The notes: a model not told the origin generated them from the sequence alone. Positions 1 through 64,000 are shown, counted from the stretch's first letter. The stretch is DNA of 64,000 nucleotides from a virus (IMGVR_UViG_3300033148_003376:1-64000); one strand, 5' to 3'. A program made the numbers and translations.

Positions 1-97
1 CAAACCGACCAAGGCGAGTGCCATGGCGATGCTCAGAGGATGGATCAGACGAAAGAACAGTCTTATAAAACACGCGTCTAACCTGACGAGGTGAAAC

Positions 98-964
98 ATG
101 TTCTCAGAACGTGGTGTACTTGACCCAAAAGACTTCAAATCTCTCGAAGAAGATCGAGACCAGATCAAACTCTACCTTGACGAATTTGTTAGGATCTCGA
201 ACAAACTCAATGATCTGACTCGTCCGTATGACTTCCGTTTTACCAGTCAGATGAAGGAAATCGCGAACTATCCAGACGCTAAGAGGGTATCTGATTACAT
301 CAAAGCAGCCATGCACGGTGTTGATGTCGGAATGTGGACCCAAGCCATCAATACGAGTGGAATAGACCAACTCGTTACGTGTAAATCTCTCGACAAAATG
401 CGAGAACAGATCAAAGAACAAGCTCCTCCATTTTCGGCAGACATGGCCGATGTCTTCGTCGAAGATCTAATCGGTAAAGCCGATGGAATCTCTCGTGGTG
501 CTGTGAAGGAAGTCCTGGAGACCATCACACAGACGATTTTCACTCGTGGTGGTAGCAATGCATCCTATCGGAACAACGACGAGCACCGTTCGTCCTATCG
601 TATCGAGAAGAGTTTTCGGTTCTCCCATTTCCGATGTGGCGTCGGTGAGTACGGACCTAACAGGTTCTGTCACTACTATGACGAGAAAGAGTTCTCCTTC
701 TTCAACGATCTCGAAATGGTATGCTTTGCAGTCAACAACCGACCCAAGCCAGAATATCCAGATCGATTCGGCGATGAGGTTAAAAAAGGAATCAATGTCC
801 ATAGTGCCAAGGAGCTTCGACTGGAGTATAAAACAGACTATTTCAAAGTGAAAATCTTCAAGAACGGCAACGTGAAGATAGATTTCGTTGATGAGAAGAC
901 GTTGAACACGATTAACGCGTGGGGAGCTGATCATAGCTCCATAGCGTCGAGTTTGTTCGGGTAA
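98..964 (+). CDS. DUF4942-like protein
   Basis: 288 aa; C-terminal YFKVKIFKNGNVKIDF and DLEMVCFAVNNRP resemble DUF4942. Confidence 0.6.
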   Translation: MFSERGVLDPKDFKSLEEDRDQIKLYLDEFVRISNKLNDLTRPYDFRFTSQMKEIANYPDAKRVSDYIKAAMHGVDVGMWTQAINTSGIDQLVTCKSLDKMREQIKEQAPPFSADMADVFVEDLIGKADGISRGAVKEVLETITQTIFTRGGSNASYRNNDEHRSSYRIEKSFRFSHFRCGVGEYGPNRFCHYYDEKEFSFFNDLEMVCFAVNNRPKPEYPDRFGDEVKKGINVHSAKELRLEYKTDYFKVKIFKNGNVKIDFVDEKTLNTINAWGADHSSIASSLFG

Positions 965-1050
965 GAGAGTCTTAGTATTGACCTTCGTTAGAACTCCTAG
1001 AAAGCCTTCTCAGAACGTCTTACAACGGCGATTTTCTTTCTCGATTATCC

Positions 1051-1110
1051 TTGACAAGCACACCATAGTTTGTTATACTTAAAGAGTGGTCAGGGTTTTG
1101 AGTCTTTTTT
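1051..1110 (+). promoter_or_regulatory. Early sigma70 promoter cassette, copy 1
   Basis: TTGACA 1051-1056, 17-nt spacer, TGnTATACT (TATACT 1074-1079), then AAAGAGTGGTCAGGG. Confidence 0.9.
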
Positions 1111-1124
1111 CGGGAGAACCTGTT

Positions 1125-1346
1125 ATGTTTGCAAGTTTCAATGAGCAAGGAAACAAAGAATGTCATGAGACTCTCTACGAAGCCTGTAGAGACATCGTCG
1201 GGGTACCCAATGGTCTTGCCATGGCTCTTCAGAGTCTCAGGTCCCACACGCGTCTCGTCGCGTTCTGGTGCAGTTGGGAAAACAAGATCAAAGTTGGGTT
1301 CCAGGCAAGTGAATACGAACGTCAACTGATCAAAGAATGGTTCTAG
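1125..1346 (+). CDS. Hypothetical early protein
   Basis: ATG after GGGAGA, downstream of the promoter. Confidence 0.55.
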   Translation: MFASFNEQGNKECHETLYEACRDIVGVPNGLAMALQSLRSHTRLVAFWCSWENKIKVGFQASEYERQLIKEWF

Positions 1347-1356
1347 GAGATCTACG

Positions 1357-1656
1357 ATGATGAACGTCAAATGTCAAACCAGGAAAATCATGGTCGTATC
1401 GCCAGCCAGTGGCAATTACGTAAATGGTACTGAGTACACGTTCGAGTATCGCGGGGAAGTTGTTCTCGCTGAGACCGCGTATGGTCACGAGTACGACGCG
1501 TCCACTGGGAAAGACAAGTACGAACGGATCATCCGAAGTAGTCGGTGTGGATACCTCGGAACGAACAAAGAGGTAGCGTGTCGGGTTGTCAAGAGAATCA
1601 TCGATGAAATGCTGAACAAAGAATCCCAAGAGTGTCGATGTCGTTGCAATTCGTAA
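1357..1656 (+). CDS. Hypothetical early protein
   Basis: AGGAG RBS; packed operon. Confidence 0.65.
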   Translation: MMNVKCQTRKIMVVSPASGNYVNGTEYTFEYRGEVVLAETAYGHEYDASTGKDKYERIIRSSRCGYLGTNKEVACRVVKRIIDEMLNKESQECRCRCNS

Positions 1657-1666
1657 AGAGGTTATC

Positions 1667-1903
1667 ATGGAATGTCCGGTAGAAAAGAAGAAGGAATATT
1701 ACAGGGGTTTACTGAAAGACTGTGTCAAAGCCGGGATCATGGGAAAAATAGTCGATCGGTATTATGTGGTCTACAAAGCAGTCAAGTCGACGGAGAAAGC
1801 CAAACTTTTGACGAAGACTATCTTCCAGCTAACCGAAGTCGGTCACGAGACGGTAGGAGTCACTGCAGATCGTGAAGGAATGCCTCAGTTTTTCATAGAC
1901 TAA
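1667..1903 (+). CDS. Hypothetical early protein
   Basis: GAGG RBS; packed operon. Confidence 0.65.
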   Translation: MECPVEKKKEYYRGLLKDCVKAGIMGKIVDRYYVVYKAVKSTEKAKLLTKTIFQLTEVGHETVGVTADREGMPQFFID

Positions 1904-1918
1904 TACAAGGAAGTCATC

Positions 1919-2107
1919 ATGCTCGGTCCCAGGATCAATAACACCTATAAGTCTTTCTCTCCTGAGAAAGCCGAACAGGTTGCCGCTGAGTTGAACGCAG
2001 TCGAAGATGACGACTGGACCTACGTGGTCCGTCACGATCCCAAAGGCACCGGATATTCTTTCATCGAAGTCTACGATGAAGATGGTTATCTCATTGGCAA
2101 ATGGTAA
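1919..2107 (+). CDS. Hypothetical small acidic protein
   Basis: AAGGA RBS; 62 aa. Confidence 0.65.
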   Translation: MLGPRINNTYKSFSPEKAEQVAAELNAVEDDDWTYVVRHDPKGTGYSFIEVYDEDGYLIGKW

Positions 2108-2118
2108 GGAGAATTGCC

Positions 2119-2430
2119 ATGCAAAGGACTCTCAAGAAAGATCTGAAGCTGAAAAGCGGTGAGACGATATCTAAGGGTACGCTCGTAAATATTTCGTTCT
2201 CTGACTATCTCGTTGTCCTGGAGACTGAATCTGGTAGAACGATCAGGATCAAAGCGTCGGGTGCGTACCGATATCTTCGAGGGTTCGACAAGCCACCGAC
2301 CATGCCTGAACTCGAACGTATGCTCAACGACGCGATTTGTGAGACAGTCACTGGAGAGACTCAGATTGAACCCGACGGATATGGTCTGGACGGATCCCCG
2401 GCTTGGCCGATCGCACTGGGAATCATTTGA
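2119..2430 (+). CDS. Hypothetical protein whose stop codon overlaps the IS right end
   Basis: AAGGAG RBS; C-terminal IEPDGYGLDGSPAW. Confidence 0.7.
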   Translation: MQRTLKKDLKLKSGETISKGTLVNISFSDYLVVLETESGRTIRIKASGAYRYLRGFDKPPTMPELERMLNDAICETVTGETQIEPDGYGLDGSPAWPIALGII

Positions 2431-2600
2431 CATACTCCCATGACTAAAGTCATGAGATTCCGGGTTCAAACAAGAGTTGCCAACAAAGTTGGTCTTATAC
2501 TCTCTAGTCCGAGAGAAGATGCCCCTTCTCTTTTCAAATTCATTCCAGCGTTCTGATCCCGGTCGTGCTTTGTTTGGCACCCCTGACATGTCCAAATACA
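2427..2600 (-). ncRNA. Predicted TnpB omegaRNA (reRNA) scaffold
   Basis: Right-end hairpin 2436-2457 and terminal TCAA; overlap with the tnpB 3' end is expected for the family; 5' boundary is approximate. Confidence 0.55.
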
Positions 2601-3611
2601 GTCTCTCAATGAAAGATTCTCGTTTATCCATCCACAGTAAGAACACGTCTTCGAAGATGGATAAAATTGATCTGCTTGCCAAAGTGTAGAACCGAGTTTG
2701 TTGCACATGTGTTGTAGAATCAAAACAAAGTCCGAGAAGCCAAGATCTGATATTTTTCTTCCCCACAGCTTTTTCATAGCACCGATATTCAAAGTTTCGA
2801 TGCAGATCACGTCGAAATCAAGCGCAAGTCGTCGAGTCAATTTGAAATGAAAATCTCGTCTTTGATTGACGATCTTTCGGTGAACTCTTGCAAAACTCAA
2901 GACAGCCTTTCGTCTGTTGTTCGATCCTTTCTTTTTGGATGATACTATTTTACTGGCTACTTTTACCCTATTTGACCCGATTTTGAAAAACTGTGGAGAT
3001 CGTATTTTTTCCCCTGTGCTAGACGTGAGAAATGTCTTGAGACCAAAATCAAACCCCTCAATTTTACCTGTAGAAGTTCGTTCAATCTTTGGTTTCTCTA
3101 CCCTGTCACAAGAGAAAAACAGATAAACATCTCCTAAAGTATCTCGTTTGATAGTCACCGTCTTAATTTTACCCTCTATTTCACGAGACTTCGAATATTT
3201 ATAAACCCTATTTCCAATGCGGATCTTATTATCATCTAGTAACTTGTATCCGCACTGTTTCAGAGTAAAGGATTTGTATTTGGACTTTTTCTTGAAAGAT
3301 GGTGGACGGTACCGTTTTTCACATCTTTTTAAACTTTTGAAAAATAAACGATAAGCACGGTCAACTCGTTCCACAATGTCTTGAATTGTTTGAGATCCTA
3401 AATCGTTCCAATACCGAAATCGCTTTATCTTTTTGTAACGGGTAAAATGTTTTTGAATTTCATACTTAGACGGGTACTTTCCAAACAATCTGTAATATGT
3501 TTTATGTAGGGCAATGAGATGGTTATAAATAGAAGATGCAAGGTTTATCTGTCGATGTAAACCTTTTATACTTTTTGACTTATAAAGTTTAAATTTAAAA
3601 GACTTTCTCAT
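2466..3611 (-). CDS. tnpB: RNA-guided endonuclease TnpB
   Basis: N-terminal FKFKLY; RuvC D (GFDFGLK), E (CIETLN), D (HDRDQNA); CxxC-CxxC zinc finger. Confidence 0.95.
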   Translation of the reverse strand: MRKSFKFKLYKSKSIKGLHRQINLASSIYNHLIALHKTYYRLFGKYPSKYEIQKHFTRYKKIKRFRYWNDLGSQTIQDIVERVDRAYRLFFKSLKRCEKRYRPPSFKKKSKYKSFTLKQCGYKLLDDNKIRIGNRVYKYSKSREIEGKIKTVTIKRDTLGDVYLFFSCDRVEKPKIERTSTGKIEGFDFGLKTFLTSSTGEKIRSPQFFKIGSNRVKVASKIVSSKKKGSNNRRKAVLSFARVHRKIVNQRRDFHFKLTRRLALDFDVICIETLNIGAMKKLWGRKISDLGFSDFVLILQHMCNKLGSTLWQADQFYPSSKTCSYCGWINENLSLRDCIWTCQGCQTKHDRDQNAGMNLKREGASSLGLESIRPTLLATLV

Positions 3612-3703
3612 CTACTCTTTTGACCATTTATGTATTTTTCAACGATCTTTTGCGATAATAGTCGTGTATCATGATAAATAATTTTACACAATAGATATTA
3701 TCC

Positions 3704-3760
3704 TTGACAAACACATTATAGTTTGTTATACTTAAAGAGTGGTCAAGGGTTTGAGTCTTT
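3704..3760 (+). promoter_or_regulatory. Early promoter cassette, copy 2
   Basis: TTGACA 3704, TATACT 3727, AAAGAGTGGTCA. Confidence 0.9.
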
Positions 3761-3778
3761 TCTTCAGGGGGGAATCAA

Positions 3779-3997
3779 ATGGAACACTCAAATCTACTCA
3801 AACGAGTGAAACAACAGTGGGAAGAAACGGCCAAGGAAACTATCGAGGTCGAGCAAATCAAAGGTGCAATCTATGGATTCGGCACTGAATTGGCTGTTCT
3901 TCGAATCGAACACGGGTACAGAGGGTCAAATCCCGAGAAAGTCAGAGCTGGATACAGCGAGAACATGAAATCGTGGTATTTCGTACTCGAAATCTGA
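3779..3997 (+). CDS. Hypothetical early protein
   Basis: First ORF after the promoter; G-rich RBS. Confidence 0.7.
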   Translation: MEHSNLLKRVKQQWEETAKETIEVEQIKGAIYGFGTELAVLRIEHGYRGSNPEKVRAGYSENMKSWYFVLEI

Positions 3998-4009
3998 AAG
4001 GAACTTCCA

Positions 4010-4312
4010 ATGAAGCGTGTATTCGTGAAGGGTGGTCGAAAAGGTACCGTAGTCGAGGTCACTAGTACGTTTACCGACAGCAAAGGTGTGAAACATATTG
4101 TATTGTCCAACCCTGAAACCGGTCATGACGTATGCCGAGTAACGAAAGAGGAATTCGAGGAATACTTGGAACCGGTCGATAAAAATCTGAAAAATGCTCA
4201 AAAAATCCTCATGGAGCTGTGCAATCCAGAGCGTCTTATCGATCCACCGATATGGCCTTGTGTCGACGAGAAAATGGATTGTCCATTTTATCCATGTAAA
4301 TACGTGGGGTAA
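4010..4312 (+). CDS. Hypothetical protein
   Basis: RBS; Cys-rich C-terminus. Confidence 0.6.
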   Translation: MKRVFVKGGRKGTVVEVTSTFTDSKGVKHIVLSNPETGHDVCRVTKEEFEEYLEPVDKNLKNAQKILMELCNPERLIDPPIWPCVDEKMDCPFYPCKYVG

Positions 4313-4317
4313 ACACC

Positions 4318-4641
4318 ATGTCTGAAATACTCTGGTCAATGGGACACGAACCAATCTATCGCGAGATGCTCTCCAAGGACTTTCACTTCATCAAAGAGTA
4401 CCAGTTCTGGGGTCATTGTCCGACTTATAAGAATGACAAGGGAGAACTTCGCTTCGTCGAGAGAGTAGCTTACGAAGACAAATCAGTTCTCGAAGTTATG
4501 GACTGGCCACAGATGAGAGAACATCTCGCCGAGTATTGGGAACCAAGGACACAAGAGGAACTTCAATGGTATTACCTGAATATCGAGAAGAACTTCGGAT
4601 ACAACAAAGACTATATGAAACTCCAAAAATCTCCTCAGTAA
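4318..4641 (+). CDS. Hypothetical protein
   Basis: Packed operon. Confidence 0.6.
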   Translation: MSEILWSMGHEPIYREMLSKDFHFIKEYQFWGHCPTYKNDKGELRFVERVAYEDKSVLEVMDWPQMREHLAEYWEPRTQEELQWYYLNIEKNFGYNKDYMKLQKSPQ

Positions 4642-4666
4642 ACTCTTGTCGATTTCTCCTTATTAT

Positions 4667-4730
4667 CCTTGACAAACACACCATAGTTTGTTATACTTAA
4701 AGAGTGGTCAGGGTTTTCACTCTTTCTCGG
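4667..4730 (+). promoter_or_regulatory. Early promoter cassette, copy 3, with leader hairpin
   Basis: TTGACA 4669, TATACT 4692; stem AAAGAGTG...CACTCTTT. Confidence 0.9.
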
Positions 4731-4738
4731 AGATTCCC

Positions 4739-5092
4739 ATGAAACTCGTAACAAAAGAACTCGAAAACAAAACCCCAACTCTCTATGAGCAAGACGGGAA
4801 AGGCGAAGAAGCTATCGTCTATTTCAAACTCTTCGCCCCGTGGACCAGTTGGACATGGTATGTCACCGAATACGATCCAGGTCAGAGGCTTTGTTTCGGT
4901 CTCGTCGTGGGACAGGAAACCGAACTGGGATATTTCAGTCTCGAAGAGCTGGAGTCGGTCAATGGTCCTTTCGGTCTCAAGATAGAACGAGATCTGTATT
5001 TCTCGCCGACGAGTCTCGGTGAATGTCGTGCTCTGCATGAGCCGAAGAGGGAACCTGAATTGACTACGGAAGAAGCCGCGTTCAACGCGTGA
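4739..5092 (+). CDS. DUF2958 domain protein
   Basis: KLFAPWTSWTWYVTEYD...FGLVVGQETELGYFSLEELESV...IERDLYF. Confidence 0.85.
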   Translation: MKLVTKELENKTPTLYEQDGKGEEAIVYFKLFAPWTSWTWYVTEYDPGQRLCFGLVVGQETELGYFSLEELESVNGPFGLKIERDLYFSPTSLGECRALHEPKREPELTTEEAAFNA

Positions 5093-5126
5093 AACGAGGA
5101 GTAATGACAAAAAAGGAGAATAAGAA

Positions 5127-5393
5127 ATGGCAATTCTCAACACAAAAGGTCAAATGGTGGATATTACAGTCACAACGACTCTCGGTGAGACATTTACCGA
5201 AGCAGATACGATTACATTGGCCAGACTGATCATGAAAAGATTCGGTCATAACGATGTCACCGCAGCCGAAGCATGGCAACGTCTGTTACAAAATAACATT
5301 TCGCTCGAAGATTTTCAGTCTTTGGTTCAAGGTGTTCGAGTCTCGAAGGATTGGAACCCTGTCAAAGATTGTTATGAAGTAGCGAAGAAATGA
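5127..5393 (+). CDS. Hypothetical protein
   Basis: AAGGAG RBS. Confidence 0.65.
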   Translation: MAILNTKGQMVDITVTTTLGETFTEADTITLARLIMKRFGHNDVTAAEAWQRLLQNNISLEDFQSLVQGVRVSKDWNPVKDCYEVAKK

Positions 5394-5599
5394 GTGAATC
5401 TGATTACACCTGTAACAAATGCAAGGAACTAACAGCGAAATTAAATACGTTTCGTCATGTAGAGAATCCCATAAACTGTGCGTTATGTGCATTTGAGTGT
5501 CGTGGTAAATGTACACTGTATGACCTCAATATCCTTGAGTTCGATAAGGTTCACAAAAGGTGTAAATTACGCTCTATTTTCATAGTCGAAAAACCTTGA
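5390..5599 (+). CDS. Cys-rich hypothetical protein
   Basis: ATGA overlap with the previous gene; CxxC motifs. Confidence 0.5.
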   Translation: MSESDYTCNKCKELTAKLNTFRHVENPINCALCAFECRGKCTLYDLNILEFDKVHKRCKLRSIFIVEKP

Positions 5600-5640
5600 C
5601 AAACACACTCTAATTTGTTATACTTAAAGAGTGGTCAGGA
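5596..5640 (+). promoter_or_regulatory. Early promoter cassette, copy 4 (spacer allele B)
   Basis: TTGACA 5596, TATACT 5619, AAAGAGTGGTCAGG. Confidence 0.9.
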
Positions 5641-5663
5641 TTTGTATCAAGGAAAGGTATCAA

Positions 5664-6602
5664 ATGAACACCGACATTCTCGAAACAAACAATCTTGTCA
5701 TCGAAGAAACGATGACTACACCAACGCGACCGGGTAAGTCTCCACGTCCAGTATGGGTAGTGTCCGGTTCAACAAGACTTTTCGAAGAATTGTTCAGAGA
5801 TCTCGGTGGTCGAAAGTTTCGTGGGAACTGGTCGTTCTGGGAGGATCCTACTGAAGATATCGTTGAGCGAATCGACGAGAAGCAATCGATTGGAGAGTCA
5901 ATCGAGAGTCAAAACGAGAGGAAACTGGAGAAAGCCAGCCGTTTTGAAGGTTACGCTGAAAACGCCGAAACCAGGTCGAAATCTGCATTCGGATCCGCTG
6001 ACAGGATCGCGGGTGGAATTCCTATGGGCCAACCGATTCTCGTAGGACATCATTCAGAGAAGAGAGCACGTCGAGATCAAGAGAAGATCGTCAATGGTAT
6101 GAACAAAGGCTGTGAAGAACAGAAGAAATCTGAGCACTACACAGGTAGAGCATTTGATCTTCGTCGACAAGCCGAGTCGGGAAAGAATCTCAGACAGATC
6201 CAAAACCAGATAGAAAAATATCAAAAAGAAGCCAATCAGTACAAAAGATGTCTCAACGGTCAATACTATGCCTATTCTGAACCCTCGGAGATCTCCCCGG
6301 AGACACATGAGAAATACACGAAATTACTCGAAGAGTCTCAAGGGTACCTGGACTATTGGCAAGAGCAGAAACGACTCAAAGAGGAAACCCTGACTGCGTC
6401 AGGACGAAAGATAGCAACCTCCGAGTCAGTCAAAAAAGGAATGTGGGTGGAAGCCAGCGTGTGGGGCTGGAACGAAGTCATCCGAGTCAACAAGAAGTCG
6501 GTCTCGGTCAGACGGTACTGGCACGAACAGGATACCGAAGGACATAGCCAGACGGTCAGATACTCCGACATCACCGATTTCAGGGAGAAAAAGGAACTAT
6601 GA
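5664..6602 (+). CDS. DUF3560 domain protein
   Basis: IPMGQPILVGHHSEKRARRD signature; C-terminal VIRVNKKSVSV. Confidence 0.85.
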   Translation: MNTDILETNNLVIEETMTTPTRPGKSPRPVWVVSGSTRLFEELFRDLGGRKFRGNWSFWEDPTEDIVERIDEKQSIGESIESQNERKLEKASRFEGYAENAETRSKSAFGSADRIAGGIPMGQPILVGHHSEKRARRDQEKIVNGMNKGCEEQKKSEHYTGRAFDLRRQAESGKNLRQIQNQIEKYQKEANQYKRCLNGQYYAYSEPSEISPETHEKYTKLLEESQGYLDYWQEQKRLKEETLTASGRKIATSESVKKGMWVEASVWGWNEVIRVNKKSVSVRRYWHEQDTEGHSQTVRYSDITDFREKKEL

Positions 6603-6850
6603 GCAAGCATTCACTATCACCCTGGCAAACACTTGAGTTTGGAGTTCTTTCGAAGGACGGTAGACTCATAGCTACCATGACGACATCGCTTTCGCTACCT
6701 TCTACCGAGTCTCGAATGAGAGCAGATCAGACACTAATGACAACAGCCCCGGAGCTAGCGTGGGCGGTCGAGATGTTACTCAATCATCCGGATAGCCAAC
6801 GCACAAAGGATCAAGCGAAAGCGATCCTGAAAAGGGCAAAGGGAACGTAA
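6599..6850 (+). CDS. Hypothetical protein
   Basis: PW...LMTTAPELA motif, common in phage small proteins. Confidence 0.6.
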   Translation: MSKHSLSPWQTLEFGVLSKDGRLIATMTTSLSLPSTESRMRADQTLMTTAPELAWAVEMLLNHPDSQRTKDQAKAILKRAKGT

Positions 6851-6851
6851 A

Positions 6852-7151
6852 ATGAGTAAATCAAATCCAGATTCCAGACAGATCACTGAATATGAAATAC
6901 TCATGCTCCGTCGTCTGAAAGATATTAATCTCAGTGAATTTGAACAGAAAATGGTTGACACCCTATGTGCCTGGGTTCAGCGATACGGGGGTGAAACTAA
7001 AATTACGAATAAACAAGGTAAACTTTTGAAAGGATTCTATGCTAAGTGGCAAATCGTCAACGACTGGACAATCGACGAGAAAATCATCAAGTGTCCTAAT
7101 TGTGACACCTTGATGAATGCAATCGGGGACGAAATCGTAAAAGGAGAATGA
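6852..7151 (+). CDS. Hypothetical protein
   Basis: Packed operon; CPNC. Confidence 0.55.
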   Translation: MSKSNPDSRQITEYEILMLRRLKDINLSEFEQKMVDTLCAWVQRYGGETKITNKQGKLLKGFYAKWQIVNDWTIDEKIIKCPNCDTLMNAIGDEIVKGE

Positions 7152-7152
7152 A

Positions 7153-7431
7153 ATGATGACGAAGTTCAATTTCGAGAAATTCGTCCAAGAAAGAAGTAAG
7201 ACGCCACATGAGTATTTTCATGAAATCGTTGGTCGATTCATTCTCGAAATTGAACATGATGATCATATTAATGAGGTTTTCAAAGAGATTGACACCGTGG
7301 TATTCAAGTTGGTTGACAAACAAATTGAAAGTCTTCAGAACGAGATCAAAGAGCTAAAAATGAAACTTCGACGCACTCAGAGTCAGGCGCGTGGTTATGG
7401 GATGGCTTTGAGTGCTAGAAAAAGGAAATAA
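7153..7431 (+). CDS. Hypothetical coiled-coil protein
   Basis: AAGGAG RBS. Confidence 0.55.
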   Translation: MMTKFNFEKFVQERSKTPHEYFHEIVGRFILEIEHDDHINEVFKEIDTVVFKLVDKQIESLQNEIKELKMKLRRTQSQARGYGMALSARKRK

Positions 7432-7445
7432 ACCAAGGAGTTTTT

Positions 7446-8117
7446 ATGTCAATACGTGATGAATCTGAATGGGAAAGACACGAGAGTTACGGGATGCTTC
7501 GTTTCAGTCGGATCACAGGTAGTAGTTCAAGACTATTCGGATCCTCGATCAACCACGGATTCTCGATAGAATTTCAGCTTTTCCCAGGAAGGGTTAACCG
7601 ATCTCATCACGAAAACATGTATTCGCGGGACGGTATGAAACCAATCGCGGTTGCTCGTATGAGTCCTGCTCAATTTGCGACTCTTCTTACCAGCATGGAA
7701 GCAAGTGAGGGAGTTCCCGTAACGATCACTCGGGTTGGCGGTAAAGCAATGGAACCACCACCATTCAGGGATGAAAATGCCCAGACCGTTGCCGAATTCG
7801 AAGAACGTATGGACGAAGTTCTTGGGAAAATCAACTCGGTTAAAGACGAGGTCATCAAGATCCTCGATGAGAGGAAACTTCCGAAGGGTTTCAAGGAAAG
7901 AGTTCTTTCCAAGATCGAAGATATCATGACCGAGATGCGATACAACTTACCATTCGTTGGTGAGCAGTTCCAACGGACAGTTGAGAAGACAGTCATCGAG
8001 GCAAAAGCAGAGGTCGATTCGTTCATCACTGCAGCAATTCAAAAAACCGGAATCGCGGCACTGAGGAAGAAAGATCGCGTTATGCTTCCGACTATCGATA
8101 TAGGAGACGACGACTAA
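7446..8117 (+). CDS. Conserved phage hypothetical protein
   Basis: HESYGMLRFSR...LFGSSI...GVPVTI; strong RBS. Confidence 0.75.
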   Translation: MSIRDESEWERHESYGMLRFSRITGSSSRLFGSSINHGFSIEFQLFPGRVNRSHHENMYSRDGMKPIAVARMSPAQFATLLTSMEASEGVPVTITRVGGKAMEPPPFRDENAQTVAEFEERMDEVLGKINSVKDEVIKILDERKLPKGFKERVLSKIEDIMTEMRYNLPFVGEQFQRTVEKTVIEAKAEVDSFITAAIQKTGIAALRKKDRVMLPTIDIGDDD

Positions 8118-8166
8118 ATCTAAGAAATCAGGCGTTGTCAGGACATTATCACAAGGAGAAATTACC

Positions 8167-8535
8167 ATGGGGGATACCTACAAGAAGGTTATGAAACAAC
8201 TTACACCAGAACAACGTCGAGTGATTGGTATATCGTCTACACCACGCCGTAAAACCGATATTAAGACCAAGTTCATCGAACAGTTCGAGACCTTTCAAAA
8301 TGTCGGCATGTACGAGAAATCTACTCTGAGCCAAAGAAAACCATCGTGTTTCAACGGAACGACTAAAGTCAAACGCTATCGGATCACGATCGAAGAGATC
8401 ATCGAACCCATCGAGGTCTATCAAGAACGTCTTCAGAAGCTCTATGACGATCCAAAGACGGGACACTCGGATGATCGGACATCGATCAAAAGAACAGCCA
8501 AGGAACTCGGGTGTAAACTGAAAAACAGTTACTAG
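8167..8535 (+). CDS. Hypothetical protein
   Basis: AAGGAG RBS; PSCFNG motif. Confidence 0.65.
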   Translation: MGDTYKKVMKQLTPEQRRVIGISSTPRRKTDIKTKFIEQFETFQNVGMYEKSTLSQRKPSCFNGTTKVKRYRITIEEIIEPIEVYQERLQKLYDDPKTGHSDDRTSIKRTAKELGCKLKNSY

Positions 8536-8551
8536 GAAAGAGTGAATATCT

Positions 8552-8842
8552 ATGAAGCAAGAACTCATCTGGATTCCACCAGCTCGTGATACCGGCGCGA
8601 TGGCGAAACGTGTACCTCCAATTCCATATGACGGACCTGTCCCGGATCGGCTCTGGACTCTCTATCTCCATTGCAATGAAAATGAAAAACCGGAACTTCC
8701 ATACAAGCCAGTCCATCATCAAAACGCGTTCATTGAAGACATGGTCCACGATTGGAACGTCCGGAATGGACATCTACGGTATTTCAGTCGAGCTATGGAA
8801 GGTGAATGCTGGGTCTTGATGGAGTTCAAAGAGAAGAAATGA
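8552..8842 (+). CDS. Hypothetical protein
   Basis: Packed ORF. Confidence 0.6.
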   Translation: MKQELIWIPPARDTGAMAKRVPPIPYDGPVPDRLWTLYLHCNENEKPELPYKPVHHQNAFIEDMVHDWNVRNGHLRYFSRAMEGECWVLMEFKEKK

Positions 8843-8855
8843 AATAATATAAATG

Positions 8856-8884
8856 TTGACATGCAAACCAGAGTTTGTTATAAT
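8856..8884 (+). promoter_or_regulatory. sigma70 promoter (variant of the cassette) upstream of the HTH gene
   Basis: TTGACA 8856, N17, TATAAT 8879; contains CAAAC-N4-GTTTG. Confidence 0.8.
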
Positions 8885-8914
8885 TAATGAAACACTCTAC
8901 CATCGGAGGGGAAA

Positions 8915-9319
8915 GTGGGAAAACTGGACGATCGCGACGTTAAAAAAGCTGTAAGGATGTACAAAAAAGGACATTCGTGTGCTGACATCGGAAAATCGTT
9001 CGAAGTAACCGATACAACGATTTGGCTTAGAATCAAAGACCTTGTCGAGATGAGACCGAACTCGGCTCCACATAACATAGAATCATTGAAGAAAAATCCA
9101 ATCCGCGACTTTCTCGAAGAACGTGGTATCAAACAAGAAATACTCGCCGACGAGATTGAAATGAGTCCGATGGCTATAAACAGTATCATTACCGGACGAT
9201 CGACGAACGTCAGACTTGCTACCTTGATCAAGATCAAAGAATCGATCGGGTGTTCATATGATGAGCTGATCGAATATCTTCGGAAATTCCTCGACGAAAA
9301 GGTGAAGAAATCGGCATGA
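8915..9319 (+). CDS. Two-HTH (XRE-like) transcription regulator
   Basis: SCADIGKSFEVTDTTI and KQEILADEIEMSPMAINSIITG helix-turn-helix motifs. Confidence 0.8.
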   Translation: MGKLDDRDVKKAVRMYKKGHSCADIGKSFEVTDTTIWLRIKDLVEMRPNSAPHNIESLKKNPIRDFLEERGIKQEILADEIEMSPMAINSIITGRSTNVRLATLIKIKESIGCSYDELIEYLRKFLDEKVKKSA

Positions 9320-9322
9320 GTC

Positions 9323-9556
9323 TTATACAGTCTGAATGTTTTTAAGAAATCCCTTGAGCTTCTTGACCTCATCGTTTGAAAGAGTCGTGTCTACCTCTAC
9401 ACAAACCTCAAATGGTATCTGACATATATTGTCACCGAAAAGGAGTCTCGCGACGTTGACGATACGAGTCTCTACGACATCTGACACATCGCGATTGAGA
9501 AGTTGCTTCAGATTGGACGTGAGTTTTTCTATGACCTGTTGTTGAAGTTCGTTCAT
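9323..9556 (-). CDS. Hypothetical protein
   Basis: AAGGA RBS on - strand. Confidence 0.55.
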   Translation of the reverse strand: MNELQQQVIEKLTSNLKQLLNRDVSDVVETRIVNVARLLFGDNICQIPFEVCVEVDTTLSNDEVKKLKGFLKNIQTV

Positions 9557-9568
9557 ATTAGTTTCCTT

Positions 9569-10186
9569 TCAAAATGGAGTCGTAGGATCATGCGATATAC
9601 CATGTTGAACCAAAGCACTTCGTTGTCTTTCAGTCAATATAAGTGAATCAAATTCGCCAACCGTTTCCAAGATCCCAAATACCATTTCACTATATGAATC
9701 CGGTACATATGAATCACATCGTATAATTTCCCTGATTTCACGAACAAGACTTGCATCGTCCAATGCTTTCCAGTTGCCATCGAAATTAGAAGAATAATCA
9801 GTTGAGGTATTTGACATCCTCGCGACTGTCGCCGGTTTCTCATCTTGTTTCAGTTTACCTGCGAATAGAAGATTTTGAGACGGGATCAAGACCTCACCGT
9901 ATTTGGTCCATTCGGTAAAAACTTCGGATTCTGGGATCTCGATGAGTTTGCTTACAAACTCACGTCGAAGACCAGATATCGATACGAAATAAGGATTCAT
10001 GAGAACATCGACGTGTTCAGCGAGGAGCTTCTCAGTGTTACCATCTTTGGTCTTGATTGTAACATGCCAGAGATCAGTGGATTTCACGTATTGCTCCGTT
10101 TTTGTAGCAGTTGTTCGATTTGGAATTTTGAAGAAATCTTCTCCCGTGGTCTTGGTACGGTATTTTCCCCGGACTGTCAAGGACAA
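9569..10186 (-). CDS. Hypothetical protein
   Basis: 205-aa ORF divergent from the XRE gene. Confidence 0.6.
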   Translation of the reverse strand: MSLTVRGKYRTKTTGEDFFKIPNRTTATKTEQYVKSTDLWHVTIKTKDGNTEKLLAEHVDVLMNPYFVSISGLRREFVSKLIEIPESEVFTEWTKYGEVLIPSQNLLFAGKLKQDEKPATVARMSNTSTDYSSNFDGNWKALDDASLVREIREIIRCDSYVPDSYSEMVFGILETVGEFDSLILTERQRSALVQHGISHDPTTPF

Positions 10187-10194
10187 TTTAGCCG

Positions 10195-10473
10195 TTGACG
10201 CCTATGCGGGTTCGTGCTATCCAATACATTCATCGGAGGACATCTGTCGTGAAAAATCCCATCAAGACTTGGCTCAAGTCCAACCGCGAGATATCACAAG
10301 AAAACCTTGCTGCAGCCTGTGGGACTACTCTGTCGAAGATCAATCGTCTGTGTAATGACCGAGAGACCAATCTCGGGGTCGTCATGCTCAGGAAAATCTG
10401 GACAACTACCGGAATCAAGTTGGAATCGTTGGTCAATTATTTCGCAGATGTGACTGAACGACGGGAGAAGTAA
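10195..10473 (+). CDS. XRE-family HTH protein
   Basis: KNPIKTWL...SQENLAAACGTTLSKINRL; similar to the second domain of 8915. Confidence 0.75.
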   Translation: MTPMRVRAIQYIHRRTSVVKNPIKTWLKSNREISQENLAAACGTTLSKINRLCNDRETNLGVVMLRKIWTTTGIKLESLVNYFADVTERREK

Positions 10474-10474
10474 C

Positions 10475-11233
10475 ATGGGATTCATCCGGAAAAAGAAGAA
10501 GCCAGAACAGTCCGACAGGGTCAACCGCAAGAAGAAACCGGAACAGTCCGACAGGGTCGATCGTAAAAAAGAACCCATCGAGAGGAAGACCACATCGAAG
10601 AAACCGAACCCCAAGTGGAAGAAGAAACCGCGTAAGCCACCTCGGATGAAACCCTGTCCCGGGTGTTATACCGATAAGGAAAAGAAGTTCCATCCTGGAG
10701 TTTGCAAGGTCTGCAAAGGTACTGGTGAAACCAGGATTATCCAATCTCGAAATAAAGGTGCAAATTTCGAACGAATTATTGCCAAGACGTTGACTACTTG
10801 GACGGGTACAACTATTGCGAGGAGTCCCGCTTCCGGAGGAAGGTCAAAAAAATCAGGTGATATCACACCGAAAGATCCCAAAGAGATGGTCCGTCATCCG
10901 TTTGGTTGGGAAATGAAGAATAACGAGACGTGGTCTCTCCCGTCACTCTTCGAATCTTCTGAACTTCCAAAAACATTCGCATCCTACTGGAAACAATGTA
11001 CCGAAGACGCTGCAAGAGGCGGAAAGATCCCACTCCTCGTCTTCACACAAAATAACCTTCCGATCTTCATCATGATGGAGAGAAAAACGTTCATTGATAC
11101 AAGACTGAAAAGGTATGTCATAGAGAATGATTTGTCTTACATGAAAATAGGATTGCTCAGAGTGACTCTGTTCAAACATCTCCTCGCGATCCCGTATAAG
11201 AATGTATTGGAGTTGATCGGAGACCAACGATGA
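10475..11233 (+). CDS. Holliday junction resolvase-like PD-(D/E)xK nuclease with basic repeat and zinc ribbon
   Basis: SRNKGANFER...RSPASGG...GDI...WEMKN...WKQC. Confidence 0.75.
   Translation: MGFIRKKKKPEQSDRVNRKKKPEQSDRVDRKKEPIERKTTSKKPNPKWKKKPRKPPRMKPCPGCYTDKEKKFHPGVCKVCKGTGETRIIQSRNKGANFERIIAKTLTTWTGTTIARSPASGGRSKKSGDITPKDPKEMVRHPFGWEMKNNETWSLPSLFESSELPKTFASYWKQCTEDAARGGKIPLLVFTQNNLPIFIMMERKTFIDTRLKRYVIENDLSYMKIGLLRVTLFKHLLAIPYKNVLELIGDQR
10493..10570 (+). repeat. 36-nt tandem duplication encoding KKKPEQSDRVxR
   Basis: GAACAGTCCGACAGGGTC occurs twice. Confidence 0.85.
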
Positions 11234-11670
11234 TACATGATTACGCATTATTTGCACTCATAGGCATTGGTATTATCGCTGCGGTCAGTGTGTTGTACTT
11301 CATTGTAAAGGCGATGAGAGTGGGAACAATAGACGAAGACTCAGCCGCGATCGTCGAGATGATAGAAACCTTCCCAGAAGACTGGGTGATTATCGATGAT
11401 CCCGTCTGCGGAAGTCCATGGAAAATCTATAACCCGAAGATGAAGATAAAACTCCATGTTTCAGATGGTCCATACGATATCAGGAATGAAACCAGTGTCA
11501 GAGTCAATCTCACGTTTGCCGGAAAGCGGGTAATCTGGAGAGCGTTTTGTGGCTTGGTGGATAAGAAGTGGCCAAGTCTCGCAGATCAACATCAAGAGTA
11601 CATCGAAAACAAGCTCGTCGAATTGAACGCGACACTCGCCAAAATGAAGGAAGAAGAAGCAAATGAATAA
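11230..11670 (+). CDS. Membrane-anchored hypothetical protein
   Basis: N-terminal hydrophobic helix. Confidence 0.65.
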   Translation: MIHDYALFALIGIGIIAAVSVLYFIVKAMRVGTIDEDSAAIVEMIETFPEDWVIIDDPVCGSPWKIYNPKMKIKLHVSDGPYDIRNETSVRVNLTFAGKRVIWRAFCGLVDKKWPSLADQHQEYIENKLVELNATLAKMKEEEANE

Positions 11671-12082
11671 AAAACTCGTCAACCCTGCCAAACTGATAGG
11701 GATCAATCGACTCAACGAGACCGACTGTCCATCTTTCTCGGAAGACGATTTCATCATAGAATCAAATCCGACGCCGGAAGACATTGATTGCGCCGAAAAG
11801 GAAGGGAAGATCGTCCTGTGTTGTCGTCCATTTCCGAAAGACCTCGACGAGATCAATGCTAGTCTTGCTAATGTCACAGCTCTCAATCAAGCATGGCTTA
11901 TTGGATTTCTCGAAGGAAGAAACCTCAAACGATCGTCCTATATGATCGTGTACCTGCATGACGAGAAGTTCGAAAGTGAGAAAGTCGCCGAGGTCCTCAT
12001 CAAGCATGTTCTAGATGGCGAAAAAAGAGATCTCACCAAAGAAGCGACGAATTTGTTGCTCTGTACGACCAACGTTTACTGA
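11663..12082 (+). CDS. Hypothetical protein
   Basis: Packed ORF. Confidence 0.6.
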   Translation: MNKKLVNPAKLIGINRLNETDCPSFSEDDFIIESNPTPEDIDCAEKEGKIVLCCRPFPKDLDEINASLANVTALNQAWLIGFLEGRNLKRSSYMIVYLHDEKFESEKVAEVLIKHVLDGEKRDLTKEATNLLLCTTNVY

Positions 12083-12100
12083 TTCGAACCGGAGATATCG

Positions 12101-12316
12101 ATGGAACAAAGACTTCTTGAAAAAGGAGACGTGGTCCAATTGACACGCGAAGACGGGTTCTTTGGATGCTTCATGGTAGTAACAAAACCAAAATCATTTG
12201 GCGCACAAGGGTATGTCCTGATGCCTACCAAGAACGAGTTACCTTCGCAAGTGTTCTACAGAGCGTCATGGGACAATATGGAATACATCGGAAAATCTGT
12301 AATCATCGAAGACTAA
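12101..12316 (+). CDS. Hypothetical small beta-barrel protein
   Basis: GDVVQL...FMVVTKPKSFGAQGYV. Confidence 0.65.
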   Translation: MEQRLLEKGDVVQLTREDGFFGCFMVVTKPKSFGAQGYVLMPTKNELPSQVFYRASWDNMEYIGKSVIIED

Positions 12317-12345
12317 AGAAAAATCTAATTTAAAGTGAGGTCATT

Positions 12346-12726
12346 TTGGTAGTCAGATATTCAATGAAAAAAGCAGTTCGTGCGTTCTGTACCGAGTGTA
12401 TCTACGATCCGAATAACGGTGGGATGAGAAATGTCTCGGAATGTCCATCCACGTCATGTCCGCTCTGGGGATTTCGACCACTTTCGAAACTGTCTCCAGA
12501 GAAAGCGTACGACTTTGAAGGGTTTTCGATATTCGAAGGAAACATCGTCAGGGGTAAATGGGTCGAGTATGAAATGACAGACAAAGAGCGCGAGTCTCTC
12601 AAGCGTCGTCGTGAACATGGCGCAGAAGCGATCAAAGCTGCTATTGCCGCCAAGAACGCTAACGCGGAAAAAATTGGTGACGAATTGGCGGACGTCGACG
12701 ACGATGAAGCTGATTACGATTTTTGA
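12346..12726 (+). CDS. Putative zinc-binding phage protein
   Basis: KAVRAFCTEC...VSECPSTSCPLWGFRP. Confidence 0.65.
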   Translation: MVVRYSMKKAVRAFCTECIYDPNNGGMRNVSECPSTSCPLWGFRPLSKLSPEKAYDFEGFSIFEGNIVRGKWVEYEMTDKERESLKRRREHGAEAIKAAIAAKNANAEKIGDELADVDDDEADYDF

Positions 12727-12739
12727 AAAGGATACGATC

Positions 12740-13222
12740 ATGGGACTGTACTGCAACATGGGAACCAAGCCCGAAAACCTACGAGTCAAGACAACGGGCA
12801 AGGATTATCCGATCCAGATCGGCGAATATGAAATTTCCTGGGAAGACTTTGGAGAAATCGTCAAGTACGTCCTGACCAACACTGCCTTGGAACCGGACGA
12901 CCCGAGAATTAAGCTTGTCGATGAGATCAAGAGAATGGAAATCCGAGAAGGCACAAGTCCCTTTATAGGCCAACAACGATTTGAGATCACCTCGACCAAG
13001 GAGAACCGACCTCTAGTCGTCGCCAAAGGAAGCGTAGTCGAAGACGAAGTTGAACTGTGGCTAGAGAATGGTTTCTATGTCTGGTACGTCTATGACTCTC
13101 TGGTATATGAGAAATGGTTGACTGCCGACTTTCCTCCTGCCAAAACCAAAGAGGAAGCTCTGGAGTGGATAAAGCGTAAATTTCCACAGTACGTGGATGT
13201 CAGCCTCTCTAAAAGGAAGTAA
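12740..13222 (+). CDS. Hypothetical protein
   Basis: AAGGA RBS; YVLTNTALEPDDPR. Confidence 0.55.
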   Translation: MGLYCNMGTKPENLRVKTTGKDYPIQIGEYEISWEDFGEIVKYVLTNTALEPDDPRIKLVDEIKRMEIREGTSPFIGQQRFEITSTKENRPLVVAKGSVVEDEVELWLENGFYVWYVYDSLVYEKWLTADFPPAKTKEEALEWIKRKFPQYVDVSLSKRK

Positions 13223-13226
13223 TCTC

Positions 13227-13484
13227 ATGTGGACCATGCGGCTCAAATGGTGGTGGAACAAGGACAAATGTCCATGTTGTGGGACTTACCCACGTGGGAT
13301 CTGTGAGTGTTATGAGCTGGTAAGAGCAGGTAGTATCATCAAGGAAGGTATGGTTCTCGCACCGTACATGCCATTACAAGTCACAGAAACGAAACCGTTT
13401 CCAGAAAATCCTGGGTTCTGGTGGAGAATCAAGTTCCGCTGGCACGTCTTCTGGGTCACGAAAGTAAGGAGAGAGGAATGGTAA
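13227..13484 (+). CDS. Small protein with a major-capsid-like GxxxAPYxPL motif
   Basis: EGMVLAPYMPLQVT. Confidence 0.5.
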   Translation: MWTMRLKWWWNKDKCPCCGTYPRGICECYELVRAGSIIKEGMVLAPYMPLQVTETKPFPENPGFWWRIKFRWHVFWVTKVRREEW

Positions 13485-13768
13485 TGTCAGATCTCATAGC
13501 AAAGCAAGACATCGTCGGTGGGGGCAAACGTCATCTATCCCATTTCGTCCTGGAAGTTGGCAACAACGGTTGTGGTCCAGAGTCAACAGAACACTTCTTG
13601 GAAGACCTAAAGAAAGCTCATAACAAGGCAAAAAAGACATCCGACTGTATCTCGATGTCGTACGCGGGACTCTATGACGTCCTCGTGTATCCGAGCGGAG
13701 TATTTTCGTTGATTCCGACCAATCTGGAAAAGTTCGAGATCCCGGGCGTCAATGAAAACACTGTATAG
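13478..13768 (+). CDS. Hypothetical protein
   Basis: RBS; packed operon. Confidence 0.55.
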   Translation: MVMSDLIAKQDIVGGGKRHLSHFVLEVGNNGCGPESTEHFLEDLKKAHNKAKKTSDCISMSYAGLYDVLVYPSGVFSLIPTNLEKFEIPGVNENTV

Positions 13769-13788
13769 AAGATAACAAGGAGAAACCA

Positions 13789-14238
13789 ATGAACGAACCA
13801 AATGTTACTACAAGTTGTCCTGTGTGCGGTGGTCATTTATTGGGTGATGGATACACAGATGTGGTGCATTGTGAAAGAGTCGATTTGACTGGTCCTTCTT
13901 ATTGCTTCGAACCGGACGCTGGACCAATCCATTGCGGTCACAGAGTAGTGACTGTCTGTGACAAGTGTTTTAATGCGTCTTGCTGGCATGGGGAATTGAT
14001 GTGTGAGGAATCTCGCAGTGCAGGAACTGTGGAAAAGACTGTAGGCTGGTTAATGGAAAATAGCACCGAAGACCCGAGTTGGTATTCTGTCGAGAAATGT
14101 ATGCTTGTAACGGGTCAAGAACCTGAGTATCGAACAAAGTCATACGGTATACGTAAGCGATTTGGAATGACTGCCGAGGATGAAATTGTCAAGGATCTCG
14201 TTGCTGAGATTAACCGGTCTTCCAAGGAGGAAAGTTGA
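13789..14238 (+). CDS. Cys-rich protein with a capsid-like C-terminal helix
   Basis: CPVCG, CDKC; C-terminal KRFGMTAEDEIVKDLVAEINR. Confidence 0.6.
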   Translation: MNEPNVTTSCPVCGGHLLGDGYTDVVHCERVDLTGPSYCFEPDAGPIHCGHRVVTVCDKCFNASCWHGELMCEESRSAGTVEKTVGWLMENSTEDPSWYSVEKCMLVTGQEPEYRTKSYGIRKRFGMTAEDEIVKDLVAEINRSSKEES

Positions 14239-14310
14239 TTTGAATAGCTATGGTGTAGGACGACTACAAGGTCTCCAAGACGCAATAGACGTGTTGAAAG
14301 GATTCAAGAA

Positions 14311-14601
14311 ATGATACCAGACGCAGTAGGAATATTGATTTCAGAAAAAACCGGAAAATTTCATCCTATTTTGTTCAGGATTAGTCCACCACCTAGCGGA
14401 GGTCCAGACGGAACTCACAGACTCAAAAGTATAGGTCATCATACAGAAGGCTTCATGACAAAAGAAGAAGCAATTGCGGATATAGACACAAACGAGAAAA
14501 TCAAAGACGTTCATCGCATGGAAGAAGATCTCCTCTGGCAAAAGGAAGAATCACCAGCCGTGGTATGCTACGTAGACCACGATTTCAACATATTGTTTTG
14601 A
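14311..14601 (+). CDS. Hypothetical protein
   Basis: RLKSIGHHTEGF. Confidence 0.6.
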   Translation: MIPDAVGILISEKTGKFHPILFRISPPPSGGPDGTHRLKSIGHHTEGFMTKEEAIADIDTNEKIKDVHRMEEDLLWQKEESPAVVCYVDHDFNILF

Positions 14602-14609
14602 GGATTCAA

Positions 14610-14840
14610 ATGAACGAGATCAAGAAAGAACACATCACCGAATTCAAACGTTGTACAACAATGCTTGACAACCTGATAAAAAAGATCCGATCGTACCACC
14701 CAAATATCGAATACTATGTTGCCGATGGAGAAATAAATCTAATGAAAGGACCTTCTCACACAGGACCCAGAGACATAAAATGTCCAGAGAATGTGATCCG
14801 TAGTGTCAAGATATCGTACATGGACTGTGGTGCTTGGTGA
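14610..14840 (+). CDS. Hypothetical protein
   Basis: GAGGA RBS; ends DCGAW. Confidence 0.6.
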   Translation: MNEIKKEHITEFKRCTTMLDNLIKKIRSYHPNIEYYVADGEINLMKGPSHTGPRDIKCPENVIRSVKISYMDCGAW

Positions 14841-14856
14841 AGCAGAGGATGTTTGA

Positions 14857-15345
14857 ATGACTATCATCGCACATGAAGACGCGAAACGAATGGCTGCACA
14901 ACTCGGTTCACATCTGCATTTAGAGCTTGGTCGTAGGAGCGGTAAGACAAGTGGAATTATCCTCGGTCTCATCTCGGATCTCGTGACTTGTAAATGCAAG
15001 TCAATCACGTTTTCTTACGGACTCATGGATCGTTACAACCTTGGTCTCTTCAAAACCATTACAGAAAAACTCGGACTTGTCGGATTCAAATATACTAAAC
15101 ATCAGATTTGTATCGAAATCAAATACGTCTATAAAGGTCTTCAGGATCCAGACAACGAGGAATACTGGAAGACTCTCGGAGAAGCGTTGGCGGAAAACAT
15201 GTCGTCGTCCAAGCGGGTTAAAGAGTTGGAAGCGTTCTGTATTGATCACGGTCTTTGTCCGAAGTGTATGACTGTAAAAAGAGCTACAAATGAAGAAAGT
15301 ACATGTAAATGCGACAAGGATCGAAAGACGAATGAAAGCTCATGA
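14857..15345 (+). CDS. Small protein with a terminase-like Walker A motif
   Basis: LELGRRSGKT; CPKC. Confidence 0.5.
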   Translation: MTIIAHEDAKRMAAQLGSHLHLELGRRSGKTSGIILGLISDLVTCKCKSITFSYGLMDRYNLGLFKTITEKLGLVGFKYTKHQICIEIKYVYKGLQDPDNEEYWKTLGEALAENMSSSKRVKELEAFCIDHGLCPKCMTVKRATNEESTCKCDKDRKTNESS

Positions 15346-15557
15346 GATTCTCGGGTAAGGCTAAAATGCTACCAGAAATTGGAAAACTAATAATACTCAA
15401 AGGGAACCATCCATATTCAGGTAAAACTGCGGTGGTAAAAGAGCATAAATTTCGTATCCTTTCGGGTACGATGGGTGCCTTGATCCAATTAAATGAATTC
15501 AAACATGAATGCTTTGTGTTTGATGAGTCAGATTGGGAATATAAATATGTACGATGA
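15342..15557 (+). CDS. Hypothetical protein
   Basis: ATGA overlap with the previous gene. Confidence 0.5.
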   Translation: MRFSGKAKMLPEIGKLIILKGNHPYSGKTAVVKEHKFRILSGTMGALIQLNEFKHECFVFDESDWEYKYVR

Positions 15558-15684
15558 ACCGGCTGGAAAAGTTCTTCTAATTGCTTGGTCTGGTGGATGT
15601 GACAGCACTTATCTTCTGAAGTGTTGGTCTAGGTACGCCAATGTTGAACGTCCATTGATTATTGAAGGAAATCGAATATATTGA
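15547..15684 (+). pseudogene. Truncated PP-loop (QueC-like) N-terminal fragment
   Basis: KVLLIAWSGGCDSTYLL in a 45-aa ORF. Confidence 0.5.
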
Positions 15685-15725
15685 TTCGAAACCGCGTAGC
15701 TTGACGGATCCAAAGGAAGTGACCA

Positions 15726-16091
15726 ATGACGATGAGACGAAGGATGTTCAGAGAAATCAAGACCACGTGGACAGCGTTACCATATGAACATCGTGGTCAT
15801 TTCAAATTGATCAAGAGCGGTCATCGTCGAAATGAGGTCGGTTGTGTACATTCATCGAATCAGGAATGGTCTCCATTAACTTTCTTAAATTTTCCTATCC
15901 CTGTCAGCATCGTTATTGACTTCGGATGGACATGTCTATGTAGACACGAGAACTCAAACAAGGTCAGGATGACTCGAACCGTGATTCCGCGATGTGTCAA
16001 ATGTCATACCCATATGGGAGTCAGAATCAAACTTGGAAAACCAGATTCTAATACCTCGATAACATCGATCGATATAAAACCGTTTAAATAG
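15726..16091 (+). CDS. Hypothetical protein
   Basis: RBS; Cys motifs. Confidence 0.5.
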   Translation: MTMRRRMFREIKTTWTALPYEHRGHFKLIKSGHRRNEVGCVHSSNQEWSPLTFLNFPIPVSIVIDFGWTCLCRHENSNKVRMTRTVIPRCVKCHTHMGVRIKLGKPDSNTSITSIDIKPFK

Positions 16092-16099
16092 GATCAAAC

Positions 16100-16684
16100 A
16101 TGGCCGAATTTCCTCTGATCACACCACGTCTAGGTGGTCTCACTGTCATCCAGGAAAGCGACGTATACCCTCTTCACGGCGACGACATGATGCTGGTAGT
16201 GTGTCGAGAACTCTACGAGCTGATCAAGGAGTACGATGACGTCAGTGAGGCATTCAAGGAGTTCAACCGACGTAAGGACGAGAAAATCAAGAATATGATG
16301 GAACAAATAGACAAGACATTCAATCCGGAAAATGGACGAGTGTTTAATCCAGGGTTTGGACTCTCGCTCGTTGATCTTATTCCATCTACGAAACCACTTG
16401 GAAACACCGTAGACAATCTTCCCATGACAACCCACAATGTCGTCAAAGCCGTATCCATGGGTGTTCAGAGAGACGACAGGGTATACATCGCCGATCCTAT
16501 CATGGTAGGAGTTCATTGTCAGTGCGGACGTCTAATTCCAACTCCACCATACGGTCAAAAGATCGTAATGTGTAAATACTGTAGTACCGTATACGGATAT
16601 GTTGGTGAAGGAGAAAACTGGAAGCCGATGACGAAGGAAATGTTTGCTAAACTGACGGGAAAGGATGTCTACGATGACACGTGA
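16100..16684 (+). CDS. Hypothetical zinc-ribbon protein
   Basis: CQCG...CKYC. Confidence 0.6.
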   Translation: MAEFPLITPRLGGLTVIQESDVYPLHGDDMMLVVCRELYELIKEYDDVSEAFKEFNRRKDEKIKNMMEQIDKTFNPENGRVFNPGFGLSLVDLIPSTKPLGNTVDNLPMTTHNVVKAVSMGVQRDDRVYIADPIMVGVHCQCGRLIPTPPYGQKIVMCKYCSTVYGYVGEGENWKPMTKEMFAKLTGKDVYDDT

Positions 16685-16827
16685 AATGAACACATATCTT
16701 TTCAGCATGGAAAAGCTCACTGAAGGTGGATACATCGTCCCGGCGCACGACATAGAAGATGCCAAATATTTTCTTTACAAGTGGTTCCAAAAAATGAACC
16801 AGGGTCAAAGAGATCCGACGTGGGCAA

Positions 16828-17340
16828 GTGATGTCAATAACCGAGAAGCTTCATGAACCGACGTTCGCGTTCGAGAAGTTTGATCTCAAGATCGACCTCG
16901 ATGGAGACGTGGTATCTATCGACGACGCGATACCAGCAAAGTTCTACATCATCACCAGTTCTCGTCGACCGATAGAATCTATACCAAGAAATATCCTCGA
17001 CAAAGCACTTCAAGATGCGTCCGATCGCTGTAGAGAAAAACGACTCCTTATCCACATGAGACGCATATCGTATACTCCGATGCTATCAGACGTAGCCGGA
17101 TTAGTCAGTAGAATCTATGAAGTCACATCGATAATAGGAGAATCTCGAAATTTCAAAGCTGATATCACGATCCTTGACACTCCTGATGGCGAAAGTCTCA
17201 GAGTGATGAAAAGAGCGGGTACCAAATTCGAATTACACGCGCTATTTCAAGAGTACAATGACAAAAATGGTGAACTAGAAAAACTCGAAATCAAAGAGTT
17301 ACGTGTCTTGCGAATAGAGGAAAACAATAATGACGTATGA
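16828..17340 (+). CDS. Putative inactive prohead-protease-like protein
   Basis: ADITILDTPDGESLRVMKRAG resembles the gp21-family ILDTPxG motif; no SSRG. Confidence 0.4.
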   Translation: MMSITEKLHEPTFAFEKFDLKIDLDGDVVSIDDAIPAKFYIITSSRRPIESIPRNILDKALQDASDRCREKRLLIHMRRISYTPMLSDVAGLVSRIYEVTSIIGESRNFKADITILDTPDGESLRVMKRAGTKFELHALFQEYNDKNGELEKLEIKELRVLRIEENNNDV

Positions 17341-17608
17341 GATTGTATCCAATGAAGAACGGGTTCAACGATTCAGAAGATGGAGACAGTATGTCAAGAA
17401 ATTCCCTCGTCGGTATAAGATCGAATTGTTCAGGTGTGGAGACCGAGTATTTGCAGCATTGTTGGAGAAAATCAGAGATTCCCTGTTCTGGCAAGACCCT
17501 CGATATCACACTGTGCTCAGGACAAATTGTGGAACAATGGTGGACTGGTCCATAGTGGAACACCTTCCACCGTGGAATATGCATAACGGAAACAGCGAAT
17601 TTTACTGA
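17330..17608 (+). CDS. Hypothetical protein
   Basis: GAGGA RBS. Confidence 0.5.
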   Translation: MTYEIVSNEERVQRFRRWRQYVKKFPRRYKIELFRCGDRVFAALLEKIRDSLFWQDPRYHTVLRTNCGTMVDWSIVEHLPPWNMHNGNSEFY

Positions 17609-17610
17609 AT

Positions 17611-17883
17611 TTGGAGAAACATGGCATGACCGAAAAAGACCAAGTCGAACATCCGTCGCATTACAATAAAGGAATAGAGGTATGGGACTTCACCACAAGT
17701 CATAATATGGGATTTCTCGATGGAAATATTGTGAAATACATATCAAGATTTCGTCACAAGAACGGTCTCCAAGATCTCTACAAAGCGAGACAATATCTTG
17801 ACAAACTCATAGAGGTAGAAGAGACGAGGATCGGAGAAAACCTCATCGCACAAAACAATGAAAGTGAAAAAGGAACACCATGA
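17611..17883 (+). CDS. DUF3310 (SaV-like) protein
   Basis: VEHPSHY...GNIVKYISRFRHKNGLQDLYKARQYL. Confidence 0.9.
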   Translation: MEKHGMTEKDQVEHPSHYNKGIEVWDFTTSHNMGFLDGNIVKYISRFRHKNGLQDLYKARQYLDKLIEVEETRIGENLIAQNNESEKGTP

Positions 17884-18317
17884 CAAAGATGAGTCTCGTT
17901 CTTGAACTCAAGGTTGAAGATCGACACGATCATACTGAAGTCGTTTACGTTCCAATCGGTTGGACAGACGATACAAGGAAACGAAGATACGAATTCTACG
18001 CCACTCCTTCGGATGTCGTCATCAATGGATCCGTTCTAAATCGTTATAAACTTTTACCACTCAAATTCGTCAGACCTCCACAAGAAATCGAACGAAACAG
18101 AGTCGAATTTGCCGATGGAGCCTTTCAGACTTCGGAGAAGAAACCAGAACTAAATATCGACATTCTCGTATGGGACTCCAAATACGAACGCGAAGCAATC
18201 GGTCAACTAATCCAAAGTGGCGAGCATTCATGGTGGGGTTGTACGGATGAAGACGGAGAAGGCTTCAACTGCGCTTTGTTTGAAGAACGGATCATCATGT
18301 GGAAACCTGTAGAGTAA
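17880..18317 (+). CDS. Hypothetical protein
   Basis: Last gene of the + arm. Confidence 0.55.
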   Translation: MTKMSLVLELKVEDRHDHTEVVYVPIGWTDDTRKRRYEFYATPSDVVINGSVLNRYKLLPLKFVRPPQEIERNRVEFADGAFQTSEKKPELNIDILVWDSKYEREAIGQLIQSGEHSWWGCTDEDGEGFNCALFEERIIMWKPVE

Positions 18318-18371
18318 TACCCTGGCACAGATCTTGAACGAATATCCCTCAGAGAAATCATGTGGTGGGAT

Positions 18372-18399
18372 ATGGTGTCGGACTGATCACCGACACCAT
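18372..18399. terminator. Hairpin between convergent early operons
   Basis: ATGGTGTCGG-N8-CCGACACCAT. Confidence 0.65.
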
Positions 18400-18405
18400 C
18401 TCAAT

Positions 18406-18969
18406 TCAGCTCTCCTGACAGATCTTCAGAATCCGTTTCAATTGGTCCTTGGTGAGAGATCCGGTTGACTCGACGTAGAAATCGTCATCTCCTTTGGACT
18501 TGATCTTGATGTCGTTCATGTGGAATTCGACATAGGATATACACGTATATGCATGATAACATTTGAACTCAGATACGATTCGTTTTTTCAGCTTCTCGGT
18601 CTCCAGACGACATCGTTCCGTTTTATCTCGTGCTTTCTTATCAGCAACCGATTCTGCCAACAAATGCTCGAATGCATCATGGAACTTTTTTGCCACATTC
18701 TTTGTCTCGAAAGTGCCCCATGTCCGAATACTGGGATACGAGTACGAAAACTTCAGCCGGTATCCGGTCCAGTTGAAAAGGTCGCCAGTCTGATTCCACA
18801 TGATATACCGATCGATCCCTTCCCGGTGAATGGAGGATTGATTGAATCTGGATTTGTTACTGACTTCGTACAGCTTCTTTCCGGCGATCTTGTTCATCTC
18901 AGCACAGAGTTTGTCCCAGTTCGACTTGTCCTCGACGATCTCCCGGATCTTTCCCTCGCTCTCTCGCAT
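18406..18969 (-). CDS. Hypothetical early protein
   Basis: 187 aa; operon on - strand. Confidence 0.7.
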   Translation of the reverse strand: MRESEGKIREIVEDKSNWDKLCAEMNKIAGKKLYEVSNKSRFNQSSIHREGIDRYIMWNQTGDLFNWTGYRLKFSYSYPSIRTWGTFETKNVAKKFHDAFEHLLAESVADKKARDKTERCRLETEKLKKRIVSEFKCYHAYTCISYVEFHMNDIKIKSKGDDDFYVESTGSLTKDQLKRILKICQES

Positions 18970-18972
18970 TTT

Positions 18973-19257
18973 TCACTCCTTGGATTCTTTCGACAACGAG
19001 ACGCCGACCGTTGGACCATGATTCACGAGTTTCTCGACGACTTGTTGCATGGAAAAATAATTCCTTCCCATGTCTCCCAAACAGAAATACTTTTGAAGCC
19101 ATGTCACGATCTCACGTGGGTTCTTTGTCATACCGATCTGGAAACCCTGTTGTTCGAAGATCTTCATCAGATCTTCGGGTCCGATGTCATTCCAACAATA
19201 CGACTCGACCCATCCTTCGATAAGCTCTTTCAAAGTCAACTTCTCTTCTTCACTCAT
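18973..19257 (-). CDS. Hypothetical early protein
   Basis: GGAGGA RBS. Confidence 0.65.
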   Translation of the reverse strand: MSEEEKLTLKELIEGWVESYCWNDIGPEDLMKIFEQQGFQIGMTKNPREIVTWLQKYFCLGDMGRNYFSMQQVVEKLVNHGPTVGVSLSKESKE

Positions 19258-19366
19258 GTCAATCCTCCTTTGGGTATAGTACTTAGTTTACCTTTGTACT
19301 GACGACGTACCTCAGTCTTGATTGCCTCGGTTAGTTCTCGTTTGTTCAGTCGCATATTCTCCTCGA

Positions 19367-19639
19367 TCATGCCGCCACCAGCCATTCTCTCGCAGTCTTA
19401 CGAGCCTCTTTCGCCGCAGTGTCACCACAGTTGTCATCCATGTACCCAGGCGCGTCGAAAATTTTACGTCGGATCGAGATACCTTCGGCACACTCTTTGA
19501 CGACATAGCGTCGTTGATTCATTGCAGAATTCAATACCTCATGAACAACGACAGTCGTGTACCAGAAAACTCTACCGGTACGAGGATCTTTGAAATCGCG
19601 GTTTGAACGACCTTTGAAGATAGTGTTGACGTTGACCAT
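19367..19639 (-). CDS. Hypothetical early protein
   Basis: AAGGA RBS. Confidence 0.6.
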   Translation of the reverse strand: MVNVNTIFKGRSNRDFKDPRTGRVFWYTTVVVHEVLNSAMNQRRYVVKECAEGISIRRKIFDAPGYMDDNCGDTAAKEARKTAREWLVAA

Positions 19640-19641
19640 CG

Positions 19642-19911
19642 TTATTGTCCTTTCACGACTTGGCGAGCCTCTTTGTCGTATCTTCCAGGGAGTGTCGAGA
19701 CGATGACCGTATTCATTCCGTAGGTCTTGTAAGCCCAAAGATGTGCTTCATAGAGTACATCACAGTCTGTTTCCTGTTCTGGATCGTATTCGAACTCGAA
19801 CCCATCGAGAAAGAGTTCATTGAGAGTCATCTGCGGAATCATGAACCAACGACTGTATTGGTTCCACACTGGCGATTCTTTGAAAATTTGGATTCTCTCT
19901 TTTAACGCCAT
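19642..19911 (-). CDS. Hypothetical early protein
   Basis: First gene after promoter copy 5. Confidence 0.65.
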   Translation of the reverse strand: MALKERIQIFKESPVWNQYSRWFMIPQMTLNELFLDGFEFEYDPEQETDCDVLYEAHLWAYKTYGMNTVIVSTLPGRYDKEARQVVKGQ

Positions 19912-19921
19912 GACGAATCTC

Positions 19922-19985
19922 CCGAGAAAGAGTGAAAACCCTGACCACTCTTTAAGTATAACAAACTATGGTGTGTTTGTCAAGG
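19922..19985 (-). promoter_or_regulatory. Early promoter cassette, copy 5
   Basis: Exact reverse complement of 4667-4730. Confidence 0.9.
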
Positions 19986-20019
19986 GAAATCAGAGTGAAA
20001 TTAATGATTTGATTGGTGG

Positions 20020-20223
20020 TTATGATTGGAGTTCCTTTTTTTCCTGTTTGATTATTTCGTGTACTGCTGATCTGAAGGCGATAGCGTACGCCATGCTTTC
20101 CAGCATTTCTCTCCATACCTCATCGTTTGGATATTCTTTCAGCAATCTATCGTGTTCTCTCTCATATTTCAGGGCGGCTTTTATTAAATTGTTTTTTACT
20201 CGTTTTAACAAGCCTGTTTTCAT
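20020..20223 (-). CDS. Hypothetical protein
   Basis: GAGGGG RBS. Confidence 0.6.
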   Translation of the reverse strand: MKTGLLKRVKNNLIKAALKYEREHDRLLKEYPNDEVWREMLESMAYAIAFRSAVHEIIKQEKKELQS

Positions 20224-20243
20224 CTCGTATCCCCTCTCTCACC

Positions 20244-20468
20244 TCAACGTTTGCTATACTCGATAAAATAGCTGAAATCATAATCGTCGTATGTTGTGTA
20301 CAAAACGTCAAAATTGCTTTCGACAATAATTTTCATGTCTTCATGGCTATAGGCAGCATAGGTAACACCAATTCCAGCATTAAATATTTGCCATGTATAT
20401 ACAGCAGTAGAGGCTTCGCCTTCTTCTTTGAGCAGCTTTTTCAGATATTCAACAACCTTCTTTTCCAT
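20244..20468 (-). CDS. Hypothetical protein
   Basis: GGGAGA RBS after the promoter. Confidence 0.6.
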   Translation of the reverse strand: MEKKVVEYLKKLLKEEGEASTAVYTWQIFNAGIGVTYAAYSHEDMKIIVESNFDVLYTTYDDYDFSYFIEYSKR

Positions 20469-20487
20469 CGTTTCTCCCGATGTTTCT

Positions 20488-20535
20488 CCCTGACCACTCT
20501 TTAAGTATAACAAACTATGGTGTGTTTGTCAAGGA
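20488..20535 (-). promoter_or_regulatory. Early promoter cassette, copy 6
   Basis: Reverse complement of TTGACA (20527-20532) and TATACT (20504-20509). Confidence 0.9.
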
Positions 20536-20991
20536 TTATGTTACATCTGGATCGAATAGGATCCGTAGAGTGAAATCGAATCGTTCCCGGGTTGGTGTCC
20601 GTCTGATTTGCGGAATCTCCCATATCCCTCGACATAGTAATAAAGCTTGGTTTCTCTGGAAATTCTACGAGTCAGTGTTCTGTTCAACAACCCGTTGTAG
20701 AGTGTTACCGCGTCACCAGCCTTTTTCTCTTTTATGACGACTCTCCAGCCAGGTTGTGTCGGTCAATACCCCTTATAACAGGTCTTTACCTTTGGAGCGT
20801 TTCTCCGTTCAATGATTCCGTCAAGCCGCTCTACTTCGTTTGCAGCCCACAGTAAGAGCGCTTTTGTTTCTCCTGAAAATTGATTAGCAAACTCTCTCAA
20901 CGAAACGACCTTTTCTCGCTTTTCTCCTGTTAGCATAACCATCCTCCCCTTTGTATATTTTTGAAAGCGTTGGTTTCGGAAGATGTTTTCA

Positions 20992-21273
20992 TCACTTGCT
21001 CACTTTCAGCCAAATCAATCTGAATTGGGCCATGTTCATGATTATCGTTGCCATCTCATTAGGAGAGAACGTATGACTCTGACGCAAATTCCCTTTGTAC
21101 AGATCCCACCGTTTTCCAGGACGAACTCCCTTGCCGTCTTCGAGATCATATTGGAACTTCGACTCGTGAACCCACCAACCACGAGGAAGAAGCGAAGCCA
21201 GTTCGACGAGGAGTTTTATCGTCACCCGTTTCCGAGCGGAAAGCTTTTTCTTCATTTTGCCGAGCTTCGACAT
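20992..21273 (-). CDS. Hypothetical basic protein
   Basis: GAGGA RBS. Confidence 0.55.
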   Translation of the reverse strand: MSKLGKMKKKLSARKRVTIKLLVELASLLPRGWWVHESKFQYDLEDGKGVRPGKRWDLYKGNLRQSHTFSPNEMATIIMNMAQFRLIWLKVSK

Positions 21274-21427
21274 GATTATCCTCGATGAACCATTTCAATC
21301 CTGGGTTTGACACATTGGACAGACACCTGAGAGTTCCTGACAAAATGACTGGGGTTGAGAACCGCGGCAACAAAAACGACAACCAACATGATTTTGAGAG
21401 TCTTCATTGTTTCTCCGAGGAAGTGAG

Positions 21428-21477
21428 AACCCTGACCACTCTTTAAGTATAACAAATTAGAGTGTGTTTGTCAAGGA
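21428..21477 (-). promoter_or_regulatory. Early promoter cassette, copy 7 (spacer allele B)
   Basis: Reverse complement of TTGACA (21469-21474) and TATACT (21446-21451). Confidence 0.9.
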
Positions 21478-21598
21478 TATTTCGTGTAAACTCGAGAATA
21501 TTTCATATGAAGTCGGTCATATTTCATAGTCTCTCATGATATCTTCCTACTAAGTCCACACTTTTACCCACTAAATAACGGTACCCTCGTATTAGTCC

Positions 21599-21627
21599 TT
21601 GATTTCTTCTTACGAACACTGTATAAT
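21599..21627 (+). promoter_or_regulatory. sigma70-like promoter; nearly leaderless transcript
   Basis: TTGATT-N17-TATAAT, ATG 9 nt downstream. Confidence 0.55.
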
Positions 21628-21635
21628 TTCATACA

Positions 21636-22076
21636 ATGACAAAAATCGTCCTAAACATACTGACATCTGTACACGAGGTACGAAAAGTCTGTCGTAATGG
21701 CTGGGAATCAAAGGCTGTACTGAAAGACGTCGAAAACACCTCGTCAGAAAGACGAATCCTCGACATCGACAAGTGTGCGATCGACGCACGAGAAGTCTAC
21801 GCGGTGTCTCATTCAAAGGAAAACCTCGAATCGAAACACAGTCAGGTCTATGCCTTATTCAGTCTTCATTTTAACTCCGGACCCGTTGTCAAATTCTGGG
21901 TCATCGGAAAGAACCGGTCCACGAACGTCTACAAAAAATTATTGGAACATGTTGGAAACCCCTCTACACAAAGGTTCTGTAAAATCAATCAAGATGAACA
22001 CAAACGCGCAATCATACGGACAAACCGTCGTCTCATCGTTGTGTCATATGACATTAACAACGCAGATTTGGAATAA
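21636..22076 (+). CDS. Hypothetical protein
   Basis: 146-aa ORF. Confidence 0.6.
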   Translation: MTKIVLNILTSVHEVRKVCRNGWESKAVLKDVENTSSERRILDIDKCAIDAREVYAVSHSKENLESKHSQVYALFSLHFNSGPVVKFWVIGKNRSTNVYKKLLEHVGNPSTQRFCKINQDEHKRAIIRTNRRLIVVSYDINNADLE

Positions 22077-22091
22077 TTCAAAATTTGTGAT

Positions 22092-22598
22092 ATGAAGAGA
22101 TCTCAACAATCACCGACGGAGGGATGGTTTATGCTAGATGTCGCCAAAATGATTTTCGATTACGCCAAAACTGAAACGTGTATGTCAGGAATTGGAACCA
22201 GATTTCTCGACGCAGCGCATGAAGAACTCCAACCAAATTTACAACGCAAGACTGACAAACTTCAACACACTGCAGATCAGATACGAGATCTCAAAGTAGC
22301 AGAAGACGCCGACGATATCGCGTGGATTGACTCGGATGCGTGGTACTCGTTATCTATGACTTTGAAAGCTGCAATCATCAGGTTCATTGATCCGTTTCGT
22401 CTCGGTGGGAACACTTACTTTCGTTTCTCTGATTTTCTTGAAAATGAGAACAAGCATAATATCACCGCAAAGCAAGAGATGCCAGTCTCTATTGTCAAGA
22501 CTGCAACAGCATACAGGTTTTCGACAGTGTCATTCAAACCTCGTCGTGGTATTCCAATCAGCGGACGCGTCTGTCAAGTATTTGGAGGAACCGCGTGA
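22092..22598 (+). CDS. Hypothetical protein
   Basis: 168-aa ORF. Confidence 0.6.
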   Translation: MKRSQQSPTEGWFMLDVAKMIFDYAKTETCMSGIGTRFLDAAHEELQPNLQRKTDKLQHTADQIRDLKVAEDADDIAWIDSDAWYSLSMTLKAAIIRFIDPFRLGGNTYFRFSDFLENENKHNITAKQEMPVSIVKTATAYRFSTVSFKPRRGIPISGRVCQVFGGTA

Positions 22599-22837
22599 TC
22601 GTCCAACCCTCTGATATATTCAAATTACTACGAATAAAAGATGAGGATGAGGCAAAGAAGATTCTCACGAATGCATATAATTTGCTGTTGTATCTACAGC
22701 CTGGAGATCAGCTTCAAGTGCCCAGTGCAGATTTCGAAAAGATCTCTCATGATCTATTGTATCTGAAGCCGCACATTAAGCTGGACCAAACACTTAACAC
22801 GCTCGAAAAGAGTCGGATCATCAACTTGGTTCTATGA
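22595..22837 (+). CDS. Small Mor-like hypothetical protein
   Basis: LLYLQPGDQLQVPS; translationally coupled. Confidence 0.5.
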   Translation: MIVQPSDIFKLLRIKDEDEAKKILTNAYNLLLYLQPGDQLQVPSADFEKISHDLLYLKPHIKLDQTLNTLEKSRIINLVL

Positions 22838-24072
22838 AACAATACGCATACGATTTAAAAAATCTCGAAGACGAGTTGTCGAAGAGCTACGCTGGATTTG
22901 TCGAATCAAATGACGACGGGACCAGGACCAGTCTGTTCGATAGTATTCAAGATCTCGCGATAGCGATCCTAAAAGTCGGAAAATATCGCAACACAGATCT
23001 TGATAAAGATCAGATGTCGTATGACTACGCGTGTTCTTTATTCGAACGCATCGTTAGTGGAGACTGGATTCCCGAAATCCGAAGTGATAGATTCCCATGG
23101 CAAAAATACGTATCGAAAAACATCTTGGATACCATACATCCAAAAAAATCAAAAACCGACTCGGTCAATGAGCTTGTAAGTGATCTCGAATACATTCTCA
23201 ACACAACAAGTGCATCGATCTTCGATTCCATACCAGAAACACCGGATCAAAACCTCAAACGACAAGACCTTGCATATGCTCTGTATGATGCGATCAAGAT
23301 ACACTATTCAGACAAAGAAATACGAAGACTCTTTGGCATCAGTATCGATCTTGTGTTAGACAAAAACAAATGGACTATGCTCAAGAATTATCCACAAGAC
23401 ATTAAAGATTTCGTCATCGTACTCGTGTGCATGGCCAAGCGATTAATATTAGATAACAACATCAATCGAGGTAGAGATATCCACCGTGGAGATCTTTCAA
23501 AGATCATGTCGAGTGTGACTCGTTCGTCTATTTTCCTATCAGCGATCGTAAATCCGAACCGACGTAAATTCGTACAGAAAGAATTATTACTCGCACTCGA
23601 TCTCGCATCGATCTACAGATTGGCTTACGCTTTAGGTGGAAAACTCATACGCATTCCGTCTATAGACATGCTCGACACGCTTGTGGGTACGTCTGTTATT
23701 CTCGCCAAGCGTATTCTTGAAGGCAAGAAATTAGACCGGAATACACGTCAGAAGGTAAGCAGAGACTACGGTATCATTTTCAGACAAGAGCCAAACCTGA
23801 CTATCCAGGAATTTTGCTCAAAAGCGATCGAAGTCTATGAGACGTTCCAAACCGCTGAAGATATCAAGCCTATCATGGATTCGATTCTGAAATCTGCTAA
23901 ATCCCTTGAGATAGCAGCGTCAAAAATCTGTGAAAATCCAGAAATGGAAGGCTACAGAGAAATACTATCAGACTATTCTACGGTGATTGAGTCACTCCTT
24001 AGAGTGGGAGCGTCGATCGAAATAATCCATCAAAAGATCCAGAAAAAGGCTTTCAATGAACAGCAAGATTAA
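22834..24072 (+). CDS. Putative transcription factor (sigma-region-2-like N-terminus, Mor-like GGxxIRIP)
   Basis: 412 aa, helical; LAYALGGKLIRIPS. Confidence 0.4.
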   Translation: MKQYAYDLKNLEDELSKSYAGFVESNDDGTRTSLFDSIQDLAIAILKVGKYRNTDLDKDQMSYDYACSLFERIVSGDWIPEIRSDRFPWQKYVSKNILDTIHPKKSKTDSVNELVSDLEYILNTTSASIFDSIPETPDQNLKRQDLAYALYDAIKIHYSDKEIRRLFGISIDLVLDKNKWTMLKNYPQDIKDFVIVLVCMAKRLILDNNINRGRDIHRGDLSKIMSSVTRSSIFLSAIVNPNRRKFVQKELLLALDLASIYRLAYALGGKLIRIPSIDMLDTLVGTSVILAKRILEGKKLDRNTRQKVSRDYGIIFRQEPNLTIQEFCSKAIEVYETFQTAEDIKPIMDSILKSAKSLEIAASKICENPEMEGYREILSDYSTVIESLLRVGASIEIIHQKIQKKAFNEQQD

Positions 24073-24937
24073 CGACAAGATTTTTGATTTTTACAGGTTC
24101 GCCTTTGAACGACAATCAATATGGCACAGACGAAATGTGGAAAAAATGACATATCCCTGGACAAACGATGAGATCCTACAGCGATATCAAATATGCAATG
24201 TCTTCAGACAGCTAGATAAAGGCACTCAGTATATTATCAATAAGGTCTTGAAACAGAACATCGACAATGAATCGAAGATCTTCAATGCGATCATTTATAG
24301 ACTGTTCAACCTACATGGACTATTCGAGCACATCTTTTACGGTCTCGTCAATCCAAAGACATACACGTTTATACATTACGAGAAAGAACTAGAAGAGAAA
24401 AAGAAAAAAGGACAACAGCTATTTCACTGTGCTTACCTCGTGAATCAACACCCATACAATCGTTTCTATAGACCTCGTGAGAAGCACATTCAGATCCTAC
24501 TCATACTCGAATATGTTACACGAGGTCTCAAAGGACTTGCAGAGTACATATCCAAGTCAAATCCCACCGACTGTATCAAAGGATTGACGTCTGTTCCAAA
24601 GATCGGCGACTTCCTCGGTGGTCAAATTCTTCTCGACCTATCATATGCCGGAATTCCACCGTTCAACGACGATTTTTGTATCGTCGGTCCAGGTGCAACA
24701 TATTCATTACAATTCATGTTCGATACGACTACTATAGTTCAGGGGAAATTACAGGAATTATGTAAACGTGTATGTGAAGAACAAACATGTCTCGCTGACA
24801 TTGGAAACTGGAATGAGATCGTACCAGGCGAGTTCGATCAATTGAGTCTTGGAAATATCGAACATTCTCTTGGAGCGTACAGTAGATATCTCAAACTCAA
24901 GACGGGTACAGGGAAAGGACGACGTTACAAAAGATGA
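24056..24937 (+). CDS. 5-hmdU DNA kinase-like (aGPT-Pplase1) DNA hypermodification protein
   Basis: ERQSIWHRR...PWTNDEILQRYQICNVFRQLDKGTQY...IGDFLGGQILLDL...VGPGA. Confidence 0.8.
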   Translation: MNSKINDKIFDFYRFAFERQSIWHRRNVEKMTYPWTNDEILQRYQICNVFRQLDKGTQYIINKVLKQNIDNESKIFNAIIYRLFNLHGLFEHIFYGLVNPKTYTFIHYEKELEEKKKKGQQLFHCAYLVNQHPYNRFYRPREKHIQILLILEYVTRGLKGLAEYISKSNPTDCIKGLTSVPKIGDFLGGQILLDLSYAGIPPFNDDFCIVGPGATYSLQFMFDTTTIVQGKLQELCKRVCEEQTCLADIGNWNEIVPGEFDQLSLGNIEHSLGAYSRYLKLKTGTGKGRRYKR

Positions 24938-25128
24938 AACGACAAGTGGTCCTATTTGATAACGAGATACAAAGCAGAAAACGCTTACTCGCGTTCATAC
25001 GGTTTCTATGTCTTGTATTACCTGTGTGTGTGTTCGTGTTGTCATTTCATATGAATAGCGTCGAGATGATAATTGTGTTTGCAGTTGTTACTTTCCAAAA
25101 CCTACTTGTTTTGAAATACATGAAGTGA
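24934..25128 (+). CDS. Small membrane protein (2 TM)
   Basis: Two hydrophobic segments. Confidence 0.5.
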   Translation: MKRQVVLFDNEIQSRKRLLAFIRFLCLVLPVCVFVLSFHMNSVEMIIVFAVVTFQNLLVLKYMK

Positions 25129-25147
25129 CATATCAGACTTTGAATTT

Positions 25148-25468
25148 TTGGAGAATTGTCATATGGATTCTATCGAAGAAATAACAGCACAGGCAATGGG
25201 ACTTGTAACGGCTGAGACAAAAAGCGCTGAATTGCTCAACATCGAAGTTGTGCGCGAGTTGAACGAAGATCTCGGATTCGATAGCATTAACGATCTTAAA
25301 TGGTACAAAACAAAAGTCGGTATCGCTGTTGTATCGATGAATGCAGACGACATAGATAACATCAGGATCGCACGAATCGAATGGGATGAGGTGGTACGTG
25401 TCGATCTCCCGAGATTCAGATTGTACATCTCGGTATTTGAGTGTCAAAACTTCCTTGACATAGAATAG
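25148..25468 (+). CDS. Hypothetical protein
   Basis: Acidic ORF; likely start MDSIEE. Confidence 0.55.
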   Translation: MENCHMDSIEEITAQAMGLVTAETKSAELLNIEVVRELNEDLGFDSINDLKWYKTKVGIAVVSMNADDIDNIRIARIEWDEVVRVDLPRFRLYISVFECQNFLDIE

Positions 25469-25600
25469 GGATTGGCAATTCATTCGACAACGCATCCTAA
25501 AAAGTATTTGGTGACAGCGGGATACGTGGAGTAATGTCCTGTTAACATAATACTTGACAAATATTATCAAATCGTTATATATCCTAACAAGAGGTAGATA

Positions 25601-26191
25601 ATGGCATTCGTCACCACGAAAGTCGCATCAGAGAAACTCGGTGTACATTCCAATACCCTTAGACTATGGGATAAACTCGGGAAGATCAAAACGATCCGGA
25701 CACCGGGTAATAACAGATTGTACGATCTGAGTTCTTTGGAATCCACCCAGAAGAAAAAGATCATCTATATCCGTGTCAGTTCAAGGAACCAAAAAGATGA
25801 CCTGCGAAATCAGATTGAATACGTTAGAAAACGATATCCAAATCACGAGTATATCGAAGACATTGGCTCCGGTCTCAACTTCAAACGTAAAGGACTTAAA
25901 GTCCTATTGGAATCAATCATGTCTGGAGATGTCGAAGAAGTGGTCGTCGCTCACAAAGACAGATTGTGTCGATTTGGATTTGAACTCATTGAACAGATTG
26001 CAAGTCAATACAATACAAGAATCGTGGTACTCAGCGAGAGTAAACTCTCTCCTCAAGAAGAAATCGTTCAAGACCTTCTTTCCATCATCCATGTTTTCTC
26101 CTGTAGGCTTTATGGTCTCAGAAGATACAGTCGTGAGATCAAAGAAGATAAAAATTTATCCAAAAAAGGAAAATCAAAGTCTTCTAAATAG
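25601..26191 (+). CDS. tnpA: IS607 transposase (MerR-HTH plus serine recombinase)
   Basis: LGVHSNTLRLWD...YIRVSS..QKDDL..Q...EDIGSGLNFKR...KDRLCRFG. Confidence 0.95.
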   Translation: MAFVTTKVASEKLGVHSNTLRLWDKLGKIKTIRTPGNNRLYDLSSLESTQKKKIIYIRVSSRNQKDDLRNQIEYVRKRYPNHEYIEDIGSGLNFKRKGLKVLLESIMSGDVEEVVVAHKDRLCRFGFELIEQIASQYNTRIVVLSESKLSPQEEIVQDLLSIIHVFSCRLYGLRRYSREIKEDKNLSKKGKSKSSK

Positions 26192-27212
26192 GTATCTGGG
26201 ACTATCCCGCTATTGGTTCAATCAAGCGATTGAATATCTGAGACAACCAGACACAAAGGCGTATCTTCCAGAGGTGAGAAAGATTCAAAAGAACGAACAT
26301 CCTATTTGGGCACTTGACTGTCCACAACGCGTCCGTGAACACGCAATAAGCGATGCATGTAAAGCTGTGAAGAATGCAAAATCAAAATATCATTCTGGAA
26401 ACGGGTTTCAAAGAGTATCATTTCGTTCAAAAAAGAATCCAAGTCAGTATTTTGGTTTTGATCTCGTAAGTCTTAATGATAGTTTCATTTTCAAACAAAA
26501 GAAATACAAAGGAGAATTCTATGCATCAGAATCATTCAGACATGAGTTAGAGGGAATAAGAATCAAAAGAGAAAACGGAAGATGGTTTCTTATCATTCCA
26601 CAAAGACGACATATCAAAGTACCTGAGAACCAAAGACTGAAGTATGTCGCACTCGATCCAGGGATAAGAACTTTCACGTCATTTTTCTCTCCAGAAGTCT
26701 TTGGTAAAATAGGCGAAAGCGACTTCAGACAAATCTTCAGACTCTGTCTTTCGATGGATCGCTTGATTTCGAAGACGAGTAAGGTGCGGTGTAAGACTAG
26801 ACGCAGAATGAAAAAGGCGTTGCAACGAATCCGATGGAGAATCAGAAATCTAATAGACGAACTTCACCGAAAGACAGCGCATTTCCTTGTTACTCGCTTC
26901 GATGTCGTTTTCATACCGACATTTGAGACGTCTGAAATGGTCACAACACTGAGGTCCAAGACAGCAAGGAGCATGCTCAATTTTGCTCATTACAGATTCA
27001 AACAGTTCCTGAAGACAAAGGGCGAAGAATACTCGTGTGAAGTCGTTGAAGTCAGTGAAGCCTATACATCAAGGACGTGTTCGTTTTGTGGAAAGGTACA
27101 CAATATTGGTAGCAAGAAAACTCTTCGCTGTCGATGTGGTGTATCGGTGGATCGAGATCTCAACGGCGCACGTGGTATTTTACTACGTGCTTTGATGGTT
27201 ACATCCCATTAG
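25773..27212 (+). CDS. tnpB: IS607 TnpB with rearranged (pro-Fanzor-type) RuvC
   Basis: KIKIYP; ALDPGIRTF; FIPTF; VSEAYTSRTC; DRDLNGARGI; start uncertain, ORF overlaps tnpA. Confidence 0.9.
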   Translation: MSVQGTKKMTCEIRLNTLENDIQITSISKTLAPVSTSNVKDLKSYWNQSCLEMSKKWSSLTKTDCVDLDLNSLNRLQVNTIQESWYSARVNSLLKKKSFKTFFPSSMFSPVGFMVSEDTVVRSKKIKIYPKKENQSLLNRYLGLSRYWFNQAIEYLRQPDTKAYLPEVRKIQKNEHPIWALDCPQRVREHAISDACKAVKNAKSKYHSGNGFQRVSFRSKKNPSQYFGFDLVSLNDSFIFKQKKYKGEFYASESFRHELEGIRIKRENGRWFLIIPQRRHIKVPENQRLKYVALDPGIRTFTSFFSPEVFGKIGESDFRQIFRLCLSMDRLISKTSKVRCKTRRRMKKALQRIRWRIRNLIDELHRKTAHFLVTRFDVVFIPTFETSEMVTTLRSKTARSMLNFAHYRFKQFLKTKGEEYSCEVVEVSEAYTSRTCSFCGKVHNIGSKKTLRCRCGVSVDRDLNGARGILLRALMVTSH

Positions 27213-27303
27213 TTTTTGGTTAATGGCATTTGTTAACATTAGTTAGCAGAAAGGTAACAGAACTGAGGCAAGAACTAGAACGTCAACACGGAGGAAAAGA
27301 AAG

Positions 27304-27750
27304 ATGCAACCAACAGCAGTCGGGAAAAGAATCGAACAAGTCTTGAAGACCAACAAGGAATTCATGAGCGGGTACCAAATCTATGACCAACTTCCTGGTC
27401 CCATGAAGAAATCGATGCTGAGTGCATGTAAAGGAAGTCACGAGAAACTCGGCGTCATCGTCAACAAACACGCTCGTAATCTCAAGACGGTGTGGTCACA
27501 ACGCATGGCCAACGGGAATGTTTGCTACGTCATCGACAACGAGATCGTGAAACCGAGTGGACCCGTCGTGATTTACCGGTACGAGAAGAAGAGTACCGTC
27601 AAAAAGCCTGTTAAAACGAGTCCTGTTCGTCGAGGTAAACCACCGAAAGCAGAGACGGTCGCCAAGAAAACCGCCAAAAAGACACCTGCTCGTCGAGGTC
27701 GTCCAGCGAAGAAAAAGACAGCAGTCAAAAGACCGGTCACCAAGAAGTGA
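27304..27750 (+). CDS. Basic DNA-binding protein with AT-hook/histone H1-like tail
   Basis: RRGKP, RRGRP, KKTAKKTPA. Confidence 0.7.
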   Translation: MQPTAVGKRIEQVLKTNKEFMSGYQIYDQLPGPMKKSMLSACKGSHEKLGVIVNKHARNLKTVWSQRMANGNVCYVIDNEIVKPSGPVVIYRYEKKSTVKKPVKTSPVRRGKPPKAETVAKKTAKKTPARRGRPAKKKTAVKRPVTKK

Positions 27751-27789
27751 TTCGAATGTTATGGCAATTAGGCCATGACTGATCCCCCG

Positions 27790-27828
27790 GGGAGGTGACA
27801 ATGATGGTACATGTCACCTCCCTTTAAA
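27790..27828 (+). terminator. Putative intrinsic terminator
   Basis: GGGAGGTGACA-N11-TGTCACCTCCC followed by TTT. Confidence 0.65.
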
Positions 27829-27840
27829 ATAGGAAATACT

Positions 27841-28347
27841 ATGGAAAAACTGACAATCAAAGACTATGAAGATCTGGGAACTCCTGAAGATATCGGAAAG
27901 GCACTCGACGATGCAACCAAGGCTATTGAATGTTGGTCTGAAGGATTTGATCAGATTAAAGATATCCAACCTCGATCACCTGACGAAAAACGAATACTCC
28001 AGGAAATAATAGATATACTCTACAGTTGTCCACCCCAAGACGCATTGGACGATCTCAGTGTAGTCAAGAATATAAAAAAGAAACAATCACATCTGAAACC
28101 AAAACGCGAAATTGTGTCTACACATCGGTGTACAGACATGGGTTTGTCGTTCAAATATATTCCAGATGATAATATATTCTCCAAAACGTGTCCGTTATGT
28201 ACGGAAGATTTTCAGAAAGAACAAGATGTCCAGTGTACTGGAACTCCATTTCAAGGAGTCTCACATGAAGGTGAACCCGAGATTCATTTTGAAGTAAATC
28301 TTGTTCATCGCACATGTCGTATCGAACATGACAAAAATTCTAAATAA
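27841..28347 (+). CDS. Hypothetical protein with Cys/His cluster
   Basis: CPLC...HRTC. Confidence 0.55.
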   Translation: MEKLTIKDYEDLGTPEDIGKALDDATKAIECWSEGFDQIKDIQPRSPDEKRILQEIIDILYSCPPQDALDDLSVVKNIKKKQSHLKPKREIVSTHRCTDMGLSFKYIPDDNIFSKTCPLCTEDFQKEQDVQCTGTPFQGVSHEGEPEIHFEVNLVHRTCRIEHDKNSK

Positions 28348-28440
28348 ATCGAGTCTTTTGATATTATGAAAAGTTTGTTGAATTTTCCATGTAATTGTAA
28401 TACTGTTAAAGGTGAACTACAACACCGAGGAGAAATTACC

Positions 28441-28785
28441 ATGGGAATCGCAAACGACGTCATGGAAAGTGTGAAATCTGCACAGAAGATAAATGAGTCA
28501 GAGGACTATCTTGTCACCTTCGGAAAAGACGGTAAAGATGAGACCAAGATTTTCGACTCGTCGTCGGCTGCAGACAAGCTTGTCATGAAGCTCATGAAAG
28601 ACAAAGACCAGTATGATATCATCCTCAGTTACCTCGACGATTCTGGTGAGATCGACGGTAAGATTCACCACGCGACAAAAGCCGAAGTGGATAGACGGAT
28701 GAAGAAGAATCCCAAGTCCGACGTCACCAAAGCGATAACGAAGACAGTCGAGACAGGGAAACCACAAACCTATTGGCTGGCCTGA
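28441..28785 (+). CDS. Putative internal head protein
   Basis: MGIANDVMESVKSAQKINE leader shared with the 61-62 kb ORFs. Confidence 0.55.
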   Translation: MGIANDVMESVKSAQKINESEDYLVTFGKDGKDETKIFDSSSAADKLVMKLMKDKDQYDIILSYLDDSGEIDGKIHHATKAEVDRRMKKNPKSDVTKAITKTVETGKPQTYWLA

Positions 28786-28786
28786 T

Positions 28787-29095
28787 ATGCCATTTATCAG
28801 AAAATCGAAGATCATGAAGGTACAGGGTGGATACCGATTCGACTTCAAATCCGGTAACCGTCTTGTCATTCCTAAAGATTTCAAGGTCATCTACTATTCT
28901 TTCTTGTATCGCAGTTGCGAACCCGTTCCCATGATGTTTAGATCGAACGACAAGACAAATCGAAAGATCTGCGATGGAATGCTCTTCAACAAAGGTGATC
29001 GTGTAGAGCTTTGCTTTCCTGACGGTGGTACCGGTGAAGCACATGTGGTCTTTGCGTCTCATACAACCCGGTCCAAATCAAAATCCACTTCTTGA
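28787..29095 (+). CDS. Hypothetical protein
   Basis: Packed ORF. Confidence 0.5.
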   Translation: MPFIRKSKIMKVQGGYRFDFKSGNRLVIPKDFKVIYYSFLYRSCEPVPMMFRSNDKTNRKICDGMLFNKGDRVELCFPDGGTGEAHVVFASHTTRSKSKSTS

Positions 29096-29242
29096 CAGTC
29101 TGTGCTACCTGTGCTAGTAATACAAATACCGGTAGTGGTGGCATTGTACGGAGCAACCCTAGCTGACAGGTCTCCCGATGGCTTCAATTCCACTGGGAGG
29201 AGATTAGACCTTCCTCGAAACAATTCCATGGAGTATCTATTT

Positions 29243-29539
29243 ATGACACGACCAAAGAAGACTGAAGACCTCGAATATATTCGTCGAGGATTTGACATCA
29301 GAGAAGATCTTTACGCGGATTTTCGTAAAGCTGCGATAGATGCTCAAATGTATCCGAAGGACTGGCTCGCGGAAGCCATCAGGGAGAAACTAGATAAAAC
29401 CATTCATCACAAGGACTGTGGAACTGCATATAGAGGATGTCATCCGACTCTTTGTCCAAAAGACCAATACGAAAAAACTGGTAAGTGGCGAACACTGGAA
29501 CAATTAGAAGTACAAGAGAAATTACAAAGGAAATCATAA
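29243..29539 (+). CDS. Ribbon-helix-helix-like DNA-binding protein
   Basis: IRRGFDIREDLYADFRKAAIDAQMYPKDWLAEAIREKL. Confidence 0.55.
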   Translation: MTRPKKTEDLEYIRRGFDIREDLYADFRKAAIDAQMYPKDWLAEAIREKLDKTIHHKDCGTAYRGCHPTLCPKDQYEKTGKWRTLEQLEVQEKLQRKS

Positions 29540-30861
29540 TGTCCAATGACACCACAGATTCACTCGTGTATGCACTCGAAGTATGGGGAGTAAAAACATT
29601 GGAAAAGAGCAATAGAACCACTGCATATCAAACGGCAAAAAACATAGCAACAAAAGCCCGTAAGGAAGAAATGAGAAGACTCAACAATCTTCTCGATCTT
29701 CTTCCAGAACATTATCAAAAACTCCGTAGTGCTGTCACCGAAGACACTCAACTCGTCATCGATGAGATCCGACCGATCATCGAAAAACATGTAAAAACTC
29801 TCATCGATCGACTTTCCGATGTGGATCTTGGTCTCGATCGAAGTCTTCTGTTTGATATATTCAAATATCTTCTCGTCTCCAGTGTTCAACACGAGGTTCA
29901 AAACCCTGCCACGATCGGAATTAGTTTCGTAAAAAGAGACGATCCTGGAGAGAACTTGCTCGATATTTTTAAGTACCTTGGTGCATCGTGTGCAAACCTG
30001 AATCTTCCGAAGAAAGGTCTCATGGCGGGAATACCAGAGAAACAAGCATACTCTATTGTAGACGAATACATGGATCCAGATACATTCGAGAGATACTGTA
30101 TCACGTGGAAGCATGTCACATCAGAATACAAAATCGCGAGATATTACGACTTCGCACGAGAGATACCTGAAAAGGTGCAAGATATGATCGTGAAAGGAAT
30201 GAAGATGAACGGTCAAAAGCTCGTCCTCGATGCGAGTGAAAGTGATGTGAAATGCATTCCGTTTACTATGAAACTGAAACGTCTCAAAGCGTTCGACTTC
30301 TATAAACCTCGTGGATTCGAACTCGCCGACAAAGTAATGATCACGGATCCAAAGAACAATGCATGGTTCGTACTCAAAGACAAGACAAATGAAATCCCTA
30401 CACCGGAATCTCCATGGCTTCACGAAGCACCAGGATACTACGTCGCATCATACTCCAAGTTCATCCAACACACTCCCCATGAACAGGAAAACGCCTTACA
30501 TTTCGTACGCGCCAGTGGTGCAAAAATCATCCTCGAAGCAAACTTGGATGATATCCTACCACGCTTCCGAGCGAGGAAAATAAAGGATCTCAACGAAAGT
30601 CATTTCAGGTCGTCAGGAGTCTTCGAACTCGTAGACACTGTCATCTACCAAATTCCAGTGAGTAGAAGATACGTCGTACTCAAACACAAATATCTAACCT
30701 TCAAATATGTACGAAAGCCAAATGGAGATCCGGTCATTTACTCGTCGTATGACGATGTCTTTGCTGGAACTCCATTCCAGATCAGTACCGAATCAGATCG
30801 TACATGCGAATGTCAAGCTTTCACCGGAAAATCTGAAAGAGTTCAAGACTTTGAGAGTTGA
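29539..30861 (+). CDS. Hypothetical protein with two tandem degenerate repeats
   Basis: FELADKVM...VLKDK and FELVDTVI...VLKHK. Confidence 0.6.
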   Translation: MSNDTTDSLVYALEVWGVKTLEKSNRTTAYQTAKNIATKARKEEMRRLNNLLDLLPEHYQKLRSAVTEDTQLVIDEIRPIIEKHVKTLIDRLSDVDLGLDRSLLFDIFKYLLVSSVQHEVQNPATIGISFVKRDDPGENLLDIFKYLGASCANLNLPKKGLMAGIPEKQAYSIVDEYMDPDTFERYCITWKHVTSEYKIARYYDFAREIPEKVQDMIVKGMKMNGQKLVLDASESDVKCIPFTMKLKRLKAFDFYKPRGFELADKVMITDPKNNAWFVLKDKTNEIPTPESPWLHEAPGYYVASYSKFIQHTPHEQENALHFVRASGAKIILEANLDDILPRFRARKIKDLNESHFRSSGVFELVDTVIYQIPVSRRYVVLKHKYLTFKYVRKPNGDPVIYSSYDDVFAGTPFQISTESDRTCECQAFTGKSERVQDFES

Positions 30862-30873
30862 AAAGGAATACAC

Positions 30874-31308
30874 ATGAAGACTATCGAACAATTCAAAGAC
30901 GAATATTTCTTCTTGAGTAATTTCTATCCGTTTCCCGTCGTTTATAACGGTGTAGAATACCCTACATCCGAACATGCGTTTCAAACCGCGAAGGTACACG
31001 ATCCGTCTGAGAAGATATGGATCAAAGGTGCTCCAACACCAGGAAAAGCAAAATATCGTGGTAGAGGAGTGACTCTAAGAGAAGACTGGGAAGATGTCAA
31101 AGTCGAGATCATGAAAAACGTCATCCTCGCCAAGTTCTCTAATGAGGATCTCAAGAAGGCTCTCCTCGATACAGGAGATACCGTTCTCGTTGAAGGGAAT
31201 ACCTGGAAGGATACGTATTGGGGTGTGAGTCTGAAGACTGGACGGGGAAAGAACGTGCTCGGGATAATCCTCATGGCTGTAAGAGAGTATTACAAGGAAA
31301 ATGGATGA
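30874..31308 (+). CDS. NADAR (YbiA-like) family protein
   Basis: FLSNFY...YPTSEHAFQ..K...AKF...LLDTGD..LVEGN.W.D.YWG...GKNVLG.ILM..R. Confidence 0.92.
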   Translation: MKTIEQFKDEYFFLSNFYPFPVVYNGVEYPTSEHAFQTAKVHDPSEKIWIKGAPTPGKAKYRGRGVTLREDWEDVKVEIMKNVILAKFSNEDLKKALLDTGDTVLVEGNTWKDTYWGVSLKTGRGKNVLGIILMAVREYYKENG

Positions 31309-31529
31309 AAAAGACGTATGAAATACATACGGATGACGTGATACTTGCATCCACACAGGTTGCTGTGGGCACACTTTGTCATACAATACAACAAGTAACA
31401 AAAAATTCTGCTCGACTCCCATATCCAGATGCGTGGGAATCAATACAAACTATGGCAGACAAGTTGAAACACGATATTTGTGAACTCGTAGAACTCACTA
31501 AGTCATCAAAGGAGATAACTCTAAGATGA
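31305..31529 (+). CDS. Hypothetical protein
   Basis: ATGA overlaps at both ends. Confidence 0.5.
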   Translation: MKKTYEIHTDDVILASTQVAVGTLCHTIQQVTKNSARLPYPDAWESIQTMADKLKHDICELVELTKSSKEITLR

Positions 31530-32764
31530 AATTCGACAACGACGATAAACGGATCCTGAATCAGTTCTTCACGTCATCTGACGAGAGGGATACTATCTAT
31601 GCGGCGAAAGAAACCCTTCCGTCAAGTATTCTCGCTGGTCTCATCGGGAAAGCCTCACGCGCGAAAGAGACCTTCCGTGAAATCTTCTTGAAAGAATACA
31701 TGAAAACGAATTGCAATCTTCATGTCGACATAGATCACGGTCTCTCAAGTACCCTCCAAATCATGAAAGACGACTCTCTCAATTTCCTCGACAAGTGGAA
31801 GAACCACAACTCCCTTCGAGACGTTCCCCACGTCGCTGTGTTCTGTGACGATCTTTCGATATTACAAACGAAGGTCTGGGAACATGAACCGGTCGCAGAA
31901 TACCAGGAAAAGTCTACCAGGTATCGCCCATTCAAAGCAGACAACGTCTACCTTCCAGGTGTATCGGATACCCTTCTCGATCGTATTGGTCCTCTACAGG
32001 ACGATCTCGTGACGCTCTACAACGAGATCTACGAAGCTACAAAGAAACGAGATGTCGCGAGATATCTTCTCCCGGTAGGCTCACGAACCGCGATGGTCTG
32101 TTTCGCGTCGATGAGATCGTTGGAAAGGATTGTCGGTAGGATGTACGACTATCCGACGATGGAATCCCAAGCCATGGCCATGGCCATCGAGGGACACATT
32201 CAACAAGTTCTTCCGACGTTCAAAGCTCTTCGGGGCGTCGAAGACTACTCGTTCTTGAACTCTCCTGTAATACACTTCGTAGGTCAAGGACCCCAGTGTC
32301 AAGTAGCAGATGTTATCAAGATGGAAAATGCCGAAGTCTACCAGATACTAGGTATGATCGACATTGGAGCACATCGAGATGTCCAACGACACCGGAGTTT
32401 GATCCAGGATCTACCCGACTATCGAGCGTTCTACGGATACGACAAGCTCATCTTCGACTTCATACCGATCATGTTGCAGACGAGATACCGAGACTGTATG
32501 GAACGCGGGATCATTCTCTTCCATGATGTTTACAAGGAACTATGGGATAACAAGATAGAACGCATCGGTGAAAGTCAATACTGTGCTCTCCTCGGTCACA
32601 TGACGAGATTCCGACTCATCACCGACCTGAACCGATGGAACTACGCTCATGATCTCCGCACGGGATCACCAAACCAAAATGCGACAAGTGAGAAAACGGT
32701 CCATATCAGCTATTCAACGTGGTTCCATCGCGCTCAACGACAAATAGAGGCTCTCCATGTGTAA
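31526..32764 (+). CDS. thyX: Flavin-dependent thymidylate synthase, tandem-domain ThyX
   Basis: QEKSTRY, DVARYLLP, DIGAHRDVQRHRS, HDLRT...HISY. Confidence 0.8.
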   Translation: MKFDNDDKRILNQFFTSSDERDTIYAAKETLPSSILAGLIGKASRAKETFREIFLKEYMKTNCNLHVDIDHGLSSTLQIMKDDSLNFLDKWKNHNSLRDVPHVAVFCDDLSILQTKVWEHEPVAEYQEKSTRYRPFKADNVYLPGVSDTLLDRIGPLQDDLVTLYNEIYEATKKRDVARYLLPVGSRTAMVCFASMRSLERIVGRMYDYPTMESQAMAMAIEGHIQQVLPTFKALRGVEDYSFLNSPVIHFVGQGPQCQVADVIKMENAEVYQILGMIDIGAHRDVQRHRSLIQDLPDYRAFYGYDKLIFDFIPIMLQTRYRDCMERGIILFHDVYKELWDNKIERIGESQYCALLGHMTRFRLITDLNRWNYAHDLRTGSPNQNATSEKTVHISYSTWFHRAQRQIEALHV

Positions 32765-32990
32765 TCCGCGAAGCAAACTGACCGAGAACCAACTGATTGT
32801 TCTTGATGTCATCATGGTTCTCAAGCGTGGATTCAATCCTACTGATATTATCGACAAGACATCTCTCGACAAAAGCCAGGTCCATGCAGTGATACGGTCG
32901 TTCATTCTCAAAAGAATCATCGTCAAGATGAAACCAGGTGTGTACAACTCGCGAGTCTCTAAATGGATACATGAAAACGGGGGATATTAA
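32757..32990 (+). CDS. Winged-HTH protein
   Basis: PTDIIDKTSLDKSQVHAVIRSFILKRIIVK. Confidence 0.55.
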   Translation: MCNPRSKLTENQLIVLDVIMVLKRGFNPTDIIDKTSLDKSQVHAVIRSFILKRIIVKMKPGVYNSRVSKWIHENGGY

Positions 32991-33047
32991 ACCAAGGATG
33001 AAACCGAGACGATGGATTGAACAAATTCAGATCGACGGAGATGATCA

Positions 33048-33629
33048 ATGAATGTTACAAAGCTCCCTACCTCGACGATCGACGTCCAGATGATAGAGCT
33101 GAAAAAAGACTTCGAACGCTACCGTGCATCATCGGAAGCGAATCAGGCTATCATCAACATCACCGAGACTCTTTTTTCTCGTGTGGAAAACATCGAGAAG
33201 AAAACAATCGGAACCGTCGGTGCATGTGAGGACCATCGGAATGCAACTCTTGATACGTTCATGAAAAGTGGTGGTAAGATGTGTCCGGTGTGTCTGTTCC
33301 ACGAGAATCTCGATCTCAAGAAATTCGTCGTCGATTCCAGTGTGCCGAGAGAAGCGAGCGAAGATGGGATCTCGAAGTGGTATGAAAAGGCTCTTTCGAT
33401 CGCCAATAGCATGAAAAGGGCAATACCGAAGAGACAAAAAGAAACCAAGTACCTCGTTATCTATGATGTAGAAGACATCACAAGAGCTGTCTACAACGTC
33501 GCGTGTGTCGTTGCTAAGAACGTCAAAGACGCAACAGAGAAGGCATCAAAGATGCTCAGAAGGGAACCGGAATTTCTGAAAGTATTTGCGTTTGCCACTA
33601 TCGCAGACGGATGGAAATATTACATATAA
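33048..33629 (+). CDS. Hypothetical protein
   Basis: GGAG RBS; CPVC. Confidence 0.6.
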   Translation: MNVTKLPTSTIDVQMIELKKDFERYRASSEANQAIINITETLFSRVENIEKKTIGTVGACEDHRNATLDTFMKSGGKMCPVCLFHENLDLKKFVVDSSVPREASEDGISKWYEKALSIANSMKRAIPKRQKETKYLVIYDVEDITRAVYNVACVVAKNVKDATEKASKMLRREPEFLKVFAFATIADGWKYYI

Positions 33630-33817
33630 GGATACCAAGCTATGAACACTCTAAAAGAAGTTTGGAAAATCACGTCTTGGTCTGATTTCGTGCCAATTGC
33701 AGTAGGTCTTGGTGGCATGACATTCGCTTATTTTTGTGTAGTGTATCTAAGGCCAATTGTTTGCAATCTATGTTGTTTGTGAACACGTAATGAAATAATA
33801 GCGAGTACGGAGGGGAT

Positions 33818-34018
33818 ATGATCAAAGTGGAAAATACTGTCAAAGTCTACGATAAAAACGGCGTCTCGTGCGGCAATGAAGACGAGGTTATTCGGGTGCT
33901 CTCGGATTGGAATGACCCTGATATGGTGACAATTTCTTTCGGTAAGGAAAAGCGTGGTGTCCGCAGGAAAGATATCGAGGCGGCTATCCAAAACGCCTGT
34001 AACACCGCAAGATACTAA
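33818..34018 (+). CDS. Hypothetical protein
   Basis: GGAGGGG RBS. Confidence 0.6.
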   Translation: MIKVENTVKVYDKNGVSCGNEDEVIRVLSDWNDPDMVTISFGKEKRGVRRKDIEAAIQNACNTARY

Positions 34019-34199
34019 TCGTAACCTGATTATCTGGTTATATCGCTCCGCTGTATAGCTTGATATTGCGCTTTGGTCAAATTCGAATGGTTTTTAGCAG
34101 CACTATAACTTGTTGTTTTGTTTCGTAATGCAGAAAACCTTTAAGTTTTTCTTGTTATTTGTCGAGTAGTATTATATGAGACAAACAACGGAGGGGAAA

Positions 34200-35087
34200 A
34201 TGGATCGAAAAGAACTGATAAAGCTACAAGCCATGCCTCTCGAAGACAAAATAGCACTGGCACAGGATCGCATAATGCAATGGCACAACCACTACAACGG
34301 TCAGGTGTACATTGCATTTTCGGGTGGTAAAGATTCAACGGTACTCCTACATCTGGTAAGACAAATATACCCGGAAATACCTGCTGTTTTTTATGATACT
34401 GGTTTGGAATTTCCAGAGATCCGCGCCTTCGTTAAAACAATTAGTAATGTAGTTTGGTTAAAGCCTACCATGACATTCAAGCAAGTGATCGAGAGTAAGG
34501 GTTGGCCAATAATATCGAAAAATGTAGCAATGGCCATTTCTAGATATCGCAATACTAAAGACCCAATCCAAAGACAGCTTAGACTACACGGCGGAATTAA
34601 CCCTACTAGTGGCAAGGTGCAAACGACTGGAGTGATCCCTAAGAAATATCACTACTTAATACACGCACCATTTAAAATAGGCGAAGGCTGTTGTGATGTT
34701 ATGAAAAAAGCATTGCGGAAAAGATACGAGAAAAGCACTAATAGAAAATCACTAGTCGGAACAATGGCGGCTGATAGTTCTGGCAGGAGAACGAGATATC
34801 TATCACTTGGGTGCAATGCCTTCGATGCTAAACAACCACGATCTGCTCCGCTATCTGTTTTCTTAAACCAGGATATATGGCAATATATTACAAAATTTGG
34901 CGTTCAATTCTGTGACATCTATACCAAGGGATACGATAATACAGGCTGTGTCTTCTGCTTATTCGGAATCGTGCAAGACCCTGATAGGGCCGACAGGCTG
35001 AAAAAAACGCACCCAAAACTACATAGCTATTGTATGGAAAAGTTGGGCATGGCCGAAGTAATCGAATGGATCAAGAGAGGTATGTAA
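34200..35087 (+). CDS. PAPS-reductase-family (PP-loop, Fe-S) protein
   Basis: FSGGKDSTVL, DTGLEFPE, CCDVMKK, TGCVFC. Confidence 0.9.
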   Translation: MDRKELIKLQAMPLEDKIALAQDRIMQWHNHYNGQVYIAFSGGKDSTVLLHLVRQIYPEIPAVFYDTGLEFPEIRAFVKTISNVVWLKPTMTFKQVIESKGWPIISKNVAMAISRYRNTKDPIQRQLRLHGGINPTSGKVQTTGVIPKKYHYLIHAPFKIGEGCCDVMKKALRKRYEKSTNRKSLVGTMAADSSGRRTRYLSLGCNAFDAKQPRSAPLSVFLNQDIWQYITKFGVQFCDIYTKGYDNTGCVFCLFGIVQDPDRADRLKKTHPKLHSYCMEKLGMAEVIEWIKRGM

Positions 35088-35698
35088 TGCCAAGAAAAAC
35101 AACCAAGACCCTAGATAAGCTTCGCTCAAATAAAATCGTCCACGACGATAAAGTTTGCACGACGAATAAATATTACGACGACGAGACTCTTCAGCAGATC
35201 CTCGATGTCATCAAGTCACTCAAGAAAACCAAACCAGAGATGTATTTCTTTTACATGATCCTTGTCTACACTGGTGCTCGTCGTTCTGAGGTTTGCCTTG
35301 TGAAGCGTGGAGACCTTCAGAATGGCTATGTAACCATGGATTCAAATAAAGGCGGCAACCGTCGCTCTGTGCCCCTTCCGAAACGATTCTATAAAGAGGT
35401 ATTTGAGTGGTCCCGTGACAAGGATTGGCTATTCAAGCATACGCCTTGGTGGTATTCCCGGTTCATGCGGAAGTTGATACCCCCATCGAAGAATGATGTC
35501 AAGATGCCCTTACATGCCATTCGCCATTCCATGGCAATGAGGCTTCTTAAACGAACGGGAAACATTTTCCTTGTCAAGTTGTTCCTCGGTCACAAGTCTT
35601 TGACTTCGACACTGATTTATATTGATGCCTTGGAGACAAAAGACTTTGAGAAAGATTTGAAAGAGATATTCAAGCAACAGCTTGATAAGATTGAGTGA
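35087..35698 (+). CDS. Tyrosine recombinase (catalytic domain only)
   Basis: TGARRSE, K, HAIRH, LGH, TLIY catalytic set. Confidence 0.9.
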   Translation: MPRKTTKTLDKLRSNKIVHDDKVCTTNKYYDDETLQQILDVIKSLKKTKPEMYFFYMILVYTGARRSEVCLVKRGDLQNGYVTMDSNKGGNRRSVPLPKRFYKEVFEWSRDKDWLFKHTPWWYSRFMRKLIPPSKNDVKMPLHAIRHSMAMRLLKRTGNIFLVKLFLGHKSLTSTLIYIDALETKDFEKDLKEIFKQQLDKIE

Positions 35699-35741
35699 CA
35701 ACAGCAAAGCCTGAGAGGAAAGAATAGAAGGAGACTACTAA

Positions 35742-36245
35742 ATGGCGTTCAGAATAGATTTCGACACCGAACATAAGATTGTATGGAAACACCGACATCT
35801 CACTGATGAGAGTCTTCTATCATTCTATCATCAAGTAAACGTTGTCAAAGCGTTTAAAACACGAGCGATCCTTGGTGACAAAATCTCTGGTGCCGTTCTT
35901 TGCGCGGTTCAGTGTGAATACAGCGATGGAACCACGTCTCCATGCTTCATGGCATACGTGGGGGATACCAGGTCTCCTTTCGGTGGGTACACGTATGTAA
36001 TTTCGGATCCATACGATTTCTTGGTAAGAAATTCTATGGAAGGGATCATCGCACACGACAAATTCGGAAAGTCGTGGACCATCCCACCGAGAGAAGTCAA
36101 GAAAGTTGTACCAAAAATATTCGTAGCTCTCGGTATAAACAACATTAAAATCCCCATGAAACTCTCTAAGCCAGTCGAGCATGTAACTGTCAAACTGAAA
36201 GTCCAGAAAGGTATCAAAGCAATCTTCGTCAATATAAAGACATAG
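35742..36245 (+). CDS. Hypothetical protein
   Basis: AAGGAG RBS. Confidence 0.6.
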   Translation: MAFRIDFDTEHKIVWKHRHLTDESLLSFYHQVNVVKAFKTRAILGDKISGAVLCAVQCEYSDGTTSPCFMAYVGDTRSPFGGYTYVISDPYDFLVRNSMEGIIAHDKFGKSWTIPPREVKKVVPKIFVALGINNIKIPMKLSKPVEHVTVKLKVQKGIKAIFVNIKT

Positions 36246-36280
36246 AATTGTGACGTCGGGAATAGGCTCGACTAGCGATA

Positions 36281-36323
36281 CGTGTTCGACGTAGTAGCTC
36301 ATCGGCATACTACGTCGGACGCG
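36281..36323 (+). other. Long intergenic RNA hairpin
   Basis: CGTGTTCGACGTAGTA...TACTACGTCGGACGCG, 16 bp including two G-U pairs. Confidence 0.6.
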
Positions 36324-36385
36324 CTCTATGAGGAGAAATCAACAAAGCGTTTGAGAAGATCATCAATCTCCCAGGAGATGGTAAC

Positions 36386-36664
36386 ATGAATCAACCGAAA
36401 ATATACATCCAAGTGTGTGGAATGACCTTCACTTCTACCGACTATGGTCTCGATCCTGATACAGGAGACTTCGTTGTTACATCTGATAGAACAGGGCACG
36501 TTTATAGATTCACAAATCCCAGGATCACAGGGATTGATCCTGGTATCAAATCTACAAAAGACGTAGAGATCGAAGAAATCAAGGACTTCGAGATGGAAAT
36601 CATACCTGATATTGAAGGATGTTCGATGTCAAGAGATGTGAAAATCAGATTCGATGGAGATTGA
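36386..36664 (+). CDS. Hypothetical protein
   Basis: AGGAG RBS. Confidence 0.55.
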   Translation: MNQPKIYIQVCGMTFTSTDYGLDPDTGDFVVTSDRTGHVYRFTNPRITGIDPGIKSTKDVEIEEIKDFEMEIIPDIEGCSMSRDVKIRFDGD

Positions 36665-36896
36665 TATGAAATACCATGTCTTCTATATTGCTCATTCTAT
36701 CGGTGCAATTGAAATAGAAACATTCTCAGAAAAGGAAAAGATGGAGCAGTGGATCTCTGATTATTTGGAAAACAAAAAGGGTTCCATCGTAGATATCATC
36801 TACGGTCGAAGGATCTCGGTCAAACCGACCCAGGTCAAGACGAAATACATCGTCGACAACGACAATAACGAGGATGGTCATTGCGTGGGAGAATAA
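36654..36896 (+). CDS. Hypothetical protein
   Basis: Packed ORF. Confidence 0.55.
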   Translation: MEIDMKYHVFYIAHSIGAIEIETFSEKEKMEQWISDYLENKKGSIVDIIYGRRISVKPTQVKTKYIVDNDNNEDGHCVGE

Positions 36897-36897
36897 C

Positions 36898-37104
36898 ATG
36901 AAAGACATGATCGTCACATTTACCTATACCAACTGGCGTAGCATGACGTCGAAACGGAGAGTCTCTCCAAGCGAGATTGTATTCCAATCAACGAAATGGC
37001 ATCCAGAGAAACAGTGGTTACTCTCTGCATACGATCATAATAAGGAAGCCGATCGCTGGTTCGCAATGAAAGACATCAAAGACTGGACACCGGAGGACAA
37101 ATGA
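36898..37104 (+). CDS. Stand-alone WYL-domain protein
   Basis: FTYTNWR...RRVSP...QWLLSAYD...RWFAMKDI. Confidence 0.7.
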   Translation: MKDMIVTFTYTNWRSMTSKRRVSPSEIVFQSTKWHPEKQWLLSAYDHNKEADRWFAMKDIKDWTPEDK

Positions 37105-37934
37105 ACTCAGTATTTGATAGAGCATTCGAGAAAATCATCGTCACTGAAGGCGGGTATGTCAATAATCCTTTCGATAAAGGATCCGAGACTCGCTATGGTG
37201 TCACCAAGAAAGTCGCCAAGAAACATGGGTACACCGATGATATGAAGGACTTGCCTATTGGTCTCACCAAGTACATTTATAGACATGATTACTGGGACAA
37301 GATGAACCTTGATCGAGTCGTCAATCCCAACTGGGAAGGTTCCGAAGACATCGCACACGAACTCTTCGACTCTGGCGTCAATGTGGGTCCTGGTCTTGCA
37401 TCGAAATGGTTCCAGCGAGCACTAAATCTGCTCAACCGAGACGAAAGAGACTACTCCGATCTCGTCGTTGACGGAGACATAGGAAATTACACCATCAAAA
37501 CGTACAGTAAAGATATGCCTCATAATGCCCTAAGTCTTTACAAGATCTTGAACCTATTCCAAGGAGCCCATTACCTCAGTCTCGCAGAGAAAGACCATTC
37601 TCAGGAGATCTTCATCCGAGGATGGCTCAAAAGAGTCATGGTGAGATCGAGATCGGTGCCGATGATTCCATTTCCAGATGGGTATACGATCGAAGGTGTG
37701 AGCGTCGATATGGATTTACTGGCAGGACGTTGTTTCCGATCTCCGTTTTGTTCGGTCAACGTGTCAGAAAAAAAGATCTCCGTCCAGATTCCAGAGGGAG
37801 ATCTTCTTGTCTTTGAGTCGTCGAATGTTACCAATCTGAGGATTTCAGGACCAAGAACCGCACCATCAAGGACAGTGAGAAATCATCCAGAAGCCTGTGA
37901 TTGTAAAACGTGTAAATTGATGAGGAGTCTCTAG
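37101..37934 (+). CDS. GH108 (TtsA-like) endolysin with peptidoglycan-binding domain
   Basis: EGGYVNNPFDKGSETRYGVT, FDSGVNVG, VDGDIG, FIRGWLKRV. Confidence 0.9.
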   Translation: MNSVFDRAFEKIIVTEGGYVNNPFDKGSETRYGVTKKVAKKHGYTDDMKDLPIGLTKYIYRHDYWDKMNLDRVVNPNWEGSEDIAHELFDSGVNVGPGLASKWFQRALNLLNRDERDYSDLVVDGDIGNYTIKTYSKDMPHNALSLYKILNLFQGAHYLSLAEKDHSQEIFIRGWLKRVMVRSRSVPMIPFPDGYTIEGVSVDMDLLAGRCFRSPFCSVNVSEKKISVQIPEGDLLVFESSNVTNLRISGPRTAPSRTVRNHPEACDCKTCKLMRSL

Positions 37935-37946
37935 ATTACTTTCCCC

Positions 37947-37985
37947 TTGACAAACATACTTTATTTTGTTATACTTAAAGAGTAG
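37947..37985 (+). promoter_or_regulatory. Early promoter cassette, diverged copy
   Basis: TTGACAAAC...TTTGTTATACTTAAAGAGT. Confidence 0.85.
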
Positions 37986-38004
37986 AGTCAAGAGGGAGGA
38001 AATC

Positions 38005-38268
38005 ATGGCGGGTCAAAAAAGTGCAGAAACAAAGAGAATCGAGAAGTGTTACAGAAACACTCTGAGGTTCGAAAAGCTCTGGAGCGATTACATCGACGCT
38101 CTGACCGAGCTGAAAGAGGTAATGGAAACTCCGCTGTATGTAAGAAGGGGTCGTTTTGAGGTCGCGAATGGACATGTAGCACGGACTCGTCGAGGTATCC
38201 GAACCAGGATCGAAAAACTCAGGACAAGGCTGAATGAGAAATATGACATGAAGCTATCGGAGGAATGA
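38005..38268 (+). CDS. Hypothetical basic protein
   Basis: GGAGGA RBS after the promoter. Confidence 0.65.
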   Translation: MAGQKSAETKRIEKCYRNTLRFEKLWSDYIDALTELKEVMETPLYVRRGRFEVANGHVARTRRGIRTRIEKLRTRLNEKYDMKLSEE

Positions 38269-38274
38269 GGAATC

Positions 38275-38961
38275 GTGGCGAGAAAAAAGAAGAAAGACGA
38301 CATCGTCATAATCAGTAGCGAGTGTACCTCGTTTGGAGATATCGAGCACTACACGAAAACAGTAAGACTGCACAAGTCACTAGGCTCTTTCTATCTCGAT
38401 CTCCCACCAGAAGCACAGAGCATCCTCAAAGAAACATATATCGATGACACGGAATTGAAAAGACTCGAACACAAATATCAACAGCGTCTTCATACATACG
38501 CCAACGCGACCCAAAAAGAACGAGAGGTTATCGTATATTGTCTACAGGCAGACCTTGACCACAAAACTGCATCAGATGCTGGATTTGGAAGTAAAGACGG
38601 AAACTCTTTGCATGAAGTAGATGGTGGCTGGCAAGAACCGGATTCGATGAAGTTGAGATTTGCTTACGCAGCAATGATCGAGACGTCTTGTTCAACCTGG
38701 GATCTGAACAAGTATCATCTGGACACGACCAAAAATAATCCTATACGATCATCACTGTGCATGGATCCAAGTGAAGTCTCGACAAGGGAACGACAAGACG
38801 GGTTCGTCGTCATTCCCTATAATGAACAAGTATTCCGGGGATTTCAAGAGATCGAGAAGAAGCTGAAGGAATTGATAGTCGGTCTGAAGATCTTGACAAA
38901 GGATCCGGATAGGCTACTTGAAGGGGTGCAGAAGTTACTCGGAGATAGTCAGAAACACTGA
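38275..38961 (+). CDS. Hypothetical protein
   Basis: 228 aa; last + strand gene. Confidence 0.65.
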   Translation: MARKKKKDDIVIISSECTSFGDIEHYTKTVRLHKSLGSFYLDLPPEAQSILKETYIDDTELKRLEHKYQQRLHTYANATQKEREVIVYCLQADLDHKTASDAGFGSKDGNSLHEVDGGWQEPDSMKLRFAYAAMIETSCSTWDLNKYHLDTTKNNPIRSSLCMDPSEVSTRERQDGFVVIPYNEQVFRGFQEIEKKLKELIVGLKILTKDPDRLLEGVQKLLGDSQKH

Positions 38962-38971
38962 AACGACGTCA

Positions 38972-39544
38972 TCAATCGATCACGTTCAATTCACTCTCGA
39001 CGAGAACAGGATCCCTGAACCCTGCAGGATGGGTACCGAAGTCAACATATCCACGAATATCCTGTTTCAGACCCAATCTCATGTATTCAGTATCAGTGTC
39101 AGGAAGAATTACCTGGACGAATCCTACGGCAAGAGGTTCGGTTCCTTCTACCTTCTTGTATGAATCGATCCCACCCGCGAGCGTTACCTGTGATGATGTC
39201 AATATTACAGACTCATCTGCAGCATCGCTCTCAGCAGTATTCGTCGGGTTTGCCGTATTCCACTCGTTCAAAACAGCGGTGATCGTCTTGATCCCATCGA
39301 ACTCAAGTACGATATCGTTTCCCGCCGCACCCGCAACAACAGCGGAAAACGTCACCTCTTCATAGAGACACTCAGCGGTTTCCGCTGCTATGGTAGAATC
39401 GTCGATGACTACCTTCCCGCTTTGCTTTGGAAACTCCAAAGTAATCTTGTCGGCTTCAGGAAGCCTTATATACGGGTCGCCGTTTGGACGACGCAATTTC
39501 AAGACAAATCTCTTGTCTGTACCTCGAACGATAGTAATTGGCAT
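38972..39544 (-). CDS. Virion/baseplate-associated protein with inserted module
   Basis: MPITIVRGTD N-terminus; FDGIKTI..WNTANP module shared with 54258. Confidence 0.65.
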   Translation of the reverse strand: MPITIVRGTDKRFVLKLRRPNGDPYIRLPEADKITLEFPKQSGKVVIDDSTIAAETAECLYEEVTFSAVVAGAAGNDIVLEFDGIKTITAVLNEWNTANPTNTAESDAADESVILTSSQVTLAGGIDSYKKVEGTEPLAVGFVQVILPDTDTEYMRLGLKQDIRGYVDFGTHPAGFRDPVLVESELNVID

Positions 39545-39576
39545 TATGACATTCCTTTTGACACGTCGTGATTTGT

Positions 39577-40113
39577 CTATGCTAACCCAGTGATATCTTC
39601 GTCCTCGATGGATCCGATGATAGTCTCCTCTAGCGAGTTTATGACACCGTGTACTTCCTCGTCGTCGAAGATAATACCTACGATCTCCTCGATGTCTTCT
39701 TCACGAGCAATGCCGATAACCGATTCATCGTCGACAATGCCTATAACGTTTTCAGAACAAAGCGAGATGAACGACGACGACTGTGCTTTCAGCTTTTCGA
39801 TCTCTTCGAGAATATGTGACGAAGCCGTATCATATCGATAAATATCTTCCCCGGCATTGTATGTGATATCTCGTTCCGTATACCCGGCGTCACGAAAGAT
39901 CTCATAAACAGCTCTGATCTCAAAGACGTCCGGAGGGAAAACAAGAGCTGACTCATGGAAATATGAATAAGTCCCATCTCCGTTTCCAGCCATGGGAATA
40001 GGATCTGGTTTCCAAAGGGATCCGTCCGGTGCTTTGAGACGTGCTCGAACAAACCTATTGGTTTCGAGATGGCCAAGAACGAGATGTAAAACGATTGGAT
40101 CCCCGGCTTGCAT
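39577..40113 (-). CDS. Hypothetical late protein, acidic C-terminus
   Basis: Late operon. Confidence 0.6.
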   Translation of the reverse strand: MQAGDPIVLHLVLGHLETNRFVRARLKAPDGSLWKPDPIPMAGNGDGTYSYFHESALVFPPDVFEIRAVYEIFRDAGYTERDITYNAGEDIYRYDTASSHILEEIEKLKAQSSSFISLCSENVIGIVDDESVIGIAREEDIEEIVGIIFDDEEVHGVINSLEETIIGSIEDEDITGLA

Positions 40114-40809
40114 CTAGTTTTCCTCATGCCCTATCGTTCTCGCCTTTACTCGACAATTGTCATCTCCAACTGATCCGCTGACATTCAAACGGATTGTCGG
40201 ATCTATTCCATCTCCAGCGTCCGTGTCGATATGTCCTTGATAGCTGCAGCATTCGTGGAATGGTTCCACTCCTACGGCATAGACACCACCGATTGCCTTC
40301 CATTCATCGTTTAATTTTATCTCAATTTCAGCGCAGAGATTCTTGCCAGGTTCATTGATGTATCCATATAGGATGATATCCGTGATGTCTACGTGCTTAC
40401 CATCTGCCGGTGTCCATATATCCTTGATTTCTGCCTTATCGGTATTAGCTCCTTTAATCTCTGAATAATCCTTCCGGATATGAATGTTCGCGTACTTATT
40501 GGAGTCATGTGTAGGATTGTTAAAATTTCCAGGATTGTTCTTGTCTTCATAAAGTGGTTTACTTTCACGAACAATATTTCCTTTTAACCACTTGTCTCCC
40601 TCTGCAGGATCTGTCAAATCTTCGGTTCCATCGGTAATCAGTATCTTTGCCGGATTTGACCAAAGATGTTGATTCACCTTCGAGTTATTAGCGAATGCTT
40701 CGCGTTCGAATTCCGTTTGGATCGTATAGTATTCACCAGGCTGAATAACATGGGTTAAATAGTCGTCTTCTATCTCTTGTATATTTTTAACTTTGACCGT
40801 ATCGTTCAT
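40114..40809 (-). CDS. Putative virion protein
   Basis: Late operon. Confidence 0.6.
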   Translation of the reverse strand: MNDTVKVKNIQEIEDDYLTHVIQPGEYYTIQTEFEREAFANNSKVNQHLWSNPAKILITDGTEDLTDPAEGDKWLKGNIVRESKPLYEDKNNPGNFNNPTHDSNKYANIHIRKDYSEIKGANTDKAEIKDIWTPADGKHVDITDIILYGYINEPGKNLCAEIEIKLNDEWKAIGGVYAVGVEPFHECCSYQGHIDTDAGDGIDPTIRLNVSGSVGDDNCRVKARTIGHEEN

Positions 40810-40812
40810 CTG

Positions 40813-41637
40813 CTACCTTTTCGCTACAATTACTTTGATTTTCGTTTTAGCTGGTTTAAGTCCGCTTTTATATGTGATTCTACAACCTAAACCATCACCT
40901 GCATCAAGGCTGATATTGAGTTCTTTATTGAGATATCCACGATCCCCACTGATTACATCAGGAGCTGAATCACTGTCGTATATTAGAGTGATAGTATCAT
41001 CCATTTTAGCTTTATATATTCTAACTCTGAAAATTCCGGTTTTATGTCCAATGCTATTTGACCAGGCAAATCGTCTGAAGTATATGTCATAAGCTGTTGG
41101 CTCGTATACATCGTTAGATGCTACATTGAAAAAAGACTGTAAATAATCGTCCTGGATGTTATTGGACTGAGTACCGAATTCAAATGAATCGGTATCATTT
41201 TCAATGGCACCGGACTTGGCATACTCAATAGCATGTTGTGCGGTATTTGCTGGTAGTGGCCAACCAAGGTATGTGTTTTCAAAACCGATGATCTGGGTAC
41301 CAGCCCGGTAGTAGATCTCACCGTTACCACTGGTCGCATCGAGTATGGCTTCTTTGACTTTTAATATGAACCACGATTGGCCAGAACCGACGACTTCGTC
41401 AATCGTGTAAACCCCGGTAGCCACTCCAGTTGTGATTTTCAACCAATCCCATTCAGCGACTTGGGGAAGCTTGAAATCGACACTTGTAACGAACGTGACA
41501 GTCTTCGTCGCTGCTACAACAGATACTATGGTCAGTGATGGCTGAAATGGAGAATGAGCGAACCCTTGAGACCAGAGTTCGTCCTCGTCGACCATAGAAA
41601 GATCGGCCATGTCTTGTTTGTTGAGACGATTGACCAT
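40813..41637 (-). CDS. Putative virion/fibre-associated protein
   Basis: Beta-rich; NTAQHAIE. Confidence 0.6.
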   Translation of the reverse strand: MVNRLNKQDMADLSMVDEDELWSQGFAHSPFQPSLTIVSVVAATKTVTFVTSVDFKLPQVAEWDWLKITTGVATGVYTIDEVVGSGQSWFILKVKEAILDATSGNGEIYYRAGTQIIGFENTYLGWPLPANTAQHAIEYAKSGAIENDTDSFEFGTQSNNIQDDYLQSFFNVASNDVYEPTAYDIYFRRFAWSNSIGHKTGIFRVRIYKAKMDDTITLIYDSDSAPDVISGDRGYLNKELNISLDAGDGLGCRITYKSGLKPAKTKIKVIVAKR

Positions 41638-42044
41638 TACTTCTTGGTGGTCCTTTTACACGGAGTGACCTTCTTCTTGGTCACCGGTTTCTTCGTCGGT
41701 GCTTTCTTCTGTGCTGTCAGACGATTCTTCTCAGCCTCGTACTTTTTCCGATCATCGCGCTCTTTGAGTTCCTTGTCGATGAAATTCTGAACAGCTCTTT
41801 GAACTTCGAGAGCTTGTGCGATGTAGACTTCACCTTTGGCAATGTTGAGTGCAAGTTGACGATTGGTATTTTCGAGTTTCACCGCAAAGGATCTGGCATA
41901 ACTTTCGAACACACAAATCGAACCGACATCGAGAACACCCAAATCCTTTGCTTTTTCGAGCGTCCGTTTGAGCGTTCCTATGTTCGCATTGAACTTGTAC
42001 AGGTCAAAACTCGGAACCGCTTGTGGTTGTCTTCCATCTGCCAT
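41637..42044 (-). CDS. Hypothetical coiled-coil protein with basic tail
   Basis: GGGAG RBS. Confidence 0.6.
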   Translation of the reverse strand: MADGRQPQAVPSFDLYKFNANIGTLKRTLEKAKDLGVLDVGSICVFESYARSFAVKLENTNRQLALNIAKGEVYIAQALEVQRAVQNFIDKELKERDDRKKYEAEKNRLTAQKKAPTKKPVTKKKVTPCKRTTKK

Positions 42045-42065
42045 GCCATTAATCTCCCATCCAGC

Positions 42066-42085
42066 GGGTGGACCGAAGTCCACCC
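42066..42085 (-). other. cUUCGg tetraloop hairpin
   Basis: GGGTGGAC-TTCG-GTCCACCC on - strand, no U tract. Confidence 0.7.
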
Positions 42086-42096
42086 TATGTTACTTA

Positions 42097-43983
42097 TCAA
42101 GTGTCATCGTAAATGCGAAGAACAACGACTTCACCAGGATTGACTTGAGTCCAGAAACGAATCTGGGTATTGGACACTTCTTCATACTGTTGGTCATCGA
42201 GTACCGCACTCGTATCGTGAACCAAATCGCGACCACGGAGATCGACACTCATATGGAGACCGCGATATCCAGTATCCATCTTGTAGGTCGAGACGGACGG
42301 ATCAGAACCAGTGGCAAATGGAATCGTCCAGGCTGTTCCTTTGGGGATTGGAGTTCCTACCGGTACCACGTAGATGATCTTGGTCATGACCATTCCACCA
42401 GACGCTCGCTTGTCGAGTTCGTTGATGGAAGACGTGACTGTTTCACCATCGGTGACGACGTTGTTCTCGTCATACGTCAGATTTCCGATGATATCATTTA
42501 GGGCATTGAAAGCGTCTTCGGCTGTGTCAGGATCGTCCTTGAATGCGTAGAAATCGGTGGTATTGTTCCAATCCCAATCACCAGCGACTTCACCGTCTGC
42601 AACACCGAGCATCGACCACAGATGTTGCATCTCCTCGTGGGATTCGGCGTCACCCAAGACGCTTCCGATCCACTGACGACGACCATCGGCTTCGTCTCTC
42701 TCGATCCATTTGATTCGTTTTGGCAGAAGGAAGAAGATCGACGTCGGATCTGGATCGTCGCCGGTCATATCGAGAGTATAAGCGCCAGACGCGTCAAACA
42801 ACTTGACTTGAACGTCGGTACCTTCACCGAGAGCGGTATAGGTATAGACGATGCCTTCGACAACTCCGAAAAGCTGGAGAGTAGCATCGTTACCGGATGG
42901 AACCTGGAGTTCGACCTCGCTTGCTCCCGTGATGACTAGCTGTCCAGAAACATCGACTGCAGGTGTACCAGCGAGAGCCGCATTGATATTAGAAATCACG
43001 GTAGCAAGGGAATATGACCCACCGACACCAAGATCTCCCGTTACGTCGACCTCGACTGCGCCAGCGTCGTCGACATCTACCTTGATATTGTAATTGCTCG
43101 TATCGAGAGCGGCGAGGTTCAAACCCTTGCCATAGACAGCCGCGTAGGTCGAATCGGCACCGTCGATAAGCTTGCCAAAGACTACCGACCCGTTGGAACC
43201 GAGAAATTCTTCTTTGGAAACCATGTCGATGACATCGACTTTGACGTACTTATCAGCCGCGCCTTCATCGTGATAGGTATTTCCAGCCGATTCGAAGATG
43301 AGTAGACCGCGACGATCGGCCGCGTCCGCGTATCCAAGATCGCTTTTGACCTGGACAGTGCCATCTCCCTGTTTGACTGGGTAAGACGCTCCGTCGTTAT
43401 CGTAGATGACCGGCTGAAGATCGGTTTGGGTTCCGAGCCAGTTATCAGCCAGAACCTTGAGAGACAGCTTCTCGTTCTTGACTGAACCTGCGTCGGTATC
43501 AGCGGCGTCAAAACCACGCGGCATTGGTTGTGCCCAGATAGGAGACCCGTGAGTCGGATCAATGATCTCAGCAAGCTGGGTCATGACCAGATTTTCTTGG
43601 TCTTCCATGTTGGGTTCGTTATGGATTTTCCACGCGAGACCCGATTCACTTGCAGCGAGATCCGGAGAAATCGATACATTTGATGCATCAATCCAGCCGG
43701 TGATCTTGTAGAATCCGGCATTTCCGACACCTGACGTCGGGATGTAGATCCATTTTTGAACATGTGCTCGGGTGAATCCAGCCAGTGTAGTATCCCGGAA
43801 TTTACCGAGATCCGCACCGTCAGAACCGTTAGCGCCTGTCAGGATCGAAATCCCGACTTTTTCCGCGATGATAGCTTTTTCAGCTTCGGTGATATCATCC
43901 TTGTAATTGACGTTCGAAGAAACGTCTTCCCGCGGATTCACTCTGTTCGCAAGTTCTTCGGTGTGTACTCCTGAAAAAGCCAT
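42097..43983 (-). CDS. Virion structural protein
   Basis: 628 aa, acidic and Gly-rich; late operon. Confidence 0.7.
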   Translation of the reverse strand: MAFSGVHTEELANRVNPREDVSSNVNYKDDITEAEKAIIAEKVGISILTGANGSDGADLGKFRDTTLAGFTRAHVQKWIYIPTSGVGNAGFYKITGWIDASNVSISPDLAASESGLAWKIHNEPNMEDQENLVMTQLAEIIDPTHGSPIWAQPMPRGFDAADTDAGSVKNEKLSLKVLADNWLGTQTDLQPVIYDNDGASYPVKQGDGTVQVKSDLGYADAADRRGLLIFESAGNTYHDEGAADKYVKVDVIDMVSKEEFLGSNGSVVFGKLIDGADSTYAAVYGKGLNLAALDTSNYNIKVDVDDAGAVEVDVTGDLGVGGSYSLATVISNINAALAGTPAVDVSGQLVITGASEVELQVPSGNDATLQLFGVVEGIVYTYTALGEGTDVQVKLFDASGAYTLDMTGDDPDPTSIFFLLPKRIKWIERDEADGRRQWIGSVLGDAESHEEMQHLWSMLGVADGEVAGDWDWNNTTDFYAFKDDPDTAEDAFNALNDIIGNLTYDENNVVTDGETVTSSINELDKRASGGMVMTKIIYVVPVGTPIPKGTAWTIPFATGSDPSVSTYKMDTGYRGLHMSVDLRGRDLVHDTSAVLDDQQYEEVSNTQIRFWTQVNPGEVVVLRIYDDT

Positions 43984-44005
43984 GACGATCCCCCGTCGAA
44001 GTGAT

Positions 44006-44284
44006 TTATACTCGTGTAAAGTTATTCATCCACAGAAAATCCTGTGGATATGGTGGTCTGTAGAAGTCTATCGCAGTGCCAGTTTTATCCGTATGGATTA
44101 CATCGAAATCGATACCATCATACATCTCTCGACCGTTTCGTATGATCATAGGACGAACATACTCAGCCGGATCGTAATAAAATGAAAATGGTGGCGTGAA
44201 CAGCGTGTTCGTTTCGTCCTTGTCCCCACTCAGTGGAACGTTGTTTAGGAGTGCGAACGCGCCAATTTTCTGTGCAACAGCCAA
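44006..44284 (-). CDS. Small virion protein
   Basis: GDKDETNTLF...RNGREM...DF. Confidence 0.6.
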   Translation of the reverse strand: MAVAQKIGAFALLNNVPLSGDKDETNTLFTPPFSFYYDPAEYVRPMIIRNGREMYDGIDFDVIHTDKTGTAIDFYRPPYPQDFLWMNNFTRV

Positions 44285-44287
44285 TGG

Positions 44288-44602
44288 TCATAAGCCTTTT
44301 GGTCTTTTCTTTTTGTTTTTGGAATTCTTTCGGATCTCGTCTATCTCGGAGACAGCTTCGTCGTGTCTGTCTTGGATCTCTTCGTTTGTTGTGACAGTCG
44401 ACGACTGGTCTTCTATCTTTTTTTCGTCGGTTTGTTTTTTGATGTAAGCTTTGTTTTGCTTGTATTTCAGGTATCCGAATACGAGGAAAAATAAACCTAC
44501 GATCCCAGCAATAACAACGCCTGACCATCCAGACGAAAATGTGTCTGACAATTTCCCGAGTACAGTTTCGAAATCTGTTCCATTCACAGTGCCCACTCCC
44601 AT
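44288..44602 (-). CDS. Single-TM protein with coiled coil (i-spanin-like?)
   Basis: TM segment VVIAGIVGLFFLVFGY followed by a charged helix. Confidence 0.5.
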   Translation of the reverse strand: MGVGTVNGTDFETVLGKLSDTFSSGWSGVVIAGIVGLFFLVFGYLKYKQNKAYIKKQTDEKKIEDQSSTVTTNEEIQDRHDEAVSEIDEIRKNSKNKKKRPKGL

Positions 44603-45513
44603 GTACCTCGATCGTACGTACCGATGACGAGTCGTCCTTTGATAGTGATAAGTCGTAGTGTGTATTTTTCGTCTACTTTGAACTTTTTGAACGTCACCGA
44701 GTTCGTGATCGCGTAACGGCGATTGAGAACAACAATCGAAACAGCTTCATCACCGTAAACGGACAGACTGTCGTTTTCTATTTTTATATCTGGAATTGGG
44801 AGAGGGATGTAATCCTTATTGTACTTTGCGACCAATACAGTAAAGAGATGGTCGGCGTACACCGGAGAAATGACGACGCCTTCAAGAATACACGGCGTCA
44901 TTACTGTCTGAGAAACGACATCATTGATATCGACTTCAACGAAGCCTTCTTCAAGAGGATACTTTTCATTGTATGACTTCCCACATCCTCGGAAGTAAAC
45001 ATCTACCTCTCCATCACCACCGATTTTCATTTTAAGGAGTTTAGACAAGGTTCCGGGAGTCTTGAAAATGTCTCCGGTCCAATCGTCTCCTTCGTCAACT
45101 GCTTTGATGGTGATATGACCTTGCATCGAGCGAACGATGAGTTTACTCTTATGCTGCTTAGGCAACACTGGAGTCATCGTCACTGTGATAGTACAGCTTT
45201 TGTTGGCCTTGCCTTGCAATGGGATCTTGATGTACTGGGATCTTCGATAGTTCTTGAGAAAATCGACACTACAGGCTTTTGAGTAGGCTCTTAGTGTGCC
45301 CTTGTAATAGGCATAGACTGAGATCTTTACCTTTGAAAGATCCGATCCCGTCTCGACCTTGCATAAGGCAAGACCGTTTGAGATCTTGCCACATGCAGAG
45401 ATTTCGAGAGTAGGAAAATTCGCGTCAATGGATGAGATGACAGGATCGTCACTGAGACGTGCCAGACATCCATTGAACACGAGAAAAATGAGAACGGTCG
45501 TGAGTATTCTCAC
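44584..45513 (-). CDS. Putative lipoprotein
   Basis: GTG start; RILTTVLIFLVFNGC signal with Cys; paired Cys. Confidence 0.55.
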   Translation of the reverse strand: MRILTTVLIFLVFNGCLARLSDDPVISSIDANFPTLEISACGKISNGLALCKVETGSDLSKVKISVYAYYKGTLRAYSKACSVDFLKNYRRSQYIKIPLQGKANKSCTITVTMTPVLPKQHKSKLIVRSMQGHITIKAVDEGDDWTGDIFKTPGTLSKLLKMKIGGDGEVDVYFRGCGKSYNEKYPLEEGFVEVDINDVVSQTVMTPCILEGVVISPVYADHLFTVLVAKYNKDYIPLPIPDIKIENDSLSVYGDEAVSIVVLNRRYAITNSVTFKKFKVDEKYTLRLITIKGRLVIGTYDRGTWEWAL

Positions 45514-45983
45514 TTCGTCTCCTCCGGTTTTTTGAGCCATTTACCAACCCAGTCGAGAAATCCGCCTACTTTCGGACCCACACCCGGGATCTCTTTGACG
45601 GCCTTGAAAAGCTGGTGAAGAGCCATGGCACCTACACCGGTTGTCATCGTAAGAATGACTGCATTTGCGGACCAGTCTGTGACACCGAGAAGCACAACAG
45701 CGAGTGAGAGTAATGCTGGGACTAGGAACTTGATGTACTTCGGGAATTTGTCCCAAAGGTATTTCCGAAAGAGACTGTTTTTGATGAGTCCGATGAAAAC
45801 GACGATGACTGCCGAGAGACCCGCTTGCCATCCGAGACTTTGCCAGGTATAGACAGCCTGGATAGATCCATCGAGAATCTCGTCGACAGGAAAACCCTGT
45901 TCTACTGTCTGTGCCAGAATTGTAATGGGTGTAAGGATTGCGACTATCACCAGAGTGAGAAGAGAGAAGAGTCTTGTTTTCAT
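45510..45983 (-). CDS. Multi-TM membrane protein (holin-like)
   Basis: N-terminal hydrophobic segment plus about 3 further TM segments. Confidence 0.55.
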   Translation of the reverse strand: MKTRLFSLLTLVIVAILTPITILAQTVEQGFPVDEILDGSIQAVYTWQSLGWQAGLSAVIVVFIGLIKNSLFRKYLWDKFPKYIKFLVPALLSLAVVLLGVTDWSANAVILTMTTGVGAMALHQLFKAVKEIPGVGPKVGGFLDWVGKWLKKPEETK

Positions 45984-46125
45984 GTATGTCCTCCTGGATA
46001 ATGTTTTCAAATTAACAATAAAACATAAAAATTTATTCTATGGTACGTCACCGAGTACCAGCCAAGACGTGAAGATGAATCCGATACCTGGTAATGTCGA
46101 AAAGTGTTATTTTTTTTTGTTTCTG

Positions 46126-47973
46126 CTAATCAGCCCACGCCATTTTGCCGGTTGCTTCACAATCCCCATATACCATGAACGATGTCAACGAGCCCCCAGA
46201 GAATCGTACAAATATTGTGCCCGCGCCATTATCGCAACGTGCCCTAACGAAAGCGTCGATATTAGTTGTGTTTTGCCCCGCAGTTACTGCCTGTCCGCCT
46301 TCATATCCACTAGCAAAAGTCGTTCCCGACATTACTAGTGTGAAGGTAGAAGTTGCTGTTAGTGTAAAACCTATTTGAAATTTGACCCACCAAATATCGC
46401 CAACTTTTTTATATGGTGTGAAAGTGCCTTTTGTAAGAGTAAACCCTGCATCATCAGAACACACTTCAAGCGTGGAATCATCAGATGGGCAATTTGCAGC
46501 AGCCCCACCATCAACAGCAATATAATCTTTTCTACCAAGCTCCGTATCCCTTGGATGGGAATTACCAATGAAACTGGGCAAAGCCATCGCATCAGGCCCT
46601 GGTCCAACCACGATATCAGCAAAATCAGAAGCATCAAAAGCACCTGCTCCCCAGTCTACACAAATTGTATCTGAGTCCAGCTTGACAATTGCTTTGTCTA
46701 GGAAGGCATCGGCAGCGGTCAATACCCCAATAAGAATACCTAAAGAATTATCCCAATATTCTATTCGGATTCCGGCAAAAGTAGGATCGATCGTTGTTGT
46801 AACGTCTGAGTAGCCTGCTTCGCAATCAGTCGTTCCACCTGCGCTTGTGACTCTGATCGTCTCGCTATTGGTTCCGGTTGCTACGCCGCTTGTGTTGCTT
46901 GTCCATCCTGTAATTGGGACGGTTGCCCAGCATTCTATAAAGTCAGTATTAGCCCATGTGAATGGTACTGTGGCACTTAAAAGCGTCGCTTTTTCATATG
47001 TCGTCTGATCTTCGAGGATCGTTACCCATAGACTGTTTGAATCGGCGTATTTGGTCTGCCCTATATAAGATGCTGTCCCAGTATCGCTAAGGTGACATTG
47101 ACCCTCTACGACTGTCGGAGTACCGGAGTATTTGGATGTGTCTATCGTATAGCCCGATGGTAAATCAAAAGTTAGTGCAGTGTCATCGGGGGCACCGCTT
47201 AGAGACACTCTGATTCTCAACTTCATCTCTTCGCCTACTCGATTCCAATATCCATCTACAGTTGTGTTTGCCGACCAAGTTGCTCCCGGTGTATAATTCG
47301 TCCAGTCCGAAGCATTGAAGGTCTTCACATTCGCCCACGACACGCTGTCTTCCGGCCTTTCGTCATACATGACAGACCAATTCGTAGTACCCACGGCAGT
47401 CCTGACAATACCTATCTTGACGTACCTCTCAGGATTCGGATTTCCCGATGTATTGAGCCATGCCACAAAATTGGTATCTTCGATTTGGTAACACGTTCGT
47501 TCAGAATCAGTCGTAGTGGTTTCCGTCAATCCGTGTGTATCGAAACCGAATCCATATCTGGAGTCTACAGCCAATGCGTCCAAAAACGTCACATCTCCTT
47601 GAGTAACACTTACATCGGTAGCAATATGTGCTTCAGTCGTACAAGGAGATGCATCGCAGGTGCAGAACAAGGTACCATTGTGGCGTTTCGTTCCACTTTT
47701 GACATTGACCACTGTGAGACTACCATACATTGGTTTGAACGATGAGTCGCCTGACGCGCCCCAAGAGGGAATCCCATATCCATCCGTGATGAGACATTGG
47801 CCAGCTTCTCCACCTTCGCTCGACGATCCCAAGGATATCTTGCCAAGTTTAAACAGTCCTTTTCCCCGCATGTTGATACTTCGTTTCATAGGAGCTGCAG
47901 TATTCGGAACAGCAACAGCCCCAGTCAGAAACGGTAGAAACATAAAAAGAATCAGAAATTTCATGTATTGCAT
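46126..47973 (-). CDS. Fibre/receptor-binding-like protein with N-terminal signal-like peptide
   Basis: WTNYTP...GYWNRVGE...FDLPSG...VPITGW fibre-tip motifs. Confidence 0.65.
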   Translation of the reverse strand: MQYMKFLILFMFLPFLTGAVAVPNTAAPMKRSINMRGKGLFKLGKISLGSSSEGGEAGQCLITDGYGIPSWGASGDSSFKPMYGSLTVVNVKSGTKRHNGTLFCTCDASPCTTEAHIATDVSVTQGDVTFLDALAVDSRYGFGFDTHGLTETTTTDSERTCYQIEDTNFVAWLNTSGNPNPERYVKIGIVRTAVGTTNWSVMYDERPEDSVSWANVKTFNASDWTNYTPGATWSANTTVDGYWNRVGEEMKLRIRVSLSGAPDDTALTFDLPSGYTIDTSKYSGTPTVVEGQCHLSDTGTASYIGQTKYADSNSLWVTILEDQTTYEKATLLSATVPFTWANTDFIECWATVPITGWTSNTSGVATGTNSETIRVTSAGGTTDCEAGYSDVTTTIDPTFAGIRIEYWDNSLGILIGVLTAADAFLDKAIVKLDSDTICVDWGAGAFDASDFADIVVGPGPDAMALPSFIGNSHPRDTELGRKDYIAVDGGAAANCPSDDSTLEVCSDDAGFTLTKGTFTPYKKVGDIWWVKFQIGFTLTATSTFTLVMSGTTFASGYEGGQAVTAGQNTTNIDAFVRARCDNGAGTIFVRFSGGSLTSFMVYGDCEATGKMAWAD

Positions 47974-48030
47974 TTATGACCTCCAAAAGATTTGTATATA
48001 AATACCAAAAGAGACTCGGCTAAAGACTCT

Positions 48031-49092
48031 CTATTCTACCTCTTTTACCAATACACGGAAATTACCGTCTTCATTAACTTCTGTGTTGAGTCTAACAGTA
48101 TTCGCATCTGGCGCAGTTCTTCTGAATGTCTCCGTGACATCTTCGTAGTTGCCGTCTTTGTCGAGAATCCTGACAACCGACTTCTCAGCATTCAGATTTT
48201 TCTCGCTCGTGTCAATGTCTTTTTGAGACTGATTTGTAAACGTCACATCCCAATACCCCGACGCTTCACCAGCTTGAACTTCGAAAACCAAAACCCGAAG
48301 ATTCAGGGTTTCTGCATCTTCGGTCGCGAGTCTTACAGTATTCGCATCTGGTGCAGTCCGTTTGAATGTCTCCGTGATGTCTTCATAATTGTTATCGACG
48401 TCAAGAATGTGAGCAATACACTTCTGAGCGTTGATATTGTGTGCGCCAACGTTGACATCTTTTTGTGATTCAGCGGTGAACGTGACGAGATAAGAGTTCG
48501 AGAATACTCCCCCACCTCCACCCGCGCCACCGAATGGCAATACTTCGAGGTTGGCTTTCAACGGTGTCTCAAAATTCCATGTACCTGGGGTACCATCGTT
48601 TTCGAGTCCAATAACAACACGTGTTATCGCTCCAGTAGAGAACAAAGGATCTCCCGCCAATGCGAGTGTATCTCCTTCAGTACCCCAAACGACATACCAT
48701 TTTCCTCGTGGTGAGTCGCTTCGAAGTTCAAGACCCATCTTGACCCATTTCGACGCAGATATGGATTCTCCGAGTTCGGGATCTGCCGAGAAATCCTCGG
48801 TCGTATCTCCGTCTGCAATGTCGATCGTACTCTCTACAGGGTCGACATCGGTATTGGAGATCTGTGGCAAACGTAATTTTCTACGAGTCTGTGTACCACC
48901 GGATCCATTTGTTTCGAGTATCGAAACCGTTCCTGGACCTATTGTAATGACAGTATCCGAGAGTGATACCTGGATCGGTTCTCTGAATCTCGCGTTGAGA
49001 AGAGTGGTTTGATTGTCGAGGAGTTCATCCTCTCCTGATCCGATCTCATCACGTACTGCGTCGTCGTGTATTTGATTCAATTGGACTGTCAT
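48031..49092 (-). CDS. Tail/fibre-associated protein with duplicated C-terminal domain
   Basis: NYEDxTETFxRTAPDANTVRL twice; Gly linker. Confidence 0.65.
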   Translation of the reverse strand: MTVQLNQIHDDAVRDEIGSGEDELLDNQTTLLNARFREPIQVSLSDTVITIGPGTVSILETNGSGGTQTRRKLRLPQISNTDVDPVESTIDIADGDTTEDFSADPELGESISASKWVKMGLELRSDSPRGKWYVVWGTEGDTLALAGDPLFSTGAITRVVIGLENDGTPGTWNFETPLKANLEVLPFGGAGGGGGVFSNSYLVTFTAESQKDVNVGAHNINAQKCIAHILDVDNNYEDITETFKRTAPDANTVRLATEDAETLNLRVLVFEVQAGEASGYWDVTFTNQSQKDIDTSEKNLNAEKSVVRILDKDGNYEDVTETFRRTAPDANTVRLNTEVNEDGNFRVLVKEVE

Positions 49093-49304
49093 TTAGTCAC
49101 CTTCTTTTTGGATCGTTTATGGTCACAATCCTTCGCGTTCAGAAAATATGCATGAAAGATCTCACAGAAATAGACTTTCTTTTTATTTTCGATGACGAAT
49201 GATAGAAACTTGCAGTCATCGCAGTTTTTGAGTTTTTTCTTATACTTACGTGGAGCTGTAGTGATAGTAATAGACATGTAAATTCTCGTGTGCAAGAAGT
49301 GAAT

Positions 49305-49625
49305 TTAGCTCTTCTTGATAAACCTGATTCGTCCATCTTTCGGTACTGCATTTGCAGCCTTGAATATAATTGTAGTCGCCGTTGCTGATACTTCATAGTC
49401 GAACTCAACGCCATCGTGTTGACCAGCCCCGTTGTATTCAACCTGGAGTTCATCTGTCGACGAATCATACGTTTCACCATTCGGGAGTGTAAACGTAAGG
49501 TGATCAGCCGAATATCCGGAACCAGATACACCAATTGCCGTCGTGACAAGAATGGTCTTGTCATAGTGGGTAATAGTGGTGAGAACCGCTGTAGGTATTC
49601 CATTGACTGTCTGTGTTACTTTCAT
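49305..49625 (-). CDS. Small virion protein
   Basis: FTLPNGETY...LQVEYNG...DY. Confidence 0.65.
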   Translation of the reverse strand: MKVTQTVNGIPTAVLTTITHYDKTILVTTAIGVSGSGYSADHLTFTLPNGETYDSSTDELQVEYNGAGQHDGVEFDYEVSATATTIIFKAANAVPKDGRIRFIKKS

Positions 49626-49643
49626 GAAAATACCCTATTTACA

Positions 49644-49681
49644 TCCCGTCGGATCCCAGTTGTAATAGGGATCCGACGGGA
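49644..49681 (-). terminator. 14-bp hairpin downstream of the fibre gene
   Basis: TCCCGTCGGATCCC-N10-GGGATCCGACGGGA. Confidence 0.65.
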
Positions 49682-49712
49682 ACAATTGCAGTCAGAAAAC
49701 GTCTACGGAAGA

Positions 49713-51248
49713 TTACGCTGCAGCGTTGATTTCGACCAATTGCGGTTGCAAGATGACCTTGTCAAGAGCCGATGCGATCCCGAGCAGGTAGATAACCGAA
49801 CTCGCGGTAGTGGGAGCGGTCTTCGTTGCTTCACCAGTAGTCTCGGACACGTAAACCCTTTTCCCGAGATCGAAGTTTGCCGTTTTCGAAGGAGTGACTT
49901 CACCAGCAATCTGAACCAGACCGGATGCCTCGTCGGCAATGTTGGCTTTCACAACTCCGACGATACCTTCGCAGGTAGCGATCCCCGATGCATCACCCGC
50001 GATGATCTCGCCAGCTACCGTGATCGACAGTGCCACGACTGTATTTGCGTCCAGTTGACCACCCGTGTTGTTTGTGAAAGATACGGCTGCGGCTGCGTAG
50101 TTGTCTACATATGCTTTGACCGATTGCTGAGTCGGAACATGAGCATTGCTGTCGGAAGACATGTCGTCTTCGTCAATACCGGGAAGATGTTCGTTGGAAA
50201 CAAATCCAGTCAGACCGTCATGGGTCAATGCATCGACGTATGCCTTGACTGATTGCTGAGTCGGTACTTTGACGGCACTGTCGTCGTCCATACCGTCTTG
50301 ATCTACAGCGGGAAGATGCTCATTGCCGACAAACCCGGTGAGACCGTCATGGGTCAGTGCATCAACGTATGCTTTGACCGATTGTTGAGACGGTGCTTTC
50401 GAGTCGTCATTGTCGTCCATGGCATCTTGGTCGAGGAGCGTGAAATGCTTTGTGCCATCGCCGAGATGGGTATCGATCTGACTGTGGGTGTTGTCTCCTT
50501 TATTTGCCAGGTCGACGTGGTCGGTGACCGATACTGGGCGAAGTTCCCATGCAGGAGTGTCATCAACGTACAGAGCGTCCTTGTTGTCTGCGTCACTGTA
50601 TGCGACGTAACCTTCTACCGGTGTAACTGCTACCCAGGTGTCTGTTACGAATTCGACGATATCGCCAGCGCTGGCACCATCGTAATTCGCATGAGGTTCG
50701 CCACCATCTACGGACAGAATGTAACGATACCCATTGGTCTCATAACCAGCACCACCAGGTTCAGCCGTGTTGTCAGCGACGATGGCTCTGACTGCCGTTC
50801 TTCGACTGTAGCCGGTCGAAAGAGCGTTCAATTGAGTTTGGACCGCCGATGTTACACCATCCAAGTATCCCAGTTCGGTGTCGGTAACAGCCGTGGCAAC
50901 CGGGATACCATTGGCGTCAGACGCCAGCGCACGGTTTGCCGTGATAGCAGCCGCTTCGACAGTCGCACCACCACTTGATTTCATGACGCGGTTGTTGTTG
51001 AGTGCCGTTGACGAGTTTGTACCACCGTTGGCAACCGGCAAAACACCGGTAACTTCCGACGTCAACCCGATATCGCCCGATGTGAATTTCTTGTCAGCAT
51101 CGACCTTCAACGGCTTCGACGCAGTTACGCCAGCCGCGCCGATCTGGAAATTGTCAGCCTTGAGAAAATTCCCGGTTGCACTCAGGTCGACGGTTGACGG
51201 AATACCACTTGCTGGTATTACCCTTACTTTGGTAATCGTTTCTGCCAT
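49713..51248 (-). CDS. Tail fibre-like protein with QQSVKAYVD repeats
   Basis: GVLPVANGGT, TELGYLDGVTSAVQTQL, three PxQQSVKAYVD. Confidence 0.75.
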   Translation of the reverse strand: MAETITKVRVIPASGIPSTVDLSATGNFLKADNFQIGAAGVTASKPLKVDADKKFTSGDIGLTSEVTGVLPVANGGTNSSTALNNNRVMKSSGGATVEAAAITANRALASDANGIPVATAVTDTELGYLDGVTSAVQTQLNALSTGYSRRTAVRAIVADNTAEPGGAGYETNGYRYILSVDGGEPHANYDGASAGDIVEFVTDTWVAVTPVEGYVAYSDADNKDALYVDDTPAWELRPVSVTDHVDLANKGDNTHSQIDTHLGDGTKHFTLLDQDAMDDNDDSKAPSQQSVKAYVDALTHDGLTGFVGNEHLPAVDQDGMDDDSAVKVPTQQSVKAYVDALTHDGLTGFVSNEHLPGIDEDDMSSDSNAHVPTQQSVKAYVDNYAAAAVSFTNNTGGQLDANTVVALSITVAGEIIAGDASGIATCEGIVGVVKANIADEASGLVQIAGEVTPSKTANFDLGKRVYVSETTGEATKTAPTTASSVIYLLGIASALDKVILQPQLVEINAAA

Positions 51249-51310
51249 GACTTAATTCCCCTTGTTCAATGTTGTTATTTGGTGGTAACTAACCTATATA
51301 AACAGATATT

Positions 51311-51655
51311 TCAGTCTGTGTTTTTGAAATGTCTGATGATGTGGTACGTCACAGATCCACCCAAGACCTTGTTGATGTCTTTCGAGACTTTTGTGAAATA
51401 CTTGTCAGATCGCTTGAGGATCGCTTGAATCTTCTCCTCGTCTTCCTTGGTGTGTATCCAAAGTGTATTATTGACGACTGTAGCTTTCTTTCCGTTTTTG
51501 GCACGTTCGACTAAAATCTTTTCTAGATCATCCTTGTTCGAAATTCCGTCGATCTTGCCCTTAGTCGGAACAGACTTTGCCACACGCATTTTCGATTGTG
51601 GTTTTTTGACAACTCGTTTTTTCGGTGTTTGTTTTTTGGATACACGTTTTGCCAT
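51311..51655 (-). CDS. Basic hypothetical protein
   Basis: Lys-rich N-terminus. Confidence 0.55.
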   Translation of the reverse strand: MAKRVSKKQTPKKRVVKKPQSKMRVAKSVPTKGKIDGISNKDDLEKILVERAKNGKKATVVNNTLWIHTKEDEEKIQAILKRSDKYFTKVSKDINKVLGGSVTYHIIRHFKNTD

Positions 51656-51656
51656 G

Positions 51657-54245
51657 TTATGCAATTCCCCATGGTGAAATGTTCATGTTGAGACCGCCAT
51701 TTTCCCAGAACCCAGCGAACATTTGCCAGAATCCTGAACCACCACTTGGTGGTGAAATTGTCAATTTTCCAAGTTCAGCTCCGAGGTAAACCCACGTGTT
51801 ATCCGAAGGAACAGACCCTTCGATGAAATCGTCATCTTCAATGACACCCGCTGGAACAAATCCATTTGTCTGAAATGGAGTAAGCACTCCATGTTCTTTT
51901 GTTTCTCTGATAATACCTATGACACTGGCCTTGATTTGGGTTGTCCAGTCAGCATATGAAATTGCGGTACCAGAGATCTTTCTGATGAGACGTCCCTTTT
52001 TCATCTCACCACCGGAACCGTTCAATAGACGTCGATACGGTGAAATCCTGATAGCAGAATCTGGAGCATCTGCAGTCGTGTAATTCATCTCTCCATCATC
52101 AGATATCCAGATACCGTCTTTACCTGCAGTGATAGGATTCGACGATTGACGCGACATGATGACACCAGTCGGATCGAGAAGACCCGCGATCTCAAAGTCT
52201 CCATTGATCTTCATCAACTTCTCACCACCAGGACCATTGATCTCGATCGGTTCGCCAGATGCTATCGTAATGACTCTACCACCATCATACGCACTCTGAA
52301 GAGATCCTATAGAGCCACCAGGACCAACACCGGCTACCTGTTTGATCGAAGGAGCGATGACGAACTTGAGAATGGCACCAACCGGAACTATTTTCCGTGT
52401 CCGAATCTTGTTGACGTAGTCGTTCTCAGCACCGTCTTCTTCGAAATCCTGGTCAACAACGTTACCGTCTCCAGATATATCGAGATCAACACCAGGAGTA
52501 AGTCCAGTCGCAATCAGGAAGCCTTTGGAACCAGGTGTATTGCTCACACCACCGATGATATAGTGCTTCTCGTCTGATGCATCCTTATAGGTATACGTAG
52601 CTCTGACTTCTGATAAATTAGCTCCGTCGAGAAATGAAAGAAGACCGGTACCGGTGCTATATCCAGAAGGTGTGAACGCTCCTGCAATTGGGATCTCTGC
52701 TCGTTCAGCTTCGACACCGTTTTTCAAAACTTGGAGTTCAGCTCGACCATTTCGATAATTCTTGAGAGCGTCTGAATTTCGACTATCAAGAGGGATCGTG
52801 ATCAAATCACCTGGGTTGTACGGACTTGTTACTCTCTTTGGTTCTTCGTAGACCCACGTCCGCGTTATTTCCCTTCCATCAAACAGATAGACAGACTGTG
52901 CGGCGACAACACCGACGATATAGATTCTACCGTCAAGATGTCCAGCGGTATCAGGTTTGAGTGGAGCGGTATTTATTTTACCTTTCACGAGAGCCGAATT
53001 GGTTCTCATGACCCAGGCACCTTTGATCGTACTGAAAGCCGATAGATCAATAACAGAACCAAGACCGTCATCGACCGTAATCCTACCTTCGTACCCCTCG
53101 GATAAAACTGACGGTGTAACGTTGACAAGAACGGCAGTTTTCTTGAGCGTGTTTTCCGAGATCGTCAAGAGAGAAACGTTTGTCTTTTGGTTCACACCTT
53201 TGAATTCAATCGTGAACCCGCTCGTGAAATTACCAGATACATCAACAAGATCAATCGTTGTGAGATCTTCGAGTCGAGATTTCAGAGCATTGGCTGTAAT
53301 GTTGTACGTGAGAAGACCGGTCTCAGCTCCGAGAAAAGATACTTTCCAAGTACCCTCGTCTGGAACAGCGTCAAATGAGATCTTCTGTGTTTCATTTCCA
53401 CCGGCAGAAGGAGCACCATACACCCTACCAGCTATTTTCACGGAATCCTGATCGCCGATGATCAAATAATCATCGTTCGAGAAATCTGTGACATCGTCGA
53501 GCTTGACGATCCCTGTTCCATCACCATCGGCTATGAATCTATGCGAAGTATAAATATAGGAATAGAGGATGTCATCTTCGACGAGAGATCCGATAGAACC
53601 GGCTGGAAGTGTCGTTTTTCCGTAGAACGGAAGTAGGATCTCAAAGTCATTCGACCAGTCAAGTGTCGAATTGAGGTAATCAACAACCCCACCACCTTTG
53701 AGTCGTATTCCTAGTCTTTGCTTCAAGTAGTCATCGAAGTCGACAAGATCATCGAGTCGTCTTCTGAACTCAGGATGTGCAACCGGATCCAAATTGTGTG
53801 CTGAGATCTCACCAGCCTGTGTGTATTTCCAATCGAACAGTTCTTCGAGGACTACGTTAGTAATGGCTATTTGGTATCTGAGTGATACAGATCCGTCTGG
53901 ATTGTATTGAACCGAGTCGACATCCGGATGGTAAATCGCGAGCAGAAACTCTACATTCAAAGAGTCTCGTGCGTAAATACAGACTTCTTCAATCTTCTTG
54001 ACATCGACTGATTGTCCAGAGGGAATACGACAGATCATCTCTTGGGTGTGTTCGTCGATAGATGATTTGCCTGAGATCGGAGCCTTGAACCACTGGTCCA
54101 CGTTTGGTGCCGTTCGGGTCGGATCAAACGCACCTTTCGTGGTCGATACCCCGAAATCGGTTGGGAAGATCTTCCAACCTTCATTGGATTGAGCATCTTG
54201 GCACTTTAACAATCCTAGATTGGTCAATGTACCTATTGTGGCCAT
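51657..54245 (-). CDS. Baseplate-attached tail fibre protein
   Basis: LTNLGL...IEEVCIYA...HNLDPVAHP gpH-like N-terminus. Confidence 0.7.
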   Translation of the reverse strand: MATIGTLTNLGLLKCQDAQSNEGWKIFPTDFGVSTTKGAFDPTRTAPNVDQWFKAPISGKSSIDEHTQEMICRIPSGQSVDVKKIEEVCIYARDSLNVEFLLAIYHPDVDSVQYNPDGSVSLRYQIAITNVVLEELFDWKYTQAGEISAHNLDPVAHPEFRRRLDDLVDFDDYLKQRLGIRLKGGGVVDYLNSTLDWSNDFEILLPFYGKTTLPAGSIGSLVEDDILYSYIYTSHRFIADGDGTGIVKLDDVTDFSNDDYLIIGDQDSVKIAGRVYGAPSAGGNETQKISFDAVPDEGTWKVSFLGAETGLLTYNITANALKSRLEDLTTIDLVDVSGNFTSGFTIEFKGVNQKTNVSLLTISENTLKKTAVLVNVTPSVLSEGYEGRITVDDGLGSVIDLSAFSTIKGAWVMRTNSALVKGKINTAPLKPDTAGHLDGRIYIVGVVAAQSVYLFDGREITRTWVYEEPKRVTSPYNPGDLITIPLDSRNSDALKNYRNGRAELQVLKNGVEAERAEIPIAGAFTPSGYSTGTGLLSFLDGANLSEVRATYTYKDASDEKHYIIGGVSNTPGSKGFLIATGLTPGVDLDISGDGNVVDQDFEEDGAENDYVNKIRTRKIVPVGAILKFVIAPSIKQVAGVGPGGSIGSLQSAYDGGRVITIASGEPIEINGPGGEKLMKINGDFEIAGLLDPTGVIMSRQSSNPITAGKDGIWISDDGEMNYTTADAPDSAIRISPYRRLLNGSGGEMKKGRLIRKISGTAISYADWTTQIKASVIGIIRETKEHGVLTPFQTNGFVPAGVIEDDDFIEGSVPSDNTWVYLGAELGKLTISPPSGGSGFWQMFAGFWENGGLNMNISPWGIA

Positions 54246-54257
54246 CGTCTCACCATC

Positions 54258-55058
54258 CTACAACGTACCAACCGCGATGCCACCGCTAAACGAATAATCG
54301 GTGAATCCGGCTGCAATGATGTTCGTTTCAAAACTCGCCTCATATTGTAAATCGAGAGCATCGAGTCTCGGGAAGATATAGTGTTTGATAAAAATCTGGA
54401 GTTTAGTCAGAGTCTCGATCGGATTGGGAACAAGAGATTCATTCATATTAATTTCCATATCGAATGTCTGAAGCTCTGCCTCGTTCCCTCCGGACAGTCT
54501 CACCGACGCGATCGACGATACAAGACTGTCATCCCCAGCGTCGTGAACCACTCTTAGATATGGATTTGCTGTATTCCAATCATCCACAATCTGTGCGATG
54601 GTCTTGATCCCGTCGAAATCAAGTACGATCGAATCTCCGATTCCCCCAACATCGACAGCTTCGTATGTCACACCCTCGTGGGTCGCACGAGATTTTTGGT
54701 CAATCGACTCCCACCATTCGGTGATATTGAACTCGAACCCGAGGATTTTCAAAACCAGCTCAAGACCGTCTCGATGACTTTTGAGAAAATGCACAAGGTT
54801 CAAGATCGAGTGCATGATGTCATATTCAACGTTCGTCAGAGTATCGATTACATTTTTGATGTATCCATAACCCGACTCGATGATGACTTCATCAATAACA
54901 CGAGTTCTAACGAACTCAGGACCATGGTATTTGTATTTTACATCCTTGAGTTCTTCCTCTGACTTGTCGATCACATAGTCGAGCATCTCAGCCAGCTTTA
55001 TGTAAAGCGACCGTTCTCTCAGCTTTTCAGGAATGAGTTCAAGGGAGTTGAAACCCAC
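54258..55058 (-). CDS. Baseplate wedge protein (P2 gpI / gp7-like)
   Basis: GLELVLKILG..ITEWWE; follows the gp6-like gene. Confidence 0.65.
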   Translation of the reverse strand: MGFNSLELIPEKLRERSLYIKLAEMLDYVIDKSEEELKDVKYKYHGPEFVRTRVIDEVIIESGYGYIKNVIDTLTNVEYDIMHSILNLVHFLKSHRDGLELVLKILGFEFNITEWWESIDQKSRATHEGVTYEAVDVGGIGDSIVLDFDGIKTIAQIVDDWNTANPYLRVVHDAGDDSLVSSIASVRLSGGNEAELQTFDMEINMNESLVPNPIETLTKLQIFIKHYIFPRLDALDLQYEASFETNIIAAGFTDYSFSGGIAVGTL

Positions 55059-58000
55059 TATGTCTCCACGGAAATATTCTGTTCAATATTATAGTATTCG
55101 TTGAATCCCAGTCTATCAGGAGATTTCTCCGGGTCTTTCGCGGCCCATTCTACATTTCCGTCTCTCACGGTGTCGTTCTCGACAGACGGCCATGTTGGTT
55201 CACTGTCTGATATGTTCCCGAGAAAATTCATACACTGAAACATGAGAGTCTCTGTCCCAGACTCTACCGGATCTGTAGCAAGAACGTATTCAGACAGTCT
55301 ATACCGTGTCCCAGGTTGCCACGCGGCCGGATCACCACTCTTTTCGACAGCAATCCAAACGATATCTTTGTCGTAGACAGTCTCGTCTTCGGTCGTTGGC
55401 CATATAGGTTCTGGATCTATGGCGTCTTGGGTTGTCGAGGGTGTAATCGTAACATCGCCCACGCCGATGTCTTTGAGATTGGATGCCAGTGGTTCACCTT
55501 TGGTTTCTTCAGTAATCGTAAGAGTAATAGGAGCAGAACTTGCAGCAAGTGTACTGGCAGATACAGTCATCTCAGGTACGTTCGCGAGAGCAAGAGCACT
55601 TTGGAATGCAAACGTAAACCCAGCCGAATAGTCTCCACTTACCACTATATCACCAGCACCGACACCAGTGAGAGCTTCAAGAGCTGATTGTACCGCTGCA
55701 GCATTGTCGTTGAATGCGATATCAGCAGTTTCTTCACTGTCGAATGTGAGTCTCCAAACACCGCTGTCTGGAACATAATCGAATTCGACTTTTTGCTCTT
55801 CATCCTGTCCTGCGTCAACCGGACGTCCGTCCGTGTCTGTCGTGATGACAATCGCAACCTGTTGACCATCAGGAAGCCATTGACCCGGGTTGAGAGGATC
55901 TGGGATCTTTTGATCGTAGAGACTATTGTAAGCAACGGTCATCTGAGGTACATCGATAAGCGCAAGCGCTCCTTGAAATGTGACCTCGAAACCCGACGCC
56001 TGACCAATCGTGCCTGTTACGACAACGTTTCCTGCGCCTATGTTCGGGAGAGCTTCGAGTGCAGCTTGTACCTGTGCAAACGTCGCATCATATCCAAGAA
56101 GGACTGTTGTCTTCGTGTCGTATGTGACACTCCATTGACCAATGACAGGATCGAGGGAAAACCCGATATCCTGAACTTCATTTGCACCAGCGTCCGCTGC
56201 ACGTCCTTCGGTCGTTGTACTCGGTGTTGCTGTTACGGGAGTCGCAGAAACGAGAGTATTGGCCGAGTCAATTAGGAGTACAACATCCAGTTTAATGTTC
56301 ACGCCTTTGAACGTGATCGTGAAATCTGGCCACGCGCCAGTGACTTCGATCTCATCGATATTCGAAAGAGCTTCGAGAGCAATCTTGAGATCGTCTGCAA
56401 GGATGTTGAACGCGAGTGTCCCGGTTTCCTGTCCATCGAAAGTCAGCTTCCAGTTACCTGCGTCAGGAGTAAGATCTGCAGATATGGATTGGATCTCGTT
56501 GATACCTTCATCTGTGAATTCCATTTCCGGTTGGGTCTTGTTCGCATCGTCTCCTTCAAACTCGACGAGAAACCCAATCTCAGGACCAGGTAAAACACTC
56601 ACAACAACATCCGAAAGAGTATTGAGAGATCTCAATGCACTTTGGACGTCTGCGTCTGTAGCATCCCATGCAAGGTTCGAAGTCTTCTCATCACCGAAAT
56701 GAATTCTCCACGTACCACTCGCGGGTAAAACGTCAAAAACAATCTTCTGGATCTCAAGAGATGTGTTGGAATAGAGTTTTTGATCGATCATCCGGTACAT
56801 GAATCGATTGTCCACCGATGGCATGGCGAGATCATTGAGAGCATAGTCAGTATCAGCAACCCATGCACCCGGGAACGGTAAAGCCTTCTTTTCACAACGC
56901 CATACCACGTTGTTGTCTTCGATAATCTCACCGACTTGGAGTGGCCATGTAGGTTCAACGAGACCTGATTTTCTGAACACTCTTGTAAGTCTGAACACGA
57001 AATCAGACGATATCGTCTTGGGTACGACATAGGATCCTTGTTCCTTCCAGATCTCTTCTTCCCATCTGTCTCCATGGATCTGGATTCGAGTTGTCTTGAT
57101 ATACGCAAGAGCCTCTATTGCTGTTTCTAAATCTGTGAGATCGATCGTCTTTTCAAGGGTAAGCTCAAACGGATCGAGATCGATTGTCTTTTCGATATCA
57201 ACGCTATCCGTGCCTTCAGAAATAATAGACTCGATGTCGTTTTCAGGATTACCACCAGCCTGGAGAAGCTTGATCGCGATGTCGAGTGTAACTGGGTTTC
57301 TAATGGGATGTGTTATCGTCGGAGGAGCAAGACCCATCGTCCGTCTTGAGAGCAGATCATTCAATATCGAATCTATTTCGTTTCCGAGAGTCGCAACCCT
57401 GACGGTAAAACCAGTGTTGATATCCTCAGACGTACCAGCACCGACTCCGAATTCCGTGTCGTAAACAGTAACGATCTTGCCACTGATGTAGACATCAAAA
57501 TCTCCAACTGTGTCGAGCTTCGTCTTGACCGCTGCAGCAACCGTTTCCGCGACGTCATCTTTCGAGATCGTAACTTCGAGACCAATCTTTCCAGAAATGT
57601 TGGGGTCCGATCCTGTTCCATCTACATTGATCCAAAGGTAATAGTTGTTGAGTGTTGAATAAAGGTATAGGTATTTGTTTTGTAAACTCTCGTTGTCGTC
57701 GTGCTTTGACGTAATCTCGATTACTTGGAGAGTCTCACCGAACAGAGCCATATCCTCTCTAGAATACGTCAATTCGATGACTGCAGGAGAGATGTCTCTC
57801 CAGTTTGTGTCGGCGATAATAGTCCGAAGGAATTTGAAGACCTTGGCGTAGTCTTCACGCGCTTCGACCAATTTTTGAGTCTCATGGAAAAGAGGAGCAT
57901 TGACCTTGATCTCTTTGATAGTCTCGGGACGAGTATATGCATTGTCCACTTCATATGTGTTCAGTGTGCCATAGATGAAGTTGATGTCAGACTGGGAATA

Positions 58001-58711
58001 CTCGATGTCTTTGAGTTCGAGGTATTCGATCTTGAGAACATCTCCGACTGCATATCGGACCTTGGCATCGGAGTCATTCATATAGATGACATCGACCGCT
58101 CCATTTACATTCGAAACAACTGCGAATTTATCCTCATTCAAATCTCTGATACGATCGGATATCTCGACTTCGACATCGTTCAAAAGAACTCTGACGTCAT
58201 TCGAGACCTTGTCTTGAGTGTAACGAAAGATGTCCGGATCTTCTGTATCGACTGTTTTCTCTTCGCTTCTCAGATCCCCCGCAGCCGCGAGAATTGTTGT
58301 CTGAACACCCGCGTTGACAGTCGTGTCTTCGAGAGCAATAAGATCTTTGTCTTTGAGAACACCGATGATCGAGTATCGTGTGATGGTACCCGTGATGTTT
58401 GGTGTAATAGTGAGTCTGAGATGAACATTGCTACCTCGGAAGACAGAATAACCGAGAAATTGTCCACCCGCAGTCACCGAGCTTCGCGCACGTGCGTAGG
58501 TCCAAAATGCTTCACGACGACTGATAATATTGTTGTAAGACAACAATGCTGAAAGACCGGCGACAATTTCGATTTTGGTCTGTCCGGTAGACGACGCAAA
58601 GAAATCGGCCCATCTCGCAAAATCAGGTTTGGACTGAACGAACCCGGTCACATCAGATTTAGCACCCGACTGTGATACGGTCGTTGGATCTATTATGAAT
58701 GTTTCAGTCAT
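55058..58711 (-). CDS. Baseplate wedge protein gp6/gpJ-like with large insertions
   Basis: ARARSSV...LGYS, ETIKEIKVNAP...REDY; follows the gp25-like gene. Confidence 0.8.
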   Translation of the reverse strand: MTETFIIDPTTVSQSGAKSDVTGFVQSKPDFARWADFFASSTGQTKIEIVAGLSALLSYNNIISRREAFWTYARARSSVTAGGQFLGYSVFRGSNVHLRLTITPNITGTITRYSIIGVLKDKDLIALEDTTVNAGVQTTILAAAGDLRSEEKTVDTEDPDIFRYTQDKVSNDVRVLLNDVEVEISDRIRDLNEDKFAVVSNVNGAVDVIYMNDSDAKVRYAVGDVLKIEYLELKDIEYSQSDINFIYGTLNTYEVDNAYTRPETIKEIKVNAPLFHETQKLVEAREDYAKVFKFLRTIIADTNWRDISPAVIELTYSREDMALFGETLQVIEITSKHDDNESLQNKYLYLYSTLNNYYLWINVDGTGSDPNISGKIGLEVTISKDDVAETVAAAVKTKLDTVGDFDVYISGKIVTVYDTEFGVGAGTSEDINTGFTVRVATLGNEIDSILNDLLSRRTMGLAPPTITHPIRNPVTLDIAIKLLQAGGNPENDIESIISEGTDSVDIEKTIDLDPFELTLEKTIDLTDLETAIEALAYIKTTRIQIHGDRWEEEIWKEQGSYVVPKTISSDFVFRLTRVFRKSGLVEPTWPLQVGEIIEDNNVVWRCEKKALPFPGAWVADTDYALNDLAMPSVDNRFMYRMIDQKLYSNTSLEIQKIVFDVLPASGTWRIHFGDEKTSNLAWDATDADVQSALRSLNTLSDVVVSVLPGPEIGFLVEFEGDDANKTQPEMEFTDEGINEIQSISADLTPDAGNWKLTFDGQETGTLAFNILADDLKIALEALSNIDEIEVTGAWPDFTITFKGVNIKLDVVLLIDSANTLVSATPVTATPSTTTEGRAADAGANEVQDIGFSLDPVIGQWSVTYDTKTTVLLGYDATFAQVQAALEALPNIGAGNVVVTGTIGQASGFEVTFQGALALIDVPQMTVAYNSLYDQKIPDPLNPGQWLPDGQQVAIVITTDTDGRPVDAGQDEEQKVEFDYVPDSGVWRLTFDSEETADIAFNDNAAAVQSALEALTGVGAGDIVVSGDYSAGFTFAFQSALALANVPEMTVSASTLAASSAPITLTITEETKGEPLASNLKDIGVGDVTITPSTTQDAIDPEPIWPTTEDETVYDKDIVWIAVEKSGDPAAWQPGTRYRLSEYVLATDPVESGTETLMFQCMNFLGNISDSEPTWPSVENDTVRDGNVEWAAKDPEKSPDRLGFNEYYNIEQNISVET

Positions 58712-58717
58712 AAGATA

Positions 58718-59086
58718 TCACTTTGTTATTGACGTCCTGTATTCAAACTTCTGATCTTCAACACCCTGTATTTCGAAGACAAGATAGAGATCAAATTCAT
58801 GATCGTCCAGGTTTGGTGTTATGACCGTGAGTCTGTCATCGATTATGACTCGTCTTTCCCATCTCTCTACCATCGCAGTTACCGCTCTGAAAACAGACAG
58901 CGCGGAATCCTCACTCATCATTTCAAAGATTTCGTCTTCGAGGAAATTTCCGAAATTGACATTGAAAAGACGCTCACCTACAAGTGTCTCGAAAATATTA
59001 TCAAGAGACTGATACACAGCCTCTACCTTTGTAAGTAGAGCCTTGTCTTCTGGTGTGTACGAGTTGACATCACTGTAGATAGTCAT
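58718..59086 (-). CDS. Baseplate gp25/GPW-like protein
   Basis: AVYQSLDNIFETLVGERLFNVNFG...ERWERRV. Confidence 0.88.
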   Translation of the reverse strand: MTIYSDVNSYTPEDKALLTKVEAVYQSLDNIFETLVGERLFNVNFGNFLEDEIFEMMSEDSALSVFRAVTAMVERWERRVIIDDRLTVITPNLDDHEFDLYLVFEIQGVEDQKFEYRTSITK

Positions 59087-60300
59087 ACAAAAAATGCCTT
59101 AAATGCTCGTAACGCGTTCATCGCATACTCTTCTACTTCGACTCGTGCAGTTAACGTCGCTCGCCATCTGTCTTCGGCGTCTTGTCTGGCTTGTTCGTTG
59201 TCGTAGCTTTCTCCCGCCAAAATCTCCTCTATGGCGTCTTCGATACCCGCTGTACCAAGTGTACCAGCCACGAAGAGGATCATCGCAGTGTACTTATTAT
59301 CAACGAGATCCGACATTGCATCATCTCTAAGAGACTCCTTGATATACTCAGTACCACCTGTAGATTCGGGGATATCCAGAACATAAATACCAGTCGCGTT
59401 GAGTGCAGCTTTGAACTGGTCCACGAGTTCTTGGAAATCTTTGACTATATCGTTGAGTGCTTCGACTTTCTTTTCGATGATTTCGATAAGTGCAATGACC
59501 GGATCTTCAGCTTGTAAAAATCCTTTCAACATGGCGAGCACTTTTAATAACAGCTTTCTGGTGTCGTCGATAAGTGGAATCGATTTGAGTGTGAATCCTA
59601 TCCAATCTGGATTGGTTGATATGGGTCGAAGAGACCCACCGGTCTCCAGGTTTGCCATCCTCAATAATCTATTGAGAAGGTCTAAAAACTCTTGGTATCC
59701 AAAAACACTCGTAAGACCTTCAAGAATAGTCGCAAATGGTCCAACGCCCGGAGCCGTTACCATGATACCGAATCCAGTCACATTCGACGAACTCGTAAAC
59801 ACTGGTCTATTGAGATCTCCACTATCTCCGAAAGAATCGATCGCCTTGTTGATCGTCTCACCTGGTGTCAGAGTCGGAATTCCGAACTCGTCATATTGTA
59901 TTGGAGCACCTGTAAACGCTGCAGCACTCAGGTTGTAAATGTCGTCCATGTTTTCAGCGTCGAAAAGAGAGATGTCTCCGGTACTGGCAACGTTGGGTTG
60001 TAGGTTGAACGGTTGAACTACGATAGCGTGAACACCCGTACTGAAAAGATCGATAATAAGCTTTTCAAGCTCATCAATCAACGCACCAAGAAGCGCTTTA
60101 AACGGGTCAGTCGCTCCCTTGTACAAAGCTTTGGCTATCCCTAGAGCTGTCGAGACGATGTCGAGAGCCGTCGAAACTTTGCCAGCAAATGTACTAACTC
60201 CGGTCAGAAATTGATTGATCTCGTCCGGTACCTTGGGTATGAGATCTGTCTTCGTCCAGGACAAACTTGATAGTCCTCGCTTTGTGTTCGAGCATGACAA
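59083..60300 (-). CDS. Putative baseplate-associated protein
   Basis: About 400 aa, helical; likely TTG start (MSWTKT). Confidence 0.65.
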   Translation of the reverse strand: MSCSNTKRGLSSLSWTKTDLIPKVPDEINQFLTGVSTFAGKVSTALDIVSTALGIAKALYKGATDPFKALLGALIDELEKLIIDLFSTGVHAIVVQPFNLQPNVASTGDISLFDAENMDDIYNLSAAAFTGAPIQYDEFGIPTLTPGETINKAIDSFGDSGDLNRPVFTSSSNVTGFGIMVTAPGVGPFATILEGLTSVFGYQEFLDLLNRLLRMANLETGGSLRPISTNPDWIGFTLKSIPLIDDTRKLLLKVLAMLKGFLQAEDPVIALIEIIEKKVEALNDIVKDFQELVDQFKAALNATGIYVLDIPESTGGTEYIKESLRDDAMSDLVDNKYTAMILFVAGTLGTAGIEDAIEEILAGESYDNEQARQDAEDRWRATLTARVEVEEYAMNALRAFKAFFV

Positions 60301-60375
60301 CCTCTCGTTCCAAAACGCGTGTGAGATTGTTCATGATATTGTCCAAATTCTTGAACGTGGGTTTTTGCCATGGCA

Positions 60376-60972
60376 TTACGATACAGTTCCTTGGCCTTTG
60401 CCGGTAGCTGGTGCAGGTGGTTGAATCGGTGTTCCCGCGATGACAACATTTCCGGATGCTTTTCTGAATGCTTGACCTACTCCTTGTGCCATCGCGTTCG
60501 AAAGCTTCGGGAGGTTTTCACCGACAAGAGTCTTTGAAACACCTTGCGATGTGATGTTTCCCTCAATTTCTATCGGTGTGACTGGAATTGATCCCACGTC
60601 TATGACACCAGCTCCTACAGCTACCAGTGGATGTGATGATGTAAGAGTCACTTGTGCAAGTTCCAATTCAAGTGCATCGGCATATGCCGAGATGATCTTT
60701 GGGGTATTTTCACCGACAAGTCCTTTGAGTACCGCATTGGCCAAGATGGTCGTTTTCAGCTCTGCTGCAGTGATGCCTATGATTCCAAGTCCAGTACCGA
60801 CTCCAGGTCCACCACTACCACTATCTGTCGTCGTAAATGGTTTCCCCACGATGCTCATGATTGTTCCGGTAGAACATGCTCCGGTGAGCTTCGGCATATC
60901 GGGACCGACGATCGCCTTTGATGTAAGATTGGCGATCATGACCTGATTCATTCGGAAATCGAGGATCGGCAT
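60376..60972 (-). CDS. Gly-rich virion protein
   Basis: Three xVGxxxPKL repeats; ends GKGQGTVS. Confidence 0.65.
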   Translation of the reverse strand: MPILDFRMNQVMIANLTSKAIVGPDMPKLTGACSTGTIMSIVGKPFTTTDSGSGGPGVGTGLGIIGITAAELKTTILANAVLKGLVGENTPKIISAYADALELELAQVTLTSSHPLVAVGAGVIDVGSIPVTPIEIEGNITSQGVSKTLVGENLPKLSNAMAQGVGQAFRKASGNVVIAGTPIQPPAPATGKGQGTVS

Positions 60973-60981
60973 GACTCGTCA

Positions 60982-61191
60982 TTACAGTGAGTTGTAAAAT
61001 TTTGTCGCAGCATCATCCAATGTTTTGAACAAGGAATCTGCCTTTTTCTGTTTGTCTTTTGACGCTTTCTTGATCATGGCTTTTGCCAACTTGGTGAACT
61101 CGTCCCATGCGGCTGATAGTTCGTCAAACGAATTGTCTTCCGCCTCATTCAATTTCTTGACTCTTTCCAGAAAATCTTTTGCTTTACTCAT
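60982..61191 (-). CDS. Putative internal head protein
   Basis: MSKAKDFLERVKKLNE leader. Confidence 0.6.
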   Translation of the reverse strand: MSKAKDFLERVKKLNEAEDNSFDELSAAWDEFTKLAKAMIKKASKDKQKKADSLFKTLDDAATKFYNSL

Positions 61192-61574
61192 CGCTCTGAC
61201 TCCTTGTTGAATGCTTCCATGACCGTGAAAAGATGTTCTGCAGGACCCTCGATATAATCTGTATAACACTTCGTACAGTATGCTCTTGTAATAGACTCGA
61301 TTCCTATATCGAGGTTCACTATGATTGCAGGTTCTTCCGAATACTTCTTGAGATCCGTTGGAATGTGATTGATCTTGCCGTCAAACGGTGATTGCTGTCT
61401 CACCGTCATAATGTGAACGATCTCGTACGGCACATCGACGAACTCACGAGGATCAATATCAGGATCGAAATCCGGGTTCGGAACCCTCTTCATCTTCGTC
61501 TCGGTGACAGGTTCACCGGGAGGATAGAGCTTCAGAATCTTCTTACATGCTGCACATTTTCGAGGTGTTGCCAC
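61188..61574 (-). CDS. Zinc-finger hypothetical protein
   Basis: CAAC...CTKC. Confidence 0.6.
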   Translation of the reverse strand: MATPRKCAACKKILKLYPPGEPVTETKMKRVPNPDFDPDIDPREFVDVPYEIVHIMTVRQQSPFDGKINHIPTDLKKYSEEPAIIVNLDIGIESITRAYCTKCYTDYIEGPAEHLFTVMEAFNKESER

Positions 61575-61586
61575 GGGTCCTCACAC

Positions 61587-62315
61587 TCAGGTACGTTTTC
61601 GTTTTTCCAGTTCGGATTTGATCCATTTTTTCGCAATCGGATTGGTGGTCGATTTCCTGGCAAACTTGGCGACTTCTTTCCAGACCATGGCAAGAACTTT
61701 GTCATCGCTCGTCTTTGGATCACTGTTATCCACGACGATGAAGTTCTTGCCAAAGAGATTCTGAAACTTACCAATGTTGTTTTGAACATCGTTCCATGCT
61801 TTGGTTATTGCTTCCACACGGACTGTTCTTCCACCTCTTTCACCTCTTTGTTTATTCCGTTCAATTGCAACATCCAGTGACGTATTTACGAAGATCATGA
61901 ACGCATCATAGCCAAGTTCCTCGAAGTTCAATTTCTGACCCTTGATCTTGTTGTAATCTTTGGCAGTTCCATCAATGAGTAGACCCAAGCGACCGTTGAG
62001 ATACTGTTTCAGTTTTGACCCAGTCAATGTCTTGGCTTTTTTTCTAATCTCTTGTGATTTTTCGAACTCCTCTTTAGAAAGCTTTGTGAAGTCGAGAGAA
62101 AGACCAGCCCGGGTCAAAAATAATTCAACCAAATCATCGGAATTCACCGCTCTAAAGCCGTGTCCACCTGTTGTATGTTTGCCGACGAAACCTTTACCGG
62201 ATCCCCCGCCCCCAGCCATGAACACGGCTTTGAAGATAGAAGGATCATACACACCCTCATTGATAAGGACTGCCTGTCGCACTCGTTCTAAAACCTGTGC
62301 CGCTCTTGATGTCAT
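61587..62315 (-). CDS. Zeta-toxin/AAA_33-like P-loop kinase
   Basis: AVFMAGGGGSGKG, VNSDD, LLIDGT, FVNTSLDVAIERN..R. Confidence 0.8.
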   Translation of the reverse strand: MTSRAAQVLERVRQAVLINEGVYDPSIFKAVFMAGGGGSGKGFVGKHTTGGHGFRAVNSDDLVELFLTRAGLSLDFTKLSKEEFEKSQEIRKKAKTLTGSKLKQYLNGRLGLLIDGTAKDYNKIKGQKLNFEELGYDAFMIFVNTSLDVAIERNKQRGERGGRTVRVEAITKAWNDVQNNIGKFQNLFGKNFIVVDNSDPKTSDDKVLAMVWKEVAKFARKSTTNPIAKKWIKSELEKRKRT

Positions 62316-62362
62316 GGAAATATCCTCGTGGTAAATTTTGTATTTGAACGTAATGAATTATC

Positions 62363-62635
62363 TCAGGTTTCTATGTGCTTCTTGCCATCGATTGTGACAC
62401 GGACATCCCCTTCATCCGTAAGATCGTTGAAGGCGTCTACAACCTTCTTGATTATCTTGTCGTCGACTGGTTTTCCAACGTCGTACGTACTATACGAAAT
62501 CCATTTATTATTCATAGCTATGAAGACTTCGATTTTACTTCCAGGCTTCACAGTCTTCTTGATGGATGTGGCCAGATCTTCTTTTGCTTCATTTGCCTTC
62601 TTGATCACGTCCAAAAATTCTTTTGCGATACCCAT
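62363..62635 (-). CDS. Putative internal head protein
   Basis: MGIAKEFLDVIKKANE leader. Confidence 0.6.
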   Translation of the reverse strand: MGIAKEFLDVIKKANEAKEDLATSIKKTVKPGSKIEVFIAMNNKWISYSTYDVGKPVDDKIIKKVVDAFNDLTDEGDVRVTIDGKKHIET

Positions 62636-62680
62636 GAGATTCTCTCCTTAAAATAAACATCTGTTTACATGTTATTCGTC

Positions 62681-63637
62681 TTATCCTATTTGTACCGTTG
62701 GAACACCAATCTTAGGTTTTCCCGATGTCAAATCTTCGATCGGATCGCTAAACGTTGAGATACCAAATCCACCCAAAACCTTATTGAGACTCACAATAAG
62801 ACCCCTGATATCGTACGGTCCAACAAGAGCCGTTTTCTCTACCGGTCCAGTTATCACAGTCTGTGTGAGTCCAAGACCAATCGTTTCAGTTTTTTTCAAC
62901 GCCACAAGACTGGTCTTCTGTCCACCTACTGACTCGCCCCGGTTTCCCGTCGTCGATTCTGATAGACTTCCACCCGTAGATCTTTGCACTCCACCAAGAA
63001 CCTCTTCCAAAAGACCACCTGATACCTCGGTCGTCTTGTTACCGACAGTCTCGATAAGCTCATCGACAGTCACTCGTTTGATATCTCCGGTGTCTTCCTG
63101 TTCTCCAGCTTGGTTGGTGGTTATTTTTCCCGTCTCGAAATCCAGGATGAGTGAAGTCTTTCCGTCCGCCGACTGGAAATTGAGTTTACGAGGTCCTTTA
63201 ATGGTAACAGACCCATCAGACTCAACCTGAAAACCAAATCCACTTGGGTGAAGATACTCGCTGATCTTCTTGGCCTTGTTCGTAGTGAATTGTTGTCCTT
63301 GTTCGTCTCTTGATCCATACGTGTTCGGATAATCCTCGTTCACGGGACCTGTCTGAGTAAGAGTCGATTCCCACGAACCAATGTAGAACCCGCTGTAAAT
63401 GTCTCCGTATGGAAAGATGATCTCAATTTCACTTCCGAGACTTGGGATCTTTACATCATTCGAAGTACGTCGAGGATAGATCCACGGGAGTTTGTCAATA
63501 GTACCTGCGAGTCTGCCAGCGATCACAGCTTTGACACGACGAAGTCTATCGGGATCGTCGTTGTTCATCACGACACCACGATGAGGTTTGGACAGACCTT
63601 CGGAAGGTTTCAAAAAATCATTTGCTTTGATAAGCAT
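62681..63637 (-). CDS. Baseplate central spike (gp5/gpV-like)
   Basis: GVVMNNDDPDRLRRVKA...LPW OB-fold; beta-helix VGG repeats. Confidence 0.85.
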   Translation of the reverse strand: MLIKANDFLKPSEGLSKPHRGVVMNNDDPDRLRRVKAVIAGRLAGTIDKLPWIYPRRTSNDVKIPSLGSEIEIIFPYGDIYSGFYIGSWESTLTQTGPVNEDYPNTYGSRDEQGQQFTTNKAKKISEYLHPSGFGFQVESDGSVTIKGPRKLNFQSADGKTSLILDFETGKITTNQAGEQEDTGDIKRVTVDELIETVGNKTTEVSGGLLEEVLGGVQRSTGGSLSESTTGNRGESVGGQKTSLVALKKTETIGLGLTQTVITGPVEKTALVGPYDIRGLIVSLNKVLGGFGISTFSDPIEDLTSGKPKIGVPTVQIG

Positions 63638-64000
63638 CAGATGTGTTGTCCCCTTACCTCGTTGAGTGATTCCCTACACATCTCAACAACCGTAGCAACC
63701 TGGTTCTTTTGGGTCGTCCGCGCTACTTTCGTTACATAGTAGAGACCCGTTGCAAACTCTGAAGAAGCTGTCGTATTTCCAAGTCCAGGATCCTTGAACA
63801 TCACAAGATCGAGTATCTTTACCGGTTTGAATACACCTTGGAAACTCGTTGTTACCTTCAAAGCACCGAAACTTATGAGCCTCGTGAGATTATTATAAAA
63901 CGCGTTCCAGTAGTTCTCATGGAGATTCTCGTTCCTAGTATTGATACCAAGGAAATGGTTACCCATTTCACTTCGCTTGGCTATCTTCGACGCCAGTGCG
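63637..64000 (-). CDS. Baseplate hub-like protein, 5'-partial
   Basis: TGLYYVTKVAR C-terminus upstream of the gp5-like gene; runs off the window edge. Confidence 0.55.
   Translation of the reverse strand, partial: ALASKIAKRSEMGNHFLGINTRNENLHENYWNAFYNNLTRLISFGALKVTTSFQGVFKPVKILDLVMFKDPGLGNTTASSEFATGLYYVTKVARTTQKNQVATVVEMCRESLNEVRGQHI

Follow-up and report, generated by a model that had tools for sequence, protein, structure and literature searches.

Bacterial defences read few cues more commonly than capsid proteins and prohead proteases, and satellites hijack both. The proteins with which satellites redirect capsids, P4 Sid, SaPI CpmA/CpmB and SaPIbov5 Ccm (an MCP homolog), bind inter-capsomer regions or copy the MCP, altering or blocking head assembly. 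Lit is triggered by the Gol peptide of T4 gp23. Pseudoenzymes often regulate, or compete with, their active paralogs. We know of no separately encoded capsid-derived peptide that serves as an antagonist, and of no phage with separate copies of conserved capsid interface motifs. Head proteins are established triggers of defence, the MCP for CapRel and the prohead protease for type I CBASS, and the triggers of CapRel-SJ46 are the MCP and Gp54 (PMC13728456).

The DNA considered here, the window, is a stretch of 64,000 nts of the large metagenomic phage IMGVR_UViG_3300033148_003376 (103.6 kb). A preliminary description had pointed to five short peptide strings in separate small ORFs of its early arm, likened to capsid, terminase, PP-loop and prohead protease motifs. 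All five are present at or near the positions given for them, and all lie in + strand ORFs. Profile tests were passed by three of the five ORFs and not by the other two: gp23-type matches were obtained for two and a gp21-type protease match for one, and there was none to gp17/terminase. Judged by profile and alignment, three orphan genes, closely spaced in a + strand array, are built or descended from T4 gp23/gp21-type head genes. They may be molecular mimics or, equally, leftover recombination scraps.

Capsid and protease pieces in the + strand array

The contig also has, beyond the window, the real head genes of the phage, and these served for testing the pieces. An MCP HMM of 131 gp23-type MCP homologs was searched against all 834 ORFs of the genome, alongside a protease HMM of the protease domains of 60 relatives and a TerL HMM of 15 relatives; the phage's own genes were left out of the MCP and protease HMMs, and 3000 shuffles per case were the control. 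The resident MCP, found by the family HMM in two exons, is a member of the gp23-type family (PF07068, 30.8 bits versus a cut-off of 24.4; PDB matches at E about 3e-8). After it and the two pieces described below, the next ORF reaches only E 0.34, and a six-frame search of the genome with the same HMM gave no further capsid pieces. The two top non-self MCP matches in the genome are 0.8 kb apart, and for each of the two capsid pieces and the protease-like ORF the real score was reached by 0/3000 shuffles, which argues against chance. Curated models are silent: PF07068 reports the real MCP alone and neither capsid piece, and none of the three head-derived pieces is reported by curated Pfam and PHROG models.

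The first capsid piece is in ORF 13227-13484 (+ strand; 85 aa, or 95 aa with a start at 13197), which runs from a Trp-rich N-terminus through a CPCC...CEC cysteine cluster and a 27-aa MCP-derived piece to a Trp/Arg-rich tail. The strand/P-loop motif of the family, APYMPL..VT, lies in this piece (nt 13332-13412, core APYMPLQVTETKPFPENP). The capsid likeness previously seen here by eye is borne out by the MCP HMM with the phage's own MCP excluded (ORF 13197-13484, E 3e-4, aa 46-72, hmm 414-440), by a second MCP HMM (E 3.9e-5) and by blastp matches to the MCPs of 14 relatives. In alignment the piece falls on T4 gp23 about 440-467, a P-domain strand and the P loop. The sequence past its NP is not MCP-like; the family columns that follow there, L352, A357 and A359, are lost, while the conserved columns of the motif itself are kept.

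ORF 13789-14238 (+ strand, 149 aa) has a Cys-rich, zinc-ribbon-like N-terminal part and a central domain, then a 27-aa MCP-derived piece, six further amino acids and the stop. Its aa 52-99 are common to small phage proteins, and the central domain matches phrog_10857 and P0002. The capsid-like motif noted at this ORF also holds up: with the phage's own MCP excluded, the piece (nt 14137-14220, KSYGIRKRFGMTAEDEIVKDLVAEINR) scores E 2.6e-7 against the MCP HMM (aa 117-144, hmm 268-295), and blastp matched the MCPs of 43 relatives. It is 20/27 identical to P0009 and 74-77% identical to the MCP of relative G001, versus only 14/27 for the phage's own MCP. The similarity extends to DNA (63 nt aligned by blastn at 76% with the MCP gene of a relative, E 1e-4); against the nearest MCP gene, codon positions 1 and 2 are about 85% identical and position 3 is 52% identical. 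Substitutions are confined to columns that vary within the MCP family. The piece aligns with T4 gp23 274-300, a short acidic P-domain helix and the start of the spine helix. Chance resemblance is already very unlikely for this ORF.

Being 85 and 149 aa long with flanks unrelated to MCP, neither ORF encodes a capsid protein; a full set of A, P and I domains, at least 350 aa, is absent from both, and only hmm 268-295 and 414-440 are represented. The corresponding T4 gp23 regions, 274-300 and about 440-467, make inter-capsomer contacts, charged helix to beta-strand and P-loop, and harbour head-length mutations (A275, D285, D287; T457, R460, G461) and gp31-bypass mutations (G292, A455) (PMC9546572). 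By alignment to T4 gp23, both capsid pieces are thus placed as quasi-threefold inter-capsomer contact elements. They are also the two most conserved motifs of the MCP family, and the match with interface elements is in part detection bias, since conserved motifs stay detectable from any scrap.

The two pieces are up to 77% (aa) and 74% (nt) identical to relatives' MCPs versus 52% (aa) to the resident MCP. As their nearest MCPs are those of relatives, they descend from a related capsid gene, and their sequences point to a capsid gene of the same family as the source and not to recent copying of the resident gene. Descent rather than convergence is indicated because the DNA similarity is detectable and because codon positions 1 and 2 differ from position 3 as described. 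However, that codon-position pattern would also be seen in a piece recently captured from an unsampled relative, even with no selection acting on the piece.

The third gene, ORF 16831-17340 (+ strand, 169 aa, with 16828 as an alternative start), is an orphan with a degenerate gp21-type prohead protease domain. What had been seen at 16828 as a protease motif proves to be homology that follows the protease domain collinearly, starting at the N-terminus and running to the domain end. ORF 16828-17340 comes next after the real protease with the protease-domain HMM (E 8e-4), and blastp matched 15 relatives, among them L009, whose protease is 30% identical over 105 aa (E 1.4e-5). The family profile itself matches the T4 gp21 structure 5JBL (E 1.5e-5). 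A conserved ILDTPxG..L....RAG block is retained. The catalytic Ser, the first S of the SSR loop, is absent from this ORF, a 31-aa deletion having removed LFVSSRA.G.FKG; the second conserved SH of the family reads SR, and at the His column one alignment pairs LIH with TIGH and another pairs His with Tyr. The C-terminal scaffold/anchoring region is absent too, the ORF ending about 35 aa past the protease core, and the family's protease-scaffold proteins are 450-560 aa long (559 aa for the phage's real one). Identity to the protease family is 20-26%, and its members are 50-60% identical to one another. A 169-codon frame at about 75% divergence would be unlikely to stay open unless under selection. 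The ORF's AlphaFold model was too poor to use (pLDDT 37).

Outside the flagged span, the 178-aa ORF 27811-28347 (+ strand) holds a possible fourth head-gene piece. Its aa 15-44 resemble a Y.ELGxPE.I..AL repeat from the scaffold part of the protease-scaffold protein (E 1e-3 with the full-length HMM; by blastp, 32 aa align to a relative at 47%, E 2e-4 after composition correction). Confidence in it is lower because the source region is coiled-coil-like.

The terminase-like and PP-loop ORFs

The terminase Walker A proposed at 14857 did not stand. ORF 14857-15345 (+ strand, 162 aa) scores -3.5 bits with the TerL HMM, which 2040/3000 shuffles equalled, and a terminase piece is rejected; in its GRRSGKT only three residues separate the glycines, giving GxxxGKT instead of GxxxxGK[ST]. 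In the resident TerL the Walker A is PPRHGKS, unlike GRRSGKT. The ORF has no match in Pfam, PHROG or NCBIfam. In the ESM Atlas its low-confidence model has assorted P-loop NTPases as structural neighbours, none above TM 0.41, and the ORF may be a P-loop NTPase-like fragment from an N-terminus.

For ORF 15547-15684 (+ strand; 45 aa, or 63 aa with a start at 15493), the SGGCDS motif of the suggested QueC PP-loop is present, but all family matches are below cut-off (Pfam ATP_bind_3 14.3 bits versus 27; phrog_1550 E 0.0035) and the QueC model, run against the genome, had no match here. A PP-loop domain of about 200 aa above a family cut-off is absent from this ORF of just 45-63 aa. Its best match in the genome is the phage's PAPS-reductase-like protein (PAPS_reduct, 34176-35087), with 10/13 identical at E 0.16, and its coding signal is weak (codon score 0.03). 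The match is to a generic 13-aa motif, and the ORF is possibly a scrap of a PP-loop enzyme gene. Being neither part of a structural protein nor a known defence trigger, the motif has no bearing on the decoy idea considered below.

Gene-like state and possible roles

The flagged ORFs have their highest codon-usage score in their own frame and most have a Shine Dalgarno-like motif upstream; there is one before 13227 and before 13789, and none before 16831. ORFs 13227, 13789 and 16831 are orphans, with no homologs among 5.8 billion proteins. Nothing like them was found in the contigs of five relatives (537 kb, zero comparable pieces), nor any counterpart in IMG/VR motif scans, so the trait does not recur. 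The + strand ORF array has a perfect sigma70-type promoter match upstream, TTGACA-17-TATAAT with TG (8856-8884, + strand), and near-consensus matches are at 4669-4697 and 5596-5624 (+ strand) inside a 64-nt repeat family. From these promoter matches it is plausible that the array is expressed early, as predicted.

The reading given most weight, at a probability of roughly 45%, is that the head-derived proteins are kept as mimics of head-assembly surfaces. The array would be transcribed by host RNA polymerase ahead of the late head genes, and its products would present head-assembly surfaces but could neither assemble nor cleave, and would bind whatever partner ordinarily binds those surfaces. 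The capsid grafts would copy the contact between capsomer neighbours at the quasi-threefold axes, as in T4, and the dead protease domain could occupy protease docking or dimer sites. Counted for mimicry is the apparent selective retention of conserved columns in the 13789 piece and of the core block in the pseudo-protease, whose catalytic loop is lost. Counted against it are the orphan status and non-recurrence of the three ORFs, the detection bias noted above, and the closer likeness of the capsid pieces to foreign MCPs than to the resident one, which would be expected of captured foreign DNA. Should mimicry hold, the partner is somewhat more probably the head proteins themselves, where the effect, dominant-negative or on timing, would fall on a competitor phage, on a satellite or on assembly by the phage itself, and with less probability a host sensor of head proteins.

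A serious contender, put only slightly lower than mimicry, is that the pieces are neutral mosaic scrap, brought by illegitimate or homing-endonuclease-stimulated recombination with a related phage. Bits of a protease-MCP cassette would then lie in frame in orphan ORFs of a hyperplastic early arm, and any function of those ORFs would be independent of the head-gene similarity. The nearness to relatives' MCPs fits this, as do the orphan status of the three ORFs and their absence from relatives. Mobile-element activity is also evident in the genome: the MCP gene is interrupted by a group I intron, a head/tail gene contains an intein-like insertion, and there are two TnpB genes and a TerL N-domain paralog adjoining TerL. 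In relatives, MCP genes are interrupted at hmm 284 and 424, within the two motifs, by introns or homing endonuclease genes. The PP-loop ORF may be a non-structural scrap in the same array, and detection bias would account for only conserved motifs being seen. However, a scan of 27 head/tail protein families found pieces in small ORFs from the MCP and protease-scaffold only, so that only head-assembly families are represented; every piece is in the frame of an ORF with coding-like codon signal; the pseudo-protease frame is intact over its 169 codons despite its divergence; and the family's conserved columns are kept where the neighbouring conserved L352, A357 and A359 are lost.

As a sub-case of mimicry, the preliminary description had proposed early decoys that occupy host sensors of capsid or protease (CapRel-, Lit-, CBASS- or Avs-like). 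That the head copies, unable to assemble, and the dead gp21-like protease, made from host-type promoters, titrate a sensor, a satellite or a competing phage is rather improbable; if true, capsid-epitope decoys with genes of their own would be seen here for the first time. Sensor decoys as such are unlikely, and nothing specifically favours sensor occupation by the pieces. In favour of decoys, head proteins are known as triggers (PMC13728456), conserved epitopes are what a sensor would be expected to read, no MCP motifs are more conserved than those of the pieces, and the pieces lie downstream of sigma70-type promoters. Against this, a capsid-epitope decoy is without precedent in a 2026 review (PMC13728456), a trigger-copying peptide might equally set off the sensor prematurely, the proposed set lacks its terminase member, and none of the three head-derived ORFs matches any defence or anti-defence family. 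The likeness to foreign MCPs would be explained by capture from a different phage no less well than by imitation of the resident late protein.

A merely accidental likeness between short peptides is very improbable overall, for although the capsid pieces are only 27 aa, the curated models silent and the weaker two matches at E about 1e-3 to 1e-4, it would have to explain the E values with the own MCP excluded, the shuffles, the relatives matched by blastp, the DNA-level match of the 13789 piece, the proximity of the two pieces and the want of comparable pieces in the relatives' 537 kb.

If the grafts of the preferred mimicry reading are functional, they would be a new counter-strategy in which the epitopes that matter are those of T4 gp23 274-300 and 440-467, and as short peptides they are readily testable. 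If they are scrap, they would be a clean example of orphan early genes assembled from pieces of related phages' essential genes, and a caution that structural-gene motifs in small ORFs may be true homology without a role.

Comparison with known systems

With T4 gp23/gp24 (PF07068; PDB 5VF3, 6UZC, 7VS5) the likeness is that the two 27-aa pieces keep family-conserved residues. However, gp24 is a paralog of full length and is built into the shell, whereas here there are just 27 aa on unrelated Cys-rich small proteins, and no HK97 fold is possible because no more of the MCP is present. With T4 gp21 (5JBL), ORF 16831-17340 shares the collinear protease domain and conserved core block; it differs in being without the Ser loop and the scaffold/anchoring tail, and in its probable early-arm position far from the head operon.

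Gol and CapRel-SJ46 illustrate that a defence can read a short gp23-type stretch or a small early protein. Their triggers sit within the real capsid protein or in unrelated small proteins, whereas the pieces here are separately encoded; Gol, moreover, is T4 gp23 93-122, another region than those represented here. The likeness to the satellite redirectors is in binding at capsid interfaces or copying of the MCP, which for the present proteins is a prediction from sequence; the redirectors are satellite-encoded and act on a helper phage, whereas here tiny pieces are carried by a large phage itself. Ordinary phage mosaicism in hyperplastic early regions shares the orphan status, the sharp graft edges, the foreign-like origin and the abundance of mobile elements, but it does not predict the restriction to head genes or the long intact pseudo-protease frame seen here.

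Capsid and protease pieces in small ORFs

Two small ORFs on the plus strand, 13789-14238 (ORF 13789) and 13227-13484 (ORF 13197 when read from its longer start), each carry a 27-aa piece, here called a graft, that resembles the phage's own capsid protein (MCP), and a third, 16831-17340 (also with a start at 16828), resembles its prohead protease. When twelve small ORFs were compared by blastp with the phage's own TerL, MCP, protease and portal, residues 117-143 of ORF 13789 matched MCP 179-205 (14/27 identical, E 5e-6), residues 45-72 of ORF 13197 matched MCP 324-351 (12/28 identical, E 2e-4) and ORF 16828 matched protease 102-156 (E 0.003); none of the twelve matched TerL. The two best non-self matches of MCP in the whole genome, read in six frames, are the ORF 13789 and ORF 13197 places, 0.8 kb apart.

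From 1.84 billion representative proteins 475 MCP relatives were gathered, and an HMM of 131 of these, with the resident MCP left out and all filters off, was searched against all 834 ORFs of at least 40 aa. The MCP body came first (E 3e-124), a 119-aa ORF for the MCP N-terminus second (E 1e-28), ORF 13789 third (E 2.6e-7, hmm 268-295) and ORF 13197 fourth (E 3e-4, hmm 414-440), after which there was noise (E 0.34). The capsid resemblance noticed in the preliminary description is thus above noise even in a family model built without the resident protein, and the protease resemblance is borne out by a protease-domain HMM from the loci of 60 relatives, which placed the real protease first and ORF 16828 next (E 8e-4), and by a blastp alignment to a relative's protease over 105 aa (30% identity, E 1.4e-5; 15 relatives matched). 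By blastp ORF 13789 matched the MCPs of 43 relatives and ORF 13197 those of 14. With HMMs for 27 head and tail families from 80 related loci, small-ORF pieces were found only for MCP and protease-scaffold, and the MCP HMM found no further MCP pieces in a six-frame translation with stops read through. On these sequence comparisons the homology of the three pieces is solid. (A pairwise protease match to ORF 61188-61574 was set aside as chance, the profile giving it no backing, and the relative's ORF that antisense ORF 14115-14285 matched proved to lie antisense to the MCP motif there.)

The real head genes belong to a single viral contig of 103,593 bp (CheckV completeness estimate 57%), whose first 64 kb make up the window; late genes are on its minus strand, mostly outside the window. 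Megablast of the region against 50,697 phage records gave no match, and the contig has no close relative among them. In two further stretches of the genome, L001 and L002, are the minus-strand genes for TerL (L002:11463-12974; phrog_38, E 7e-102), portal (L002:5766-7370), the 559-aa protease-scaffold protein (L001:15777-17456; phrog_207, E 5e-20) and the 378-aa MCP body (L001:13949-15085), the resident MCP being assigned to Pfam Gp23 with 30.8 bits (cut-off 24.4). The MCP family profile matches T4 gp23 structures 5VF3, 6UZC and 7VS5 (E about 3e-8) and the protease family profile T4 gp21 (5JBL, E 1.5e-5), so the T4-type frame of reference adopted earlier is right for capsid and protease. Across the whole genome the curated PF07068, phrog_207 and phrog_38 models report the real genes alone.

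A group I intron (L001:15132-15374, minus, genome 79132-79374; RF00028 in Rfam, 99.3 bits, E 3e-26) interrupts the MCP gene, with the 119-aa ORF of the N-terminal exon (genome 79344-79703) on one side and the 378-aa body on the other; this site also carries an intron in a relative, L015 (115 bits). A 667-aa ORF (L001:10531-12534, minus, genome 74531-76534) matches a family of ~190-aa head/tail-module proteins with its residues 1-117 and 551-616; the ~430-aa insert within it has HNH-endonuclease and helicase-like PHROG matches, and looks like an intein or in-frame mobile insertion.

Form and origin of the pieces

From Met1 onwards the protease-like ORF 16831-17340 runs collinear with the entire protease domain, and it retains the conserved ILDTPxG..L....RAG block. 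The SSR loop is lost in a 31-aa gap, the conserved SH reads SR and the 350-aa scaffold tail is missing. The first Ser of the SSR loop is aligned with an Ala of the 5JBL chain, which we take to be a catalytic-residue mutant. Identity of this pseudo-protease to the protease family is 20-26%, as against 50-60% among members in the protease domain, and an AlphaFold2 model from a 9-row alignment reached pLDDT 37.

ORF 13789 is Cys-rich, with a centre (residues 52-99) common to small proteins of other phages (phrog_10857; database protein P0002, 56% identity), and its graft is C-terminal, with six more residues before the stop. In ORF 13227-13484 a CPCC...CEC cluster precedes the graft and a Trp/Arg-rich tail follows it; the score of that tail against the MCP C-terminus was reached by 370 of 2000 shuffles and is not significant. 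Comparison of the grafts with the resident MCP gene shows saturation at third codon positions (10/27 and 9/28 identical). Closer to the ORF 13789 graft than the resident MCP (14/27) are database protein P0009 (20/27 identical) and the MCP of relative G001 (74-77%), and this graft departs from the consensus at variable columns. At the DNA level it is 74% identical to the best relative, with 52% at position 3 and about 85% at positions 1 and 2, and blastn to a relative's MCP gene gives 63 nt at 76% (E 1e-4). These identities indicate that the grafts share descent with a capsid gene of the MCP family and did not arise by convergence. On the same evidence they were not copied recently from the resident gene, and their source may be a relative that has yet to be sampled. 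Nor does a simple decayed MCP copy fit, because the C-terminal piece is upstream of the middle piece (reversed relative to the gene), the six-frame HMM search gave no further pieces, and the remainder of ORF 13789, including its N-terminus, is from another family.

Alignment of the HMM to T4 gp23 reproduces the residue numbers A268, A275, D285, D287, G292, V306/V307, A455 and T457 of PMC9546572. The ORF 13789 graft corresponds to T4 274-300, the short negatively charged P-domain helix and first turns of the spine helix, and the ORF 13197 graft to T4 about 440-467, a P-domain strand and the P loop. P-loop contacts join neighbouring capsomers at the quasi-threefold axes, as do charge interactions of the short helix with P-domain strands; mutations affecting head length are grouped at 268-287 and 457-461, and gp31-bypass mutations are at 292/306/307 and 455 (PMC9546572). 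The grafts thus correspond to the two partners of the inter-capsomer contact.

The same motifs are sites of mobile insertions (introns or homing endonuclease genes, at hmm 284 and 424) in relatives' MCP genes. One relative's locus, L150 (L150:2416-4855), has a 486-nt gap in its MCP gene at hmm 284 and a GIY-YIG-like ORF upstream of an MCP exon starting about hmm 82. In another (L153:1-1133) a homing-endonuclease-like ORF with repeated PDGF/PEGF modules ends immediately ahead of the APYMPL exon. Several relatives have the insertion-domain segment of MCP (hmm about 140-236) again in other structural ORFs (G004, the contig of L017, at 49243-49506, 51620-51886 and 64082-64369; L054-L059 and L068, about 0.9 kb downstream of MCP), which is another kind of MCP-domain sharing than the grafts.

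The ORF array, its promoters and its neighbours

All five peptide strings, on which a set of early immune decoys mimicking capsid, terminase and protease had been proposed, are located in plus-strand ORFs. The ORFs cover the region in close succession, only small gaps separating them, every one has its best codon usage in its own frame, and most have an upstream SD-like motif. Ten ORFs compared with Pfam, PHROGs, NCBIfam and PADLOC gave weak matches only and no capsid, terminase, protease, defence or anti-defence family, and Rfam gave no match in 12000-18500.

The terminase proposal did not survive. ORF 14857 scores -3.5 bits with a TerL HMM from 15 relatives, inside shuffle noise; its GRRSGKT is one residue shorter than canonical spacing, and the phage's own TerL has PPRHGKS as Walker A. 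Its neighbours in ESM Atlas are P-loop-like and sub-threshold (TM 0.41 or lower, from a poor model), and this suggests at most a P-loop-like N-terminal fragment. Directly downstream of TerL, a 190-aa ORF (L002:10875-11447, minus, genome 94875-95447) is a paralog of TerL's ATPase domain that has diverged (E 2e-10 with the TerL HMM; phrog_4758 E 1e-5), so a real terminase-derived small gene exists, in the late region and not where it had been placed. The supposed PP-loop ORF with SGGCDS at 15547 (45-63 aa) is under every cut-off and has a weak coding signal; within the genome it best matches a PAPS-reductase-like protein of the phage itself (10/13 identical, E 0.16), and it would at best be a scrap of a non-structural gene.

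Near-consensus sigma70-type promoters are upstream on the same strand, at 4669, 5596 and 8856, and because of these the array may reasonably be taken as early. The last (8856-8884, +; 12/12 match, extended -10) is separate from a 64-nt repeat within which the other two lie. This has seven copies, four on the plus strand (1044-1107, 3697-3760, 4662-4725, 5589-5652) and three on the minus (19931-19985, 20480-20534, 21422-21476), and the family carries TTGACA-17-TATACT promoters in both orientations. The repeats are read as probable divergent early promoters and not as an invertible-segment boundary.

Between the two graft genes is ORF 13481-13768 (+; also a 13421 start), which weakly resembles, below cut-off, the repeat of the Ltp superinfection-exclusion lipoprotein (PF07553, 17.3 bits vs 23.2; phrog_4980, E 0.087; another match, E 0.005). 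Further away, the N-terminal segment of the 178-aa ORF 27811-28347 (+) is like the Y.ELGxPE.I..AL repeat in the scaffold part of the protease-scaffold protein (HMM E 1e-3; blastp to a relative E 2e-4). It may be a fourth head-gene piece, its coiled-coil composition lowering certainty. The window also has TnpB/Cas12f-like genes (2466-3611, -; 25773-27212, +) and a tyrosine-recombinase-like ORF (35030-35698, +), and the presence of a 5-hmdU DNA kinase (24056-24937, +), a Thy1-like protein (31526-32764, +) and the PAPS-reductase-like PP-loop protein (34176-35087, +) suggests hypermodified thymidine.

Function or scrap

That the three proteins mimic head-assembly surfaces non-productively is given a probability of about 0.45 from the sequence features. 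The pieces come from head-assembly genes only, the long frame of the deeply diverged pseudo-protease is still open, a coding-like signal is present in the ORFs and conserved blocks are selectively retained. If they are such mimics, the partner is slightly more apt to be head proteins, whether of the phage itself, of a satellite or of a competitor, and slightly less apt to be a host sensor.

The same four features tell against neutral mosaic scrap, which is nevertheless almost as probable as mimicry. The ORFs are orphans: a search of 5.8e9 proteins with ORFs 13789, 16828 and 13197 returned only themselves and one partial match, to the central Cys domain of ORF 13789. Peptide patterns of ORFs 13789 and 13197 gave no match in IMG/VR. 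Scans of IMG/VR for the KRFG..AEDE and APYMPL..VT coding patterns retrieved MCP genes, an unrelated family of membrane proteins and a single GC-rich match due to chance. Among relatives the trait is not recurrent, comparable pieces being absent from the whole contigs of five (537 kb), the origin of the pieces is foreign-like and mobile elements are abundant in the genome. Detection bias accounts for conserved motifs alone being visible: the grafts are the two most conserved motifs of the MCP family and so would be the sole scraps still detectable.

An early decoy of a host sensor seems unlikely overall, though capsid and protease are triggers according to a 2026 review of phage counter-defence (PMC13728456). 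Chance resemblance is highly improbable, none of 3000 shuffles per ORF approaching the real score, and the rest of the probability goes to no particular reading. Since that review describes no capsid-derived decoy, the functional reading of the three proteins as mimics would, if true, be new.
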